Program-made: the position numbers and the translations under genes | Notes under the pieces: model-generated | Told to the model about the DNA's origin: nothing | The model's database searches: none | What the model saw: only the letters and a program-made list of their open reading frames with translations | Part shown: in pieces, positions 1 to 64,000 of the stretch | Numbering within the stretch: position 1 is the stretch's first letter | Layout of the letters: each line of letters begins with the position of its first letter | NCBI GenBank assembly: GCA_012843025.1 | Contig: DURT01000050.1 | Location: 2,128 to 66,127, forward strand | Reading direction: 5' to 3' | Length of the DNA: 64,000 bases | Source of the DNA: Tissierellia bacterium | GTDB taxonomy: Bacteria; Bacillota; Clostridia; Tissierellales; Sedimentibacteraceae

Positions 1-2048
1 ATAGTATTTCTACCAGTTTCACTTACGTCATTTTCGTGGAATCTTATACCTTTGCCATACTTGGTAACGATGAATATATCTTTTGTTCCATCAGTTTTAT
101 TAACACTTATTAACTCATCATCTTCAGCAATTTTTATGGCTACAAGACCAGTCTTTCTGTTAGAATCAAATTCACTTAACTTTGTTTTCTTTATTAAACC
201 TTTTTTGGTTACGAAAACTAAGTATTCATCTTCATTAAATTCTCTTGTGGGAATTAAAGCCTTTACCTGTTCTCCTGGTTCAATATTAATTAAGTTAATA
301 ACGGCAGTTCCTTTTGCCTGACGTCTTGCTTCGGGAACTTCATAGGCTTTGATTCTGTACATTTTACCTTTATTTGTAAAGAATAATAAATAGTCGTGAG
401 TAGAGGTTATATATAAGTCTTTTACAAAGTCTTCGTCCCTGGTGGTAAGAGCTGTTACTCCTTTTCCACCTCTATTTTGAGCTTTGTAGGTGTCCTCTGG
501 AAGTCTTTTAATGTAGCCGAAGTTTGTCAGTGTTATTGCTACATTTTCTTCTTCAATTAAATCTTCTACACTGATTTCTCCTTCCTCAGCCACAATTTCT
601 GTTCTTCTTTCATCATAATACTTATTTTTTATTTCTTTCAATTCATCTTTAACAATTTGGTCTATCAATAGTTTGCTATTTAATATTTCCCTATATCTGT
701 TAATCATTTTAATTAATTCTTCATATTCATCGGCTAGTTTTTCTCTTTCCAGCCCCTGTAGACGCCTTAATCGCATATCAACTATGGCTCTGGCCTGAAT
801 TTCTGATAAATCAAAAGCCTTCATCAATCTTTGTTCTGCATCGTCGTAGGAAGAACGTATAATTCTTATAACTTCATCAATATTATCTATTGCCTTTATT
901 AAGCCTTCAACTATGTGGGCTCTGGCTTCTGCCTTGTTTAAATCATATTGAGTCCTTCTGGTTATTATTTCCCTTTGATGCTCCACATAGTGATGGATCA
1001 TTTCTTTTAAGTTTAAAACCTTGGGCTCATTATTTACTAAAGCAATCATAATAATGCTGAAGTTATCCTGCATTTGGGAAAGTTTGTACAAATGATTCAA
1101 TACAATATTGGGATTGTAATCTCGTTTAACTTCAATAACAATCCTCATACCTGTTCTGTCACTTTCATCTCTTAGGTCAGATATTCCTTCGATTCTCTTA
1201 TCTCTAACCAGTTCCGCTATTTTTTCTATTAATCTTGCTTTATTAACCTGGTAGGGAAGTTCTGTAACTAAAATTCGGCTTTTATTATTTTTCATTTCTT
1301 CTATTTCAACTTTAGCCTTTACCTTGATTATGCCTCTTCCCGTCATGTAAGCTTCTTTAATGTTGTCTCTTCCTTCAATTATAGCCCCTGTTGGAAAATC
1401 TGGACCCTTTATATACCTCATAAGTCCAGGAATATCAATATCAGGATTTTCTATATAGGCAATTATTCCGTTTATTACTTCCCCTAAGTTGTGAGGAGGT
1501 ATGGAACTAGCCATTCCTACAGCTATACCCGATGATCCGTTTACTAATAGGTTGGGAAAACGGCTAGGAAGAACTACTGGTTCTTTTAAAGTTTCATCGA
1601 AATTAGGTCTGAAATCAACAGTATCTTTGTTAAAATCTCTGAGCATTTCCATTGCCATAGGAGAAAGGCGGGCTTCCGTGTAACGCATTGCTGCTGCTTG
1701 GTCACCGTCTACAGAACCGAAGTTTCCGTGGCCGTCTATTAAAGGGTAACGCATGGAAAAGTGCTGTGCCAATCTTACCATGGCATCGTATACAGCACTA
1801 TCTCCATGAGGATGGTACTTACCCAAGACATCCCCTACTATACGGGCACTTTTTTTATGGGGTTTATCAGGTGAAAGCCCTAATTCACTGGCAGAATAGA
1901 GTATTCTCCTGTGTACAGGTTTCAGCCCGTCTCTTACATCGGGTAGTGCTCTCGATACAATTACCGTCATTGCATAGTCTAAATAAGACCTTTTCATTTC
2001 TTCGGTAATATTTACATTAATAATCTTGCTTTTATCGTTTTCGTTCAT
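1..2048 (-). CDS. gyrA: DNA gyrase subunit A, 5' portion (3' end lies beyond the window start)
   Basis: Not in the ORF track because it is open at the window edge. Minus-strand translation from the ATG at 2048-2046 reads [43 protein letters not shown]. The in-frame catalytic-Tyr motif [10 protein letters not shown] is encoded at 1665-1697. A GAGAGG RBS lies upstream, and the gene sits directly downstream of gyrB. Confidence 0.93.
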
Positions 2049-2063
2049 TTATTACCTCTCAGT

Positions 2064-3974
<1,911 letters not shown>

Positions 3975-3985
3975 TTAATTCTCCT

Positions 3986-5107
3986 CTAATTAGTAATGTT
4001 TCTGATTTTTCCTTGGTTTATATAAAAGTTTTTCTTATCAAAGTTTTCAGTTAATATATTTAAATCAGTATCATCAGTGGTAGTAATAATTGTTTGAATA
4101 CCTTCAATATGTTCTATTAGATAACTTTTCCTTTTATTATCAAGTTCTGATAATACATCATCCAAGAGTAAGACAGGATATTCTCCTATTTCATCTTTTA
4201 TTATTTCGATTTCAGCTAATTTTAAGGCAAGAATAGCTGATCGCTGCTGACCTTGAGAGGCGAAATACTTACATTCCTTGTCATTGATTTTAATTATTAA
4301 ATCATCTTTGTGGGGTCCAAACATAGATGAGCCTCTTTCAAGTTCATTTTTGAAATTATTTTTGATTTTTTCGTAAAAAATCTTCTTTATTTCGTCCTTC
4401 TTTAAATTATCAATATTTCCTAAATTAGTATAATAACTTATATTTAATTTTTCTTTGTTTCCAGTAAGATTTGAATGAATGTCAATGGCATATTTTTTTA
4501 AATTATTTATGTATTCATTTCTGTAAAGTATTATTTCTGTTCCTATGTTTACCAGGTAGTCGTTCCAAATACTTATAATATCTTTATTTTCACTGTTTGT
4601 ATAGTAATTTTTTAATAAAATATTTCTTTCTGTAGTTACTTTTTTGTATTTATTAAGTAAGTATTTATATTTTGGTTTAATTTGGGAAATATCAATGTTA
4701 ACGAATTTACGTCTTTCAATGGGACTCCCTTTAATTATTTTCATGTCATCGGGAGTAAATATTACATTGTTTAAAATACCTATCATTTCAGAGGTTTTAT
4801 CTAGCTTTACGCCATTTATTAAAACAGTCTTCTTCTTGTTTTTTTCTAAATTTATTTCTATTTTAATGTCGTAATTATTTTTAGTTAAGTAGATTTCAAT
4901 AGTACTTTTATTTTCAAAGAAATTTATTAATTCATTTTCACTGTTTAATCTGAAAGTTCTTCCAATGGAAGCAACATAAATTGATTCCATGAGGTTTGTC
5001 TTCCCCTGGCCGTTATCTCCAATAAAAATATTAAGAGACTTGTTTAACTCTACTTCAGCTTCTATAAAATTTCTGTAATTTTTTATTCTTAATCTATTTA
5101 CTACCAT
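3986..5107 (-). CDS. recF: DNA replication/repair protein RecF
   Basis: 373 aa. Walker A GDNGQGKTNLMES and Walker B-like LLLDDVLSELD. Canonical dnaA-dnaN-yaaA-recF-gyrB order. Confidence 0.93.
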   Translation of the reverse strand: MVVNRLRIKNYRNFIEAEVELNKSLNIFIGDNGQGKTNLMESIYVASIGRTFRLNSENELINFFENKSTIEIYLTKNNYDIKIEINLEKNKKKTVLINGVKLDKTSEMIGILNNVIFTPDDMKIIKGSPIERRKFVNIDISQIKPKYKYLLNKYKKVTTERNILLKNYYTNSENKDIISIWNDYLVNIGTEIILYRNEYINNLKKYAIDIHSNLTGNKEKLNISYYTNLGNIDNLKKDEIKKIFYEKIKNNFKNELERGSSMFGPHKDDLIIKINDKECKYFASQGQQRSAILALKLAEIEIIKDEIGEYPVLLLDDVLSELDNKRKSYLIEHIEGIQTIITTTDDTDLNILTENFDKKNFYINQGKIRNITN

Positions 5108-5119
5108 TATTCCTCACAA

Positions 5120-5335
5120 TTAAGGTGCATTTACAATTAAGTATTTTTCTCCGTTAAACTCTACAAGGTCCCCTGCTCGTAATTTTTTTCCACGTTGAAG
5201 AACAACTTCTCCGTTAACCTTAACTAATCCCTCTGCAATGACATTCTTTGCCATGCCTCCTCCGTCAACGGCATTTGCCAATTTTAACAGCTGGCTCAGC
5301 TTTATATATTCTGTTGTGATCTTTATTTTTTCCAT
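5120..5335 (-). CDS. S4-domain RNA-binding protein (YaaA-like)
   Basis: 71 aa small ORF between dnaN and recF, as in Bacillus yaaA. S4-like segment LRAGDLVEFNGEKY. Confidence 0.75.
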   Translation of the reverse strand: MEKIKITTEYIKLSQLLKLANAVDGGGMAKNVIAEGLVKVNGEVVLQRGKKLRAGDLVEFNGEKYLIVNAP

Positions 5336-5393
5336 AATTACCTCATTACCTCACTTCCGGACATTCAAGTAGGGGACATTTCATAGGGGTCCC

Positions 5394-6509
5394 CTAACCA
5401 ATACGTACGGGAAGTACCATGTATATATAATTCTTCCCTTTTTCATCCTCTTCATTTAATTCATTAATAAAACAGGGATTATTTTTTCCAATCAAATTCA
5501 GTGTAATCCTTTCACTGTCTATTACTTTCAGGTAATCTAAAAGGTACTTGGAATTAAATCCAATCCTTATATCTTCCCCTTCCTTTTCAATAGAAATATT
5601 TTCTTCTACATTTCCATATTCAGAAGCAGAATTAATTTGCATATTAGAATCTTTAATATCTAAAATAATCAAATTATTCTTGTCATCTCTTGCTAGGAGG
5701 GAAGCTCTTTCTATACTTTCCTTTATATCTTCCGTGCTGACTTTTACAACTGATATATAATTATCTTTTATAATTCCTTCATAGTCAATAAATTTTCCTT
5801 CTAAAAGGTTTGAAATTATTATAGTATTTTCTATTTTAAAGGTAATATGACTTTCTGATACAGTTATTTCTATATCTTCTTCGCTTTCTTCAATAACCCT
5901 AAGAACTTCCATCAATGTTTTTGACGGAACTACAACTGAAATTTCACCATCATAATCTATAGCTTCTTTCTTTACTGCCATCCTGTATCCGTCAAGAGCT
6001 ACAATCGTACATAAATTGTTTTTTATTTCTAGTAGACACCCAGTGAAAATGGGTTTAAAACTTTCCATTGCTGCAGCAAAATATGTATGTCTTATCAGTT
6101 CTTGAAGTATGTTTCCTTTAATTTTGAAAGTATTTCCTTCGTTATGGAAAGTATTGTCAGGATATTCAGAAGCTGAATTGCCCAAAATATTTATTTCAGA
6201 ATTCAAGCATCTTATTTCCACCATGTTGTTTTCCATTGTTTCCATAAATACATAGGAATTTGAAGGCAATTTCCTTACGAAATCACCTATTAATTTAGAT
6301 TGTACCACTATTGCTCCCTCTTCTTCTATTTCACAGGGAGAATATGTCTTGATTCCTAAATCTAGGTCTGTTGCTGTTAATACTAGCATATTATTTTTAG
6401 CTTCAATAAGAATTCCCGACAATATGGGAAGAGGGGATTTGGAAGAAACGGCTTTTTGTACGATATTAATAGATTTATTTAGTTCATTTTGGTTTATTTT
6501 TATTTTCAT
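5394..6509 (-). CDS. dnaN: DNA polymerase III beta sliding clamp
   Basis: 371 aa, a typical clamp length, immediately downstream of dnaA. The N-terminus MKIKINQNELNKSINIVQKAVSSKSPLPILSGILIEA is clamp-like. Confidence 0.93.
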   Translation of the reverse strand: MKIKINQNELNKSINIVQKAVSSKSPLPILSGILIEAKNNMLVLTATDLDLGIKTYSPCEIEEEGAIVVQSKLIGDFVRKLPSNSYVFMETMENNMVEIRCLNSEINILGNSASEYPDNTFHNEGNTFKIKGNILQELIRHTYFAAAMESFKPIFTGCLLEIKNNLCTIVALDGYRMAVKKEAIDYDGEISVVVPSKTLMEVLRVIEESEEDIEITVSESHITFKIENTIIISNLLEGKFIDYEGIIKDNYISVVKVSTEDIKESIERASLLARDDKNNLIILDIKDSNMQINSASEYGNVEENISIEKEGEDIRIGFNSKYLLDYLKVIDSERITLNLIGKNNPCFINELNEEDEKGKNYIYMVLPVRIG

Positions 6510-6740
6510 AATAGGCTCCTTTATAAAATAGTGTGGATAGATTTGAAAAAATTCTTATTAGAAATATATAAAATAATTATTAGTAATATCAGTAGGTGCT
6601 GTTAATTTGTTGAAAACCCTGTTTACCTTTTGATTTTCAATATTATTTATTAAATAAACTGTTGATTGTTTTAGTATTAGTACAGAAGTATAAAAGCTAT
6701 TATTATTTTTATAAACATCTATTAACAGTTTGTCAACATA
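6510..6740. other. oriC part 2 (dnaA-dnaN intergenic): AT-rich spacer with DnaA-box-like sites and a possible DnaA-trio/unwinding region
   Basis: One-mismatch DnaA box TGTGGATAG at 6532-6540. Two-mismatch boxes at 6608-6616 (TGTTGAAAA) and 6730-6738 (TTGTCAACA). A run of TAT TAG TAA TAT CAG TAG at 6578-6595 is followed by GC-richer GTGCTG. Firmicute origins are typically bipartite around dnaA. Confidence 0.6.
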
Positions 6741-8066
6741 TTAATTATTAAGCATTGAAATTAAATCATCTACATTTTTCTTTACTTCCTGACTGTTTTC
6801 CATTTCTTCTTCAATTTTATTATAGGCATGAAGAACAGTTGAATGGTCCCTTCCTCCAAACTCTTCACCAATTTTAGGAAGGGATAAATCTGTCAGTTTC
6901 CTTGAAATATACATGGCCAATTGTCTTGGATATGCAATATTTTTAGTTTTTTTCTTAGATACTAGATCTTCTACGGAAAGATTATAGTAATTTGCAACAA
7001 TTTCTTTAATATCATTTATAGATACTTTTTTATTTTCGGATATTAGATGTTTCAGTGCTTCCTGGGCTAATTCCAAGGTAACTTCCTTTTTATTAGTCAG
7101 AGAAGCGTAGGCATAAATACGAATAAGTGCACCTTCTAATTTTCTGATATTTGATTGTATATGTTGCGCTATATAGGATATTACTTCATCAGGTATATTG
7201 TAGTTTTCTGCTTCGGCTTTTTTTCTTAATATTGCTATTCTTGTTTCATAATCAGGGGGCTGTATATCAGCAATAAGTCCCCATTCGAATCGTGATCTCA
7301 GCCTGTCCTCTAATGTGGGAATTTCTGAAGGAGGGTTATCGCTGGATACGATAATTTGTTTATTGGCTCCATGCAGTGCATTGAAAGTATGGAAAAATTC
7401 TTCCTGGGTACTCTCTTTTCCCGCAATAAATTGTATATCATCTACTAAAAGAACATCTGCTCGGCGATATGTATTTCTGAATTCTTCGTTAGTACCATCT
7501 TTAATGGAATTAATAAGATCATTTGTAAATTTCTCTGAGGTTACATAAAGTACATAGGCATCAGGATTATTATCTAAAATATAATGACCGATAGCATGCA
7601 TCAGGTGTGTTTTTCCAAGTCCAACTCCTCCATATATAAACAAGGGATTGTATGCTGTTGCTGGTGCTTCTGCAACTGCTAAGGATGCAGCATGAGCAAA
7701 ACGGTTGCTGTTTCCTATTATAAAATTGTCAAATCTGTACTTTGGATTTAGTTTTCTGTCTTTGTTCAATGAGTCATTAACTTCATTATTATTGTCTTTT
7801 TTTACATCTTGATCTATATTTTCCCCCGGGATTGTAAATATTAGTTCAATTTCTTTCTTTAAAACATAATTAAATGCGTTTTTCAGGAAATTGTAATGTC
7901 TTTTTCTTATTGTATTTCTTAAAAAATCATCTGCTGCTTCCAAATAAACAGTGTTATTTTTATATGCAACTATTTTAAGAGGTTTAAACCAAGTATTAAA
8001 GCTTACTTGATTGGTATCTTCCTTTACAATTTCCAATACCTCGTTCCACAATTCTTCAAAATTCAT
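6741..8066 (-). CDS. dnaA: Chromosomal replication initiator DnaA
   Basis: 441 aa. AAA+ Walker [16 protein letters not shown], Walker [10 protein letters not shown], and C-terminal DNA-binding signature [12 protein letters not shown]. Confidence 0.98.
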
Positions 8067-8243
8067 ATTTTCCTCCGGTGTATAAAAAAATTAACAGTTT
8101 GTTGATAAAAGTAAAGAATAACTACTAATTTAGAAGATATTAACAAGCTGTTTATAGATATATTTACAAGTGATTTAATTGTATAATGAATAAAATTAAA
8201 ATTTTAATAACAAGTTGTCCATAGGAAATTCTAGTAAAAAAAG

Positions 8244-8252
8244 TTATCCACA
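8244..8252 (+). promoter_or_regulatory. DnaA box (perfect TTATCCACA)
   Basis: Exact match to the consensus 9-mer, read directly. Confidence 0.85.
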
Positions 8253-8274
8253 GATAATACAATATTATCATTTT

Positions 8275-8283
8275 TTATCCACA
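8275..8283 (+). promoter_or_regulatory. DnaA box (perfect TTATCCACA)
   Basis: Exact match to the consensus 9-mer, 31 bp from the first box and in the same orientation. Confidence 0.85.
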
Positions 8284-8442
8284 ATTTCAATTAATTTTAG
8301 AATATTTTAAAAAATAATTGCATTAAAGTAAAAAATGTAGTATATTACAATAGCTATAGTAATGAATATTTTCGATTTTGTAAGTGAAACTAATATAGAA
8401 TAGGGACACACTTTCTTAGAAGGTGAGTCTAAATTTTAGTTG

Positions 8443-8471
8443 TTGACATAAATATTTAAAAATAATATAAT
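8443..8471 (+). promoter_or_regulatory. Sigma-A type promoter of the rpmH-rnpA operon
   Basis: TTGACA (8443-8448), 17-nt spacer, TATAAT (8466-8471). Confidence 0.6.
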
Positions 8472-8532
8472 TGAAAAATATGAAATTTTAAATATTTATT
8501 TATAGATATCTGTATACAAGGAGGTGTTTTCG

Positions 8533-8667
8533 TTGAAAAGAACTTATCAGCCAAAAAGAAAACAGAGAAGCAGAGAACATGGATTCTTAAAGAGAATGAG
8601 AACTAAGTCAGGAAGAAATGTACTAAAGAGAAGAAGGGCAAAAGGAAGAAAAAGATTGTCAGCATAA
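8533..8667 (+). CDS. rpmH: 50S ribosomal protein L34
   Basis: Not in the ORF track (TTG start, 44 aa). Translation (M)[43 protein letters not shown] is a textbook L34. GGAGGTG RBS at 8520-8526. Confidence 0.95.
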
Positions 8668-8690
8668 GGCCGCATAAGTGGCCTTTTATT
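8666..8690 (+). terminator. Hairpin between rpmH and rnpA (partial terminator/processing hairpin)
   Basis: AAGGCCGC-ATAA-GTGGCCTT followed by a short T tract. Confidence 0.4.
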
Positions 8691-8715
8691 CCATGTAAGC
8701 AGTAAAGGATTTACA

Positions 8716-9057
8716 ATGATAATATTAAAAAAAAATAATGAATACAAATCTGTATATAATTGTAACAATTCTACATCAGACTATAACTTAGTATTGTTCA
8801 TAAAGAAAAATAATTTCGGTTATAATAGGTTCGGCTTTACAGCAGCTAAAAAAATCAAGAAAGCAGTTTCAAGAAATTTACTTAGAAGAAGACTGAAGGA
8901 AATAGTTAGATTAAATGAACATTATTTAATAGAAGGCTATGATATTGTACTTATGGCAAGAGTAAATGCTGTTGAATCCGATTATAAAAGTCTTGAAAAA
9001 TCTTTCAAGAAACTTATAAAAAGAAAAAAGTTATTCAAAGGTGATTCCCATCAGTAA
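8716..9057 (+). CDS. rnpA: Ribonuclease P protein component
   Basis: 113 aa basic protein directly after rpmH, with an RNR-like motif [15 protein letters not shown]. Confidence 0.9.
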
Positions 9058-9259
9058 AATTTTAATATTCATTATTAGAATATATCAGAAGTTTTCTTCT
9101 AAGTCTGGTGTAAGACATTGTAGATTTTATCCAACTTGTTCACAATATTTTGTTGAAGCATTAGAAAAATACGGGTTTTTTAAAGGTTCATACTTGGGTA
9201 TAAGGAGAATTTTAAGATGCCATCCGTTTAATCCGGGAGGATATGACCCTTTAAAATAG
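9041..9259 (+). CDS. yidD: Membrane protein insertion efficiency factor YidD
   Basis: 72 aa with the hallmark [10 protein letters not shown]. Overlaps the rnpA end by 17 nt. Confidence 0.9.
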
Positions 9260-9269
9260 GAGGATAGGA

Positions 9270-10046
9270 ATGAATTTAGATTTTTTAGCAATACCCATAG
9301 GTATGCTTGTGAAATTAATATATAACATGGTGTCTGTTTTAGATTCAAAATATCTTTCAGCTTATGCCATATCCATTATAATTTCCACAATTGTATTTAA
9401 ATTAATAATATTACCTTTAACATTGAAGCAAACAAAATCAATGAAGAAAATGCAGGAACTTACTCCAAAAATTCAGGAATTACAAGAAAAGTATGGAAAG
9501 GATCCTCAAACACTGCAAAGAAAGCAATTAGAATTATATAAAGAAGCTAATTACAGTCCCTTTTCCGGATGTTTGCCTCTTTTAATACAGTTTCCCATAC
9601 TGATAGCGTTTTTTTACGTTATAAGATCACCAGAAATATATGTGTTCAAGGATCAGGCTTTTTTTGATACTATTAACAGAACCTTTTTATGGATAAAAGA
9701 TTTGGGATTTGCAGAAAATTATATATTTGAAAACGGAATGGTTAACGGAATATCCATGGGCAGTGTACCACTTCCTTTCATCGGTACAGCATTACCTGTA
9801 TTGGCAGCTATTTCGGGACTAACTACCTATTTAACAACAAAGATGACAACACAGCCAGCAATGAACGAACAACAAGAATCTACTCAAAGAACAATGAGCA
9901 TGATGATGCCTATAATGATATTCGTATTTTCCATGCAATTTCCCGCAGGATTAGCACTCTACTGGGTTGTATCTAATATTTTCCAATTTGTACAGCAACT
10001 TATTGTTTTAAATTCGTCCAAAAATCCAAAGGAGGAATTAAAATAG
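9270..10046 (+). CDS. yidC: YidC/Oxa1-family membrane protein insertase
   Basis: 258 aa multi-TM protein in the conserved rnpA-yidD-yidC-jag context. C-terminal PAGLALYWVVSNIFQ motif. Confidence 0.9.
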   Translation: MNLDFLAIPIGMLVKLIYNMVSVLDSKYLSAYAISIIISTIVFKLIILPLTLKQTKSMKKMQELTPKIQELQEKYGKDPQTLQRKQLELYKEANYSPFSGCLPLLIQFPILIAFFYVIRSPEIYVFKDQAFFDTINRTFLWIKDLGFAENYIFENGMVNGISMGSVPLPFIGTALPVLAAISGLTTYLTTKMTTQPAMNEQQESTQRTMSMMMPIMIFVFSMQFPAGLALYWVVSNIFQFVQQLIVLNSSKNPKEELK

Positions 10047-10670
10047 ATGAAAAATGTAACTATAGAAAGACCTACCGTTGAAGAAGCAGTGGAAGCAGCT
10101 CTTAAAGAACTACAGGTTGAAAAAGATGATGTAGAAATTGAAGTTATAACGGAACCATCAAAGGGTTTTTTCGGCTTGGGAAGTAAGGATGCTAAGGTAA
10201 GGGTTACAGTTACCAATGGTCCCGAAGAAAGAGCAAAGAAATTTTTAGATATTTTACTTAAGAAGATGGATATAGAAGCCCTATATGAAGCTAAATATTC
10301 CGATAATGTTCTTAATGTTGATATAGTTAAAATTGGAGAAGAGGACAAGGGATTAGTTATAGGCAAAAGAGGTAAAAATTTAGATGAAATACAGTTTCTG
10401 ATGAACTTAATGGTAAACAAAGGAAGAGAAAATTACATACGTGTAATTTTTAATGTTGAGGATTACCGATCAAAAAGAGAAGATACTTTGAAGAGGTTAG
10501 CTCTGAAAATGGCGGATAAATGCAGGTATTACAAGCACAAAGTAAGACTTGAGCCTATGAATCCTTATGAAAGGAGAATAATTCATTCAACTTTACAGGA
10601 TGAAAAAGACATCATAACTTACTCAGAAGGTGAAGAACCTTATAGAAAAGTAGTAATAGATTTGAAATGA
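10047..10670 (+). CDS. jag: Jag/KhpB RNA-binding protein (Jag_N-KH-R3H)
   Basis: 207 aa. KH-like VIGKRGKNLDEIQ and R3H ERRIIHSTLQ. Follows yidC. Confidence 0.88.
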   Translation: MKNVTIERPTVEEAVEAALKELQVEKDDVEIEVITEPSKGFFGLGSKDAKVRVTVTNGPEERAKKFLDILLKKMDIEALYEAKYSDNVLNVDIVKIGEEDKGLVIGKRGKNLDEIQFLMNLMVNKGRENYIRVIFNVEDYRSKREDTLKRLALKMADKCRYYKHKVRLEPMNPYERRIIHSTLQDEKDIITYSEGEEPYRKVVIDLK

Positions 10671-10707
10671 CATAAAGGGGACATTAGTAGTAAGATGTCC
10701 CCATACG

Positions 10708-10733
10708 ATAACCCTAGTAGGGTTATTTTTTTT
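10708..10733 (+). terminator. Rho-independent terminator after jag
   Basis: ATAACCCTAGTAGGGTTAT followed by T8. It is preceded by a second hairpin, GGGGACAT...ATGTCCCC, at 10677-10702. Confidence 0.7.
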
Positions 10734-10821
10734 AAAATATGTTAAATATATGTACTTTTATAAGAAATTAGGGTAAAATAGGTAAGGAATAACCAAAGAT
10801 AAAATAGAAAACGGTGATAAA

Positions 10822-12195
10822 ATGTTTGATGATACAATAGCTGCAATTGCTACCTTTCCCGGTAATGCAGGTATAAATATAATTAGAATAAGTGGAAAGG
10901 ATGCATTGAAAATTGCAAAAAATATCTTTGTGGACAGAAACAAACAAAAAAAAGACAGTTTTAAACAAAGATATCTTCATTACGGATATATTGTGGATGA
11001 GGACAATAATATTATAGATGAAGTGTTGATATCCTATATGAAGGCACCTAACACTTACACCAAAGAAGATATTGTGGAAATTAATTGTCACGGTGGAATA
11101 ATATCTTCCAAAAAAATATTAGACAGAGTTTTAAACCATGGATGCAGGGCTGCAGAAAGAGGAGAGTTTACAAAAAGAGCTTTTCTTAACGGAAGAATTG
11201 ACTTAACTCAGGCGGAAGCAGTCCTTGATATAATTAATTCGAAAACGGATTACAGCCATGAAATATCTGTAAATCATTTGGAAGGAAGACTTTCTAAGGA
11301 AATAAATTCAGTTATTGATGAAATAATGAATTTACTGGCAAATATACAGGTAAATATAGATTTTCCCGAATATGATGAAGATGAAGTTACTATAGAAAAA
11401 GTCAAAAATTTATGCAATAAACTAATCCCCAAGTTGGATAAACTTATAAAGACGGCAGATACCGGCAAAATAATAAAGGAAGGTATAAAGACTGTAATAT
11501 TAGGAAAACCCAATGTAGGAAAGTCATCTCTTATGAATTTTCTCTTAAATGAAAATCGGGCAATTGTGACAGAAATTCCAGGGACAACAAGGGATACTAT
11601 AGAGGAGTATGTTAATATAAAAGGGGTACCATTAAGAATAATTGACACTGCCGGTATAAGAGAAACCCAGGATGAAGTAGAAAAAATAGGTGTTGAAAAA
11701 GCTTTAGAAAAAGTTAAGGAAGCTGATTTAGTTATTATGGTATTCGATTCTTCTAGGGAACTTGAAGAGGAAGATGAAAGAATTTTGGATTATATTAATA
11801 ATAAAAAAGTAATCTATGTAAGAAATAAAACGGATCTGGAAAATAAATTAGATCTTTCTTCTTATGAAAAAATTCAAAATGAAATAATAAATATATCCGT
11901 ATTACAAAATAAAGGTTTAGATGAAATAATAGACAAAATATATCAATTATTCTTTGAAGGACATCTAAATGTAAGAGATGAACTTATTATTAATAATGCA
12001 AGGCATAAAAATTTGCTTATAAAAGCAAAGAACAGTATGGAAGAAGTTTTAAAATCAATTGATTACAATATGTCTATTGATTTTCTGGAAATTGATTTAA
12101 GGGATGCAATGGAGAATTTAGGGTTGATAGTAGGAAAATCTGTCAGCGATGATTTAGTAGATAAAATATTTGAGGAATTCTGTATAGGAAAGTAG
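10822..12195 (+). CDS. mnmE: tRNA modification GTPase MnmE
   Basis: 457 aa. G1 GKPNVGKSSLMN, G3 DTAGIR, C-terminal CIGK. Confidence 0.96.
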   Translation: MFDDTIAAIATFPGNAGINIIRISGKDALKIAKNIFVDRNKQKKDSFKQRYLHYGYIVDEDNNIIDEVLISYMKAPNTYTKEDIVEINCHGGIISSKKILDRVLNHGCRAAERGEFTKRAFLNGRIDLTQAEAVLDIINSKTDYSHEISVNHLEGRLSKEINSVIDEIMNLLANIQVNIDFPEYDEDEVTIEKVKNLCNKLIPKLDKLIKTADTGKIIKEGIKTVILGKPNVGKSSLMNFLLNENRAIVTEIPGTTRDTIEEYVNIKGVPLRIIDTAGIRETQDEVEKIGVEKALEKVKEADLVIMVFDSSRELEEEDERILDYINNKKVIYVRNKTDLENKLDLSSYEKIQNEIINISVLQNKGLDEIIDKIYQLFFEGHLNVRDELIINNARHKNLLIKAKNSMEEVLKSIDYNMSIDFLEIDLRDAMENLGLIVGKSVSDDLVDKIFEEFCIGK

Positions 12196-12210
12196 TAGAA
12201 AGGAACAACT

Positions 12211-14097
12211 ATGGAAGACAAAGTAAGAGAATTTTTGGATGAAAGTGTTGATGTGGTTGTTATAGGTGCAGGCCATGCAGGTTGTGAAGCAGCTTTAGCC
12301 ACAGCTAAGCTGGGCTTAAAAACAATAATGATGACATTAAGTCTTGATGCAATAGCAATGATGCCCTGTAATCCCAATATAGGAGGTACTGCTAAAGGCC
12401 ACCTGGTAAGGGAAATAGACGCCTTAGGGGGAGAAATGGGTTTAATTATTGACAAAACTATGATACAATGTAAGATGTTAAACCGTTCAAAGGGCCCTGC
12501 AGTACATTCTTTAAGAGCCCAGGCAGATAAGAAAAGATATCATGCCGAAATGAAAAAAGTAGTGGAAAATCAGAAGAATTTAAGATTGCTGCAAGTAGAA
12601 GCAACTAGGATAGAAGTAAAGGATGACGGAAGTTTTAACGTACACACAAAGTTAGGTGCCTACTATACTGCAAGGGCTGTTATTGTGACAACAGGAACCT
12701 ATTTAAAGGGAAGAATTTATATGGGAGAATTAAATTTTTCTTCTGGTCCCGACGGTTTGGCCCCTGCCAATGAATTGTCAGAATCTCTTATGGATTTGGG
12801 AATAGAACTTAGAAAGTTTAAAACAGGAACTCCTGCAAGAATTCATGCAGATTCATTGAATTATGAAAAAATGGAAGCACAGTACGGTGATGAGGAAATA
12901 ATCCCCTTTTCTTTCATGAATGATGAAATCAATATAGACCAGGTGCCTTGTTATATTACTTATACCACTCATGAAACCCATGAACTTATAAGACAAAATT
13001 TACACAGGGCACCTATGTATACCGGTGTTATTAAAAGTGTAGGCCCCAGGTATTGTCCTTCCTTAGAAGATAAGGTAGTCAAGTTTGCTGATAAGGATAG
13101 ACATCAGCTGTTTGTGGAACCGGAAGGCAGGGACACTAAAGAAATGTATATTCAGGGTATGTCAACTTCTCTGCCTTATGAAGTCCAAATAAAAATGTAC
13201 AGATCCATGATTGGTCTTGAAAATGCTGAAATTATGAGGCCTGCCTATGCTATAGAATATGACTGTATAGATCCTACCCAGCTGAAGAGAAGCCTTGAAT
13301 TGATCAGTATTAAGAATTTATTCTTTGCAGGCCAAATAAACGGCAGCTCAGGTTATGAAGAAGCGGCAGCTCAGGGTTTAATGGCGGGAATTAATGCATA
13401 CTTAAGTTTAAATAATAAGGAACCCTTTATTTTAGACCGTTCGGAAGCATATATAGGAGTTTTGATAGATGACCTTGTAACTAAGGGTACGGATGAACCT
13501 TATAGAATGATGACATCTAGGGCAGAATACAGATTAATATTAAGACAGGACAATGCAGATTATAGACTTACGGAAAAGGGATATAAAATAGGTCTAGTAA
13601 CGGAAGAAAGATACAGAAGATTTAAAGAAAAGAAACTAATAATAGAAAATGAATTAAACAGATTAAAAAATCTTCTTATAACTCCAAAGGCAGAGGTAAA
13701 TAAAATTTTAGAGGAAATGGGAAGTGTACCTCTTAAATTTCCTACAAGTCTTTATGATTTATTGAAAAGGCCAGAACTGAATTATGAAAATACAGCTGCT
13801 TTAGATACTGAAAGGCCAGCGCTAAAAAAAGCAATCAGAGACTATGTGGAAACAGAAATAAAGTATGAAGGTTACATTAACAAGCAATTAAAACAAGTGG
13901 AACAGTTCAAAAAATTAGAAAATAAAATAATTCCTCATGATATAAATTATGACGATGTGGGAAGCTTAAGAATAGAAGCAAGACAGAAATTAAGCAAAAT
14001 AAGGCCGGAGTCCATAGGTCAGGCTTCCAGGATTTCTGGAGTTTCTCCTGCAGATATTAATGTACTTTTAATATACTTAATGTCAAAAAATAATTAA
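12211..14097 (+). CDS. mnmG: tRNA uridine 5-carboxymethylaminomethyl modification enzyme MnmG
   Basis: 628 aa with FAD motif [14 protein letters not shown]. Follows mnmE. Confidence 0.96.
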
Positions 14098-14108
14098 AGG
14101 AGTTTACT

Positions 14109-14819
14109 TTGATAGAGATAATGGAAAAAGGGTTTAAAGAGCTTAATATACCCTATAGTGAAGAAATTGAAAAAAAGCTTCTTTTATACAAGGACCTTTT
14201 AAAGGAATGGAACAAAAAAATTAATATAACATCCATAGAAGATGACGAAGAAATATATTTGAAACACTTTATAGACAGTTTACTTTTATTGAAAGACCGT
14301 AATTTTAACGAGAGTAAGAAAATAATAGACATAGGTACTGGTGGAGGATTTCCTGGACTTCCTCTGAAAATTGTTAATAATAATTATGAAGTAACCCTGT
14401 TGGATAGTTTAAGAAAAAGAATAGATTTCTTGGAGGAAGTTGTCAAATCTTTGAATTTAGAAAATGTGGAACTTCTTCACGGCAGGGCGGAAGATTACGG
14501 TCAACAGAATGAATATAGGGAAAAATTCGATATTTGTGTGTCCAGGGCGGTAGCCCCTTTGAATATATTAAGTGAATATTGTATTCCCTTTGTTAAGGTG
14601 GAAGGATTTTTTGCTGCATACAAGAGTTCAGATATTTCCCGGGAAATAGCAATATCCGACAATGCAATCAAAAAATTAGGTGCCAAAATAAAGGAAATAA
14701 AAGAAATAAACCTTCCCGGAAGTGATATCTTGAGAAAGATTGTCATTATAGAAAAAACAGAACCTACACCGGTTAAATATCCTAGGAAGGCAGGAAAACC
14801 AAGTAAAGATCCATTATAG
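14109..14819 (+). CDS. rsmG: 16S rRNA (guanine527-N7)-methyltransferase RsmG
   Basis: 236 aa with SAM motif DIGTGGGFPGLPL. TTG start at 14109, 6 nt after GGAG. The alternative ATG at 14121 lacks an RBS. Confidence 0.92.
   Translation: MIEIMEKGFKELNIPYSEEIEKKLLLYKDLLKEWNKKINITSIEDDEEIYLKHFIDSLLLLKDRNFNESKKIIDIGTGGGFPGLPLKIVNNNYEVTLLDSLRKRIDFLEEVVKSLNLENVELLHGRAEDYGQQNEYREKFDICVSRAVAPLNILSEYCIPFVKVEGFFAAYKSSDISREIAISDNAIKKLGAKIKEIKEINLPGSDILRKIVIIEKTEPTPVKYPRKAGKPSKDPL
14633..14648. promoter_or_regulatory. Noc-binding site (NBS), perfect 16-bp palindrome TATTTCCCGGGAAATA
   Basis: Exact match to the Bacillus NBS palindrome (core ATTTCCCGGGAAAT). It lies inside rsmG, 182 bp upstream of the noc start. 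Confidence 0.7.
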
Positions 14820-14829
14820 GGGGGAGAAT

Positions 14830-15618
14830 ATGATAAGCAATATTGTCCACATAGACGTTAATAAAATAATTCCTAATAAAAATCAGCCGAGAAAAATTTT
14901 CGATGAAAATGCTTTAGAGGAATTAAGTGAGTCTATTAAAAATTATGGCGTTATACAACCTATTACAGTAAGAAAAATATATGATGACATTTATGAAATA
15001 GTTGCAGGAGAAAGACGTTATAAAGCTGTAAGAATGTTAAATATGGAAACAATTCCTGCTGTTATTATTGATGTAAAAGAAGAAGATTCTGCAGCAATGT
15101 CATTAATTGAAAATTTACAGCGAGAAGATTTGGATTTTATTGAAGAAGCAATGGCTTTTGAGAGACTAATTGAAGATTTTGGTTTAAGTCAAACTCAATT
15201 AGCTCAAAAATTAGGCAAATCTCAATCCACTATAGCGAATAAAATGAGAATACTTAAACTTCCCCAGTCTGTTAAAGAGAAATTAAGGGAAGGAAATTTG
15301 ACGGAGCGTCATGGAAGGGCATTATTAAAAATAGAAGATGAAGAGATTCTTTTGGATGTTGTTGATAAGATTATAAAGAAAGACTTAAATGTAAGTGCAA
15401 CGGAAAAGTTAGTCAATTCAATAGTGGAAGATATTAATTATAAGAGAAAAAAGGACAAGCGCTACGTTAGAAACTTTATAAACTATAAAATTTACATCAA
15501 TACTATAAAAAATGCCTACAAAGAAATAGTGAAAACTGGTATTGAAGCTAAATTTGAGCAGGAAGAATCAGAAGATTATATTGAGTTAAAAGTAAAAATT
15601 CCAAAAAAAAGTATATAG
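14830..15618 (+). CDS. noc: Nucleoid occlusion protein Noc (ParB paralog)
   Basis: 262 aa. ParB box AGERRYKA, HTH KSQSTIANKMRILKLP, and ERHGRALL. The C-terminal EDYIELKVKIPKK resembles B. subtilis Noc. Position rsmG-noc-soj-spo0J. Confidence 0.85.
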   Translation: MISNIVHIDVNKIIPNKNQPRKIFDENALEELSESIKNYGVIQPITVRKIYDDIYEIVAGERRYKAVRMLNMETIPAVIIDVKEEDSAAMSLIENLQREDLDFIEEAMAFERLIEDFGLSQTQLAQKLGKSQSTIANKMRILKLPQSVKEKLREGNLTERHGRALLKIEDEEILLDVVDKIIKKDLNVSATEKLVNSIVEDINYKRKKDKRYVRNFINYKIYINTIKNAYKEIVKTGIEAKFEQEESEDYIELKVKIPKKSI

Positions 15619-15628
15619 AGGTATAGGG

Positions 15629-16399
15629 ATGGCTAAGATTATAAGTATTTTCAATCAAAAAGGAGGAGTAGGCAAGACTACCACCAATGTGAATTTGTGT
15701 GCAGCTTTAGCCTTAAAAGGTAAAAAGGTACTTACTATTGATATTGACCCCCAGGGTAACTCTACCAGCGGGTTTGGAGTTGATAAGAATAGTTTAGAGC
15801 ACACAATTTACGATGTACTGATTGAAAATTACGATATTAATAAAGTTATACTCAAAACCGAAATAAAAAATTTGTATCTTATACCTGCAAATATCCAGTT
15901 AGCAGGAGCGGAAATTGAATTAACAACTACGGAATACAGGGAAAGAACTTTAAAGGAAAAAATTAATTTATTAGAAAATAATTATGATTTCATACTGATA
16001 GATTGTCCCCCATCCCTTGGATTATTGTCTCTTAATGCACTTACTGCATCTAATTCCGTATTGATTCCCATCCAGTGTGAATATTATTCCTTAGAAGGTG
16101 TAGGCCAACTTATAGATACAGTTAAGTTAGTGAAGAAAAACTTAAATCCTGGATTGGAAATTGAAGGTGTATTGTTAAATATGTTTGACGGGAGGACTAA
16201 CCTTTCCATACAAGTTGTGGAAGAAGTTAAGAAGTATTTTAAGGATAAAGTATACAGGACAGTAATACCCAGAAGCGTAAGACTTGCAGAAGCACCAAGC
16301 TTTGGTCAACCCATAATGTTGTATGATGGAAAGTCCAAGGGAAGTATTGCATATACAAAGTTATCAACAGAAGTGATTAAATATAATAAAGGAGGATAA
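15629..16399 (+). CDS. soj: Chromosome partitioning ATPase ParA/Soj
   Basis: 256 aa with deviant Walker A NQKGGVGKTTT. Confidence 0.95.
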   Translation: MAKIISIFNQKGGVGKTTTNVNLCAALALKGKKVLTIDIDPQGNSTSGFGVDKNSLEHTIYDVLIENYDINKVILKTEIKNLYLIPANIQLAGAEIELTTTEYRERTLKEKINLLENNYDFILIDCPPSLGLLSLNALTASNSVLIPIQCEYYSLEGVGQLIDTVKLVKKNLNPGLEIEGVLLNMFDGRTNLSIQVVEEVKKYFKDKVYRTVIPRSVRLAEAPSFGQPIMLYDGKSKGSIAYTKLSTEVIKYNKGG

Positions 16400-16400
16400 T

Positions 16401-17246
16401 ATGGCTGCAAAAAGAAAAGCTTTGGGTAGAGGTCTATCTGCATTAATACCAGAAACTTTGGAAAAAGAGGATTATGAAAGAATTCAAGAAATAGATATTG
16501 ACTTGATCAGGCCAAATCCTAACCAACCTCGTAAAATTTTCGAACAGGACAAATTAAATGAACTTACAGAGTCTATAAAAAAATATGGAGTTATACAGCC
16601 TATTATTGTTAAAAAAGAAGATGAATTATACACCATTATTGCTGGGGAAAGAAGATGGAGGGCGTGTAAAAACGCTAATATTAAAACTATACCCTGCATA
16701 GTAAGGGATATTGAAAACAGAAATGCTTCCGAAATTGCATTGATAGAAAATATACAAAGAGAAGATTTAAATCCCATAGACGAAGCAACAGCTTATGAAT
16801 TCATAATGGACAGATACGGTATAACCCAGGAAGAAGTTTCGAATATTGTTGGCAAATCCAGGGTATACGTTACAAATATTATGAGATTAAATAATTTGGA
16901 CGATTATGTAAAGGACAAAATTAAAAACAATTTAATAACTGCTGGTCATGGAAGGGCATTATTAAGCTTGGACAAGGAAAAACAAAGGTCAATGGCAGAT
17001 ATAATAATACGAGATAATTTAAGTGTAAGAGATGTGGAAAAACTTGTTCGGGAGCAAAAAAAACCAAGAAGAAAAATAAAACGTGAAAAAGATAAGTATA
17101 TTCTTTATTTAGAAGAAGTACTTACAGAGAGATTTTCTTCGAAGGTAAATATTAAAAGTAACAAGAACAGAGGAAAAATTGAAATAGAATACCATAGCAG
17201 CGAAGATTTAAACAGAATATTGGATTTATTAAATATAGAAGATTAA
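16401..17246 (+). CDS. spo0J: Chromosome partitioning protein ParB/Spo0J
   Basis: 281 aa. ParB box AGERRWRA, LIENIQREDLNPIDEA, HTH region. Confidence 0.95.
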   Translation: MAAKRKALGRGLSALIPETLEKEDYERIQEIDIDLIRPNPNQPRKIFEQDKLNELTESIKKYGVIQPIIVKKEDELYTIIAGERRWRACKNANIKTIPCIVRDIENRNASEIALIENIQREDLNPIDEATAYEFIMDRYGITQEEVSNIVGKSRVYVTNIMRLNNLDDYVKDKIKNNLITAGHGRALLSLDKEKQRSMADIIIRDNLSVRDVEKLVREQKKPRRKIKREKDKYILYLEEVLTERFSSKVNIKSNKNRGKIEIEYHSSEDLNRILDLLNIED

Positions 17247-17272
17247 TCATTGTTTTTACAATGATTTTTTTG
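17246..17272 (+). terminator. Rho-independent terminator after spo0J
   Basis: ATCATTGT-TTTT-ACAATGAT followed by T7. Confidence 0.75.
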
Positions 17273-17514
17273 TTGAAAGATAGTTGACACTGGTGTAAAA
17301 TGGAAGGGAATAATATATTTTTCATGGAATATATTGTAAGTGTGAGAGTAACAATAGTAATAAAATTTCAGATAAATTTAGAAATACATTAATATAAGTA
17401 AGTATTTCATATCTTCGGTAAACGTTTTATTATATATCCATAGTTTAATTGACAATTTAATAATATAAATATATAATTAACATAAATTAAAATATTCTTG
17501 GGGAGGTTGTTATT

Positions 17515-18009
17515 TTGGCAAAGGGACTTGATGTAAGAGCTAACGAAAAGAATTTTATTGAACTTAAAGAGTACATTGATTCAATCAGACATTCCCAAGG
17601 CTTGTTAATGCAAACGTTGCATAAAGCCCAAGAAATTTTTGGATATCTTCCTATTGAAGTTCAAAAGTTCATATCAACCGAGTTAGATATCCCATTGTCT
17701 GAAGTGTACGGGGTTACCACATTTTATACTCAATTTTCCACAGAACCTAAAGGTAAGCACAAAATAGGAGTTTGTTTAGGAACTGCCTGTTATGTAAAAG
17801 GTGCCCAGCAAATATTGGACAAATTGTCTAAGGAGTTAAAAGTTGAAGTTGGACAAACAACGAAAGACAATTTATTTACTCTTGAAGCTACCAGGTGTTT
17901 AGGTTGCTGCGGACTTGCTCCAGTAATGATGATAGATCAGGATGTATATGGAAAGTTGGATCCGAAAAACATACCTGAAATATTGGCTAAGTACAATGAT
18001 AGGGGGTAA
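17515..18009 (+). CDS. hydC: NuoE-like [2Fe-2S] subunit of an NADH-linked [FeFe]-hydrogenase
   Basis: 164 aa. Cys pattern CLGTACYVKG ... CLGCCGLAPV is typical of NuoE/HydC. TTG start 8 nt after GGGAGG. Confidence 0.85.
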   Translation: MAKGLDVRANEKNFIELKEYIDSIRHSQGLLMQTLHKAQEIFGYLPIEVQKFISTELDIPLSEVYGVTTFYTQFSTEPKGKHKIGVCLGTACYVKGAQQILDKLSKELKVEVGQTTKDNLFTLEATRCLGCCGLAPVMMIDQDVYGKLDPKNIPEILAKYNDRG

Positions 18010-18011
18010 TT

Positions 18012-18377
18012 ATGAAATCTTTGGAGGAATTAAGAAAATTAAGAGAAGAATCTTTAAGAAATGTTGAATTAAGAAATCCGGACAAAGATATAAGAGTTGT
18101 GGTGGGAATGGCAACATGTGGTATATCTGCTGGTGCGAGACCAGTTTTATCAACATTTGTTGAAGAAGTGGCTAAAAGAAATTTAAACAATGTCTCTGTA
18201 GTTCAGACTGGATGTATTGGAATGTGTACTTTAGAACCTATAGTGGAAATATATACTCCCGATAAGGAAAAGGTTACCTACATTCATGTTAATCCAGAAA
18301 AAGCTAAAAGAATTGTGTCGGAACATATAGTGAACAACAGAATTGTAAGAGAATATACTTTGGGCTCGGAAGAATAA
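18012..18377 (+). CDS. Thioredoxin-like [2Fe-2S] ferredoxin domain protein (extra hydrogenase subunit)
   Basis: 121 aa with Cys motifs MATCGISAG and TGCIGMC. Lies between the NuoE-like and NuoF-like genes. Confidence 0.75.
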   Translation: MKSLEELRKLREESLRNVELRNPDKDIRVVVGMATCGISAGARPVLSTFVEEVAKRNLNNVSVVQTGCIGMCTLEPIVEIYTPDKEKVTYIHVNPEKAKRIVSEHIVNNRIVREYTLGSEE

Positions 18378-18396
18378 CATATAAGGGAGGATTGTT

Positions 18397-20187
18397 ATGA
18401 AGATTTACAGATCTCATGTGCTGGTATGCCGCGGAACCGGTTGTAGTTCTTCCAAATCTGAGTTAATTGCAGAAAGATTCAGGGAAAAAATTAAGGAAGT
18501 AAACTTAGATAATGAAGTTCAAGTAGTAATTACCGGGTGCTTTGGTCTATGTGAGGAAGGACCTGTAGTAATTATATATCCTGAAGGATCTTTTTATGCA
18601 AGAATGACTGTGGATAGAGTGGACGAAATCGTTGAAGAGCATTTATTAAAGGGAAGAATAGTAAGAAAGTACTTATATGATGAAAGTGCAAAAGATGAGA
18701 AACTTAAAGCTTTAAGTGAAGTAGATTTTTATAGTAAACAAAAACGAGTGGCACTTCGAAACTGTGGCTTGATTAACCCAGAAAATATTAATGAATATAT
18801 AGCAAGGGACGGATATTTTGCCTTAGGAAAGGTATTGACGGAAATGACGCCGGAGGAAGTAATAAATGTTGTTAAAGAATCCGGTTTAAGAGGCAGGGGT
18901 GGAGCTGGTTTCTCCACAGGTGTAAAATGGAGTTTTGCAGCTCCTAACAAATCAGATGTAAAATATGTAATTTGTAATGCTGACGAAGGGGACCCAGGTG
19001 CATTTATGGACAGAAGCGTACTTGAAGGTGACCCTCATTCTGTTTTAGAGGCTATGACAATTGCTGGCTATGCCATAGGTGCTAATCAGGGTTATATATA
19101 TGTAAGAGCCGAATACCCAATAGCAGTCCGCCGATTAAGAATAGCACTTGACCAGGCAAGAGAATTAGGACTTTTAGGTAAAAATATTTTTGGATCAGGT
19201 TTTGACTTTGATATAGAAATACGATTAGGAGCAGGAGCTTTTGTCTGTGGTGAAGAAACTGCATTGATGCAGTCTATTGAAGGTAAGAGAGGAATGTCTA
19301 GGAATAAGCCTCCCTTCCCGGCTAATAAAGGATTATGGGGCAAACCCACTATTATTAACAATGTTGAAACCCTGGCAAATGTACCTCAAATAATATTAAA
19401 TGGGCCAGAATGGTTTAGGGGCTTTGGTACGGAAAAATCCCCTGGAACAAAGATATTTGCTTTGGGAGGAAAAATTAACAACACGGGTCTTGTAGAAGTA
19501 CCCATGGGTATAACATTGAGAGAAGTAATCTACGACATAGGAGGAGGTTGCCCTGGCGGTAAGGAGTTCAAGGCTGTACAAACTGGAGGTCCATCGGGAG
19601 GATGTCTGACTAAGGATCATTTAGATACTCCAATAGATTATGAAAGCCTTACTGCAGCAGGTTCCATGATGGGTTCCGGCGGTATGATCGTAATGGACGA
19701 AGATAATTGTATGGTGGATATTGCAAGATTCTTCTTAGATTTTACCGTTGATGAGTCCTGTGGTAAATGTACTCCCTGCAGAGAAGGAACGAAACGTATG
19801 CTGGAAATTTTGGACAAAATTGCAGAAGGTAAAGGTGAAATGGAAGATTTGGACAGGTTAGAAAGACTCGCCATAAACATTAAAGAAACATCCCTGTGTG
19901 GTTTAGGTCAAACAGCTCCAAATCCAGTACTATCAACTTTAAAATATTTCAGAGATGAATATGAAGCTCATGTAAAAGAGAAAAGATGTCCAGCAGGAGT
20001 TTGTCAATCCTTGCTGAAATATATTATTACGATGGATTGTAAAGGATGTACTAAGTGTGCCCGAATTTGTCCTGCAGGAGCTATTGAAGGGAAAGTAAGA
20101 GAAATTCATATTATAAATCAAGAAAAGTGTATTAAATGCGGTGCTTGTATGGAAGCTTGTACTTTCCATGCCATCATTAAAAAGTAG
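18397..20187 (+). CDS. hydB: NuoF-like NADH/FMN-binding subunit of [FeFe]-hydrogenase
   Basis: 596 aa. GRGGAGFSTGVKW (FMN/NADH site), ESCGKCTPCREG (N3 cluster), and C-terminal 2x[4Fe-4S] motifs CKGCTKCARICP and CIKCGACMEAC. Confidence 0.92.
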   Translation: MKIYRSHVLVCRGTGCSSSKSELIAERFREKIKEVNLDNEVQVVITGCFGLCEEGPVVIIYPEGSFYARMTVDRVDEIVEEHLLKGRIVRKYLYDESAKDEKLKALSEVDFYSKQKRVALRNCGLINPENINEYIARDGYFALGKVLTEMTPEEVINVVKESGLRGRGGAGFSTGVKWSFAAPNKSDVKYVICNADEGDPGAFMDRSVLEGDPHSVLEAMTIAGYAIGANQGYIYVRAEYPIAVRRLRIALDQARELGLLGKNIFGSGFDFDIEIRLGAGAFVCGEETALMQSIEGKRGMSRNKPPFPANKGLWGKPTIINNVETLANVPQIILNGPEWFRGFGTEKSPGTKIFALGGKINNTGLVEVPMGITLREVIYDIGGGCPGGKEFKAVQTGGPSGGCLTKDHLDTPIDYESLTAAGSMMGSGGMIVMDEDNCMVDIARFFLDFTVDESCGKCTPCREGTKRMLEILDKIAEGKGEMEDLDRLERLAINIKETSLCGLGQTAPNPVLSTLKYFRDEYEAHVKEKRCPAGVCQSLLKYIITMDCKGCTKCARICPAGAIEGKVREIHIINQEKCIKCGACMEACTFHAIIKK

Positions 20188-20193
20188 GAAAGG

Positions 20194-22017
20194 ATGGTGC
20201 TAAATTTGGATAAGGTAAATTTAACTATAAACGGAGTAAATGTAACTGTACCAAGTGATTACACGGTGTTGATGGCAGCAAGGGAAGCAGGAATAGATAT
20301 ACCTACACTATGCTTTTTAAAGGATATAAATGAAGTTGCAGCTTGTAGAGTATGTGTGGCGGAAGTGGATATAAAAGGTGTACCTATGAGAAATCTTCCA
20401 GCAACTTGTGTACTCCAGGTTCAGGAAGGTATGAATGTAAGAACCAATACCAAAAGAGTAAGAAATGCAGTAAGAATGAATGTGGAACTTATTCTTGCAA
20501 ACCACAACAGAGAATGTCTGACATGCGCAAGGAACGGTACCTGTGAGTTGCAAAAACTTTGTAATGAGTTGAATATCGATGCTATTGAATTTGAGGGAGC
20601 AAAGAGAGAAGCTAAAATCGATGAATTATCCTATTCAATAGTCAGAGACACCAGCAAGTGTATATTGTGTGGAAGATGTGTAAGTACTTGCAGAGATGTG
20701 CAAGGAATAGGAATATTAGATTTTACAAAGAGAGGTTTTAATACGGAAGTTGCTCCAGCCTTTGATTACAGTATGAAAGATGTACCTTGCGTATATTGCG
20801 GACAATGTATTCAGGCATGTCCTGTGGCTGCCCTACGTGAAAGGTCCTATATTGATGAAGTATGGGATGCTATAGATGATTCGGAAAAATTTGTTGTAGT
20901 ACAAACAGCTCCCGGAGTAAGGGCCTCCTTAGGAGAAGAATTTGGCTTGCCTGTAGGTACCGATGTGACTGGAAGAATGGTTACAGCTTTAAAGAGACTT
21001 GGATTTGATAAGGTTTTCGATACTAATTTCTCCGCAGACCTGACAATTTTAGAAGAAGGAACAGAACTATTAGGCAGAGTTAAAAACGGCGGAAAATTAC
21101 CAATGATTACTTCCTGTTCTCCTGGATGGATTCGTTTCTGTGAAATATATTATCCAGAGTTTTTGGAAAATCTGTCTACTTGTAAGTCTCCACAGCAAAT
21201 GTTTGGAGCTATTGTTAAATCTTACTATGCAGAAAAAGCAGGTATTGACCCTAAAAAGATTTTCTGTGTTTCCATAATGCCATGTACATCAAAGAAAACT
21301 GAAGCTAACAGGCCTGAAATGGAAGTGGACGGAATACGGGACGTGGATGTTTCGTTAACTACCAGAGAATTAGGAGATATGATAAAACAAGCAAGAATTG
21401 ACTTCGTCAACTTACCAGATGGAGAACCAGACAGCATACTAGGTCAGTATACAGGTGCTGGTGTTATATTTGGTGCAACAGGAGGAGTTATGGAGGCAGC
21501 CCTTCGTACAGTAGCGGATATTTTAACAGGTAAGGACTTAGAGGATATTGAATATGAAAGTGTACGTGGTATTGAAGGAGTTAAGGAAGCTTCTGTAGTA
21601 CTTCCTATAGATGGTAAGGATACGGAAATTAAGGTTGCTGTTGCCCATGGAACAGCCAATGCGGCTAAAGTATTGGATGCAGTGAAAAGGGGAGAAAAAG
21701 ACTATCATTTCATAGAAGTTATGGCTTGTCCTGGAGGTTGTGTACATGGTGGTGGTCAGTCTCACGTTTCCGCTAAAGTGAGATTAGAAGTAAATCCAAA
21801 AACAAAACGGGCTGATGCTCTATATGAACTTGATAGATCCCTGCCTCTGAGAAAGTCACATAAGAATCCTGAAGTTATACAACTTTATGAGGAATATTTA
21901 AAAGAACCAAACAGTCATATTTCACACAAATTACTCCATACCCACTACTATAAACAAAAAGTATACAAGGTGGAAGACCAGGAAGAATACGAAAAACTAT
22001 TAGAAAGAATAAAATAA
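20194..22017 (+). CDS. hydA: [FeFe]-hydrogenase catalytic subunit
   Basis: 607 aa. N-terminal 2Fe-2S and 4Fe-4S ferredoxin domains. H-cluster motifs L2 MPCTSKKTEA and L3 EVMACPGGCVHGGGQ. L1 reads TSCSPGW; see findings. Confidence 0.92.
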   Translation: MVLNLDKVNLTINGVNVTVPSDYTVLMAAREAGIDIPTLCFLKDINEVAACRVCVAEVDIKGVPMRNLPATCVLQVQEGMNVRTNTKRVRNAVRMNVELILANHNRECLTCARNGTCELQKLCNELNIDAIEFEGAKREAKIDELSYSIVRDTSKCILCGRCVSTCRDVQGIGILDFTKRGFNTEVAPAFDYSMKDVPCVYCGQCIQACPVAALRERSYIDEVWDAIDDSEKFVVVQTAPGVRASLGEEFGLPVGTDVTGRMVTALKRLGFDKVFDTNFSADLTILEEGTELLGRVKNGGKLPMITSCSPGWIRFCEIYYPEFLENLSTCKSPQQMFGAIVKSYYAEKAGIDPKKIFCVSIMPCTSKKTEANRPEMEVDGIRDVDVSLTTRELGDMIKQARIDFVNLPDGEPDSILGQYTGAGVIFGATGGVMEAALRTVADILTGKDLEDIEYESVRGIEGVKEASVVLPIDGKDTEIKVAVAHGTANAAKVLDAVKRGEKDYHFIEVMACPGGCVHGGGQSHVSAKVRLEVNPKTKRADALYELDRSLPLRKSHKNPEVIQLYEEYLKEPNSHISHKLLHTHYYKQKVYKVEDQEEYEKLLERIK

Positions 22018-22025
22018 CATAATTA

Positions 22026-22055
22026 GAATTCTCCCTTTGGGAGGATTCTTTTTTA
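22026..22055 (+). terminator. Rho-independent terminator after hydA
   Basis: GAATTCTCCC-TTT-GGGAGGATTC followed by T6. Confidence 0.8.
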
Positions 22056-22111
22056 TAATTATTTTCTTTATATACTCCTTGTGATATAATTGCTTCAAGG
22101 TAGGTGAATAT

Positions 22112-23383
22112 ATGCTTATTAAAAATATAAGAATTATAGACCCGGAAACTAAAAGGGATGAAGTCGGTGACATACTGATAAAAGATGGAATTATTGCAAA
22201 AATTAATAATAATTTAGAGATAGAAGACGATGTTATAGATGGGACGGGAAAAATTGCTGCTCCTGGATTAATTGATGTCCATGTTCATTTCAGGGAGCCG
22301 GGATTTACACACAAGGAAGATATTCTTACAGGTTCTGAAGCTGCTGCCAGAGGTGGATTCACCACGGTTGTTGCAATGGCTAATACTAATCCTCCCCTAG
22401 ATAATGCTGATATATTAAAATATATAATGAATAAGTCTAAAGATTCTCCTATAAACTATCTTCAGACAGCTGCTGTAACTAAGGGTTTAAAAGGAGAAGA
22501 AATAGTAAATATGGAGGAATTAAAAGAATTTGGTGCTGTAGGTTTTTCCGATGATGGATTTCCTATAATGGACAGCAACATAGTTTATAAGGCCATGATG
22601 GAAGCAAAGAGGCTTAATATGCCCATAAGCTTACATGAGGAAGACCCTAAATTAATAGAGAATTTTGGAATCAACGAAGGGAATATCTCTGAAATACTGG
22701 GTATTAAAGGAGCACCCTCTCTTGCAGAAGATATAATTGTGGCCAGAGATTGTATAATTGCTTTAAAGACGGGAGCAAGAGTAAATATACAACATATTAG
22801 TTCCGGAATGGCCTTAGATATAGTAAGATTGGCTAAATCAATGGGAGCAAATATTACGGCAGAAGTTACTCCCCATCACTTCTCACTGACTGAAGAAGCA
22901 GTCCTTGAATATAGGACTAATGCTAAAATGAATCCACCTTTACGTACAGAAAAGGACAGGAGTAAATTGATTGAAGGTTTAAAGGATGGTACAATCGACA
23001 TAATTGCTACAGACCATGCACCTCACTCTATTGAAGAAAAGAATATGGATTTTATAAAGGCACCCAGCGGTATTATAGGCTTGGAAACAGCCTTATCTCT
23101 TGGTATAACATACTTAGTTAAGACCAATAAGCTTACAATAACAGAGCTATTGGAAAAAATGACAGTAAATCCTGCTAAACTTTACAATTTAAAAAGAGGG
23201 ATAAGAGAAGGATATACAGCAGATTTAGTAATCTTTGACATGGAGGAGAAGTGGACTGTAAAAGATTTTTGCTCAAAATCAAGTAATTCTCCCTTTATAG
23301 GAAGTGAGCTTTCAGGAAAGGTAAAGTACACCATTTGCAGAGGTAAAATAGTCTATAGAGATAAAGAATATCCAAGTTCATAA
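22112..23383 (+). CDS. pyrC: Dihydroorotase
   Basis: 423 aa amidohydrolase with metal ligand motifs DVHVHFREPG and ATDHAPH. Confidence 0.9.
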   Translation: MLIKNIRIIDPETKRDEVGDILIKDGIIAKINNNLEIEDDVIDGTGKIAAPGLIDVHVHFREPGFTHKEDILTGSEAAARGGFTTVVAMANTNPPLDNADILKYIMNKSKDSPINYLQTAAVTKGLKGEEIVNMEELKEFGAVGFSDDGFPIMDSNIVYKAMMEAKRLNMPISLHEEDPKLIENFGINEGNISEILGIKGAPSLAEDIIVARDCIIALKTGARVNIQHISSGMALDIVRLAKSMGANITAEVTPHHFSLTEEAVLEYRTNAKMNPPLRTEKDRSKLIEGLKDGTIDIIATDHAPHSIEEKNMDFIKAPSGIIGLETALSLGITYLVKTNKLTITELLEKMTVNPAKLYNLKRGIREGYTADLVIFDMEEKWTVKDFCSKSSNSPFIGSELSGKVKYTICRGKIVYRDKEYPSS

Positions 23384-23422
23384 ATTAACATATAATATAC
23401 TGATAATATAAAAGCAGGTGAT

Positions 23423-24562
23423 GTGATGATTTATTTAGATAATGCCGCAACAACTTTTCCAAAGCCTAAGTCAGTATATAAAAGTGTTATGGAAGCAATG
23501 ACAAAGTACGGAGCAAATCCTGGAAGAGGAAGTCATGCAATGGCCATCAAAGGTGCCACAATTATTTATGAAACAAGAGAGTTATTAGCTCAGCTATTTA
23601 ACTTAGATGATCCTATGAAGGTAATTTTTACTTTCAATGCAACAGATGGTTTAAACATGGCCATTAAAGGATTATTGAATCCTGGTGACCACGTTGTAAC
23701 CACTGAAATGGAACATAATTCTGTATTGAGACCAATAATTGAATTAGAAAAAATTGGAGTGGAAAATACTATTGTCAAATGTACTTCTGAGGGAAAAGTA
23801 GATTTAAACTTGTTGGAAAGTGCCATAAAGAATAACACTAAACTAATAGTAACAACTCATGTTTCTAATTTGACTGGTACTATTTTCCCTGTTGAAGAAA
23901 TAGGTAAAATATGCAGAAGGCATGAAGTACTGTACTTATTGGATGCTTCACAAAGTGCAGGAGTTTTAGACATTGATCTAAAGAAATTTAATGTTGATTT
24001 TATGGCAATACCTGGTCATAAGGGACTGTTAGGCCCTCAAGGTACAGGTGCTTTATTAATAAATAATGATATAGAACTTAAACAAATAAAAGAGGGTGGC
24101 ACTGGAAGTTTATCTAGCAGTTTGGAACAGCCTAATTTTTATCCTGACAAATTAGAAGCGGGTACCCATAACTTGCCTGGTATAGCAGGATTAAATGCTG
24201 GAGTAAAGTATATTTTAAACAGGGGCATAGAATCGATTTACAGCCACGAAAAAAACTTATTGGATATATTCATCAAGGAATTAAAAAAGAACGATAAAAT
24301 CAAAATATATGGTCCTGAATCTATCGAGGACAGAATTGGAGTAGTTCCTGTAAATATAGAGGGAATGGATTCATCAGAAGTGGCTACTCTATTAGATACA
24401 AAGTATAAAATAGCTGTTAGGCCGGGACTCCACTGTGCACCCTTAGCACATAAAGCTATAGGTACGGATAAAATTGGAGCTGTAAGATTTGGATTAGGAC
24501 CTTTTAATAAAAAATCTGATATTATGGCAGCGGTAAAGGCCTTGAATGAAATTTCTCTTTAG
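23423..24562 (+). CDS. Class V aminotransferase-fold PLP enzyme (cysteine desulfurase-like)
   Basis: 379 aa. PLP-lysine context AIPGHKGLLGPQGTG and conserved RPGLHCAP near the C-terminus. Confidence 0.75.
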   Translation: MMIYLDNAATTFPKPKSVYKSVMEAMTKYGANPGRGSHAMAIKGATIIYETRELLAQLFNLDDPMKVIFTFNATDGLNMAIKGLLNPGDHVVTTEMEHNSVLRPIIELEKIGVENTIVKCTSEGKVDLNLLESAIKNNTKLIVTTHVSNLTGTIFPVEEIGKICRRHEVLYLLDASQSAGVLDIDLKKFNVDFMAIPGHKGLLGPQGTGALLINNDIELKQIKEGGTGSLSSSLEQPNFYPDKLEAGTHNLPGIAGLNAGVKYILNRGIESIYSHEKNLLDIFIKELKKNDKIKIYGPESIEDRIGVVPVNIEGMDSSEVATLLDTKYKIAVRPGLHCAPLAHKAIGTDKIGAVRFGLGPFNKKSDIMAAVKALNEISL

Positions 24563-24578
24563 AAATAGGTTTTAATAT

Positions 24579-24604
24579 GGAACGACTATTAGTCGTTCCC
24601 TTTA
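24579..24604 (+). terminator. Rho-independent terminator
   Basis: GGAACGACT-ATT-AGTCGTTCC followed by CTTT. Confidence 0.6.
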
Positions 24605-24678
24605 AGAATATAGAAAATTATTATTTAATAATGTAAAATCGAGACTTTTTTGGTATAATTCTAATATAGGGTTGAAGT

Positions 24679-25740
24679 ATGAAGAAAATTATTAAATTAT
24701 TATTTATTATATTATTTTTTATAATAGGTATATTGTATTTTAAATATGGCAAAGAGCTCATATCTCTATGGGAAGAAAAGAAAGAATATAAAATTAAAGA
24801 TATGAAGGTGGTTGAAATTGACACCTTAGATGAATATGAGTTTTTCAATAAGGGTATTATTACATATAATAGTCAGAAAATAATCCATAGGGACTACAAC
24901 AATAATATTGTCTGGGAAAAGGAAAATAAAGAATTCACTAATGAAGTGTTCACTACAGATACTTACATATATTTGGAGACAAATAATACTATAACAGTCT
25001 TGGATAAGAACAATCAACAGTTTATAATAGATGAAATCAACGGAAATATTGTAAATGTTTCACGTGAAACAGATAAGACTGCTTTCATTGTTATGGGAAA
25101 TGGACAAACTCTATACGTAATGGATGACAATAACCAGGTAATAGTAGATGGAAAAGAATTTAAGGATTCGATTACAGGTATAACTTTCAGTGATAAATCT
25201 AAAGCTTATGTGGTAATGACTTTAACTTTTGATAGGGGAAACCCGGTAAACACAGTTTATTTTAACCTTATGGACAATGTGGAAGTCTGGAGCACTGTAA
25301 TAGAAAGTGAAATTTTAATAAAAGCCAAAATAATAAATAACCAGGTTATATTGATTGGAACTGAAAATATTTATTTTTACAATAACAATGGAAAATTAAT
25401 GTGGAAAAACAGTCTATATAACAAGGTGTTAGATTATGATTTTTCAAAAGGTAAAATTCATTTATTGGTGAAAAAGGACAAGGATGTAGAGTATATATCC
25501 TATAATTTTGAAGGTAAGGTTATGGAAATACAAGCTGCTCCTCATAATGTTTCAAAGCTGAAAATATACGAGGACAAAGTATTTGCCTACGGTAACAACT
25601 CAATATACATACTTCATAACAATAAATCAGACAAAATCTTCGAAGATATGGAAAATTTTAAAGATTTCATCTTTGAAGGAAGCACAGTGTATATTTTGTT
25701 TAAAGATAAACTATACAAAGGACAAATTAAATTCATATGA
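24679..25740 (+). CDS. Hypothetical N-terminally membrane-anchored protein (repetitive beta-rich ectodomain)
   Basis: 353 aa with a single N-terminal TM (LLFIILFFIIGILYF). The rest is Asn/Lys/Tyr-rich with no catalytic motif I recognise. Confidence 0.6.
   Translation: MKKIIKLLFIILFFIIGILYFKYGKELISLWEEKKEYKIKDMKVVEIDTLDEYEFFNKGIITYNSQKIIHRDYNNNIVWEKENKEFTNEVFTTDTYIYLETNNTITVLDKNNQQFIIDEINGNIVNVSRETDKTAFIVMGNGQTLYVMDDNNQVIVDGKEFKDSITGITFSDKSKAYVVMTLTFDRGNPVNTVYFNLMDNVEVWSTVIESEILIKAKIINNQVILIGTENIYFYNNNGKLMWKNSLYNKVLDYDFSKGKIHLLVKKDKDVEYISYNFEGKVMEIQAAPHNVSKLKIYEDKVFAYGNNSIYILHNNKSDKIFEDMENFKDFIFEGSTVYILFKDKLYKGQIKFI
25056..25071. promoter_or_regulatory. parS centromere site, perfect palindrome TGTTTCACGTGAAACA
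   Basis: Exact match to the Firmicute parS consensus TGTTNCACGTGAAACA. It is embedded in the CDS 24679-25740, about 7.8 kb from spo0J. Confidence 0.75.
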
Positions 25741-25753
25741 AAGGAAGTACAAT

Positions 25754-26398
25754 ATGACTGTAGATATTTTTATAGTAATTTTTGTGGGTTTACTCTTCAT
25801 ATTAGGTTATAAGAAGGGTTTTATAAGAACATTTTTTGATACCTTAGGCGTTGTTGTTTCGTTTTTTCTAAGTAAGGAATTGTATTTTCATGTGGAAAAC
25901 TTTTTACTAAAAAACACTAAGTTATTTGTTAAAATGTATGATTTTTTTCAAGGTATGTTTTCGGAAAGTGTGGTTAACAGTTTCAGTAACATACCTGTTG
26001 AATTACAAAAATTTGCAAACTCCATAATTATGGCTGAAACTCAGGATACCTATACAGCTTTTATTGATAATATAAGTCTTCTAACTATCAGAACTATAAG
26101 TTTTTTAATAACTTTCTTGGCTTTATATGCAGTCTTATTGTTTTTATCAACTTTAATCGACACTATTATGAAGCTGCCTGTGCTAAACTTAACTAATAGA
26201 ATATTAGGAGGATTAACGGGAATATTAAAAGCTGTTGTTATACTTTACATAGTATTCGCCCTATCAACACCTTTAATAGGTTTTATGCAGGATAAACCTT
26301 TGATGCAGTCAATATTGAATTCGGAATCAAGCAGGATTTTCTACGATAATAATATATTATTGAATTATTTATCCTATAAGGGATTTTATGAAAAATAA
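25754..26398 (+). CDS. CvpA-family membrane protein
   Basis: The track ORF 25583-26398 carries an unlikely N-terminal extension overlapping the upstream gene. The ATG at 25754 follows AAGGAAG. The product MTVDIFIVIFVGLLFILGYKKGFIRTFFD, with 4-5 TM segments, is CvpA-like. Confidence 0.7.
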   Translation: MTVDIFIVIFVGLLFILGYKKGFIRTFFDTLGVVVSFFLSKELYFHVENFLLKNTKLFVKMYDFFQGMFSESVVNSFSNIPVELQKFANSIIMAETQDTYTAFIDNISLLTIRTISFLITFLALYAVLLFLSTLIDTIMKLPVLNLTNRILGGLTGILKAVVILYIVFALSTPLIGFMQDKPLMQSILNSESSRIFYDNNILLNYLSYKGFYEK

Positions 26399-26414
26399 TG
26401 TTTCACATGAAACA
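26399..26414. promoter_or_regulatory. parS-like site TGTTTCACATGAAACA (one mismatch)
   Basis: 15/16 match to the parS palindrome (central CG to CA), immediately after the cvpA-like stop. Confidence 0.55.
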
Positions 26415-26475
26415 TCCCTTATTTTCTTTGAGATTATAAGGAAAAGTCTTTGGCTTTATTTAAGGAGGAAAAAAT

Positions 26476-26691
26476 ATGCCGATGAAATTAAATGTGGGAG
26501 ATATAGTTAAATTAAAGAAAAAACATCCTTGTGGAGGATATGATTGGGAGATACTTAGGGTAGGTGCAGATTTCAGAATAAAGTGCACAACCTGTCAAAG
26601 AATAGTGTGGCTTCCTCGTAGGGAAGTTGAAAGAAGAATAACTCAAGTTGTTTACCAGGTAGAAAATGAAGAAAACTCTACCGAAAATTAA
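26476..26691 (+). CDS. Small conserved protein (DUF951-like)
   Basis: 71 aa with GDIVKLKKKHPCGGYDWEILRVGADFRIKCTTCQR. I recognise the pattern as the small DUF951 family of Firmicutes. Good RBS GGAGGA. Confidence 0.6.
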   Translation: MPMKLNVGDIVKLKKKHPCGGYDWEILRVGADFRIKCTTCQRIVWLPRREVERRITQVVYQVENEENSTEN

Positions 26692-26743
26692 AAAAATGTT
26701 GACATGCTTTAAAAAATATAATAGTATTAGTCTAAGTCAATAA

Positions 26744-26774
26744 CCTTTAATCTGGCACAGTGAGGCTGGAAAGG
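26744..26774 (+). promoter_or_regulatory. pyr leader: PyrR-binding-like anti-antiterminator hairpin (degenerate)
   Basis: CCTTTAATCTGGCACAGTGAGGCTGGAAAGG has closing CCTTT/AAAGG and the loop region CACAGUGAGGCU (9/12 to UCCAGAGAGGCU). Its 3' arm, AAAGGAAAA, can alternatively pair with the 5' arm of the terminator. Confidence 0.5.
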
Positions 26775-26801
26775 AAAATTTAATACTTATGTGTGAGTGA
26801 G

Positions 26802-26831
26802 TCTTCCTTTGCTGTGCAAGGAAGATTTTTG
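26802..26831 (+). terminator. pyr leader attenuator terminator
   Basis: TCTTCCTT-TGCTGTGC-AAGGAAGA followed by T5, 41 nt upstream of the pyrB ATG. Confidence 0.7.
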
Positions 26832-26841
26832 TATCTTTAAA

Positions 26842-26858
26842 GTAGTCCAGAGAGGCTA
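26842..26858 (+). promoter_or_regulatory. Perfect PyrR-binding motif AGUCCAGAGAGGCU adjacent to the pyrB Shine-Dalgarno
   Basis: GTAGTCCAGAGAGGCTA matches the consensus ARUCCAGAGAGGYU exactly. It forms the hairpin UAGUC-CAGAGA-GGCUA and ends 4 nt before AAAGGAGG. Confidence 0.65.
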
Positions 26859-26871
26859 AAAAGGAGGAAGA

Positions 26872-27795
26872 ATGTTAAAAGGTAAAAGTTTAATTGAACC
26901 AATGGATTTATCTGTAGAAGAGATAGACGAAATACTAGGTCTTGCAGAAGAAATTATAAAAAATCCAGAAGAATACTCTCAAGTATGCAGAGGAAAAATT
27001 CTTGCCACATTATTTTACGAACCCAGCACAAGAACTAGACTTAGTTTTGAAGCAGCAATGTTGAGACTTGGAGGAAATGTTATGGGATTTTCCTCAGGGG
27101 AATCAAGTTCAGCTGCAAAAGGTGAAAGTGTAGCCGATACTATAAGAACTATAGCCTGTTATGCAGATATAGTTGCCATGAGACATCCCAAGGAAGGTGC
27201 TCCACTGGTAGCGGCAATGAAGGCTGATATCCCCGTAATTAATGCAGGAGATGGAGGCCATCAACATCCTACCCAGACATTAACGGATTTACTTACAATT
27301 AAAACCTTAAAAGGAAAGCTTAATAATTTTACAATCGGTCTTTGTGGTGATTTAAAATTTGGAAGAACAGTTCATTCCCTTATTAAAGCTTTGTCTAGGT
27401 ATGAAAATATTAATTTCATTCTAATATCCCCGGAAGAATTGGTAGTACCAGAATATATAAGAGAAATAATGGTTAAGAAGAACATTAACTTTAAAGAAGT
27501 GGAAAGACTTGAAAATGTAATGGAAGAATTAGATGTTCTCTACATGACCAGGGTGCAGAAGGAAAGATTTTTCAACGAAGCAGACTATATAAGGTTGAAG
27601 GATAGCTATATTTTAGATAAGGAAAAGCTAAAAAATGCAAAAGAGGATATGATTATAATGCATCCTCTGCCCAGGGTTAATGAAATATCTGTTGAAGTAG
27701 ATGATGATCCTAGAGCAGCATACTTTAAGCAAACTAAGTGTGGAATGTATGCAAGAATGGCATTAATTATGAAATTGCTGGGGGTGGAAAAATAA
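26872..27795 (+). CDS. pyrB: Aspartate carbamoyltransferase catalytic chain
   Basis: 307 aa with motifs [15 protein letters not shown] and HPLPR. Confidence 0.96.
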
Positions 27796-28220
27796 TGTTA
27801 AATATAGATAGTGTTGAAAAAGGATTAGTAATAGACCATATTCAAGCTGGAAAAGCAATGGAGATATACCATTATTTAAATTTGGACAAAATGGATTGCA
27901 GTGTTGCCATAATAAAAAATGCAAAAAGCAAAAAATACGGCAAAAAGGACATAATTAAAATAGAAAACAATCTTCACATGGATTTAAAGGTACTAGGTTT
28001 TATAGATCCTAATATAACTATTAATGTAATAGATAATTCAGAAATAATTAAAAAAATTAATCTTGAGCTGCCAATGGAAGTAGAAAATGTTGTAAAATGC
28101 AAGAACCCCAGATGTATTACTTCTATTGAACAGGGAATAGTTCATAAATTCCGACTTACGGATATAGAAAATAAAACTTACAGATGTGTTTATTGTGATA
28201 CAGCCTATGAATACAACTAA
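27795..28220 (+). CDS. pyrI: Aspartate carbamoyltransferase regulatory chain
   Basis: The start was moved to the ATG that overlaps the pyrB TAA (TAATG). The product begins [16 protein letters not shown] and carries a C-terminal Zn site, CKNPRC ... CVYC. Confidence 0.9.
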
Positions 28221-28258
28221 TAGTCATAGCTATTAAGAATATAAAGGTGAGATGAAAG

Positions 28259-28990
28259 ATGAAAATAGTAAAAAATAGAATTCTTAAAAATCAATTTGTT
28301 TCAGAAGGTGTCTACAGGATATCAGTGGAAGCTGATACCCAAGTAAAACCGGGACAATTCTTTATGCTGAAAACTTTGGACAATTCTTTCTTACTTCCCA
28401 GGCCTTTAAGTGTTAATGACGTAAATGGAAATACAGTTTCATTTTTATACCGGGTAGAGGGAAAGGGTACTAAAAAAATAAGTACCCTTCATGAAGGTGA
28501 GGAATTACAACTTTTTGGTCCCTTGGGAAATGGCTTTGACATTAATGATCTTAAAGGCACCGTTGCTGTAGTAGGCGGAGGTATGGGAGTTGCTCCCATA
28601 CTGTACCTTGTAAAATTACTGGGACAGAAAGCAGAAGTGTACTTAGGTTACAAAGATTCTGCTAATATGTATATCTGTCAGGAATTCAAAAATATAAGCG
28701 AAAAAGTAGTTGTAGTAACAGAAGACGGTAGTTTTGGAGAAAAGGGATTAGTTACGGATTATGTACCATACAATAAATACACTTCAGTTGTTGCCTGTGG
28801 TCCGGAAATAATGATGCGTAAAATAGCAGAACATTGCACAGAAAATGAAATACAGTGCTATGTGTCCTTAGAGAGGCGAATGGCTTGCGGCATGGGAGTA
28901 TGCTTGGGATGCAATGTTGAAACTAAAGCAGGAAATAAAAAAGCATGTAAGGACGGTCCTGTGTTCTCCGGGGAGGAAATAATATGGTAG
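28259..28990 (+). CDS. pyrK: Dihydroorotate dehydrogenase electron-transfer subunit
   Basis: 243 aa. FAD/NAD-binding fold and C-terminal 2Fe-2S motif CGMGVCLGC. Precedes class 1B pyrD. Confidence 0.9.
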
Positions 28991-29886
28991 ATTTAAAAGT
29001 AAATGTAATGGGAAAAACATTTAAAAACCCTATACTTACCGCTTCTGGAACTTTTGGGTTCGGAGAAGAATTTGCAGAAATTTATGACCTTTCAATTTTA
29101 GGAGGAATATGCTGTAAGGGACTTACTCTGTTACCTAAGGAAGGAAATAAAGGAATAAGACTGTGGGAAACCCCCATGGGATTAATGAACAGTATAGGGC
29201 TGGAAAATCCTGGTGTAGATATATTTATTAAGGAGAAGCTTCCTAAACTTAGGACCTATGATACTGTAATAATTGCAAATCTTAATGGCTTTTGCGAAGA
29301 AGACTATTTCCAGGGGATATATAAATTAAATGATTCTGATGTTGATATAATTGAACTTAATATTTCCTGTCCGAATATTAAAAGCGGAGGTATGAATTTC
29401 GGCATAAAATCATCGGTGGCTTATGAATTAGTTTCGAAAATACGACATATATGTAAAAAGCCCTTGATGGTAAAATTATCACCTAATGCAGAAAACATTA
29501 CGGATATGGCAATAGCTTGCGAAGCAGCAGGAGCCGATGCTCTTTCACTTATTAATACTGTTAAGGCAATGGCAATAGATATAAAAAGAAGAAAGGCTGT
29601 TTTTGACAATATTTATGCGGGACTTTCTGGACCATGTATTAAACCTATTGCTCTTCGAATGGTACATGAAGTTTCCAAGGTTGTTAAAATTCCTCTCTGT
29701 GGATTAGGAGGTATAACTAGTGCCACAGATGTTATTGAATTTATAATGGCAGGAGCTTCATTAGTACAAATAGGTACTTACAACTTTGTTAAGCCGGATA
29801 TAGCCAAGGACATAATAAGAGATTTAACGGAATTTGCAGAAAATGAAGGAATAGAATCCTTAGATGAAATAAGAGGTATAATATAA
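28984..29886 (+). CDS. pyrD: Dihydroorotate dehydrogenase (class 1B) catalytic subunit
   Basis: 300 aa with motifs [16 protein letters not shown] and GGI. Overlaps pyrK by 7 nt. Confidence 0.93.
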
Positions 29887-29904
29887 GTCTGTATTGGAGG
29901 AAAA

Positions 29905-30465
29905 ATGATAGATGTAGTTGAAATATTAAAGGAATGTGATGCGTTATTAGAAGGTCACTTTTTACTTTCATCGGGAAAGCACAGCAATAAATATTGTCAA
30001 TGTGCAAAACTTTTGCAATACCCTCAGAAAGCAGAAAAAGTCATATCAATAATTAAGGACAAAGTTAAAGATCTGAACTTAGATGTAATAGTAGGTCCTG
30101 CCATGGGAGGCATAACGGCAGCTTATGAACTTGGCCGACAATTAGGTATAAGGGCTATATTTACAGAAAGAGAAAATAATGTTATGACCTTGAGAAGGGG
30201 TTTTGAAATAAAGAAAGGTGAGAGGGTACTTGTAATGGAAGATGTGGTAACTACAGGTAAATCTTCCGTAGAAACTGCAAAAGTTATTGAAAGTATGGGT
30301 GGTACAGTAGTAGGTATAGGATGCATTGTAGATAGAAAAGAAAGCGATATAAAATTACCCATCTATAGTGCAACAGAACTATATTTTGAAACTTATCATG
30401 CGAATAATTGTCCTTTCTGTAAGGAAGGTTCAATTCCTGTAAAACCAGGTAGCCGAAAATTTTAA
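29905..30465 (+). CDS. pyrE: Orotate phosphoribosyltransferase
   Basis: 186 aa with PRPP motif [13 protein letters not shown]. Confidence 0.92.
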
Positions 30466-30491
30466 ACCAAGGGACTTTAGTCCCTTGGTTT
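30464..30491. terminator. Bidirectional terminator between the convergent pyrE and small ORF
   Basis: AAACCAAGGGAC-TTTA-GTCCCTTGGTTT, a perfect 12-bp stem overlapping both stop codons. Confidence 0.8.
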
Positions 30492-30729
30492 ACATAAAAA
30501 ATAAAGGCCAGAATAACCACCAAATAGGATTTTCACATCTTCCGTATCTATCGCAGTAAGGATATCGATAATATCTCATGGGATAAAAATTTTGGTCATA
30601 CCTCCTGTCATATCGAGGATCAAATCTAGGATCATACATATCGTATCTGTTTCCGTATACTTCGTTGTTTACATTATCATTGTAGTACATATTATAATCA
30701 CTATAATTTTGAGGATTATTATTATCCAT
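30490..30729 (-). CDS. Small Tyr/Arg/Asp/Asn/Pro-rich protein with a Trp/Phe-rich C-terminal tail (unknown function)
   Basis: 79 aa. GGAGAG RBS 7 nt before the ATG and TATAAT just upstream. Repeats of R-Y-D/P-R-[YF]-D, a CDRYGRC pair, and the C-terminal IWWLFWPLFFM. Confidence 0.6.
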   Translation of the reverse strand: MDNNNPQNYSDYNMYYNDNVNNEVYGNRYDMYDPRFDPRYDRRYDQNFYPMRYYRYPYCDRYGRCENPIWWLFWPLFFM

Positions 30730-30872
30730 ATATACTCTCCATTATACAATTTCTATATATTATAATATATGTTGTGAATAAGACAATGTTACGAAATCAT
30801 TTCCAGGGAAATTTATATTTTCCTCTTTACAAATCAGTAAAAATGTATTAAATTATATATAGCTTGTAATAC

Positions 30873-30945
<73 letters not shown>

Positions 30946-30949
30946 TAAG

Positions 30950-30975
30950 AAAAAACCACTTATGTGGTTTTTTCT
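30950..30975 (+). terminator. Terminator-like hairpin between the two tRNA genes
   Basis: AAAAACCAC-TTAT-GTGGTTTTT followed by further T residues. Confidence 0.6.
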
Positions 30976-30983
30976 TCTCTTCT

Positions 30984-31055
30984 GCTACTGTGGCGCAGTG
31001 GTAGCGCAACTGATTCGTAATCAGTAGGTCAGGAGTTCGAATCTCCTCAGTAGCT
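30984..31055 (+). tRNA. tRNA-Thr (anticodon CGT)
   Basis: Manual cloverleaf: acceptor GCTACTG/CAGTAGC, D arm GCGC-AGTGGTA-GCGC, anticodon arm ACTGA-TTCGTAA-TCAGT, T arm AGGAG-TTCGAAT-CTCCT. No encoded CCA. Confidence 0.92.
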
Positions 31056-31112
31056 TTTTTTAAAGCTTGAAATTAGGTTCATTCTCTAATAGAATATGGT
31101 GCATTTAAGTAC

Positions 31113-31138
31113 AAAAACGAGCATATAGCTCGTTTTTG
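31113..31138. terminator. Bidirectional terminator (tRNA cluster / reductase gene)
   Basis: AAAAACGAGC-ATATA-GCTCGTTTTT. Confidence 0.7.
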
Positions 31139-31220
31139 ATAATTTAACTATTAGTTGTTATTTTTTTCAATATTTTATGTTGGGCCCATTTAAATCTAGA
31201 TGTTTATAACTACTAATTAA

Positions 31221-32777
31221 TTATTCTAAAGCATTCTTTGCGGCATTTTTGCCTGCTACTCTTCCAAACAAAGTTGCTTGACCAAGTCCTGAGCCTGCGC
31301 AAGTATTTTCACCACTTAATTGAACATTACCTACAGCCTCACCAGCAACATACAAACCTGAAATTGGTTCATTATTAACATCTAAAACTTCGGCATCTAC
31401 ATTATGTTTAATCCCACCATATGTCATTATTGCGTAGGGGATTGTTTTTACAGCATACAACTTACCTTCCAATTTTTTTAGTTCTTTCGTACGTCCAAAA
31501 TCAGCGTCCTCTCCATTATCTACATAAGTATTGTATGTATCGATTGTTTTACGTAGTTGTTCTGGGTTAATACCAGCATTTTCAGCTAATTCTTCAGGTG
31601 TATTACCTTCAAAGACCAAATTTCCCTTTTCTAACTCTTCAAAAAACAATTTATTATTTTCATCTTTTGGTCCGTATGCAACATTTAAAATAGGATTATC
31701 ATCAGTAAGCATTTCTTCACTTATTATAAAGTATACTATATTTTCATCTGCATTTAAATATGTATCATTTATTGATTTCAAATCGTCAGTGAATTCATCA
31801 ATCATACGCTGACCATTAATATCTACCCATATTACACCAGGGTAATTTTTGTCTGCTAAGTGAGTAAGCCTTGTTGGATCATGAGGAAAAGCAGAATTAT
31901 AACTCCAGCAATAGTCCATACCAACAATCTTGGCATTTGCTTCTTTAGCTAATCTTAAACCATCTCAAGTAGTAGTATCTGGTCCATAAACTATATAATT
32001 ATCATATAACTTTGACATTTCTTCTTTATCAGCTGCATATCCTCCAGTAGCAATTATAGTGGATTTACCATTATACATAACACCATTTGCATCTTTTACG
32101 CCAGTTACTACACCATTATCATCTATTATTAAATTTGTTACCCTTGTATCTGTTAATAGAGTGATTTTACCCTCATCTATATATTGCTGAAAAGGAATAA
32201 GTAATGTTTCAACTAAAGAAAATCCACCACCGTCAACAGTATAGACACGCTTAACATTCAGTGGTTCGTACACTCCATAATGTGGTTCTGGAACAAATTC
32301 AACCCCTCTAGATATAAGCCATTCTATATTTTCACCTGAATGGTCAGCATAGAAACGTGCAATTTCTAAATCCAAGTTCTCAGAGCCACGAGCTAGCTTT
32401 TGAAGATCTTCATAGAATGTATCATAGCTATCTTCTATTCCGGCAGCTTCTTGAAGGCTTGTTACTGCTCCACTTATATATCCTGCTGCATATCTGGCAT
32501 TTCCACCTATTACATCAGATAGTTCAAGAATAATTACTTCAGCTCCATTTTCAACAGCTTCAATTGCTGCTGTTATACCAGCTAAGCCCGCACCAACTAT
32601 AACAACATCTGCTTTATTTTCAAGCACCTCTTTATTTTCAAGTACCTCATCGTTGATTTCTTCATTTATCTCTGTATTATTTTGAATGGTTTCTTCTGGT
32701 GTTTCTTGGGTTGTACACCCAACGATCATTGTAAGTAACATGAAAATACATAAAAAACTACTAATTAATCTTTTCAT
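31221..32777 (-). pseudogene. Exported lipoprotein FAD-dependent reductase (fumarate/urocanate-reductase-like flavoprotein) interrupted by one in-frame TGA
   Basis: Track ORFs 31965-32849 and 31221-31919 are in the same frame, separated only by the TGA at 31965-31967 and 15 sense codons (DGLRLAKEANAKIVG). The real start is the ATG at 32777, after GGAGG. Lipoprotein signal MKRLISSFLCIFMLLTMIVGC, FAD motif VVIVGAGLAGITAA, and C-terminal GLYVAGEA. Confidence 0.7.
32612..32647. repeat. 18-bp tandem duplication (2 copies, 1 mismatch) in the reductase linker
   Basis: CTTTATTTTCAAGCACCT / CTTTATTTTCAAGTACCT, encoding EVLENK-EVLENK on the minus strand. Confidence 0.85.
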
Positions 32778-32820
32778 AATTATGCCTCCAAAGTTAATTT
32801 TATTATAGGTATAGATATTG

Positions 32821-32849
32821 ATTATAATTATAAGTTTGTTAATTGTCAA
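32821..32849 (-). promoter_or_regulatory. Sigma-A promoter for the reductase gene
   Basis: The minus strand reads TTGACA, 17 nt, TATAAT (both hexamers perfect). Confidence 0.6.
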
Positions 32850-32963
32850 TCAATTTATTTTAGATGTTCCTCTTGCCTTATAGAAAAATAATGATTACTT
32901 AATTATGATTGCTTTTTAAATAGTTAAATAATATTTTTATATTTACCAAGTTTTACACCTACC

Positions 32964-32992
32964 TTGAATCCTTCATTCCAATGAAGTATAAT
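32964..32992 (+). promoter_or_regulatory. Sigma-A promoter for the kinase/regulator genes
   Basis: TTGAAT, 17 nt, TATAAT. Confidence 0.5.
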
Positions 32993-33044
32993 AAAGATAT
33001 TACTTACCTTTATATTTGAAGTAGGGTATTACATAGGGAGAAGT

Positions 33045-35033
33045 ATGAAAAAAATAATAAATAAGTCAATTGCAGTAGTGTTAATTTTGGTTATATTGTT
33101 AGCCTGTTTACCCATGGTATCAGAAGGTGCAAGAACAAATATAAAAGTTGCAGTTAATTGTAACTTGCCTCCCTTTCAATTTTTGGACAAGGATGGAAAC
33201 ATCATAGGCTTACATATAGATATAATGAATGAAATTGCCAGTAAGGAAAATTTAATTATAGAATACTTAGCTTTCAATGAAACAAGTAAAGCTTTGGAAG
33301 CCCTTGAGAATGGTTTAGTTGACGTTGTTTTAGGCATAACATCCAAAAATGACGTAATAAAAGGCTTGAGAAAAACTAACGATATTTCTTCTGCCACACT
33401 TTGTATGCTGGTTGGTAATGAGAATGTCAATAAAATATTATATGAAGAAGAACAGCAAAAGTATTCGGTAGCTTTTGAACTTGGTACCATCAGCTTTTCA
33501 CAGCTTTCTCAGTTGAAGAATGCGAGAAATAATTTGGTTATGGGAAATCAAAAACAGCTTTATGAAGCTCTCGTAAAAAAACAAGTGGAAGCTGTTATAG
33601 GTGTAAAAGAAAGTATGTTGTACATGCTTGAAAATAATCCCGATTACAACTCTTATACCATAGTCCTTAACTACTTTTCCACAATAAACTACACAGCTTT
33701 GACACGTAACAATGATTTGGTGCTCCACAATTCACTTAATAGAGGAATCAGCAAATTACGAGCTAGCGATACATACGAACAACTGCTAGATAAATGGATT
33801 ATTAATACTGAACAGGAAGCAGCAGAAGAAATGAGAGCGAAGATGCTATCTTATATAGCTGCCTTCTTTATAATTGCCCTTATTGTTATCAGTATTATCA
33901 GTTACACGAATTATCAATTAAAGAAAGTTGTTGCAGAAAAAACAAAAGAAATAAGCAAAAGAGTTCAACAATTAGAAACGGAGAGCAACCTGCGGGAAAG
34001 ATTAATTGAGTTTTCACCGGCTGGCATAATGTTGTTGAAAAAAGACGGTTCTGTGCTGATGATGAACTCTATTATGCGTAGTTTAACAGGGATAGACAGT
34101 ATAAAAAATAAAAAAGAACTAAATATTTATGATTTAAAAATAGTAGGCAATATTTATAAACAAGTTAGTTGTAATAACAATACTATTGAAAGACCTGTAA
34201 TTATTAAGTACAACAATGATTCTGAAAATTTAATTTTTCGTTGTTATTGTCAGAGTATTAATGATGAAAACGACATGGTTTTAATGGTTGAAGATATTAC
34301 TTTGGAAGAAAAAGAAAAACATGAAATTTTTGAGCTTAGAAAAAACAAGGCACTTAATCGTATAATTGCAGGTATGGCTCATGAAATAAAAAATCCTCTC
34401 ATGTCTATAAATACATTTGCGTCTCTCATTCGAAAACAAGGTAAAGACAAAGAATTTCAGGAAATGTTCGCCCAGCATGTTCCCAAGGAAGTAGATCGGA
34501 TAAACAGGTTGATTAATATGTTGATAAATTACAGCCGACCAGTACGAAGTAATAAAGAACGGGTATCTGTAAGGGAGCTTATAAATGATTCCATTTATTT
34601 TGCACAACTATCTGCTAGAAAAATTAAACACATAAATATTAAAAGCAACGAGAACATAGAGGCATATATTTTTGTGAACAGGGACCAAATTAAACAAGCT
34701 TTCATAAATTTAATTTTGAACAGCATCCAATCCATAGAGGAAAAAATTCAAAATATGGGAGGAAGTATAGTTGATGATTTAGTTATTAGTGTCTCCAGCT
34801 ACCGTAGTGATAACAAAGTATATTTAGAAGTTTATGACGAGGGTTGCGGTATAGATGAAAGTGATATTGAAAAATGTTTAGATCCTTTTTTTACTACTAA
34901 AGCAACAGGTTTGGGCATGGGATTATCACTGACTAAGCAATTTGTGGAGGATAATTTCGGAAAAATTGAAATTGAAAGCCGTAAAAACCAATATACCATC
35001 ATAAGAATGATATTTGAGGAGGATAAGGATTGA
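33045..35033 (+). CDS. Sensor histidine kinase with an extracytoplasmic solute-binding (SBP_bac_3-like) domain
   Basis: 662 aa. N-terminal anchor; a ~230-aa domain resembling polar amino-acid/opine binding proteins (PPFQFLDKDGNIIGLHIDIMNEIA); a second TM (LSYIAAFFIIALIVISIISY); a PAS-like region; H-box AGMAHEIKNPL; and ATPase boxes LILNSIQS, DEGCGI and GLGMGLSL. Confidence 0.85.
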   Translation: MKKIINKSIAVVLILVILLACLPMVSEGARTNIKVAVNCNLPPFQFLDKDGNIIGLHIDIMNEIASKENLIIEYLAFNETSKALEALENGLVDVVLGITSKNDVIKGLRKTNDISSATLCMLVGNENVNKILYEEEQQKYSVAFELGTISFSQLSQLKNARNNLVMGNQKQLYEALVKKQVEAVIGVKESMLYMLENNPDYNSYTIVLNYFSTINYTALTRNNDLVLHNSLNRGISKLRASDTYEQLLDKWIINTEQEAAEEMRAKMLSYIAAFFIIALIVISIISYTNYQLKKVVAEKTKEISKRVQQLETESNLRERLIEFSPAGIMLLKKDGSVLMMNSIMRSLTGIDSIKNKKELNIYDLKIVGNIYKQVSCNNNTIERPVIIKYNNDSENLIFRCYCQSINDENDMVLMVEDITLEEKEKHEIFELRKNKALNRIIAGMAHEIKNPLMSINTFASLIRKQGKDKEFQEMFAQHVPKEVDRINRLINMLINYSRPVRSNKERVSVRELINDSIYFAQLSARKIKHINIKSNENIEAYIFVNRDQIKQAFINLILNSIQSIEEKIQNMGGSIVDDLVISVSSYRSDNKVYLEVYDEGCGIDESDIEKCLDPFFTTKATGLGMGLSLTKQFVEDNFGKIEIESRKNQYTIIRMIFEEDKD

Positions 35034-36406
35034 AACCATATATATTAATAATAGACGATGAACCCAGTATATGTGCTTCATTGAATCTAGCATTAAAAGA
35101 TGATTACAATGTTGTTGCTTTCAACAGTTCCCAGCCTGCATTGGAATTATTGGAAAAACAAACTTTTTCCGTTGTCCTTTTAGATTTAAAAATAGGGGCA
35201 GAAAATGGATTAAATGTACTTAACAAAATTAAAGAAATAGACCCCAGCGTGGTTGTAATAATGATGACTGCTTATGGCAGCATTGGTACTTCTGTGGAAG
35301 CTATGAAAAACGGTGCCTTCAACTATCTGACAAAACCCTTGGATATTGATGAGTTAATGGTTCATGTTAAACAAGCAGTAGAGTTTTATAAATTAAATGA
35401 ACAAGTTAGTTTTCTGTCAGAGGAACTTCGAAATAAGGGATATCATGAAGAGATTATTGGTAATAGCGAACCTATGCAGCATATTTACATGCTTATTGAT
35501 AAGCTAAAAGACATAGATACTAATGTTCTAATAACAGGGGAGAGTGGTACTGGCAAAGAATTAGTGGCAAAGGCTATTCACGAATCAGGAAATCGCAGGA
35601 ATGAAAGATACATAGTAGTAAATTGTGCTGCAATACCAGAAAACCTCTTAGAATTAGAATTATTCGGATGTAAAAAAGGAGCCTTTACAGGTGCCATAAA
35701 CGATAGTAAAGGTAAATTTGAATTAGCGGATAAAGGAACAATATTCTTGGATGAAATAGGGGACATGCCTCTGTCCTTGCAGAGTAAGTTGCTTCGAGTT
35801 TTACAAAATAAAGAATTTACCCCCATAGGTGGTTCTAATGTAATCCGTACAGACGTTCGAATTATTGCTGCTACTAACAGGGATCTTCCACAATTAATTG
35901 AAGAGGGTCATTTCAGGGAAGACTTATATTATAGGATTAAAGTTATGGAAATTAAGATGCCACCTCTTCGGGAACGTGTAAGCGACATACCGGATTTATG
36001 TAATTATTTTATTAATATGCTATCTAAAAACTTAAAAAAACCACTTAAAGGTATTACAGAAGAAGCTAAGGAAGTGTTGATAAATTACAATTATCCGGGT
36101 AATGTGCGCCAATTGGCCAATATTTTAGAGTATGCAGCAATAATAAATTCAACAGGAGTAATTGGTGTTGAGGATCTTCTTGATGAAATTGTGTTTCCAC
36201 GGAATGCCAAGAATAAGGAAACAACCTTTGAAAGGGTAATTGATGAGTATCTTTCAACCAACAGTATTAAAGAAATAGAAAAACGCGCCGTAAAAGCTAC
36301 TTTAATTAAGAACGAGGGACGAAGGGATTTGACGGCTAAGGATTTAGGCATAAGTAAACGTGGACTGCTCAATAAAATTAATCAATATGGTTTAAAAAAT
36401 CTGTAG
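35030..36406 (+). CDS. NtrC-family sigma-54-dependent response regulator (REC-AAA+-HTH)
   Basis: 458 aa. TTG start overlapping the kinase stop (TTGA). REC with VVLLDLKIG; Walker A GESGTGKE; sigma-54 contact loop GAFTGA; C-terminal Fis-type HTH TAKDLGISKRGLLNKI. Confidence 0.92.
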   Translation: MKPYILIIDDEPSICASLNLALKDDYNVVAFNSSQPALELLEKQTFSVVLLDLKIGAENGLNVLNKIKEIDPSVVVIMMTAYGSIGTSVEAMKNGAFNYLTKPLDIDELMVHVKQAVEFYKLNEQVSFLSEELRNKGYHEEIIGNSEPMQHIYMLIDKLKDIDTNVLITGESGTGKELVAKAIHESGNRRNERYIVVNCAAIPENLLELELFGCKKGAFTGAINDSKGKFELADKGTIFLDEIGDMPLSLQSKLLRVLQNKEFTPIGGSNVIRTDVRIIAATNRDLPQLIEEGHFREDLYYRIKVMEIKMPPLRERVSDIPDLCNYFINMLSKNLKKPLKGITEEAKEVLINYNYPGNVRQLANILEYAAIINSTGVIGVEDLLDEIVFPRNAKNKETTFERVIDEYLSTNSIKEIEKRAVKATLIKNEGRRDLTAKDLGISKRGLLNKINQYGLKNL

Positions 36407-36422
36407 AGGCAATATTTTCACC

Positions 36423-36447
36423 TTGGGACGCAAAATTTGCGCTCCAA
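36423..36447. promoter_or_regulatory. Near-perfect palindrome, candidate activator (UAS) site
   Basis: TTGGGACGCAAA-A-TTTGCGCTCCAA. The inner 6-bp arms CGCAAA/TTTGCG are perfect. It is centred about 60 bp upstream of the -24 element. Confidence 0.4.
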
Positions 36448-36493
36448 GATTATTTTGGGTATAGATTTTACTGGATTTTAGCTACTTATAGCT

Positions 36494-36509
36494 TGGCACA
36501 ATTATTGCA
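36494..36509 (+). promoter_or_regulatory. Sigma-54 (-24/-12) promoter
   Basis: TGGCAC-AATTA-TTGCA is an exact match to the TGGCAC-N5-TTGCW consensus. It lies 50 nt upstream of the SBP start, directly after an EBP gene. No other match to this pattern was seen on either strand of the window. Confidence 0.85.
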
Positions 36510-36558
36510 TTTACTATATTGGATACAGGGTTATGCCCTAAAAAATAAGGAGGAGTAT

Positions 36559-38130
36559 ATGAAAAAGGTTACTAAATTTTTGATTTGTTTATTGTTGATT
36601 TCATTACTTATTACCAGATGTTCCGGTGGGGACAAAGACGTTCCATCAGATCCTAAAACGGAAACACCTTCTGGTACTTCCGGAGAACCTAAGTACAAAA
36701 AAGAAATCATAATAGCCATTGCAGATGAGTTTACAACTATTGACCCTATGGAAACTACTGCAGAATCAAATCAAATAGTACAAGATTGTACTCATGATTT
36801 ATTGACAGATACAAATTTATTAACAATGCAAAACGAGGGAGAACTAGTTGACTCCTGGGAAATGATAGAACCGGATCACTGGAGATTTAAACTTAAAGAG
36901 AATGTAAGATTTCATGACGGTACTATTTTAGACGTTGATGACGTAATCTTTACTTTTGAAAGAGGTAAAGATAAATCAACAACATCTGCCTATATTTCTA
37001 AAATTAAAGATTTTATAAAAGTAGATGACCTTACATTTGAAGTTAAACTACATAATGGAGATGTAGACTTCAACTATGTGCTTGCTGCTAACTCTTTGGC
37101 AATTTTATCAAAGGAAGCATTTGAAACTATGCCAGAGGAAGAGGCTGTAAAAATTGGTACAGGTCCCTGGAAATTTGAAGAATTTGTTCCTGGTGATTAT
37201 GTTTCTTTAGTAAGATTTGAAGAATGTACACTTTATGATGTTCCAAATACTGAACGTTTAGTGTTCCGAATGATTCCAGAGGCATCTTCAAGAATGATAG
37301 CATTAGAAAATGGTGAAGTGGATGCTATTATGTCACCAAGTCCAACAGACTATAATCGTCTGTCAGAAAGCAGCAACCTTAAACTTATAACTGAAACAGG
37401 ACGTGGACAACACTTTATAGGTTTCAACTGTTCAAATACTAATTCAATAGTATCTAACCCTGAGTTTAGAAAGGCTATAGCCCATGCAATCAACAAAGAA
37501 GAAATGGTTATAGCTGCATGGGATGGATATGCACAGGTTTCTACAAGCATTATGTGCCGTGATATGGAGTACTATGCAGATATAGAAGGTATTCCATATG
37601 ATCCTGATAAGGCAAAAGAAATGTTGAAAGAGCTCAATGCAGAAGGTATAACTCTTAATTTAATTACTTCTGATGCCAGCCACCGTGTTAAAATGGCTGA
37701 GAACTTCCAAGCTCAAATGGCTAGGTACGGCATAACAGTAAATGTTGAATTTATGCAGCAGGCAGCATTAATTGAGCGATTACAAAATGATAAAAATACT
37801 GAAGTCTTCGTATTGTCCTGGACTCCTGGTATGAATGCGGACTACATGTATAGAAATCCGATTCACTCACAAGGAGGACGAAGCTTTTATGCAAACTTAA
37901 ACAATTCTGAAATAGATGCTCTTATAGATGCAGCAGCAGCAGAAGTTGATACAACAAAGAGAGCACAAATGTACGAAGAATTACAAGTACGCTTAACTAC
38001 AGAACTTGTTCCATGGGTTCCTATTGCCCAAGCTACTTTGACAATGGGTGCAGATAAAGATGTAACCGGTTTATTATTACATCCCGGTCTTGTTCATCAA
38101 TTTAAAACTGCAGAGAAAATTATTAATTAA
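36559..38130 (+). CDS. ABC transporter substrate-binding lipoprotein, family 5 (Opp/Dpp/Nik type)
   Basis: The start was moved from 36493 (which overlaps the promoter) to the ATG at 36559, after AAGGAGG. Signal/lipobox-like LLISLLITRCSG. The size (523 aa) and sequence style are those of peptide/opine/nickel SBPs. Confidence 0.85.
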   Translation: MKKVTKFLICLLLISLLITRCSGGDKDVPSDPKTETPSGTSGEPKYKKEIIIAIADEFTTIDPMETTAESNQIVQDCTHDLLTDTNLLTMQNEGELVDSWEMIEPDHWRFKLKENVRFHDGTILDVDDVIFTFERGKDKSTTSAYISKIKDFIKVDDLTFEVKLHNGDVDFNYVLAANSLAILSKEAFETMPEEEAVKIGTGPWKFEEFVPGDYVSLVRFEECTLYDVPNTERLVFRMIPEASSRMIALENGEVDAIMSPSPTDYNRLSESSNLKLITETGRGQHFIGFNCSNTNSIVSNPEFRKAIAHAINKEEMVIAAWDGYAQVSTSIMCRDMEYYADIEGIPYDPDKAKEMLKELNAEGITLNLITSDASHRVKMAENFQAQMARYGITVNVEFMQQAALIERLQNDKNTEVFVLSWTPGMNADYMYRNPIHSQGGRSFYANLNNSEIDALIDAAAAEVDTTKRAQMYEELQVRLTTELVPWVPIAQATLTMGADKDVTGLLLHPGLVHQFKTAEKIIN

Positions 38131-38216
38131 TAGCTTAGCTAAGTTCATGCATTCCTATGATTCTCCCCCTAAATCATGGGAATGCATTCTAAATTCATTT
38201 AATAGGAGGAGACATT

Positions 38217-39146
38217 ATGATTCGCTATATTATTAAGCGGTTTTTGATGATGATACCGGTTCTTTTGGCTGTTTCCTTTGTGGTATATTTTCTCATGGAC
38301 TTGGCTCCAGGAGATATAGTTGGGATGATGGCTCCGCCGGATGCCACAGAAGTTGAAATAGAGATGATGCGTAAGGAAATGGGTTTGGACGGAACATTGC
38401 CGGAGCGGTATTTTCGATATATGAAGAATTTACTGAAAGGTGATTTGGGTATGTCCTTGTCCATGAAACGCCCCGTTATAGATATTTTCTTTGAACGTTT
38501 CCCTGCTACCCTAAAGTTAGCCTTTGGTAGCATTATTGTTGCCATGATTATTTCCATTCCTTTAGGTATAGCAGCAGCTACCCATCACAGATCCTGGCTG
38601 GATGGAGCAAGTATGGTTACTGCAATGTTAGGACTTTCAATGCCCAGCTTTTGGCTTGGTCTATTATTAATTATTTTATTTTCACTTAAGTTAGGATGGT
38701 TGCCTTCAGGAGGAAGTGATGGATTCCTTTCAATCATACTTCCAGCAATAACCTTAGGTGCAGCTCAGGCAGGAAATTTAACCAGAATAACCCGTTCTTC
38801 CATGTTGGAAGTTATTCGCCAGGACTATCTGCGAACTGCCAGGGCAAAGGGTGTAAGTGAGAAAAAGGTAATTTACAAACATGCTCTTAAAAATGCTTTA
38901 ATACCGATAATAACTATTTTTGGTTCAACATTAGGGAACGCTCTTGGTGGAGCTGTTGCAATTGAAACTGTGTTTTCCTGGCCTGGTGTAGGAAGATTAA
39001 CTGTGTCCGCCATTAACAGCAGGGATATGACATTAGCAACTGGATGCATTATTATGTTTACAATATTTTTTACTCTTACAATGCTTCTTGTTGATATTGC
39101 ATATGCTTATGTAGATCCCCGTATTAAAGCCCAATATTCAAAGTGA
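38217..39146 (+). CDS. ABC transporter permease (OppB/DppB-like)
   Basis: 309 aa, 6 TM, EAA region DYLRTARAKGVSEKKVIYKHALKNA. Confidence 0.9.
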   Translation: MIRYIIKRFLMMIPVLLAVSFVVYFLMDLAPGDIVGMMAPPDATEVEIEMMRKEMGLDGTLPERYFRYMKNLLKGDLGMSLSMKRPVIDIFFERFPATLKLAFGSIIVAMIISIPLGIAAATHHRSWLDGASMVTAMLGLSMPSFWLGLLLIILFSLKLGWLPSGGSDGFLSIILPAITLGAAQAGNLTRITRSSMLEVIRQDYLRTARAKGVSEKKVIYKHALKNALIPIITIFGSTLGNALGGAVAIETVFSWPGVGRLTVSAINSRDMTLATGCIIMFTIFFTLTMLLVDIAYAYVDPRIKAQYSK

Positions 39147-39155
39147 GGTGTTAAT

Positions 39156-40049
39156 ATGGTTAAAGAAAAATATACTGTAGGAGAATTAAAGGCTTTTAAA
39201 AAACGTAGTATTGCCAGCGAAGTGTGGAGGAATTATAAAAAAAGTCCCAGCGCTATGGCAGGTCTCATAGTAGTATGTCTTTTAATACTGGTGACAATAG
39301 CTGCCCAGGTTATATATGATTATGATACTGATATAGTTCAGCAGGACATTATGAATCGTTTTAAGGAACCTTCCTTGGAACATCCCTTTGGAACGGACCA
39401 CTATGGACGTGATGTAATGGTAAGGGTACTTTATGGAGCAAAGTATTCACTGTCTGTAGGTATTGTTTCCGTTGCCATATCATGTTTCCTTGGAAGTAGT
39501 TTAGGTTTAATTGCAGGTTACTACGGAGGCCTGGTAGAGAATATAATTTTGCGTACCTGTGAGATTTTTATGGGTATTCCGTCTATTTTACTTGGTATCG
39601 CAATTATGTCCGCTTTTGGACAAAGCTTGCTGGTTTTAATGTTCGCCATTGGACTTGTATATGTTCCAATGTTTGCTCGTACGGCAAGAGCAGCAGTATT
39701 GCCTGTAAGGGATCAGGAATACATTGAAGCTGCCAAAGTATCGGGAGTTAGCGATTTACGTATTATATTTACCCATGTTTTACCTAATGCCATGTCCCCT
39801 ATAATAGTGCAGGTTACTATGGGAGTGGCAAATGGAATTCTAACAGCATCAAGCTTGAGCTTCTTAGGCCTTGGAGTACCAGTACCAGCTCCTGAATGGG
39901 GAGCAATGCTATCCAGCGGTAGGGAATATATACGTGATTATAGTTATTTAACTTTCTTCCCGGGACTTGCAATTATGATTACGGTTCTTGCATTCAATCT
40001 CATGGGAGATGGTTTGAGAGATGCGTTAGATCCTAAATTGAAACAATAG
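39156..40049 (+). CDS. ABC transporter permease (OppC/DppC-like)
   Basis: 297 aa, EAA region EYIEAAKVSGVSDLRIIFTHVLPNA. Confidence 0.9.
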   Translation: MVKEKYTVGELKAFKKRSIASEVWRNYKKSPSAMAGLIVVCLLILVTIAAQVIYDYDTDIVQQDIMNRFKEPSLEHPFGTDHYGRDVMVRVLYGAKYSLSVGIVSVAISCFLGSSLGLIAGYYGGLVENIILRTCEIFMGIPSILLGIAIMSAFGQSLLVLMFAIGLVYVPMFARTARAAVLPVRDQEYIEAAKVSGVSDLRIIFTHVLPNAMSPIIVQVTMGVANGILTASSLSFLGLGVPVPAPEWGAMLSSGREYIRDYSYLTFFPGLAIMITVLAFNLMGDGLRDALDPKLKQ

Positions 40050-40061
40050 GTGGTGCTGAAT

Positions 40062-41057
40062 ATGAAAAAAGACTTGGTTCTTAATGTTAAAAACCTAGTA
40101 GTACGTTATGAAACAGAAGATGGTATAGTTAAAGCAGTTAATGGACTGAATTTAGAAATTGAAAGAGGAAAGGCAATAGGATTAGTAGGAGAAACGGGAG
40201 CAGGAAAGACAACTACTGCTTTATCACTCTTGAGACTGATTCCAGAACCTCCAGGGGTGGAAGAGTGCGGTCTAATGGAATTAGACGGCTTAGATATGTT
40301 GAGTTTAACTCCTAAGGAATTAGAAAAGGTACGGGGAAAGGATATTTCAATGATATTCCAGGACCCTATGACTGCTCTTAATCCAGTTTTTACTGTAGGT
40401 GACCAGATAGCAGAAAGTATACATCTCCATGAAGATGTTTCCTATACAGAAGCTCAGAGACGTGCAATAGATATGCTTGAATTGGTTGGAATACCCGGTG
40501 AGCGAGCAAGTGATTATCCCCACCAATTCTCAGGGGGTATGAAACAACGTGTTGTAATTGCAATTGCCCTTGCATGTCGACCTAAGCTTTTAATAGCTGA
40601 TGAACCTACTACTGCCTTAGATGTTACAATTCAGGCACAGGTTCTTGAATTAATGAAAAACTTACGTAAAAAGTATCAAACTTCTTTAATAATGATTACC
40701 CATGACTTAGGTATTGTAGCAGAAATATGTGATGAAGTTGCAGTTATGTATGCAGGTAATATTGTAGAAAAGGGTACATTAGAAGATGTTTTTAACAGAA
40801 CTAAACACCCTTATACAGAAGGTTTGTTTAATTCTATACCTAATATTTACGACAGAAAAGCAATGCTTACACCCATTAAAGGTTTAATGCCAGATCCTAC
40901 AAATCTTCCGGAAGGATGTCCTTTCCATCCCCGTTGTCCATATATGGATGAGGATTGTAAAAAGCCACAAACAGATAGGGCAATTTCAGATACCCATTTC
41001 GTAAGATGCAGTGCATACGATAGACCAGGATTTCACATCAACAGGAAGGAGAAGTAA
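40062..41057 (+). CDS. ABC transporter ATP-binding protein (OppD/DppD-like)
   Basis: Walker [10 protein letters not shown], signature FSGGMKQRV, Walker [13 protein letters not shown], and a C-terminal Cys-rich oligopeptide-transporter domain [14 protein letters not shown]. The ATG at 40062 is preferred over the GTG at 40050. Confidence 0.9.
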
Positions 41058-41058
41058 T

Positions 41059-42012
41059 ATGTCGGATACAATTTTAGAAATAAAAAATTTAAAAAAATAC
41101 TTTAAAACTAAACGTGGTATGTTGCATGCTGTTGATGGAATCAATTTAACTGTTGAACGTGGAAAGACTCTAGGACTAGTTGGGGAATCCGGTTGTGGAA
41201 AATCTACCGTGGGACGAACTATATTGCGTCTTATAGAGCCTACGGAAGGAGAAATCTTATTTGAAGGAAAGGATATTACAAAGCTTAATAGAAGGCAATT
41301 GAAATTAGTTCGTAAGGATATGCAGCTGATTTTCCAAGACCCCTATTCATCCTTAGACCCTCGTAAAACGGTGAGTCAAATTATAAGCGAACCCATAATT
41401 GCCAATAAAATTTTGAAATCTAGCCAAGATATTCATAACAGAGTGGCAGAACTTATGTCTACTGTAGGTCTTGCCGCCCGTTTGTTTAATACTTATCCTC
41501 ACGAGTTGGACGGAGGACGTCGTCAGCGTATAGGTATAGCCCGGGCATTGGCAATGGAACCTAAATTTATTGTTTGTGATGAACCTGTTTCTGCATTAGA
41601 TGTGTCCATACAGGCTCAAATATTGAACTTATTAAAGGAATTACAAGCTGAATTTAAATTATCTTATATTTTTATTACCCATGACCTTTCCGTAGTTAAT
41701 CATTTTTCTGATGATATTGCTGTTATGTACTTGGGTAAAATTGTAGAAAAAGCGCCGGCGGAAGAATTATTTGCTAATCCATTGCATCCATATACGCAAG
41801 CCTTGTTGTCTGCAATTCCAATACCGGAATTAGGAGTAAAAAAGGAAAGAATACTAATTAAAGGTGAAATTACTTCTCCAATAAATCCTCCTAGTGAATG
41901 CAGATTTAAGAAAAGATGCAACTATGCTCACGATAAGTGCGATGTACATCCGGAACTTGTAGAAGTTTCCACCGGTCACTTTGTAGCTTGTCACTTAGTT
42001 GGAAAACAATAA
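41059..42012 (+). CDS. ABC transporter ATP-binding protein (OppF/DppF-like)
   Basis: Start at the ATG at 41059, just after the upstream TAA. Walker A GESGCGKST, signature LDGGRRQRI, Walker B FIVCDEPVSALD, C-terminal CRFKKRCNYAHDKC. Confidence 0.9.
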   Translation: MSDTILEIKNLKKYFKTKRGMLHAVDGINLTVERGKTLGLVGESGCGKSTVGRTILRLIEPTEGEILFEGKDITKLNRRQLKLVRKDMQLIFQDPYSSLDPRKTVSQIISEPIIANKILKSSQDIHNRVAELMSTVGLAARLFNTYPHELDGGRRQRIGIARALAMEPKFIVCDEPVSALDVSIQAQILNLLKELQAEFKLSYIFITHDLSVVNHFSDDIAVMYLGKIVEKAPAEELFANPLHPYTQALLSAIPIPELGVKKERILIKGEITSPINPPSECRFKKRCNYAHDKCDVHPELVEVSTGHFVACHLVGKQ

Positions 42013-42041
42013 AAATTTATATATATTATTGGAGGAATAAA

Positions 42042-43211
42042 ATGATATTTGGTGTACTAAAGGATATTAAAGAAGGCGAATATCGCGTTATATGCACACC
42101 TACAGAGGTTGCCAGCATCATAAGTGCTGGGCACAGGGTATTAGTCCAAAAAGATTGTGGTAAAGCAGCAGGATTTCCAAATGAAGCTTATGAAAAGGCA
42201 GGAGCAGAAGTTGTGGAAAGTGCTGAGGAAATATTTGCTCGCTGTGACATGGTTGCTAAAGTAAAGGAATTTGAAGAAAGTGAATATGATCTAATTCGGG
42301 AAAATCAAATTATTTTAGGCTGTATCCATCCTGCAGGTAATAGGGAAGAAGTAGATGCAATTTTAAAAAGCAAGTGTATTGCTTTTACTGCTGAGGATTC
42401 TCATCGATATGGTTCCCCAAATTGTGAAGCTGCTGGAAAGCAAGGAGCACTTTTTGGTCTTGAGTCAATGCTTACAATTAACGGTGGTAAAGGTAAGTAT
42501 GTAGGTGGCTTTGCAGGTGCACCTGGAATGAATGTTTTAATTTTAGGAGGAGGCCTTGTGGGACAAGGAGCCTTGTCAGTACTTTATGCTTTAGGTGCAA
42601 ATGTGACAGTAATGGATATTAATGTTGGAGTTCTTAGAACTTTAAGTGATCGTTACAACGGTAAAATAAATACCATGTTCTGTACCAAGGAAGCTATTGC
42701 ATCAGTCTTGCCCCAAACAGATATGGTTATAAATGCTGTTAAATGGCCAAAACACAGGAAGGATTTCCTAATAGATAAGGAAATGTTAAAACTTATGGAA
42801 CCAGGATCTGTATTGGTAGATATAAGCAATGATAATCCTGGCGCAATTGAATCATCCTATGAAACTCATCATGATAATCCTCGTTACGTAGTAAACGGAG
42901 TAGTTCATTACTGTGTTAGCAACATACCGGGAGCCGTAGCTCACTCTACTTCTATAGCCTATGCAGCAGTAATGCTACCTACAATTTTAAGTATTTTAAA
43001 TGATGGAGTTGTGGAAGCCTGTGTGAAGGACGGATATATTAGAAGAAGTTTAACAGCATACAAAGGATATCTTACACACGAGGAAACAAGCGGCATACAG
43101 AATAGACCTTGGATTCCGCCGGAAGTTATCTTAGGTATAAAAGACAGGGAATTAGATTATGCACCTCCTGCTACAACTACAAGGTCTACAAATTACTATG
43201 TACTTGAATAG
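42042..43211 (+). CDS. Alanine dehydrogenase/PNT-family NAD(P)-dependent enzyme (divergent; saccharopine/carboxyethyl-ornithine-type chemistry possible)
   Basis: Start at the ATG at 42042, after GGAGGA. The N-terminus MIFGVLKDIKEGEYRVICTP...AGHRVLVQKDCG...VAKVKE...GCIHPA parallels AlaDH (MIIGVPKEIK..ENRV, KVKEP, LH). Rossmann motif LILGGGLVGQGA. There is a ~40-aa C-terminal extension. Confidence 0.7.
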   Translation: MIFGVLKDIKEGEYRVICTPTEVASIISAGHRVLVQKDCGKAAGFPNEAYEKAGAEVVESAEEIFARCDMVAKVKEFEESEYDLIRENQIILGCIHPAGNREEVDAILKSKCIAFTAEDSHRYGSPNCEAAGKQGALFGLESMLTINGGKGKYVGGFAGAPGMNVLILGGGLVGQGALSVLYALGANVTVMDINVGVLRTLSDRYNGKINTMFCTKEAIASVLPQTDMVINAVKWPKHRKDFLIDKEMLKLMEPGSVLVDISNDNPGAIESSYETHHDNPRYVVNGVVHYCVSNIPGAVAHSTSIAYAAVMLPTILSILNDGVVEACVKDGYIRRSLTAYKGYLTHEETSGIQNRPWIPPEVILGIKDRELDYAPPATTTRSTNYYVLE

Positions 43212-43273
43212 TTCTCATACTTTCTATTTGCTATAGGATATTACCTATTATTAATGAGAAAGCAGGAAATAAG

Positions 43274-44599
43274 ATGGTTTTTGAAACTGATTACAAACTT
43301 GAAGAATTTATACTTAATACTGTATGGGAAGATTTGCCTGAAAAAGTACAGGAACGGGCTCAGGTATGCTTTATAGATTTAATGGGCGCCTTATTGATCG
43401 GTAGCCGCAGTCAGCAGTTTGATGCTGGAATAAAATTAGCAAAATCTATCTTTGGAAAAGGCAGTGTAGCAGTAATAGGTTCAAAGGAAGGTTTCAGTTT
43501 CATGGGTGCAGCAACTGCCATGGGCCATTCCTCCAATGCATATGATATTGATGATGGACATAATATTATAAGGGCTCATCCTGGTACATCCTTTATAGGA
43601 GGAATATTAGCTGCAGCCTATGAAAAAGGAATAAGTTACAAGGAACTCCTTACAACATTAGTGGTATCCTACGAAACAACAATTCGTATGGGTAGGGCTA
43701 TTATGGACTACTATAATTTTGCTCATAGTAGCGGCACCTTCGGTGCCGTAGGTACAGCTGCCGGTGTGGGCCGAATATATGGATTCACCAAGGAACAAAT
43801 GAACAATGTATTATCTGTCTCAGAATTTAATGCACCCCTGGTTCCAGGAATACGCTCAGTAGAATATCCTTCAATGAATAAGGACGGGGTTCCCTTTGGT
43901 GTTATGATAGGTGCTATTGCGGTAATGGAAACTTTATGTGGCTTTATCGGCAATAAAAATCTTTTGGAATCAGATAAGTACAGACATTATCTTAATGATT
44001 TAAATGATAATTATGAAATTATGAATTTATATTTTAAACCCTACACTTGTTGCAGATGGGCTCATCCTGCTATTGATTCATGTCTTGAAATTATGAGAAA
44101 CAATGGTATAAGTTACAAGGACATCAAGGAGGTCACCATTCATACATTTAAAGGTGCTTCAATGCTTTCAAAGATAATTCCTAAAACAGAGGATGAAGCT
44201 CAATACAATATATCTTATCCAGTAGCTGCTGCTATAGTAACAGGCGATTTTGGATTAAATCAACTTACCCGGGAAGCTTTTGAAAATCAGGATATACTTG
44301 TAATGATGGAGAAACTTAAGTTTAAAGTGGATCCTGAAATTGATGGAAAGTTTCCTCAAAGGCGTATTTGCAGAGCAGAAATAATTACTTACGATGGTCA
44401 AAGGTTTATTTCCTCGGAATGTGAACCTAAAGGGGAAGCTCATGAAAATATAGGTATGGACTGGATAGTTGAAAAGTTTAAGCGTATTACTGCTCCTGTA
44501 ATAAAACAGGATTTTCAAGATTATATTGTTGATATAATGAAAAATCAATTGGATATTCCAGTTGTAAAAATAATTGATGAGGTAAACAACAATTTATAG
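43274..44599 (+). CDS. MmgE/PrpD-family protein (2-methylcitrate dehydratase-like fold, function unknown)
   Basis: 441 aa. The length and segments such as AATAMGHSSNAYDIDDGH, GTFGAVGTAAGVGR and FKPYTCCRWAHPAIDS are characteristic of the MmgE/PrpD family. Confidence 0.75.
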   Translation: MVFETDYKLEEFILNTVWEDLPEKVQERAQVCFIDLMGALLIGSRSQQFDAGIKLAKSIFGKGSVAVIGSKEGFSFMGAATAMGHSSNAYDIDDGHNIIRAHPGTSFIGGILAAAYEKGISYKELLTTLVVSYETTIRMGRAIMDYYNFAHSSGTFGAVGTAAGVGRIYGFTKEQMNNVLSVSEFNAPLVPGIRSVEYPSMNKDGVPFGVMIGAIAVMETLCGFIGNKNLLESDKYRHYLNDLNDNYEIMNLYFKPYTCCRWAHPAIDSCLEIMRNNGISYKDIKEVTIHTFKGASMLSKIIPKTEDEAQYNISYPVAAAIVTGDFGLNQLTREAFENQDILVMMEKLKFKVDPEIDGKFPQRRICRAEIITYDGQRFISSECEPKGEAHENIGMDWIVEKFKRITAPVIKQDFQDYIVDIMKNQLDIPVVKIIDEVNNNL

Positions 44600-44630
44600 A
44601 TATACAACCCAATAGGAGATATTCCTCCAT

Positions 44631-44664
44631 AAAAAAACAACCCGCCCTTGGTGGGTTGTTTAAT
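44631..44664. terminator. Bidirectional terminator between the PrpD-like gene and helD
   Basis: AAAAAAACAACCCGCC-CTT-GGTGGGTTGTTT, a 12-bp stem with an A tract and a T tract. Confidence 0.85.
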
Positions 44665-44706
44665 TTGTCAAGAGGTTCCCTGGTATAGCATGTTGGGGGG
44701 AGGGGG

Positions 44707-46938
44707 TTATTTTAAAAAGGGTGAAATTTTTCCCGTATAAAACAATGATAATCTGTGAAGGGCTCTGGTACATGCAATATACAGAAGGTTTCTATCGTAT
44801 TCGGAGCTGTAATTTTCCTCATTTGTTTCATATACAATAACTCCGTCAAATTCAAGACCTTTTGCCAAGTACACCGGTATTATTAAAACTCCCTCCAATT
44901 CACTTTCATAATCTAAATAATCAATTAACTTTATTTTAGTTTTTTTGCTAAGCTCAAAATATAACTGGGCTGCTTCCTTCCTGTTTTTACATATAACTGC
45001 TATGGAGCTGAATTCTAAGGATTTGTATTTTTCAATATATTCAACAATTCTATCAAGAATATTTTTATCAGTACATTTAATAACCTTAGGTTCTTCCTCA
45101 TTTCTTTTGAAAAATTCCATAGGAAGTTGGGTATTTAATAACTTTGAGCTGAATTTACTTATTTCATAGGAGCTTCTGTAGCTTTTATTAAGAAAAACTT
45201 TTTCACTTTTTTCGAAATTAAATATGGATATAATAGTATCATATAATGATATATTGCTGTTCTTTTCCACAGACTGATTTATATCTCCTACAATAGTAAA
45301 TTTGGCTTCTCTGAACATATCCTTCAGAATGCAATAGTGTATGGGATAATAATCCTGGGCTTCATCTACTACAACCTGCTTAATGTTGCTGAACAAGTCA
45401 CAGCCCTCTGCTCTAATTTTTAAATACATCAGGCATATTCCGTCAGCGTAAGGGATATTAAATTGATCTTTCAAAGCATTATTTGTATAATCAATAATTT
45501 CATCTATATTATCCGGCAGTTTGAGACCCTTAGATATTTTTTTGAACATGTCAATATCAGAGAATAATTTTTTATATAACTTAAAACAGTCAAATTCAGT
45601 AAATTCACGTAATTTCTCGACAAATTTCTTCGTTTCTTTTGCCGCCAAAACCCTTACAAAGGCTTCCGACTCATATTCATAGTTATTTAATTTATTAACT
45701 GCTATTTCAATTTTACTTCGTCGGTCTTTTCTCATATCCCGAACTTTATTCATAATTCTGCTCTCAATAATTTTTAGCTTCTTAGCCATAGGCATATTGA
45801 GCTTTGAGCTTAACAGCAATGCTTTTAACAGTTGGCGATTTTCAATAATTTTACCGTTGAAATATACATCGGTAAAGGGTATTAACTTTCGCTGAAAATA
45901 ATTAATATACCGATCCATTATTTCTTTGAAGATCAGGGATCCTTTAAATTCTACATAGGATCTTAAAAATCCCCTTTCCTTTTCAGTTTTTGCCACTATT
46001 ATATTTTCAAAGTTCTCACTTTTAGTTTTCATAGATAGCTGGTTATTAAATAACCTTTGAAATATGTTTTCGAAAGTATATTTATTAATATTATCTTCAC
46101 CTAACTCAGGGAGAACATTGGATATGTATTTAGAAAAAAGTGGATTCGGTGAAATAACTATAACATTATTAGACTTAAGATTTAAATTGGTACCCTGGTA
46201 CATGAGGAAAGCCACTCTGTGCAGTGCCACGGATGATTTTCCGCTGCCTGCAGCTCCCTGAACCACCAACAAATCATTATATAGGTCCCTTATAATTAAA
46301 TCTTGCTGCATCTGTATAGTTTCAACAATTGTCTTCATTTTTGGAGTCATATTCTTAGACAAAGCTTCTATAAGTATTTCGTCAAGAATATTTATGTTAC
46401 TGTCAAAGAAATATTCAATTTTACCTTTCTTGATTTTAAATTGTCTTTTAAGAGAAACGTATCCTTTTATTACTCCGGCAGGAGCTTTGTATTGAACAGG
46501 TCCTACCTCGTTTCGGTAGTACAGGCTTGAAATGGGCGCACGCCAATCATAGACTTTTATTTCATGGGTATCTTCATCCATTAAATTAAAAAGTCCTATA
46601 TATATTTTTTCTTTTTCATCGTAACCTTCTTCTGTGAAATCAATTCTTGCAAAATACGGGCTATCCATCATTTTTTCATACTTGGAAATACGTTTTGCCA
46701 TTTCCGTATAGGTGAAAGTTTGAGCCTGTAAAGCGCTTAAATATTGGTTTAAATCTGTAAGTTTATCGAAATCTGCAGATGAATGGGTTGTATTTTCCCA
46801 CATTTCTCTTCGAGACTCAATTATATCGGATTTTTGATTCTCCAAACTATATGTTTCCACTTCAAGTTTGTATTGCAATAATCTTAAGATTTCCTCCAAA
46901 TATTTAGCTTCTTCAGCATATTTGTCATTATACTCCAT
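44707..46938 (-). CDS. helD: UvrD-like helicase HelD (RNA polymerase recycling ATPase)
   Basis: 743 aa. N-terminal coiled-coil, conserved YFARIDF and VYDWRAPISSLYY, Walker A VVQGAAGSGKSSVALHRVAFLMY, C-terminal LYIACTRALHRL. Confidence 0.85.
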   Translation of the reverse strand: MEYNDKYAEEAKYLEEILRLLQYKLEVETYSLENQKSDIIESRREMWENTTHSSADFDKLTDLNQYLSALQAQTFTYTEMAKRISKYEKMMDSPYFARIDFTEEGYDEKEKIYIGLFNLMDEDTHEIKVYDWRAPISSLYYRNEVGPVQYKAPAGVIKGYVSLKRQFKIKKGKIEYFFDSNINILDEILIEALSKNMTPKMKTIVETIQMQQDLIIRDLYNDLLVVQGAAGSGKSSVALHRVAFLMYQGTNLNLKSNNVIVISPNPLFSKYISNVLPELGEDNINKYTFENIFQRLFNNQLSMKTKSENFENIIVAKTEKERGFLRSYVEFKGSLIFKEIMDRYINYFQRKLIPFTDVYFNGKIIENRQLLKALLLSSKLNMPMAKKLKIIESRIMNKVRDMRKDRRSKIEIAVNKLNNYEYESEAFVRVLAAKETKKFVEKLREFTEFDCFKLYKKLFSDIDMFKKISKGLKLPDNIDEIIDYTNNALKDQFNIPYADGICLMYLKIRAEGCDLFSNIKQVVVDEAQDYYPIHYCILKDMFREAKFTIVGDINQSVEKNSNISLYDTIISIFNFEKSEKVFLNKSYRSSYEISKFSSKLLNTQLPMEFFKRNEEEPKVIKCTDKNILDRIVEYIEKYKSLEFSSIAVICKNRKEAAQLYFELSKKTKIKLIDYLDYESELEGVLIIPVYLAKGLEFDGVIVYETNEENYSSEYDRNLLYIACTRALHRLSLFYTGKISPFLK

Positions 46939-47247
46939 ATATCTATCCCCTTACCCACTGCATATGATATAAGAATTCAATAGATTATTATATCATATTA
47001 AATAGTATATTAAAAGGATAAAAAATTTGCTACGATCCGTTATCTGTTTCAGGAAGATTCTTTAACTAAATTAAATACAACTCCTTAAAAATTAAAACTA
47101 TGTAACAAATAGACAATTTCATTTTATTTTAATGGAGTATATGTAATAATTTTCTAAAAATTAACTCAAAATACATAATTTTGGATGAAACTGTTTATTG
47201 TTTCGTGTATAATATTATTTATAAAGTATTAAGAAGGGTGTGTTGAA

Positions 47248-47802
47248 TTGATAGGGGAAAAGATAAGAAACATCAGGAAGAGTAAAAATCTTACTATAGT
47301 GGAGTTATCAGAAAAAATCAACGTGACATCAGGTTATATATCTCAAATAGAAAGAGACTTAATATCTCCTTCTCTATCAGTGCTAAAGAGGTTATCGGAA
47401 GCTTTGGAAGTTCCTCTTTCTGAATTGTTTTTGGAGCAATCAGATATGGAAGTTCTGAAGATATCGGAGGGGGAAAGGACTAAGGTAAAATTGAAGGACA
47501 TTAATGTAGAGTTGGAATTCATTACTCCTGTTTTAAACGGTGAAAAACCACCTGCTTGTGAAGCTTTTTTATTCAAATTACAACCGAAAACTTGGGCAAG
47601 TAACCATAGCATACTCCATGAGTCTAGGGAGTGTATCTATGTGTTGCAGGGCGAAATTGAATGTCATGTGGGAGAAAAAATTTATAAAGTATCAAAAGGA
47701 GATAGCATTATTATACCTGAAAAAAAGAGCCATATGTATTATAACAGTAGAGATACTGTTTCAGAAGCTCTATGTATTATATATCCAGCAATACATAAGT
47801 AG
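47248..47802 (+). CDS. XRE-family HTH regulator with a C-terminal cupin domain
   Basis: 184 aa, TTG start. HTH LTIVELSEKINVTSGYISQIERD and cupin HESRECIYVLQGEIECHVG. Confidence 0.85.
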   Translation: MIGEKIRNIRKSKNLTIVELSEKINVTSGYISQIERDLISPSLSVLKRLSEALEVPLSELFLEQSDMEVLKISEGERTKVKLKDINVELEFITPVLNGEKPPACEAFLFKLQPKTWASNHSILHESRECIYVLQGEIECHVGEKIYKVSKGDSIIIPEKKSHMYYNSRDTVSEALCIIYPAIHK

Positions 47803-47833
47803 GTAATTTCCCTATAATGTAACAAAGTTTAGC

Positions 47834-47862
47834 TTGACAAAATAAAAAGTATATTATATTAT
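47834..47862 (+). promoter_or_regulatory. Sigma-A promoter of the serS T-box leader
   Basis: TTGACA, 17 nt, TATTAT. Confidence 0.55.
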
Positions 47863-47868
47863 CCATAT

Positions 47869-48101
47869 AGCAATGAAGGAAAGTAGTAAACAACGAAAAC
47901 AGAGAGCAGGCGGCTGGTGGGAGCCTGCAATGTTGTTGAATCCGTTCTGGAGCTTCTAAGGGTAGCAACTTAGACGTTGAAGGCGTTAACTTCAAAAAGG
48001 GATTATACCAGGGGTATCTTTAGTCAGAGGATGTTCCTAGTATAATAATTAGGGTGGCACCGCGAGTATCTCTCGTCTCTAAATTGAGGCGAGAGTTTTT
48101 T
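47869..48101 (+). promoter_or_regulatory. T-box riboswitch leader, serine specifier (UCC)
   Basis: Stem I elements: AGTA-type GA motif, AGAGAG box, and a distal loop containing GGTGGGAGCC. Specifier context GAA-UCC-G at 47938-47944. T-box sequence AATTAGGGTGGCACCGCG at 48047-48064. Terminator CTCTCGTCTC...GAGGCGAGAG plus T6 at 48070-48101. Lies upstream of serS. Confidence 0.85.
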
Positions 48102-48140
48102 AATTAGAGAGATTATAGATAATTTAATAAGGAGGAAAAA

Positions 48141-49421
48141 ATGTTAGACATTAAAAGAATCAGAAATAATTATCAAGAAGTAGAAGAACTTCTAAAAAGA
48201 AGGAATCCTGAATTAAGCTTGGATAAAGTACTTCAATTAGATAAAGAAAGAAGAGAAAAGCTAGTTGAAGTAGAAAATATGAAAGCAAAGCAAAATAAGG
48301 TATCTAAGCAAATCCCCCTACTTAAAAAGGAGGGGAAAGATGTAACGGAAATACTTCAGGAAATGAAGGAATTAGCAGAAAAGGTAAAATTACTTGATGG
48401 TGAAATAAAGGAAATCGATGAAAAAATTGAAGAAGAACTTTTGAGTATTCCTAATACGCCAAATCCTGATATTACTATAGGGGCATCTGATGAAGACAAC
48501 AAGGAAGTAAGAAGATGGGGAGAACCTAAAAAATTTGATTTTGAATTAAAAGCCCACTGGGACTTAGGGGTGGACTTGGAAGTACTTGATTTTGAAAGAG
48601 CAACCAAAATAACTGGAACAAGGTTTTCCATGTTCAGAGGAGCGGGAGCAAGGTTGGAAAGAGCATTAATAGCTTACATGCTTGATAAGCACACCTTGGA
48701 CCACGGTTTTATAGAATTTGCTCCTCCCTTCATGGTTAATAGAGAAAGTATGATTGGAACTGGCCAGCTTCCTAAATTTGAGGAAGATATGTTTAAGCTT
48801 AATCAAAGGGAATACTATTTAATTCCTACTGCTGAAGTACCTGTTACCAATATTTACAGGGATGAAGTACTGAATGAAAATGATTTACCTATGTATATGA
48901 CTGCATATACACCATGTTTCAGAGCTGAAGCTGGTTCAGCAGGAAGAGATACCAGAGGTTTAATAAGAAACCACCAGTTTGACAAAGTAGAGATGGTAAT
49001 GTATTCAACACCGGAAGATTCTTATAATCAATTGGAAATTCTTACGAACTTTGCGGAAGAAATATTAAAAGGCTTAGGCCTTCCCTACAGGGTTGTAGAG
49101 CTTTGCACGGGAGATATTGGATTCAGTTCAGCTAAAACATATGACCTTGAAGTATGGATGCCAAGTTATGACAGGTACGTGGAAATTTCCTCCTGTTCAA
49201 ACTTTGAAGATTTCCAGGCAAGAAGAGCTAACTTAAGGTTCAGACGAACTAGCACAGGCAAGTTAGAATATATCCATACTTTAAACGGTTCCGGCCTTGC
49301 AGTGGGAAGAACTTTTGCTGCAATATTGGAAAATTACCAAAACGAAGATGGTTCTGTAACTATTCCTGAAGTATTGAGACCTTATATGAGAGGAATGGAA
49401 AAAATAGAAAAAGTAAAATAA
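48141..49421 (+). CDS. serS: Seryl-tRNA synthetase
   Basis: 426 aa. N-terminal coiled-coil arm and class II motifs including [25 protein letters not shown] and [11 protein letters not shown]. Confidence 0.96.
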
Positions 49422-49433
49422 ACAGGGGGAATT

Positions 49434-51128
49434 ATGGCACGAAAAATACTGATTGTAGGAGGGGTTGCAGGGGGTGCTTCTGCTGCAGCCAGATTAAGAA
49501 GACTCAGTGAGGAAGATACAATTATAATATTTGAAAAGGGACCTCACGTTTCCTTTTCAAATTGCTCCCTTCCCTACCATCTTAGCGGAATAGTAGAATC
49601 TGTGGAAGATTTGCTTTTAATGGATCCAGATTTGTTTTTAAGCAGGCATAATATTGAAGTAAGAACTGACAGCGAAGTAGTATCCATAGACAGGAAGAAT
49701 AAAGAAATAACTGTAAAAAACAAGGACAAAGTTTATAAAGAAAGTTATGACAAATTAATATTGTCACCGGGGGCTGATCCAATTATTGAGGACATTGAAG
49801 GATTAGAAAATGCAAGTGTATTTACCGTAAAAAATGTTGTGGATATAGATAATTTAAGTAGGTATATTAAGAATAAGGGAGCTAGGAATATTCTTGTAAT
49901 TGGCGGAGGATTTATAGGCATAGAGACGGCGGAAAATTTAAAATTGGCCGGTTACAATGTTTCAATAGTAATTGCATCGAAGCAAGTATTGAATACTTAT
50001 GATTATGATATGGTTCAAATATTCCACAAGGAAATCCATGATAAGGGTATAAATTTACTTATAGGAGAAAAAGTAAAAGAAATAGAAAATAACAAGGCAT
50101 ATTTATTTTCAGGGAAAGTAATAGATGCAGATGCCATTATTATGGCGAAGGGAGTTAAACCTAATACTAGTCTTGCAGAAGAGGCAGGGTTGGAAATAGG
50201 TGAGACAGGTGCTATCAAGGTAGATAAGAATTACAATACCAGCGATAAAGATATATATGCTGTAGGGGATGCAATAGAAGTTTATAATTCATTAACCCAT
50301 TTACCAATGAAATTATCACTAGCAGGCCCTGCTCAGAAAGCAGCCAGAGCGGCAGCGGATCATATAAATAACAGGGTTACCATGAACAAAGGCTTCATAG
50401 GTTCCTCTGCCATAAAAGTTTTCGATTACAAGGGAGCGGCTACTGGTTTAACTGAATCCATGATAAAATCCCGTAATATTAAAATTGACTACGGTATAGT
50501 AAGGGCAACTTTATCTGATAAAGTAAGCTTAATGCCAGATGCTCATCCCTTGCATTTTAAGTTACTATATGAAGTACCTACGGGAAGAATATTGGGAGCC
50601 CAGGCTATAGGTAAAGGTGATGTAACAAAAAGGATTGATATAATAGCAACCCTGATTAAATTTAACGGAACCTTGGACGATTTAAGGGATTTGGAACTAT
50701 GCTATGCACCACCTTTTTCAACGGCTAAAGATGTGGTAAACTATGCAGGCTACATAGGATCTAACCTGTTAAACGGAGATTTTAAGCAGGTGAATGTTGA
50801 TCAGGTTAGGGAGATTGTGGAAAAAGGCGGATTTATAGTGGATGTAAGGGAAAAGTTTGAATATAAAAGAGGTCATGTAAAGGGAGCCCTTAACATACCC
50901 TTAAGTGAACTTAGAAAAAGATACAATGAAATTCCCAAAGATATACCCGTGTACTTGTACTGCAGATCCGGTCAAAGAAGCTACAACGCAGTTATGGCCC
51001 TTCAAAATTTAGGATATACTAATGTATACAATATTGCAGGAAGCTTTTTGGATCTTTCCTTTTATGAATATTTCAATGATGTAACTACTGGAAGAGAAAG
51101 AATTCTTACAGGCTATAATTTTAGATAA
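49434..51128 (+). CDS. CoA-disulfide reductase / NADH oxidase-family flavoprotein fused to a rhodanese domain
   Basis: 564 aa. FAD motif IVGGVAGGASAA, redox Cys SFSNCSLPYH, and a C-terminal rhodanese with the active loop YCRSGQRS. Confidence 0.85.
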   Translation: MARKILIVGGVAGGASAAARLRRLSEEDTIIIFEKGPHVSFSNCSLPYHLSGIVESVEDLLLMDPDLFLSRHNIEVRTDSEVVSIDRKNKEITVKNKDKVYKESYDKLILSPGADPIIEDIEGLENASVFTVKNVVDIDNLSRYIKNKGARNILVIGGGFIGIETAENLKLAGYNVSIVIASKQVLNTYDYDMVQIFHKEIHDKGINLLIGEKVKEIENNKAYLFSGKVIDADAIIMAKGVKPNTSLAEEAGLEIGETGAIKVDKNYNTSDKDIYAVGDAIEVYNSLTHLPMKLSLAGPAQKAARAAADHINNRVTMNKGFIGSSAIKVFDYKGAATGLTESMIKSRNIKIDYGIVRATLSDKVSLMPDAHPLHFKLLYEVPTGRILGAQAIGKGDVTKRIDIIATLIKFNGTLDDLRDLELCYAPPFSTAKDVVNYAGYIGSNLLNGDFKQVNVDQVREIVEKGGFIVDVREKFEYKRGHVKGALNIPLSELRKRYNEIPKDIPVYLYCRSGQRSYNAVMALQNLGYTNVYNIAGSFLDLSFYEYFNDVTTGRERILTGYNFR

Positions 51129-51139
51129 TAGTACACTGC

Positions 51140-51176
51140 AAAAGAAGCACTTATAATAATATTAAGTGCTTCTTTT
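51140..51176 (+). terminator. Rho-independent terminator after the CoADR-rhodanese gene
   Basis: AAAGAAGCACTTA...TAAGTGCTTCTTT followed by T. Confidence 0.75.
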
Positions 51177-51233
51177 CATACTATTGTATAAATAACTACA
51201 ATGTGATAAAATACAAATAAAAGTGAGGTAATT

Positions 51234-51632
51234 ATGGAAAAAACATTAGTTTTAATTAAGCCCGATGCTATTGAAAGAAAACTTATGGGTGAAATTATAT
51301 CTATTTACGAAAATAACAATCTAAATATCACGGAAATAAAATTATTGAAACCATCTGTAACAATAGCGGAAGAACACTATTATGAACACAGGGATAAACC
51401 CTTTTTCCGGGAGCTAATAGATTATATTACCCGTGGAAAAGTATGTGCATTAATAATTGAAGGAGAAGGGGTAATTGAAACTGTAAGAAGAATAAATGGA
51501 GCTACAGATCCTAAAAAGGCGGCAGCCAATACCATAAGGGGAAAATATGCACTTTCCAAGGAAGAAAACTGTGTTCACGCCTCTGACTCAAGGGAAAGTG
51601 CTGAAAGAGAAATTAAAATATGGTTCAATTAA
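51234..51632 (+). CDS. ndk: Nucleoside diphosphate kinase (short form)
   Basis: 132 aa with TLVLIKPDA and the active-site His context NCVHASDS. Confidence 0.9.
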   Translation: MEKTLVLIKPDAIERKLMGEIISIYENNNLNITEIKLLKPSVTIAEEHYYEHRDKPFFRELIDYITRGKVCALIIEGEGVIETVRRINGATDPKKAAANTIRGKYALSKEENCVHASDSRESAEREIKIWFN

Positions 51633-51647
51633 GAAAGGACTGATAAA

Positions 51648-52196
51648 GTGATTAAGGAATTTGAAGGTAATATGCCCATTATAGATGAAAAAACCTATAT
51701 TGCCGAAGGTGCTAAAATAATCGGTAAAGTTACTTTAAAAGAATATTCTAGCATATGGTTTAATACAATTGTAAGAGGTGATGTAAACTCTATAGAAATA
51801 GGCAGATATACTAATATTCAAGATAACAGTGTAGTACATGTTTCAGATGATCATGCAACAGTTATAGGGGATTATGTAACTATAGGACATAATGCTATAG
51901 TCCATGCATGTACAATTGAGGATCATTGCCTAATAGGTATGGGTGCAATTATTATGGACGGTGCTCATATTGGAAGGGGAAGTATTATTGCTGCAGGAGC
52001 AGTAGTTACTAAGGACAAGGTGATTCCTCCCTACTCAATAGTTGCAGGATTACCTGCAAAGGTAATAAAAAAGGCATCAGAAGATATATCACAAATACAC
52101 TCTCAAGCTTTAAAATATAAGACCTTATGGACCAAAAGGTATAATCTTTTACCAGATGGGGGAGGAGAGGAGTATGATGGAGGAAAAATAGTATAG
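51648..52196 (+). CDS. Gamma-carbonic-anhydrase-like left-handed beta-helix protein
   Basis: 182 aa, GTG start. Hexapeptide repeats with [21 protein letters not shown] and His ligand-like positions. Confidence 0.8.
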
Positions 52197-52241
52197 TGAC
52201 AGTAAGAAAGAACTAAATAATATTTCTTAAGGGGTGAACTT

Positions 52242-53108
52242 ATGGCTATAGGAATAATTTATGAATCAGCAGAATGGTCAAATCTTTATTTAAGGGATTA
52301 TTTAGTGAACAAAGGATTCGAGGTACTGTTTATTAATTTTGAAGAAGCTGCGTTAAATGCGGCTCAGTTTAGCAATGTAGATTTAATTGTTAACAGAATT
52401 TTTCCAAGTTCATACTTCAGAGGACATACAAAAACTTATTTTAAGGGTATTGATTTCTTAAATGAACTTAACAGAAGAGGAATACCCATGATAAATTCTA
52501 ACGAAGCCTTAATGTATGATTTTGACAAACAATTAGTCTGCAATACTTTAAGGAAAAACAATATTAACACTCCTAAAATATATTGCTGTTCCAGTGAATT
52601 CTCCATTGATAATATAAAATATCCCTGCGTAGTAAAACCTAACAGAGGGGGCAGGTCATCCTATACTCATAAAGTCAACAATGCCCAGGAGTTGTCCGAA
52701 GTATTGAAATTATTACCTAAGGTAGAGTTTATATTCCAGGAATACATTGAATCTTTAGATAATTACACTTTAAGAATTGAAGTAATAGATGGAGAGGTTT
52801 TTTCCGCTGTAAAAAGAAGTATGGATGAAACAGGCATTTCCTCATATCACAGAGGAGCTCAATATAAGCATGTTCATAATTTGGACAAACATATTACAGA
52901 TATGGTAATAGATACTTTAAATATATTAAATATTAAAATGGGTGGAATAGATGTTATTGTAGGTAAGAAGGGTCCCTTTATCATTGATGTAAATGCAACA
53001 TCGAATTTTTCAAAGAAGTTTGTTGATTTCTTAGGTAGAAATCCCTTAGACAGAATGGGAGATGTAATTATAAATGAATACTATAAGTTGTGCCAGGTAG
53101 CAGGTTAG
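52242..53108 (+). CDS. ATP-grasp family ligase (RimK-like), substrate unknown
   Basis: 288 aa. Central ATP-grasp segments YPCVVKPNRGGRS, FQEYIE and GGIDVI. Confidence 0.65.
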   Translation: MAIGIIYESAEWSNLYLRDYLVNKGFEVLFINFEEAALNAAQFSNVDLIVNRIFPSSYFRGHTKTYFKGIDFLNELNRRGIPMINSNEALMYDFDKQLVCNTLRKNNINTPKIYCCSSEFSIDNIKYPCVVKPNRGGRSSYTHKVNNAQELSEVLKLLPKVEFIFQEYIESLDNYTLRIEVIDGEVFSAVKRSMDETGISSYHRGAQYKHVHNLDKHITDMVIDTLNILNIKMGGIDVIVGKKGPFIIDVNATSNFSKKFVDFLGRNPLDRMGDVIINEYYKLCQVAG

Positions 53109-53205
53109 ACAAAGTTCCAAATTTTTCAACAAAATTTGAATTTTGGTAATGCATTTGTTTATAAATTATTATATAATTACAGCATAATTATATTGGAGGG
53201 GACTT

Positions 53206-54369
53206 ATGAAAAAGATCCGTAAAATATTTTCCCTGTGCCTTATAATAATTATGCTTTCAAATACTGTTGTATTTGGACAGATAAATATTAATGAAAATAT
53301 TAAAGGTGCATTACTGGGAGATTTAGAAACTGGGGAAATACTTTATGAATATAATATAAATCAACAATTGGCAATTGCAAGCATTTCAAAACTTATGACC
53401 TATCTTCTCATGATGGACAAGGTTGCTGCTGGAGAAATATCCTTGGAAGATGATGTACTTATAAGCGGTCATGCAGCTGCCACAGAAGGAAGCAGATTTG
53501 GTCTGGTAGCTGGAGAAACTGTAAAGTTAAAAACTTTAGTAGATGGAATGCTAATAGTATCCGGTAATGATTGTGCAACTGCAATTGCCGAATATGTAGG
53601 AACTAATGTAGATAATTTTGTTAAGATGATGAATGCAAAAGCATCGGAAATAGGACTCCTGTCTGCAAGTTTCATCAATCCCCATGGATTGCCTATTAAT
53701 GATGAAGATACAGGACAAAACAATATGTCCGTTTCAGACATTTATAAACTTACCCGACATATTTTAACCACATATCCGGAAATTTTAGAAGTAACCAAGA
53801 GGCCGGAGCTAACTATTCCTGAAAGAAATTTTAGCAGATCATCAACCAATCCTGTATTTGGATATATTGACGAAATAGATGGTTTGAAAACAGGATATAC
53901 AGATAAAGCCGGTATTTGTTTAGTTTCAACCATACCTGTTATGGGACAAGGTCAGGGAGAAGATTATAGGCTTATAGGTATTATTCTAGGAGCTCAAACC
54001 CATGAAGACAGGCTGAATAAAACAATAAAATTATTGGAATACGGGAAAAATAATTTCAGTAAAATAAAATTAGTAGACCTTTCAGAAGCTATTGATAAAG
54101 TTTATATTTCTAATTCAAAATTAGATAAGGTAAGTGTTTATCCTGCTTCTGACTTTTATAAAGTAATAAAAAACAGCGATGTGGTTACAACTAAGATAAC
54201 ATATAATGAATCTGTAAAGGCTCCCATTGCAAAAGGGGAGAAAATAGGTAAATTAAGTATCTTTGTCAATGGTGAGGAAGTTTCAGATATTGATGTAATT
54301 GTTAATGAAAATATTGAAAAAGCAAACTTATTTGTAAGAATAATAAGGTTTTTCAAAAAAATATTTTAG
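53206..54369 (+). CDS. D-alanyl-D-alanine carboxypeptidase (low-MW PBP, PBP5 type)
   Basis: 387 aa. Signal peptide, then SxxK (ASISKLMT), SxN (VSGND), KTG (LKTGYT) and the C-terminal PBP5_C-like domain. Confidence 0.9.
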   Translation: MKKIRKIFSLCLIIIMLSNTVVFGQININENIKGALLGDLETGEILYEYNINQQLAIASISKLMTYLLMMDKVAAGEISLEDDVLISGHAAATEGSRFGLVAGETVKLKTLVDGMLIVSGNDCATAIAEYVGTNVDNFVKMMNAKASEIGLLSASFINPHGLPINDEDTGQNNMSVSDIYKLTRHILTTYPEILEVTKRPELTIPERNFSRSSTNPVFGYIDEIDGLKTGYTDKAGICLVSTIPVMGQGQGEDYRLIGIILGAQTHEDRLNKTIKLLEYGKNNFSKIKLVDLSEAIDKVYISNSKLDKVSVYPASDFYKVIKNSDVVTTKITYNESVKAPIAKGEKIGKLSIFVNGEEVSDIDVIVNENIEKANLFVRIIRFFKKIF

Positions 54370-54444
54370 ATAAAATTTCCTAATTTTTTAAAATTCCGGT
54401 ATATTGACAAAAGGATTAAAATAGTTTAATATTAAAATTACTGC

Positions 54445-54521
54445 GCACCTGTAGCTCAGTTGGATAGAGCAGTGCCCTCCTAAGGCATGTGCCGGGGGTT
54501 CGACTCCTCTCAGGTGCACCA
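54445..54521 (+). tRNA. tRNA-Arg (anticodon CCT), CCA encoded
   Basis: Manual cloverleaf: acceptor GCACCTG/CAGGTGC, D arm GCTC-AGTTGGATA-GAGC, anticodon arm GTGCC-CTCCTAA-GGCAT, T loop TTCGACT, 3' ACCA. Confidence 0.9.
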
Positions 54522-54523
54522 AT

Positions 54524-54565
54524 AAGCAATTATTTTTGATTAAACAAGAATAATTGCTTTTTTTA
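54524..54565 (+). terminator. Terminator after tRNA-Arg
   Basis: AAGCAATTA ... TAATTGCTT followed by T7. The loop is long (18 nt). Confidence 0.6.
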
Positions 54566-54576
54566 TACAAAAATAA

Positions 54577-54611
54577 TTGACAACGACTGTACTATATATT
54601 ATAATACAGTC
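54577..54611 (+). promoter_or_regulatory. Sigma-A promoter with an overlapping inverted repeat (candidate YtrA/GntR operator)
   Basis: TTGACA (54577-54582), 17 nt, TATAAT (54600-54605). The inverted repeat GACTGTA (54586-54592) / TACAGTC (54605-54611) spans the -10. A related TACTGTATTA..TAATAGTACA follows at 54613-54637. Confidence 0.6.
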
Positions 54612-54672
54612 ATTACTGTATTAAGTGTAATAGTACACCTATAATACAAAGTGTATATAAGGAGGTGTTACA

Positions 54673-55071
54673 TTGATAAAAATTGACAATAATAATCCAA
54701 AAGCTATTTATGAACAAATTTACGATGAAATAGTCAGGTTAATTATGTCAAAAGTGTTTAAGCCTAATGATAAGCTGCCCTCAGTAAGAGAATTAGCTTC
54801 CATGACAAAGATAAATCCCAATACTATTCAAAAAGCTTATAAATACCTTGAAGATGATAATTATATTTACAGTATTAAAGGTGTGGGAAACTTTGTAAAA
54901 GATGCTGAAGAATTAAGGAATCTGCATATGAGAAATTTAAAAGAAGAACTATATAAAATTATAAAATCATTAAAAGAACTAGGATTAACCAAGGATGAAC
55001 TTATAAAAATTGTTAATGAATTTATAGAACCGGGAATAGAAGGAGGCGAAAGCAATGTTGGAAGTAAGTAA
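54673..55071 (+). CDS. GntR-family transcriptional regulator, YtrA subfamily
   Basis: 132 aa, TTG start after AAGGAGGTG. Winged HTH KLPSVRELASMTKINPNTIQKAYKYLE and a short C-terminal helical domain. Confidence 0.88.
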   Translation: MIKIDNNNPKAIYEQIYDEIVRLIMSKVFKPNDKLPSVRELASMTKINPNTIQKAYKYLEDDNYIYSIKGVGNFVKDAEELRNLHMRNLKEELYKIIKSLKELGLTKDELIKIVNEFIEPGIEGGESNVGSK

Positions 55072-55948
55072 TTTAAGCAAAAAATTCGGTGATTTTCAGG
55101 TTCTTGAAAATATAAATATAAATGCTGAAAAAAATCAAATCTACGGTCTTGTAGGATCTAATGGTTGTGGAAAGACAACTATTCTAAAACATATAATGAG
55201 AATTTATAAAGAGGACGAAGGATACATATCTTTTGATGGTGAAGAGGTGTTGGAAGGTTCTGAAATAATTAAGGACTTTTACTATGTTCAGGATATATTG
55301 TACTTCCCATATCAGTATACTTTGAATAAGTTATTTCAATATGAAAAACTAATGTATGAAAATATGTCAGAAGAAAAGTTTCAGTATTTACTCAAATATT
55401 TTAATGTAGATGGAAACAAAGTTTTAAATAAAATGTCAAAGGGACAAAAAAAACAGGCAGCATTCGTCTTGGCAATAGCAGCTCAGCCTAAGTTATTATT
55501 GCTTGATGAAATTGTGGATGGACTAGATGGAGTTATTAAAAGAAAGTTTTGGGATGTACTCCTTAAAGAGGTTATGGAAAACAGTATGACTGTAATTATA
55601 TCCTCCCACGATTTAAAGGAATTAGACAATATATGTGACAAAGTAGGAATAATGCACGAAGGAAAAATTCTTAAAGAAGAAAACTTAGAAAAAATGAAGG
55701 AAGAAATTAAAAGAGTACAGTTTGCAGTAGATGGTGAATTTGATCTTGGTGAATTGAAAGAATATAACATTTTAAAAACCACAAAAATTGGCAGTGTATA
55801 TATTTGTACTTTAACAGGAAATATTGAAGATCTGCGAAAGTACTTACAGAGTAATTACAATCTTCTCTTATTTGATACCTTGTCAATGAGTCTTGAAGAA
55901 ATATTTATCACCGAACTAGGAGGTGTAGGTTATGGAAAAGAAGAATAA
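55055..55948 (+). CDS. ABC transporter ATP-binding protein
   Basis: 297 aa. Walker A GSNGCGKTT, signature MSKGQKKQ, Walker B LLLLDE. Confidence 0.9.
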   Translation: MLEVSNLSKKFGDFQVLENININAEKNQIYGLVGSNGCGKTTILKHIMRIYKEDEGYISFDGEEVLEGSEIIKDFYYVQDILYFPYQYTLNKLFQYEKLMYENMSEEKFQYLLKYFNVDGNKVLNKMSKGQKKQAAFVLAIAAQPKLLLLDEIVDGLDGVIKRKFWDVLLKEVMENSMTVIISSHDLKELDNICDKVGIMHEGKILKEENLEKMKEEIKRVQFAVDGEFDLGELKEYNILKTTKIGSVYICTLTGNIEDLRKYLQSNYNLLLFDTLSMSLEEIFITELGGVGYGKEE

Positions 55949-57656
55949 TTTTATGCAGCTTCTTATGTATTCAATTAAAGAAAAAAGAAATTGGGCATTG
56001 TTATCCATGGTTATAATTTTGGTAACAACCCTGATGATACCATATATATTAAGAGCAGATGAAGAAATATTTATAATGTTCGGAATTATTGAGTTATTTA
56101 TTTTAGTTCTTATTAACTGTTTAGTTGACAACAACTTTCTTCATAATGAATATAAGTTAGCCTATTATAGGTCGAAACCTGTAACTTTAAGGAAACAAAT
56201 TATAATAAATATTATTACCAACACATTATTTACAGCCTTTTTATTGGTATTAATTATATTTTCTGTTGTTTTTCACGGTACTGATTATGAAATACTTGAT
56301 ATATTTAAAACGCTCATTCCATGGTTGGCAGCAGGCATATTGTTGGCATCTCTGTCTTCAATATTGTCTGGCAATACCCTTATGGCTGGAGCCATGACCA
56401 TATTTAATTTTTGTTTACCACTGATATTTTTTCTTGTAACAATGTTTATATTTTCCATATTAGAAAATGTTGTAATAGGATTCAATTTAAATGTATTGAG
56501 TGATTATTTCTATAATAATATATACCGGTTGGATTACTTGTACTTTGTTATATATTCGGACAAATCCATTGACTTTATATATGTTCTTCTTTTAGCAGTT
56601 ATACTAATATTTATTTCTCTGTTACTCCACTGGTGCATAAAGAGAAGAAAGAACGAAAATACAGGATTTATCGTATTTGACGGATATAAATACTTTGTAG
56701 CAGTACTTAGTTCCTTGATAATTCCTGCATTTTTCTCAGTAAGTACATCCCAATATATTAGTATCTTAAGCAGAATTGTTATTTCATTTTCATTGGCTGT
56801 TCTTACCTACTATATAATAATTGCATTTATTGAAAAATCCTTTAGAATATCTAAGTTGTCCATAAAGGTTTTTGCAGTAAGCATGGTGTTGTTTTCAGCC
56901 CTGACAGGGGGTACCGTACTAGTTGCAAACCAATATAAAAATATGGTTCCTGATCCTGAAGACGTAAAAATTGCCTATATAGGTAACAATAGTTGGGCAG
57001 TTAATGAAGTAACCAGATTCTTGGAGGACCCTTCCAGAAATGAAAATATGACTCTAAATGAGCTTACAAGAAACTATGGTATAATTACTTTTGAGGAAAT
57101 AGAAAATATTGAAAGTATTACTGAACTTCACAGGGAAATATTAAATAACCAAGAAATCCAGGGAGGAGATTATTACAGTAGTCGTTGCATAATAGCTTAT
57201 TGGATGGAAGACGGAAGTGTTTTAAACAGGTACTATGTATTAAAAGCTAACGATTCTCAAGAAGATTCTCGGGCTGTTGAAATAAAGAACGAAATAGCTC
57301 ATAAGATAATAAATTCTTCTGAATACAAAAGGCAAAAATATTACTACTTATATGATGAAGAATACTACAAAGGACGTAGCTTATATGCTAAGTTAGGAAA
57401 CAATCACAATATTCTTGAAGCTTTTGAAAGTGTTAATTTAAACGATCTTAGGGATATTCTAATAATTGACCTTGACGATTATATTGAAGAAAATAAAGAT
57501 GCCTTCTTAGAATTGACTACCTGGTATTATGATAAATATAGAGGACGTGAAGGTTATTATTTAGAAATCTATGAGAAAGTATCGGATAAGGATTCAAATT
57601 ATTTGGATGAATTATTTATAGATAACTTTACCAATACACTAAATTATTTTAAATAA
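55932..57656 (+). CDS. Polytopic membrane protein with a large C-terminal soluble domain (putative permease partner of the YtrA-type ABC system)
   Basis: 574 aa. About 9-10 hydrophobic segments in the first ~330 aa, then a hydrophilic ~240-aa domain. Translationally coupled to the ATPase (17-nt overlap). Confidence 0.6.
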   Translation: MEKKNNFMQLLMYSIKEKRNWALLSMVIILVTTLMIPYILRADEEIFIMFGIIELFILVLINCLVDNNFLHNEYKLAYYRSKPVTLRKQIIINIITNTLFTAFLLVLIIFSVVFHGTDYEILDIFKTLIPWLAAGILLASLSSILSGNTLMAGAMTIFNFCLPLIFFLVTMFIFSILENVVIGFNLNVLSDYFYNNIYRLDYLYFVIYSDKSIDFIYVLLLAVILIFISLLLHWCIKRRKNENTGFIVFDGYKYFVAVLSSLIIPAFFSVSTSQYISILSRIVISFSLAVLTYYIIIAFIEKSFRISKLSIKVFAVSMVLFSALTGGTVLVANQYKNMVPDPEDVKIAYIGNNSWAVNEVTRFLEDPSRNENMTLNELTRNYGIITFEEIENIESITELHREILNNQEIQGGDYYSSRCIIAYWMEDGSVLNRYYVLKANDSQEDSRAVEIKNEIAHKIINSSEYKRQKYYYLYDEEYYKGRSLYAKLGNNHNILEAFESVNLNDLRDILIIDLDDYIEENKDAFLELTTWYYDKYRGREGYYLEIYEKVSDKDSNYLDELFIDNFTNTLNYFK

Positions 57657-57661
57657 GTAAA

Positions 57662-57692
57662 GGGGACGTCGATGAATACCATCGTCGTCCCC
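57662..57692. terminator. Bidirectional terminator between convergent genes
   Basis: GGGGACGTCGATG-AATAC-CATCGTCGTCCCC (13-position stem, one T-T mismatch). Confidence 0.8.
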
Positions 57693-57701
57693 GGACTTTT
57701 G

Positions 57702-58727
57702 TTATTTTTGAACTATTGCAATAGGTGGAACTTGCATACTTGCCACAACTACATTTTCATTAAATACTATTTTTACCGGATTTGTTTCACTTTCTACGAT
57801 TATTTTCCTTGCCTTCACATCTGTAAGCTCAACTGTATTTACTTTTCCTGCTGAGATTACAATATCCCCCAATACTACCACATTCTTAATATAAACATTA
57901 CCATTCCCCACAGAATCCAATACCTTTAAATTTCCTACCACGACAGCACTGCTATAAGTTTCATTGTAATTGGTAATATTGAATCCGTATTCAATATTCT
58001 CATTTTCTACTATTTCATAAATAATTTTAACGGCTTCTGCTCGGGTTAAGGGCCTTGAAGGCATGTACACTCCGTTGGGATAACCTAGTATGTAACCTTT
58101 GTTGTAGACAGTATTCACACTGTCCCTTGCCCATTCCTGTATGGTGTTGTAGTCAGAAAGTAAGGTTGCTCCTTCTCCATCTACATTTCCTGTAGTTATG
58201 GCACCGGCAACTACCTTGGCTGCCTCTTCACGTTTTATGGGATTGTTTGGTCTGAACGTATTGTTTTCATATCCAGAGAAAAATCCTGCAGCTACAGATT
58301 TTTGAATATCTTTATAAAACCAATCAATTTCCTTTACATCGGAAAAGTTTACTTCTTCTGATATTTCTATTTTCAATGCACTGTTTAGAAGTTTGGAAAA
58401 TTCAGCCCTGGTAATTGTTCTGTCAGGTTTAAAAGTTCCATCTTCATAGCCAGTTACAAATCCCAATTTAACGGCATTATTTATCCAGTCTTTTGCCCAA
58501 TGGCCGTCAATATCAGTAAGGACAGATGATTGTCTCACTTCCTGGAATTCTGTATCTGAAATATTATTAATATCTAAGTTTTCATGGGTATATGTTTGCT
58601 CAGTATCATTTACCTGTTCATTATCGGTAATAACATCTAAAATATCTCCGTAAGCCGTTATATTTATGTTAATGGTCAGCAGGATACAAAGACTAAGTAC
58701 CCATATTTTATTAATTATTTTTTTCAT
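57702..58727 (-). CDS. Secreted S-layer-homology (SLH) domain protein
   Basis: 341 aa. Signal peptide, three SLH repeats (DIDGHWAKDWINNAVKLGFVTGYEDGTFKPDRTITRAEF and two more), and a ~100-aa C-terminal beta-rich domain. Confidence 0.88.
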   Translation of the reverse strand: MKKIINKIWVLSLCILLTININITAYGDILDVITDNEQVNDTEQTYTHENLDINNISDTEFQEVRQSSVLTDIDGHWAKDWINNAVKLGFVTGYEDGTFKPDRTITRAEFSKLLNSALKIEISEEVNFSDVKEIDWFYKDIQKSVAAGFFSGYENNTFRPNNPIKREEAAKVVAGAITTGNVDGEGATLLSDYNTIQEWARDSVNTVYNKGYILGYPNGVYMPSRPLTRAEAVKIIYEIVENENIEYGFNITNYNETYSSAVVVGNLKVLDSVGNGNVYIKNVVVLGDIVISAGKVNTVELTDVKARKIIVESETNPVKIVFNENVVVASMQVPPIAIVQK

Positions 58728-58893
58728 ACTACCTCCTTCTCTTATATAAGACTCAACTCCCTTTAGATTTGTTCCATATAAGATTATCTTTATTATAGAT
58801 TTATTAAGTTTTAAAGTAAACAGGTAATTAAAGACATATGTGTTGACTTCATTAGGAATAATAAACTATAATTGTAACAAAGGAAGGAATATT

Positions 58894-59346
58894 ATGGACG
58901 AAATATTTATGAGGGAAGCTTTAAAAGAAGCCTATAAGGCCTATGAAATAAAGGAAGTTCCCATAGGTGCAGTAATAGTACGTGAAGGAAAAATAGTAGG
59001 TAGAGGCTTTAATCAGAAAGAAACATTAAAAGATGCAACCCTACACGGTGAAATTACAGCAATAAGAGAGGCATGCAGAAACTTGGGAGGATGGAGGCTA
59101 CCCGGATGTACCATGTACGTAACCTTAGAACCCTGTCCTATGTGTGCCGGTGCCATAGTTAATGCCCGCATAGAAAGGTTGGTAATCGGTGCAAAGGATT
59201 TAAAATCGGGAGCATGTGGCTCTGTGCTTAATATTGCTAGACATAGTATGTTAAATCACAGTGCAGAGGTTGTTTTTGGAGTATTGGAAGAGGAATGTTC
59301 CCAACTTATAAAAAAATTTTTTATGGAACTTCGTAAAAATAAGTAA
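58894..59346 (+). CDS. tadA: tRNA-specific adenosine deaminase
   Basis: The start was moved to the ATG at 58894, because the track start at 58840 lies in a TTGACT-17-CTATAAT promoter. Motifs HGEITAIREA and PCPMCAGA. Confidence 0.92.
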   Translation: MDEIFMREALKEAYKAYEIKEVPIGAVIVREGKIVGRGFNQKETLKDATLHGEITAIREACRNLGGWRLPGCTMYVTLEPCPMCAGAIVNARIERLVIGAKDLKSGACGSVLNIARHSMLNHSAEVVFGVLEEECSQLIKKFFMELRKNK

Positions 59347-59356
59347 GGAGGCTGCA

Positions 59357-60445
59357 ATGGAGAGATATCCCATACTTGAATTTAACTTAGAAAAACTATA
59401 CAACAATACGAAAATAATAACAAATCTTTGTAGGGACTACGGTATTAATGTGGCAGGTATTATAAAAGGGTTTGGAGGAATACCTGAAGGTGCGGAGGAA
59501 ATGGCAAGGGGAGGATGTCATCAAATAGGAAGCTCCAGAATAGAGCAGCTTAAGGCTCTTAAAGAGAGGGGAATAGATATACCCTTGTTGATGGTCAGAA
59601 TTCCCATGATGTGTGAAATTGAAGATGTGGTAAAATACAGCGATATATGTTTGGTTTCGGAAAGAGAAACTTTAAATATGTTAAATGCAGAAGCTAAGAA
59701 ACAGAATAAAAAGTACGGTGTAGTGCTGATGCATGATTTGGGAGATTTACGGGAAGGAGTTTTTACTAAGGAAGAATTGGTGGAATTAGCTGAATATGTA
59801 GAGTATAGTCTCAGTAGCCTAGTACTTGAAGGAATTGGTACTAATTTAAGTTGTTACGGTTCCGTTGCTCCCACCACTGAAAATTTAAGCCGTTTAGCAG
59901 ATGCTGCTTCCGAAATAGAGAATAAGCTTAACAGAAAACTAAATATAGTATCCGGAGGTGGTACAACCACTCTTCCCTTAATGGTCAGAGGAGGTGTTCC
60001 CAAGAAAATAAATCACTTAAGGATAGGAGAAGGTATTAATAATACTCAGGATTTACCCTTGTATTGGGATACAAATATTGAGGGTTTGGATCCAGATGTG
60101 TTTGTATTAAAGGCACAAATAGTTGAATTAAACGAAAAACCTACCCATCCTATCGGTCAGCTGATGGTAAATGCTTTTGGCGATTTACCTCATTATGAAG
60201 ATAGGGGAATAAGAAAAAGGGCGATACTAGCATTGGGGAATCAAGATTTAGGAGATTCTTCAAGATTAGTCCCCAAGGATAAGGATATTATTGTATTAGG
60301 AGCTAGCAGCGACCATACTATATTAGATATTCATGACTGTAAGACTGAATATAAGTTGGGAGATATAGTTGAATTTAATATTCTTTACCAAGCTATGCTG
60401 ATGACATCTCTATCAGATTATGTATATAAGAAAATAATTAAATAA
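59357..60445 (+). CDS. Alanine-racemase-fold PLP enzyme (ornithine/amino-acid racemase-like, YhfX-type)
   Basis: 362 aa with a TIM-barrel-like N-terminal region (VAGIIKGFGG, with candidate PLP Lys) and a C-terminal beta domain. The family assignment rests on overall resemblance only. Confidence 0.55.
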   Translation: MERYPILEFNLEKLYNNTKIITNLCRDYGINVAGIIKGFGGIPEGAEEMARGGCHQIGSSRIEQLKALKERGIDIPLLMVRIPMMCEIEDVVKYSDICLVSERETLNMLNAEAKKQNKKYGVVLMHDLGDLREGVFTKEELVELAEYVEYSLSSLVLEGIGTNLSCYGSVAPTTENLSRLADAASEIENKLNRKLNIVSGGGTTTLPLMVRGGVPKKINHLRIGEGINNTQDLPLYWDTNIEGLDPDVFVLKAQIVELNEKPTHPIGQLMVNAFGDLPHYEDRGIRKRAILALGNQDLGDSSRLVPKDKDIIVLGASSDHTILDIHDCKTEYKLGDIVEFNILYQAMLMTSLSDYVYKKIIK

Positions 60446-60457
60446 GGAGGTGAACAA

Positions 60458-60646
60458 ATGCCAATAGTTCAAATTGAAATGCTTAAAGGAAGAACCTTAG
60501 AACAAAAGAGAGAAATGGTTAAAGAAGTAACAGAAGCTATTTCTAAAACAGCAAATTGTCCTAAGGAAAATGTTAGGATTATCATAAGAGAAATGGATCC
60601 TGAAAACTTTGCTGAAGTAGGAGTTCTTAGATGTGACAAAAAATAA
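60458..60646 (+). CDS. 4-oxalocrotonate tautomerase family protein
   Basis: 62 aa starting MPIVQIEMLKGRT (catalytic Pro1 after Met removal). Confidence 0.88.
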   Translation: MPIVQIEMLKGRTLEQKREMVKEVTEAISKTANCPKENVRIIIREMDPENFAEVGVLRCDKK

Positions 60647-60668
60647 TGGCTTAAGCCATTATTTTTTT
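60638..60668 (+). terminator. Rho-independent terminator
   Basis: AATAATGGC-TTAA-GCCATTATT followed by T6. Confidence 0.8.
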
Positions 60669-60789
60669 GAAGTATGCTGTGTTTTGTAGTAGAAGGTTTA
60701 AAATTGTAAAGGTCTATTGTATAATAGTCTGAAAAGGATATGCCCCCGTTATAGGTGAGGAAATCATCAAATCAGGAAAAGGAGAAGGT

Positions 60790-61542
60790 ATGAAACTTAT
60801 ATCATGGAATGTAAACGGTTTAAGATCCACTGTGAAAAAAGGATTCACAGAAATTTTTAAGGATTTTGATGCAGATATTTTCTGTATACAGGAAACAAAG
60901 TTACAAGAAGGTCAAATAGATCTGAAATTTGAAGGATATTATGATTATTGGAACTATGCGGAGAGAAAGGGATATTCCGGAACTGCCGTATTTACAAAGC
61001 ATGAACCTTTATCGGTTACTTATGGATTAGGAATAGAGGAGCATGATAAGGAAGGAAGAGTAATAACCTTAGAGTATGAGGACTTTATTTTGGTCAATGT
61101 TTATACTCCAAACTCCCAAAGAGGATTAGCAAGACTAAGCTATAGAATGACCTGGGAAGATGACTTCAGGAATTATTTATTAAAATTAAATGAAAAGAAA
61201 CATGTAGTAGTATGTGGCGACTTAAATGTAGCACATAAGGAAATAGACTTGAAAAATCCTAGTACCAACAGGAAAAATGCAGGCTTTACTGATGAAGAAA
61301 GAGAAAAAATGACGGAACTATTAAATGCGGGATTTATTGATACTTTCAGATATTTTTATCCTGATAAAAGAGATGCTTATACCTGGTGGTCAAACTTTGC
61401 AAATTCAAGGGAAAGGAATATTGGCTGGAGAATAGACTATTTCATAACTTCTAACTCATTTGAAAAAAATCTTAAGGATGCAGTCATTTATTCGGATGTA
61501 TATGGTAGTGATCACTGTCCTGTGGGACTGTTAATAAAATAA
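60790..61542 (+). CDS. xth: Exodeoxyribonuclease III (AP endonuclease)
   Basis: 250 aa with motifs SWNVNGLR, CIQETK, CGDLNVAH and GSDHCPV. Confidence 0.95.
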   Translation: MKLISWNVNGLRSTVKKGFTEIFKDFDADIFCIQETKLQEGQIDLKFEGYYDYWNYAERKGYSGTAVFTKHEPLSVTYGLGIEEHDKEGRVITLEYEDFILVNVYTPNSQRGLARLSYRMTWEDDFRNYLLKLNEKKHVVVCGDLNVAHKEIDLKNPSTNRKNAGFTDEEREKMTELLNAGFIDTFRYFYPDKRDAYTWWSNFANSRERNIGWRIDYFITSNSFEKNLKDAVIYSDVYGSDHCPVGLLIK

Positions 61543-61631
61543 ACAGCAGAAGGCAAATAATCCTTGTGTAAATATTATCTTTGGGAACGGGGGATAATAT
61601 ACCCGTTCTAAATTACATACAAGGAGGCGCT

Positions 61632-63191
61632 ATGAAAAAAATATTGACTGTTATATGGATACTTATCCTTTTAACAGGCTGTAGCAGAGCTTTTTCGGAA
61701 GTTACGGAAATTGAAGGGGTTAATTTACAAACAGGGGAAAGGATTGTAATATCTGAGAATAGTGAAGATTGGAATACTATATTAAATGCTTTAAAGAAAA
61801 AAGAAAAAACCACCGATACTTTTTCTGACTTGTTAACTTATGAATTAATATTGAAAAACCAAGAAAACTTTCAAAGTTACAAATTAAGCTTCGACGTAAA
61901 GAATAAATCTGTATATCTTTTTGATAATAACTCCAACTATAAAATTAAGGACAGTGCTGCAAAAGAATTGTTGGTAATGGACATTTTTTCATATATATAT
62001 GTGGATTCAACCATTTATGATATTTATGTGGACTTGGAGGGGAAAAGATACAGTCCTTCTATAGAATATAATTGGTTCGTCAAAAATGTTGAAGGTATTT
62101 ATATAAATAAATCCGGGAGTTTAAAGGGCAAGTATGAAAAGAAGAATGAATTCTTAATAGGCGAAGAAGTTGTTGACCTTGTATTTGAAAAGCTTCCTGA
62201 TAATTTTACAGTAAGGGTATATTCTGAAGATAAATTATTAAGTACTGGAAGAAATATTAATGAGGTTTTGTCTCGTATAAAAAGAGACGGAGAATACTTT
62301 GTTGAATGTGAAAGCCATTGGCATTTTAATAAAAATACAGATTTTTACGGAAGCCAGACCTTGAAATTCACAGCAGTAATCGATAGACCTCCAGAGATTA
62401 AAGTTATTACAAGGGAAAATTACCCGGGAAATATTTTGTTGGTTTCCGTCGAAAATTTAAATAGTAATGACACGATTAAAATTATCACAGATGCAGTTAA
62501 GACAGAAAACCAGCCCTATATATATGGAGAGAAACATTATTTTATTTGTCCTGTAGATCTTAATATTGAGGCGGGAGATTATCAACTGATGGCCGTTATA
62601 AATGAAGGTAGTAAGGATGAACTAATATTAGAAGAAACCCTTACTATAGGCCACAGAAGTTTTAAAACCCAGTACCTTTCAGTAAGTGAAGAAATGAACC
62701 AAACTAACAACAATAGCGCAGCTGTTTATGAATTTGCTCAACTTGTAAAACCTGCAAGAACTGTATCTGTGGAAGAAAAGCTATGGGAAGGAACTTTTAT
62801 TATGCCGGTGGAAGGCAGACTTACTACTGACTTTGGTGAAATACGCTATGTAAACAACGAATCTTCCTCTTCAAGACATTCGGGACTTGACTTGGCAGCT
62901 CCCTTGGACACTCCCGTTAAAGCTCCAAATAAGGGTATAGTTGTTTTTGCCATGGAAGGACTTCTATCTCCAGGAAATACAATAGTTATCGATCATGGCA
63001 TGGGATTATTTACCTCCTACTATCATTTGAATAATATCAATGTTAAAAAAGGGGATTTAGTTAATAAGGGAGATATAATTGGAACTGTTGGAACCACAGG
63101 TTTTTCTACTGGACCCCACCTTCATTATGCAGTGAGTATTTATAATACTTATGTAAATCCTTATCAGACTTTAAGCGGAATAATAGATTAA
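61632..63191 (+). CDS. M23-family metallopeptidase lipoprotein with a large N-terminal domain
   Basis: Start at the ATG at 61632, after AAGGAGG. Lipobox LLTGC. The C-terminal M23 domain has RHSGLDLAA and GPHLHYAV. Confidence 0.88.
   Translation: MKKILTVIWILILLTGCSRAFSEVTEIEGVNLQTGERIVISENSEDWNTILNALKKKEKTTDTFSDLLTYELILKNQENFQSYKLSFDVKNKSVYLFDNNSNYKIKDSAAKELLVMDIFSYIYVDSTIYDIYVDLEGKRYSPSIEYNWFVKNVEGIYINKSGSLKGKYEKKNEFLIGEEVVDLVFEKLPDNFTVRVYSEDKLLSTGRNINEVLSRIKRDGEYFVECESHWHFNKNTDFYGSQTLKFTAVIDRPPEIKVITRENYPGNILLVSVENLNSNDTIKIITDAVKTENQPYIYGEKHYFICPVDLNIEAGDYQLMAVINEGSKDELILEETLTIGHRSFKTQYLSVSEEMNQTNNNSAAVYEFAQLVKPARTVSVEEKLWEGTFIMPVEGRLTTDFGEIRYVNNESSSSRHSGLDLAAPLDTPVKAPNKGIVVFAMEGLLSPGNTIVIDHGMGLFTSYYHLNNINVKKGDLVNKGDIIGTVGTTGFSTGPHLHYAVSIYNTYVNPYQTLSGIID
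62418..62433. promoter_or_regulatory. Possible second Noc-binding site AATTACCCGGGAAATA
   Basis: 14/16 match to TATTTCCCGGGAAATA with the right half perfect. Lies inside the M23 peptidase CDS. Confidence 0.3.
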
Positions 63192-63256
63192 AAATATCTG
63201 TTTATATTATCCTCCTTATGGTATAATTAAATGAAAGTTTGTATGGGAGGTATAAT

Positions 63257-63688
63257 ATGGCGTACCTAGGATATGCTTGGCTGGGTATAGTAGTTGTTTC
63301 TGTAATAATAGAGGCTTTAACCATGGGTCTTACCACCATATGGTTTGCCATTGGTGCGATTGTAGCATTTCTTGTTAATTTAACTGGTATTGGAATTGAA
63401 GTACAAATAGTAGCTTTCTTATTAGTTTCTATATTATGCCTACTATTTACAAGGCCCTTTGCAATGAAAAAATTAAAAGTCGGAAGAATCAGGACTAATA
63501 CTGACTTGTTAATTGGTCAGCAATGCAAAGTAGAATCGACTATTGACAATTTAAACAACCAGGGGACAGTTAATGTTAAGGGGCAAATTTGGACTGCTAG
63601 GTCTGTTGACGATCAGGTAATTGAAAAAGGTGAAATTGTAACTATAAAAGAAATTATCGGTGTTAAGCTGATAGTTGAGAAAAAATAA
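63257..63688 (+). CDS. NfeD-family membrane protein
   Basis: Start at the ATG at 63257, after GGGAGG. Three TM segments, then a C-terminal OB-like domain GTVNVKGQIWTARS. Precedes an SPFH gene, as is typical. Confidence 0.85.
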   Translation: MAYLGYAWLGIVVVSVIIEALTMGLTTIWFAIGAIVAFLVNLTGIGIEVQIVAFLLVSILCLLFTRPFAMKKLKVGRIRTNTDLLIGQQCKVESTIDNLNNQGTVNVKGQIWTARSVDDQVIEKGEIVTIKEIIGVKLIVEKK

Positions 63689-63696
63689 GGAGGAGC

Positions 63697-64000
63697 TATG
63701 GAATATATTGGTTTTGTAATATTTCTGTTTTTAGTAGTAGTTTTACTGGCAACAAACATAAGAATTGTTCCTCAGGCCAATGCCTATGTTATTGAACGTT
63801 TAGGTGCATATCATACCACTTGGGGTGTAGGGGTACATGTAAAGGTTCCTTTAATTGACAGAATAGTAAATAAAGTATCTTTAAAGGAGCAGGTGGTGGA
63901 TTTTCCTCCCCAACCGGTAATTACCAAGGACAATGTTACTATGCAAATAGATACTGTAATATTTTTTCAAATTACCGATCCTAAATTTTTCACTTATGGT
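63697..64000 (+). CDS. SPFH/band-7 (stomatin/prohibitin-like) protein, 5' part (runs off the window end)
   Basis: Not in the track because it is open at the edge. The ATG at 63697 follows AGGAGGAG. Translation MEYIGFVIFLFLVVVLLATNIRIVPQANAYVIERLGAYHTTWGVGVHVKVPLIDRI...VITKDNVTMQIDTVIFFQITDP is typical of SPFH proteins. Confidence 0.88.

Follow-up and report, generated by a model that had tools for sequence, protein, structure and literature searches.

A nine-gene module for sensing, import and breakdown lies on the plus strand of the window (the whole 64-kb stretch of DNA that was analysed), as verified by Pfam searches and open reading frames, with only small gaps between genes. By sequence and comparison with related loci, a sigma-54 promoter drives seven of the genes, five for an ABC importer of Gsi/Dpp/Opp type and two for cytosolic enzymes. 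The operon may be a substrate-induced uptake and catabolism unit, the substrate of which we infer: with a probability of roughly 40%, an imported D- or gamma-linked peptide fragment with a dicarboxylic amino acid would be broken down by an epimerase and then an L-specific NAD dehydrogenase.

Layout and control of the locus

An earlier note had described nine co-oriented genes forming a self-contained module, and Pfam recovers each domain named there. The module is further supported by its gene order, which Sedimentibacter (L001/L002) and a Tissierellia MAG (L008) share. Gene starts were revised relative to the open reading frame list for the binding protein, the alanine dehydrogenase (AlaDH)-like enzyme and both ATPases. 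The features are:

32964..32992, plus strand: candidate sigma-70-type promoter of the kinase/regulator pair, TTGAAT-17-TATAAT (consensus scan, 10/12 matches)
33045..35033, plus strand: membrane sensor histidine kinase (Pfam SBP_bac_3 9e-17, HisKA 1e-12, HATPase_c 2e-15)
35030..36406, plus strand: NtrC/AtoC-type sigma-54 enhancer-binding response regulator, REC - AAA+ - HTH_8 (Pfam Sigma54_activat 2e-71, Response_reg 2e-25, HTH_8 2e-5)
36421..36448, no strand assigned: inverted repeat, putative enhancer (UAS), core palindrome CGCAAAATTTGCG at 36429-36441, about 53 nt upstream of the -24 element
36494..36509, plus strand: sigma-54 promoter, -24 TGGCAC / -12 TTGCA, TGGCACAATTATTGCA (TGGCAY-N5-TTGCW scan)
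36559..38130, plus strand: family-5 (Opp/Dpp/Gsi-type) substrate-binding protein (Pfam SBP_bac_5 2e-73; N-terminal signal sequence, Cys at position 21)
38147..38187, plus strand: intercistronic hairpin, perfect 16 bp, no U-tract (RNA fold -23.8 kcal/mol, z = -2.6)
38217..39146, plus strand: ABC permease, OppB/GsiC/NikB type (Pfam BPD_transp_1 2e-47 and BPD_transp_1_N)
39156..40049, plus strand: ABC permease, OppC/GsiD type (Pfam BPD_transp_1 5e-36 and OppC_N)
40062..41057, plus strand: ABC ATPase, OppD type (Pfam ABC_tran and oligo_HPY)
41059..42012, plus strand: ABC ATPase, OppF/DppF type (Pfam ABC_tran and oligo_HPY)
42042..43211, plus strand (start corrected to 42042): AlaDH-derived NAD(P)-dependent amino-acid dehydrogenase, distinct subfamily (Pfam AlaDh_PNT_N/C)
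43274..44599, plus strand: MmgE/PrpD-fold enzyme, iminodisuccinate-epimerase/YxeQ-like branch (Pfam MmgE_PrpD_N/C)
44635..44661, no strand assigned: bidirectional terminator hairpin (RNA fold z = -4.1)

The kinase comprises an N-terminal signal or transmembrane segment, an extracytoplasmic family-3 solute-binding-protein domain (aa 33-252) whose nearest relatives in the PDB are Gln/Arg/Glu-type amino-acid binding proteins, a second transmembrane segment, and a PAS/HisKA/HATPase core that matches the NCBIfam AtoS model at 3e-58 over aa 301-659, far under its cut-off. The regulator gene begins before the kinase gene ends, with 4 nt in common, and its translation contains both GESGTGKE and the intact GAFTGA loop that had been noted before; its top NCBIfam models are AtoC and NtrC, neither of which reaches cut-off. 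Given that the two genes are adjacent, the description of the pair as orphan does not hold in the usual sense, although the domains ascribed to kinase and regulator do. The pair resembles the AtoSC, NtrBC and ZraSR systems in its AtoS-like core, in its regulator with REC, AAA+ (GAFTGA) and Fis-type HTH domains, and in the palindromic putative enhancer upstream of a -24/-12 promoter, but all hits here fall under equivalog cut-offs, and the present kinase has a family-3 solute-binding-protein domain fused as its sensor. Response-regulator types are a minority, about 10%, of the enhancer-binding proteins of Clostridiales (PMC6615313). The candidate sigma-70-type promoter upstream of the pair is weak evidence: its position is right, yet 10/12 matches arise at chance frequency in DNA as AT-rich as this.

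The exact sigma-54 promoter reported earlier lies 3' of the activator gene, about 50 nt upstream of the binding-protein start, and is the sole match to TGGCAY-N5-TTGCW in 64 kb, where 0.10 is expected by chance. Sigma-54 control is also backed by -24/-12 elements conserved in more than a dozen related loci; these precede the binding-protein gene in L001/2 and L008-L011, and directly precede the AlaDH-like gene in L005-7, L014, L015, L018, L045/48/51 and L077. The window contains no other site like the palindrome (0.01 expected by chance). The core is conserved in 6/6 two-component-type loci while the flanks diverge, and L005 has two copies upstream of its sigma-54 promoter. We read the palindrome as a putative enhancer for the activator. 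The hairpin at 38147..38187, between the binding-protein and permease genes, is likely an mRNA-stability or attenuation element. The PrpD-like gene and a UvrD-like helicase gene on the minus strand (44707-46938) converge on the hairpin at 44635..44661, which they share and whose U-tract is stronger on the minus strand. The first strong terminator after the promoter had been placed at 44631; this hairpin is indeed the first terminator-like stem, but not the first strong stem, since that at 38147-38187 comes earlier.

The five-gene family-5 importer is confirmed by its SBP_bac_5, two BPD_transp_1 and two ABC_tran plus oligo_HPY proteins, and the top-scoring models for the subunits are Gsi, Opp and Nik. 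The binding protein starts at ATG 36559, with the ribosome-binding site AAGGAGGAG; this replaces 36493, a reading frame start that falls inside the promoter. For the OppD-type ATPase, whose reading frame opens with GTG at 40050, ATG 40062 is the likelier start and gives the length of the L001 orthologue, and for the OppF/DppF-type ATPase, whose frame opens at 41011, the start is most likely ATG 41059, giving 317 aa as in L001. The top NCBIfam model for the binding protein is GsiB (6e-45, under cut-off). Its best PDB matches are 5U4O, YliB/GsiB and DppA, and the weaker ones include the opine binders AgaA and AccA. It is 57-72% identical to its counterparts in related operons that also encode NlpC/P60 peptidases.

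Two enzymes remote from their public names

In public annotations the two enzymes are called "alanine dehydrogenase" and "2-methylcitrate dehydratase PrpD". The family names in the earlier note stand, and neither protein is the enzyme that its name implies, as the AlaDH-like protein scores 271.8 bits against TIGR00518 (cut-off 391.85) and the PrpD-like protein 20-21 bits against PrpD equivalog models with cut-offs of 575-950.

The AlaDH-like protein shares its two-domain fold with Ald (TIGR00518) and Lys1 of the AlaDh_PNT superfamily, is 31-38% identical to crystallised AlaDHs, and keeps the AlaDH catalytic residues Arg15, Lys75, His96 and Asp270; E118 is conserved as well. In contrast to Ald, the methyl pocket (F/Y94, L130, M133, M301) is substituted throughout the subfamily, the family-invariant changes being Y117A, T119D, Q121H, P128R, L130G, M133N, S134C and M301I along with a 6-aa loop deletion, and there is a conserved extra C-terminal segment of about 25 aa. 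The pocket now consists of Ala117, Asp119, His121, Arg122, Gly124, Asn127, Cys128 and Ile295, with Asp119, His121, Arg122 and Asn127 invariant, and by these residues it is rebuilt into a larger, polar one. Across Clostridial families the proteins are 80-92% identical. The dehydrogenase is nearer true AlaDH (3e-73) than saccharopine dehydrogenase (hhalign probability 90%, E 1.6e-6), and its relationship to Lys1 is very distant. Its substrate loop is as long as that of saccharopine dehydrogenase, and profile alignment puts Arg122, with low local confidence, beside Arg130/131 of that enzyme.

The PrpD-like profile matches YxeQ ("B. subtilis IRG1") at 1.7e-23, iminodisuccinate (IDS) epimerase at 6e-21, cis-aconitate decarboxylase (CAD) at 6e-10 and PrpD at 1e-6 in the PDB, and the AF2 model (pLDDT 80.9) gives Foldseek TM values of 0.6-0.66 to all family members. 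Its invariant motif residues are H85, D91, D93, D94, H96, H102, H151, K203, K255 and C260. Characterised MmgE/PrpD enzymes all act on C4-dicarboxylate backbones via an enolate, and two epimerases or isomerases are among them (PMC12290011). Decarboxylation and dehydration of dicarboxylates also belong to the family's known chemistry. The protein is predicted to be an epimerase or isomerase on a dicarboxylate; we know of no PrpD-family enzyme that racemises free amino acids.

Its nearest solved relatives come from the IDS epimerase pathway of Agrobacterium and the yxe operon of B. subtilis (YxeP, an M20 enzyme, and YxeQ; S-(2-succino)cysteine). Similar to the present locus, the PrpD-fold protein is accompanied in both systems by an ABC importer of the amino-acid type and by an enzyme that cleaves a bond stereospecifically, and an M20 amidohydrolase adjoins the pair in some related loci, as in yxeP-yxeQ. 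However, identity to the PrpD-like protein is only about 19% in Foldseek alignments, the partner here is an NAD-dependent dehydrogenase rather than a class-I lyase or flavin monooxygenase, and YxeQ is without a known function of its own.

A conserved pair with changing neighbours

The two enzymes had been thought not normally to occur together, and this view is not borne out. Relatives of the PrpD-like gene are present in 149 species genomes, all 80 inspected loci (80/80) come from Clostridia/Bacillota MAGs, and about 60/80 have an AlaDH-like gene only a few genes away, with no dehydrogenase nearby in about 20/80. On these counts the pair is a recurrent cassette, widely conserved in uncultured gut and digester Clostridia. 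Around it the transporter varies, being either a YitT membrane protein or one of two types of Opp-like ABC system, as does the regulator (two-component EBP, GAF-EBP, LysR, AraC or GntR). Retention of the pair across families while transporters change argues for a joint function.

Recurrent same-strand partners include NlpC/P60 cysteine peptidases with an intact DCS...GH...H triad (10 loci), CPG2/DapE-like M20 enzymes (6 loci), an aminoacylase-type M20 (TIGR01891, above cut-off) that in some loci adjoins the pair, an ornithine-racemase-like (Orr-like) PLP enzyme (11 loci), and PGA_cap (CapA-like) proteins related at 216 bits to MslH, a peptide epimerase (PMC8179263). These accessory proteins have no solved-structure match or fall under equivalog cut-offs. 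No signal peptide was found in the recurrent same-strand partners, indicating that all are cytosolic. Around the Opp-like importer of L089 the AlaDH-like dehydrogenase is joined by a same-pocket paralogue and a canonical-pocket AlaDH, with no PrpD-like gene in view; such a trio would be expected if deamination affects several amino acids of the same peptide. No downstream catabolic enzyme is conserved across the related loci, which suggests that the product is a central metabolite, and no methylcitrate-cycle gene (prpC, prpB, acnD/prpF) lies near any inspected locus. As previously supposed, we found no characterised pathway of this composition, and a survey of Clostridiales sigma-54 regulons mentions neither enzyme.

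Candidate substrates and a proposed pathway

Taken at their public names, the two enzymes would be a true alanine dehydrogenase and a true 2-methylcitrate dehydratase, co-transcribed by happenstance beside an importer of di/oligopeptides (or of glutathione or nickel). The Gsi/Opp/Nik scores of the transporter agree with this, but we consider it highly improbable given the equivalog scores of both enzymes, the subfamily-wide replacement of the methyl pocket, the lack of other methylcitrate-cycle genes nearby in any locus, and the tight conservation of the pair amid changing transporters. The earlier note favoured an opine-like or aminopolycarboxylate substrate, such as an N-(carboxyalkyl), N-(1,2-dicarboxyethyl) or S-/N-succinated amino acid, in which the PrpD-fold enzyme would epimerise the substituted succinate or aspartate centre and the AlaDH-family enzyme would split the secondary amine, as saccharopine dehydrogenase does, into a 2-oxo acid and an amino acid. 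This fits the nearest homologues, namely IDS epimerase and YxeQ, each with its cleavage partner, and the AlaDH/saccharopine dehydrogenase superfamily. The adjoining aminoacylase-type M20, the saccharopine dehydrogenase-like loop with Arg122 (placed at low local confidence), a possible second amino-acid-moiety site formed by Asp119 and the C-terminal extension, and the AgaA and AccA matches are also consistent with it. Agrobacterium opine operons (occ/noc, aga/moc) likewise have a substrate-induced ABC importer co-transcribed with enzymes that cleave a secondary-amine amino-acid conjugate, here only as proposed, and AgaA and AccA are their family-5 binders. However, those operons use FAD opine oxidases and LysR regulators, Pfam finds no octopine-dehydrogenase or opine-oxidase domain here, and the present hosts, from gut and digesters, are strictly anaerobic. 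Comparative context gives the opine-like substrate no direct support, and the recurrent NlpC/P60, Orr-like racemase and MslH-like epimerases are left unexplained. The dehydrogenase is overall far nearer true AlaDH. To our knowledge, rumen, gut and digester habitats offer no abundant natural N-succino or opine substrate. We regard this reading as rather unlikely, though as a serious rival.

Less likely again is that the dehydrogenase acts first, on the L-centre of an imported diamino- or dicarboxylic amino acid such as meso-diaminopimelate (DAP), after which the PrpD-fold enzyme would isomerise, decarboxylate (as cis-aconitate decarboxylase does) or dehydrate the 2-oxo- or cyclic imino-dicarboxylate to a usable metabolite. 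The Asp119 and Arg122/His121 pocket would suit a distal zwitterion like the one in DAP, the last two reactions lie within PrpD-family chemistry, DAP or Lys is typically freed from gamma-D-Glu by NlpC/P60 enzymes, and DapE-like M20 and Orn/Lys-type racemases are recurrent neighbours. Nevertheless, tetrahydrodipicolinate-type products are not central catabolites, yet downstream enzymes are not conserved; known PrpD-family substrates have a C4 1,4-dicarboxylate backbone that DAP derivatives lack; and no decarboxylase is among the nearest relatives, which are epimerases or have no known function.

The NlpC/P60, M20, Orr-like racemase and MslH-like epimerase partners point to D-amino-acid or gamma-linked peptides and away from opines. 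Peptidoglycan-peptide recycling (B. subtilis dppABCDE-ykfABCD; E. coli MppA/Opp with MpaA, YcjG and PepD) similarly combines an Opp/Dpp-type importer with cytosolic enzymes for gamma-D-glutamyl bonds and D-stereochemistry. The ykf genes encode an NlpC/P60 enzyme, YkfC, and an L-Ala-D/L-Glu epimerase, YkfB, and related cassette loci hold NlpC/P60, M20 and epimerase or racemase genes in one operon. The epimerase candidates here have PrpD and PGA_cap/MslH folds rather than that of the enolase superfamily, there is an additional AlaDH-derived dehydrogenase, and control is by sigma-54 and a two-component system. Against a cell-wall peptide, the present operon is without a peptidase, racemase or peptide epimerase, and NlpC/P60 and M20 are broad families. 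Asp119 suits a purely acidic side chain poorly, and a distal zwitterion (DAP) or secondary amine better. Hosts usually own an ordinary glutamate racemase and dehydrogenase, which makes it hard to see why a dedicated pair would be required.

In the peptide-fragment reading that we prefer, the kinase would detect an extracellular amino-acid-like ligand and phosphorylate the activator, which would bind the palindrome and open the sigma-54 promoter. The importer would then bring in a small peptide-like compound, most plausibly a bacterial cell-wall or poly-gamma-glutamate type fragment, holding a dicarboxylic amino acid (D-Glu, D-Asp or meso-diaminopimelate are candidates) made unusable by ordinary peptidases or dehydrogenases through D-configuration, gamma/beta linkage or N-substitution. 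The PrpD-fold enzyme would invert the alpha-carbon to the L-form by the enolate chemistry of its family, like iminodisuccinate epimerase, and the AlaDH-derived dehydrogenase would pull this step forward by deaminating the L-form oxidatively, which would yield NH4+, NAD(P)H and either 2-oxoglutarate or oxaloacetate as the 2-oxo-dicarboxylate. In other genomes, the pair would be supplied by cytosolic peptidases and peptide epimerases from its own operon, and in the present genome such steps, if needed, would be encoded elsewhere.

Architecture and control of the module

Nine co-oriented ORFs occupy positions 33045-44599 on the plus strand and encode a kinase, an activator, five importer components, an alanine dehydrogenase (AlaDH)-like protein, referred to here as the dehydrogenase, and a PrpD-like enzyme. 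The earlier note had described this nine-gene module, and each of its domain calls was recovered by Pfam search, although several of its gene starts needed correcting.

Features of the module
Plus strand, kinase (662 aa): N-terminal hydrophobic segment, SBP_bac_3 domain (aa 33-252), second hydrophobic segment, HisKA/HATPase_c core
Plus strand, gene end 36406, activator (458 aa): REC-AAA+-HTH_8 with Walker A and GAFTGA; start overlaps the kinase stop
36421-36448, inverted repeat with core CGCAAAATTTGCG, about 53 nt upstream of the -24 element; unique in the window (0.01 expected)
36494-36509, sigma-54 promoter element TGGCACAATTATTGCA (TGGCAC-N5-TTGCA)
36559-38130, plus strand, binding protein (SBP_bac_5)
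38147-38187, perfect 16-bp hairpin without a U-tract, directly 3' of the binding-protein gene and before the permease gene (z = -2.6)
42042-43211, plus strand, dehydrogenase (AlaDh_PNT)
43274-44599, plus strand, PrpD-like enzyme (MmgE/PrpD)
44635-44661, hairpin common to the end of the module and a convergent UvrD-like helicase gene (z = -4.1)

The HisKA/HATPase_c core of the kinase is most similar to AtoS in NCBIfam comparison. In family-3 amino-acid binding proteins a conserved T-x-x-x-x-R motif holds the alpha-carboxylate of the ligand. By eye, this motif seems to be absent from the sensor domain of the kinase (33126-33830, where the sequence reads GITSKNDVIKG), which suggests that its ligand may be something other than a standard free alpha-amino acid. 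The activator matches Sigma54_activat (PF00158) at 239 bits, and GAFTGA is present in its translation. Downstream of the promoter the order is SBP_bac_5, two BPD_transp_1 permeases, two ABC_tran plus oligo_HPY ATPases, AlaDh_PNT and MmgE/PrpD, with intergenic gaps from the binding-protein gene to the PrpD-like gene of 86, 9, about 12, 1, 29 and 62 nt. The true start of the binding-protein gene is the ATG at 36559, which has a ribosome binding site (AAGGAGGAG) upstream; a start at 36493 was rejected because that longer ORF opens inside the sigma-54 promoter. The dehydrogenase gene starts at 42042. Terminator-like matches within the operon occur at chance frequency. Hairpins of this kind are common in ABC operons, and the one at 38147-38187 may raise the stability of the binding-protein mRNA relative to that of the membrane components.

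The promoter element is the sole match to TGGCAY-N5-TTGCW in the 64-kb window (chance expectation 0.10). It has the -24 GG and -12 GC at the correct spacing and lies 3' of the activator gene and 5' of the operon, in agreement with the exact sigma-54 promoter proposed previously. Among related loci in other genomes (designated by L-numbers), TGGCA[CT]-N5-TTGC[AT] elements precede the binding-protein gene in L001/2 and L008-L011; in L005-7, L014, L015, L018, L045/48/51 and L077 they stand immediately before the AlaDH-like gene. The presence of these elements indicates that sigma-54 control is, on sequence comparison, an ancestral trait of the AlaDH-like/PrpD-like cassette and not a chance match in the window. 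No RpoN was found among the window ORFs scanned, a subset of those in the 64 kb. The core of the 36421-36448 inverted repeat is kept in sequence in all six loci with a two-component activator, its flanks diverge, and L005 carries two copies before the promoter; we read it as a putative enhancer for the activator. A terminator of the regulator gene was also considered for this repeat; a protein-binding site is favored because the core is conserved in sequence rather than in pairing only, and a dual role may apply. Loci with a GAF-type activator have a different palindrome. In L015, L045, L048 and L051, the activator is a one-component protein with a weak GAF match, the palindrome AAAACGTTGGAATTTCAACGTTTT lies upstream in place of the CGCA-W4-TTGCG motif, and the gene order is importer, NlpC/P60, PrpD-like, activator, sigma-54 promoter, AlaDH-like. 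A reconstruction of Clostridiales sigma-54 regulons mentions neither enzyme nor an oligopeptide transporter, and reports that response regulators make up only about 10% of Clostridial enhancer-binding proteins (PMC6615313).

The flanks of the module are unrelated to it, with tRNA-Ala, tRNA-Thr and a split FAD-binding gene upstream, and the helicase, an HTH-cupin regulator and serS downstream. The window opens with a replication-origin region, and the sign of the GC skew switches near 6-8 kb. Identical or near-identical proteins are found in the Tissierellia MAG that encodes HHZ02447.1, including a 1.54-Mb contig.

Features of the surroundings
2064-14097, replication-origin region, with mnmE and mnmG on the plus strand
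2064-3974, minus strand, gyrB
5394-6509, minus strand, dnaN
6741-8066, minus strand, dnaA
31221-32849, minus strand, FAD_binding_2/flavocytochrome-c-like oxidoreductase, divergent from the kinase gene, in two ORFs (294 aa N-terminal, 232 aa C-terminal)
59357-60445, solitary ornithine-racemase (Orr)-like PLP enzyme (397 bits against a cut-off of 480), between tadA and xth (exodeoxyribonuclease III)

The oxidoreductase gene is probably a frameshift or a pseudogene; it was excluded from the module because it is broken into two ORFs and does not recur beside the module elsewhere. At 18397-22017 a NuoF-like flavoprotein gene adjoins a gene for a group A6 NADH-dependent [FeFe] hydrogenase (902 bits, above cut-off). 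Away from the operon, the window also encodes two cell-wall enzymes, at 53206-54369 (a DacA/PBP3-like D-Ala-D-Ala carboxypeptidase) and at 61581-63191 (an M23 peptidoglycan metallopeptidase).

The importer and the two enzymes

All five components of an Opp/Dpp (PepT-family) importer are encoded: the family-5 binding protein, a pair of BPD_transp_1 permeases and a pair of ATPases that end in an oligo_HPY domain. Glutathione importer (Gsi) models are the best or near-best for the binding protein and the permeases, but membership of GsiABCD was rejected as every subunit falls under the equivalog cut-off (GsiB 153.9 of 594 bits, GsiC 306.9 of 463, GsiD 282.2 of 484 and GsiA about 300 of 1077). The best match of the binding protein in the PDB is 5U4O, for which no published ligand was found in the literature. 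Identity of 57-72% with the binding proteins of related operons that encode NlpC/P60 peptidases argues that the window protein probably carries the same class of substrate.

The dehydrogenase belongs to the AlaDh_PNT superfamily (PF05222, 117.8 bits; PF01262, 175.5 bits; both above the gathering score), but scores 271.8 bits against the 391.85 cut-off of the alanine dehydrogenase equivalog TIGR00518. In an alignment of 60 subfamily members with four crystallized AlaDHs, Arg15, Lys75, His96, Glu118 and Asp270 are kept in all 60, with Arg15, Lys75, His96 and Asp270 forming the catalytic and carboxylate-binding set in M. tuberculosis numbering. Throughout the subfamily, the small hydrophobic pocket for the alanine methyl group (F/Y94, Y117, L130, M133 and M301) is rebuilt, with Cys for F/Y94, Ala for Tyr117, Gly for Leu130, Asn for Met133, Cys for Ser134 and Ile for Met301. 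These pocket residues are invariant in the subfamily as C94, A117, G124, N127 and I295, in its own numbering. Compared with the AlaDHs, Thr119 is also changed to Asp, Gln121 to His and Pro128 to Arg; the loop has lost six residues, and the C terminus has gained a conserved extension of about 25 aa. The replacements and the deletion point to a pocket that is larger and polar or charged, and the protein should still oxidize an L-2-amino acid, or a 2-substituted amine, beside a carboxylate, but not alanine. Conservation within the subfamily is unusually high, with 80-92% identity between Tissierellia and Oscillospiraceae, and because the available relatives are this similar its AlphaFold model is poor (pLDDT 61.7) and was kept out of the fold search and the pocket analysis.

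Domains of the opine and saccharopine dehydrogenase families were also looked for in the dehydrogenase. No octopine-dehydrogenase domain was found with Pfam, and the Sacchrp_dh_NADP match is only 20.3 bits, under the cut-off. Alignment by hhalign with the saccharopine dehydrogenase Lys1, the sequence of which was first verified against PDB 2Q99, gave a probability of 90% (E 1.6e-6), and in this alignment, of low local confidence here, the substrate loops are of equal length. Kinship with Lys1 appears to be at the superfamily level only.

The PrpD-like enzyme carries the MmgE/PrpD superfamily domains (PF03972, 128.7 bits; PF19305, 106.1 bits) and reaches only 20.4 and 21.4 bits against the 2-methylcitrate dehydratase equivalog cut-offs of 575 (NF006943) and 950 (NF042438). 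In the PDB the best matches to the family profile are YxeQ of B. subtilis (1.7e-23), whose structure is deposited as 'IRG1', and then iminodisuccinate epimerase (6e-21); cis-aconitate decarboxylase (6e-10) and PrpD (1SZQ; 1e-6) come far behind. Its AlphaFold (AF2) model has the family fold (pLDDT 80.9). Foldseek ranks cis-aconitate decarboxylase, the epimerase, YxeQ and PrpD about equally (TM 0.6-0.66) and so does not discriminate between functions; identity to the epimerase in these alignments is only about 19%. Residues H85, D91/D93/D94, H96, H102, H151, K203 and K255 are invariant in 21 PrpD-like members and, as mapped by sequence alignment only, fall on the HxxxDxDDxH...HP, H-x-TGT and K motifs that YxeQ and the epimerase carry. 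In a 2025 study, these His, Asp and Lys residues were argued to hold a C4 1,4-dicarboxylate and to stabilize an enolate in all known MmgE/PrpD members, and two of the five characterized reaction types of the family are epimerizations, of iminodisuccinate and methylsuccinate (PMC12290011). YxeQ is still without a known function (PMC9706529).

Recurrence of the enzyme pair in other genomes

A profile search found relatives of the PrpD-like subfamily in 149 species-representative genomes. We inspected 80 loci, in which ORFs were called and clustered; all 80 are from Clostridia/Bacillota MAGs of rumen, gut and anaerobic reactors. AlaDH-like and PrpD-like genes, which the earlier note took to be not normally found together, proved to be recurrent partners: the former lies within a few genes of the latter, usually directly upstream, in about 60 of the 80 loci. 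Pairing is not obligatory: about 20 loci have no dehydrogenase nearby, and L089 has no PrpD-like gene in view. That metagenomic locus (JGI 3300040998, 8001-17173) has a GntR regulator and an Opp-like importer surrounded by three genes of the AlaDH family. They encode an 81% orthologue, a 57% paralogue whose pocket signature is the same, and a protein with a pocket close to that of canonical AlaDH. In a literature search, no paper connected an AlaDH paralogue to a protein of the MmgE/PrpD family.

The full nine-gene arrangement is found again in L008, from a Tissierellia MAG, and in L001/L002, from Sedimentibacter. In L009-L011 the arrangement is the same but for an additional PLP enzyme, encoded between the AlaDH-like and PrpD-like genes. 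In other loci the transporters and regulators beside the pair differ: they include a YitT-family membrane protein with a divergent LysR regulator (about 13 loci), an Opp-like system of the same type or of a second one, and AraC, GntR or one-component GAF-type sigma-54 activators. The accessory enzymes that recur beside the pair have no signal peptides.

Recurrent accessory enzymes beside the pair
NlpC/P60 cysteine peptidases, about 500 aa, intact catalytic triad, 10 loci
Orr-like PLP enzyme, 11 loci, 314 bits against a cut-off of 480
CPG2/DapE-like M20 hydrolases, 6 loci
Aminoacylase-type M20 hydrolases, TIGR01891, above cut-off
PGA_cap proteins, 216 bits, related to MslH, a proven peptide C-terminal epimerase (PMC8179263)

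A 508-aa NlpC/P60 neighbor gave no match in the PDB, and its assignment stands at the Pfam level only. Dus, TilS, HPRT, FtsH, Gpr, SpoIIP, PrmA, HydEFG, GH43 and others were dismissed as partners, being housekeeping genes or single occurrences. The Orr-like gene at 59357-60445 is 42% identical to those embedded in related cassettes; it was not taken as a missing accessory gene, since it sits between tadA and xth and is unlinked to the operon. One Sedimentibacter MAG (JAXGIL010000001.1, 161-197 kb) contains tandem cassettes, L010 and L066, that differ in binding protein and accessory enzymes. One copy has a two-component activator, a binding protein of the window type and an Orr-like racemase, and the other combines the second type of binding protein with an MslH-like PGA_cap protein and two genes for NlpC/P60. 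Among the neighbors in the inspected loci there is no conserved downstream catabolic enzyme.

A candidate pathway and its meaning

The accessory enzymes have a theme in common: amidases for unusual amide bonds (gamma-D-glutamyl type, C-terminal Glu or N-acyl) occur alongside racemases or epimerases of three unrelated kinds. Recycling of peptidoglycan peptides follows the same logic, in which an Opp/Dpp importer is succeeded by a gamma-D-Glu endopeptidase and then an L-Ala-D/L-Glu epimerase. The dicarboxylate site of the PrpD fold, the new Arg, His and Asn in the dehydrogenase pocket and the lack of a conserved downstream enzyme suggest that the shared intermediate is a dicarboxylic amino acid, and the last of these suggests that the product is a central 2-oxo acid. 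The control circuit, the importer and the two enzyme families are seen in the sequence itself; the substrate and the order of reactions are inferred. The model that we prefer, with a probability of about 0.4, is of a PrpD-like epimerase acting with an L-specific dehydrogenase on an acidic amino acid. The PrpD-like enzyme would invert the alpha-carbon of a D-configured, or N-linked, acidic amino acid, most simply D-Asp or D-Glu, with DAP as an alternative, and the dehydrogenase would then yield oxaloacetate or 2-oxoglutarate, NH4+ and NAD(P)H. Counting against this model, a peptidase is missing from the window operon, the invariant Asp119 would match a distal ammonium group more readily than a side chain that is purely acidic, and the two genes do not always occur together.

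Uptake and cleavage of an opine or aminopolycarboxylate, as the earlier note had it, draws on the kinship of the PrpD-like enzyme to iminodisuccinate epimerase and YxeQ, on a yxeP-like M20 neighbor and on the substrate loop that, in a low-confidence local alignment, is as long as that of saccharopine dehydrogenase; we nevertheless regard it as unlikely, as it leaves the peptidases and racemases of related loci unexplained and has no abundant natural substrate evident in these habitats. The Asp and Arg of the pocket would fit a reversed order, in which the L-center of meso-DAP is oxidized before the PrpD-fold enzyme acts on the resulting oxo- or imino-dicarboxylate, yet such a scheme strands its product and seems decidedly improbable. 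That the pair is simply a true AlaDH and a true methylcitrate dehydratase is hardly credible, given that both enzymes fall under the curated cut-offs, that the dehydrogenase pocket is changed and that prpB and prpC are absent from the window and from the 80 related loci.

The control circuit and the importer each add a new member to a kind that is well known. The two enzymes make up an uncharacterized, widespread cassette of two distinct subfamilies that are currently mis-annotated, as 'alanine dehydrogenase' and '2-methylcitrate dehydratase'. Extending the preferred epimerase-dehydrogenase model, it is conceivable, if somewhat doubtful, that the PrpD-like protein is the first cofactor-independent epimerase of (peptide-bound) amino acids in MmgE/PrpD and that, with a dicarboxylic or diamino-dicarboxylic dehydrogenase, it forms a new two-step, sigma-54-controlled route that carries cell-wall D-Glu, D-Asp or meso-DAP into central metabolism without oxygen in uncultured Clostridia that abound in guts, rumens and digesters. 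Should the substrate prove to be opine-like or succinated, the dehydrogenase would still represent an AlaDH-derived class with a new specificity, which might find use in biocatalysis.

In guts, rumens and digesters, the walls of dead bacteria are a large source of D-amino acids and gamma-linked peptides. If the epimerase-dehydrogenase model is true, strict anaerobes that lack D-amino-acid oxidases would use these compounds through the cassette, and a first function would be given to two large protein groups with relatives in 149 species genomes. An amino-acid-directed activity would be added to the MmgE/PrpD family, possibly shedding light on the role of YxeQ in B. subtilis. The cassette could thereby reveal both an oxygen-independent route by which anaerobes use cell-wall D-amino acids and a new MmgE/PrpD activity.
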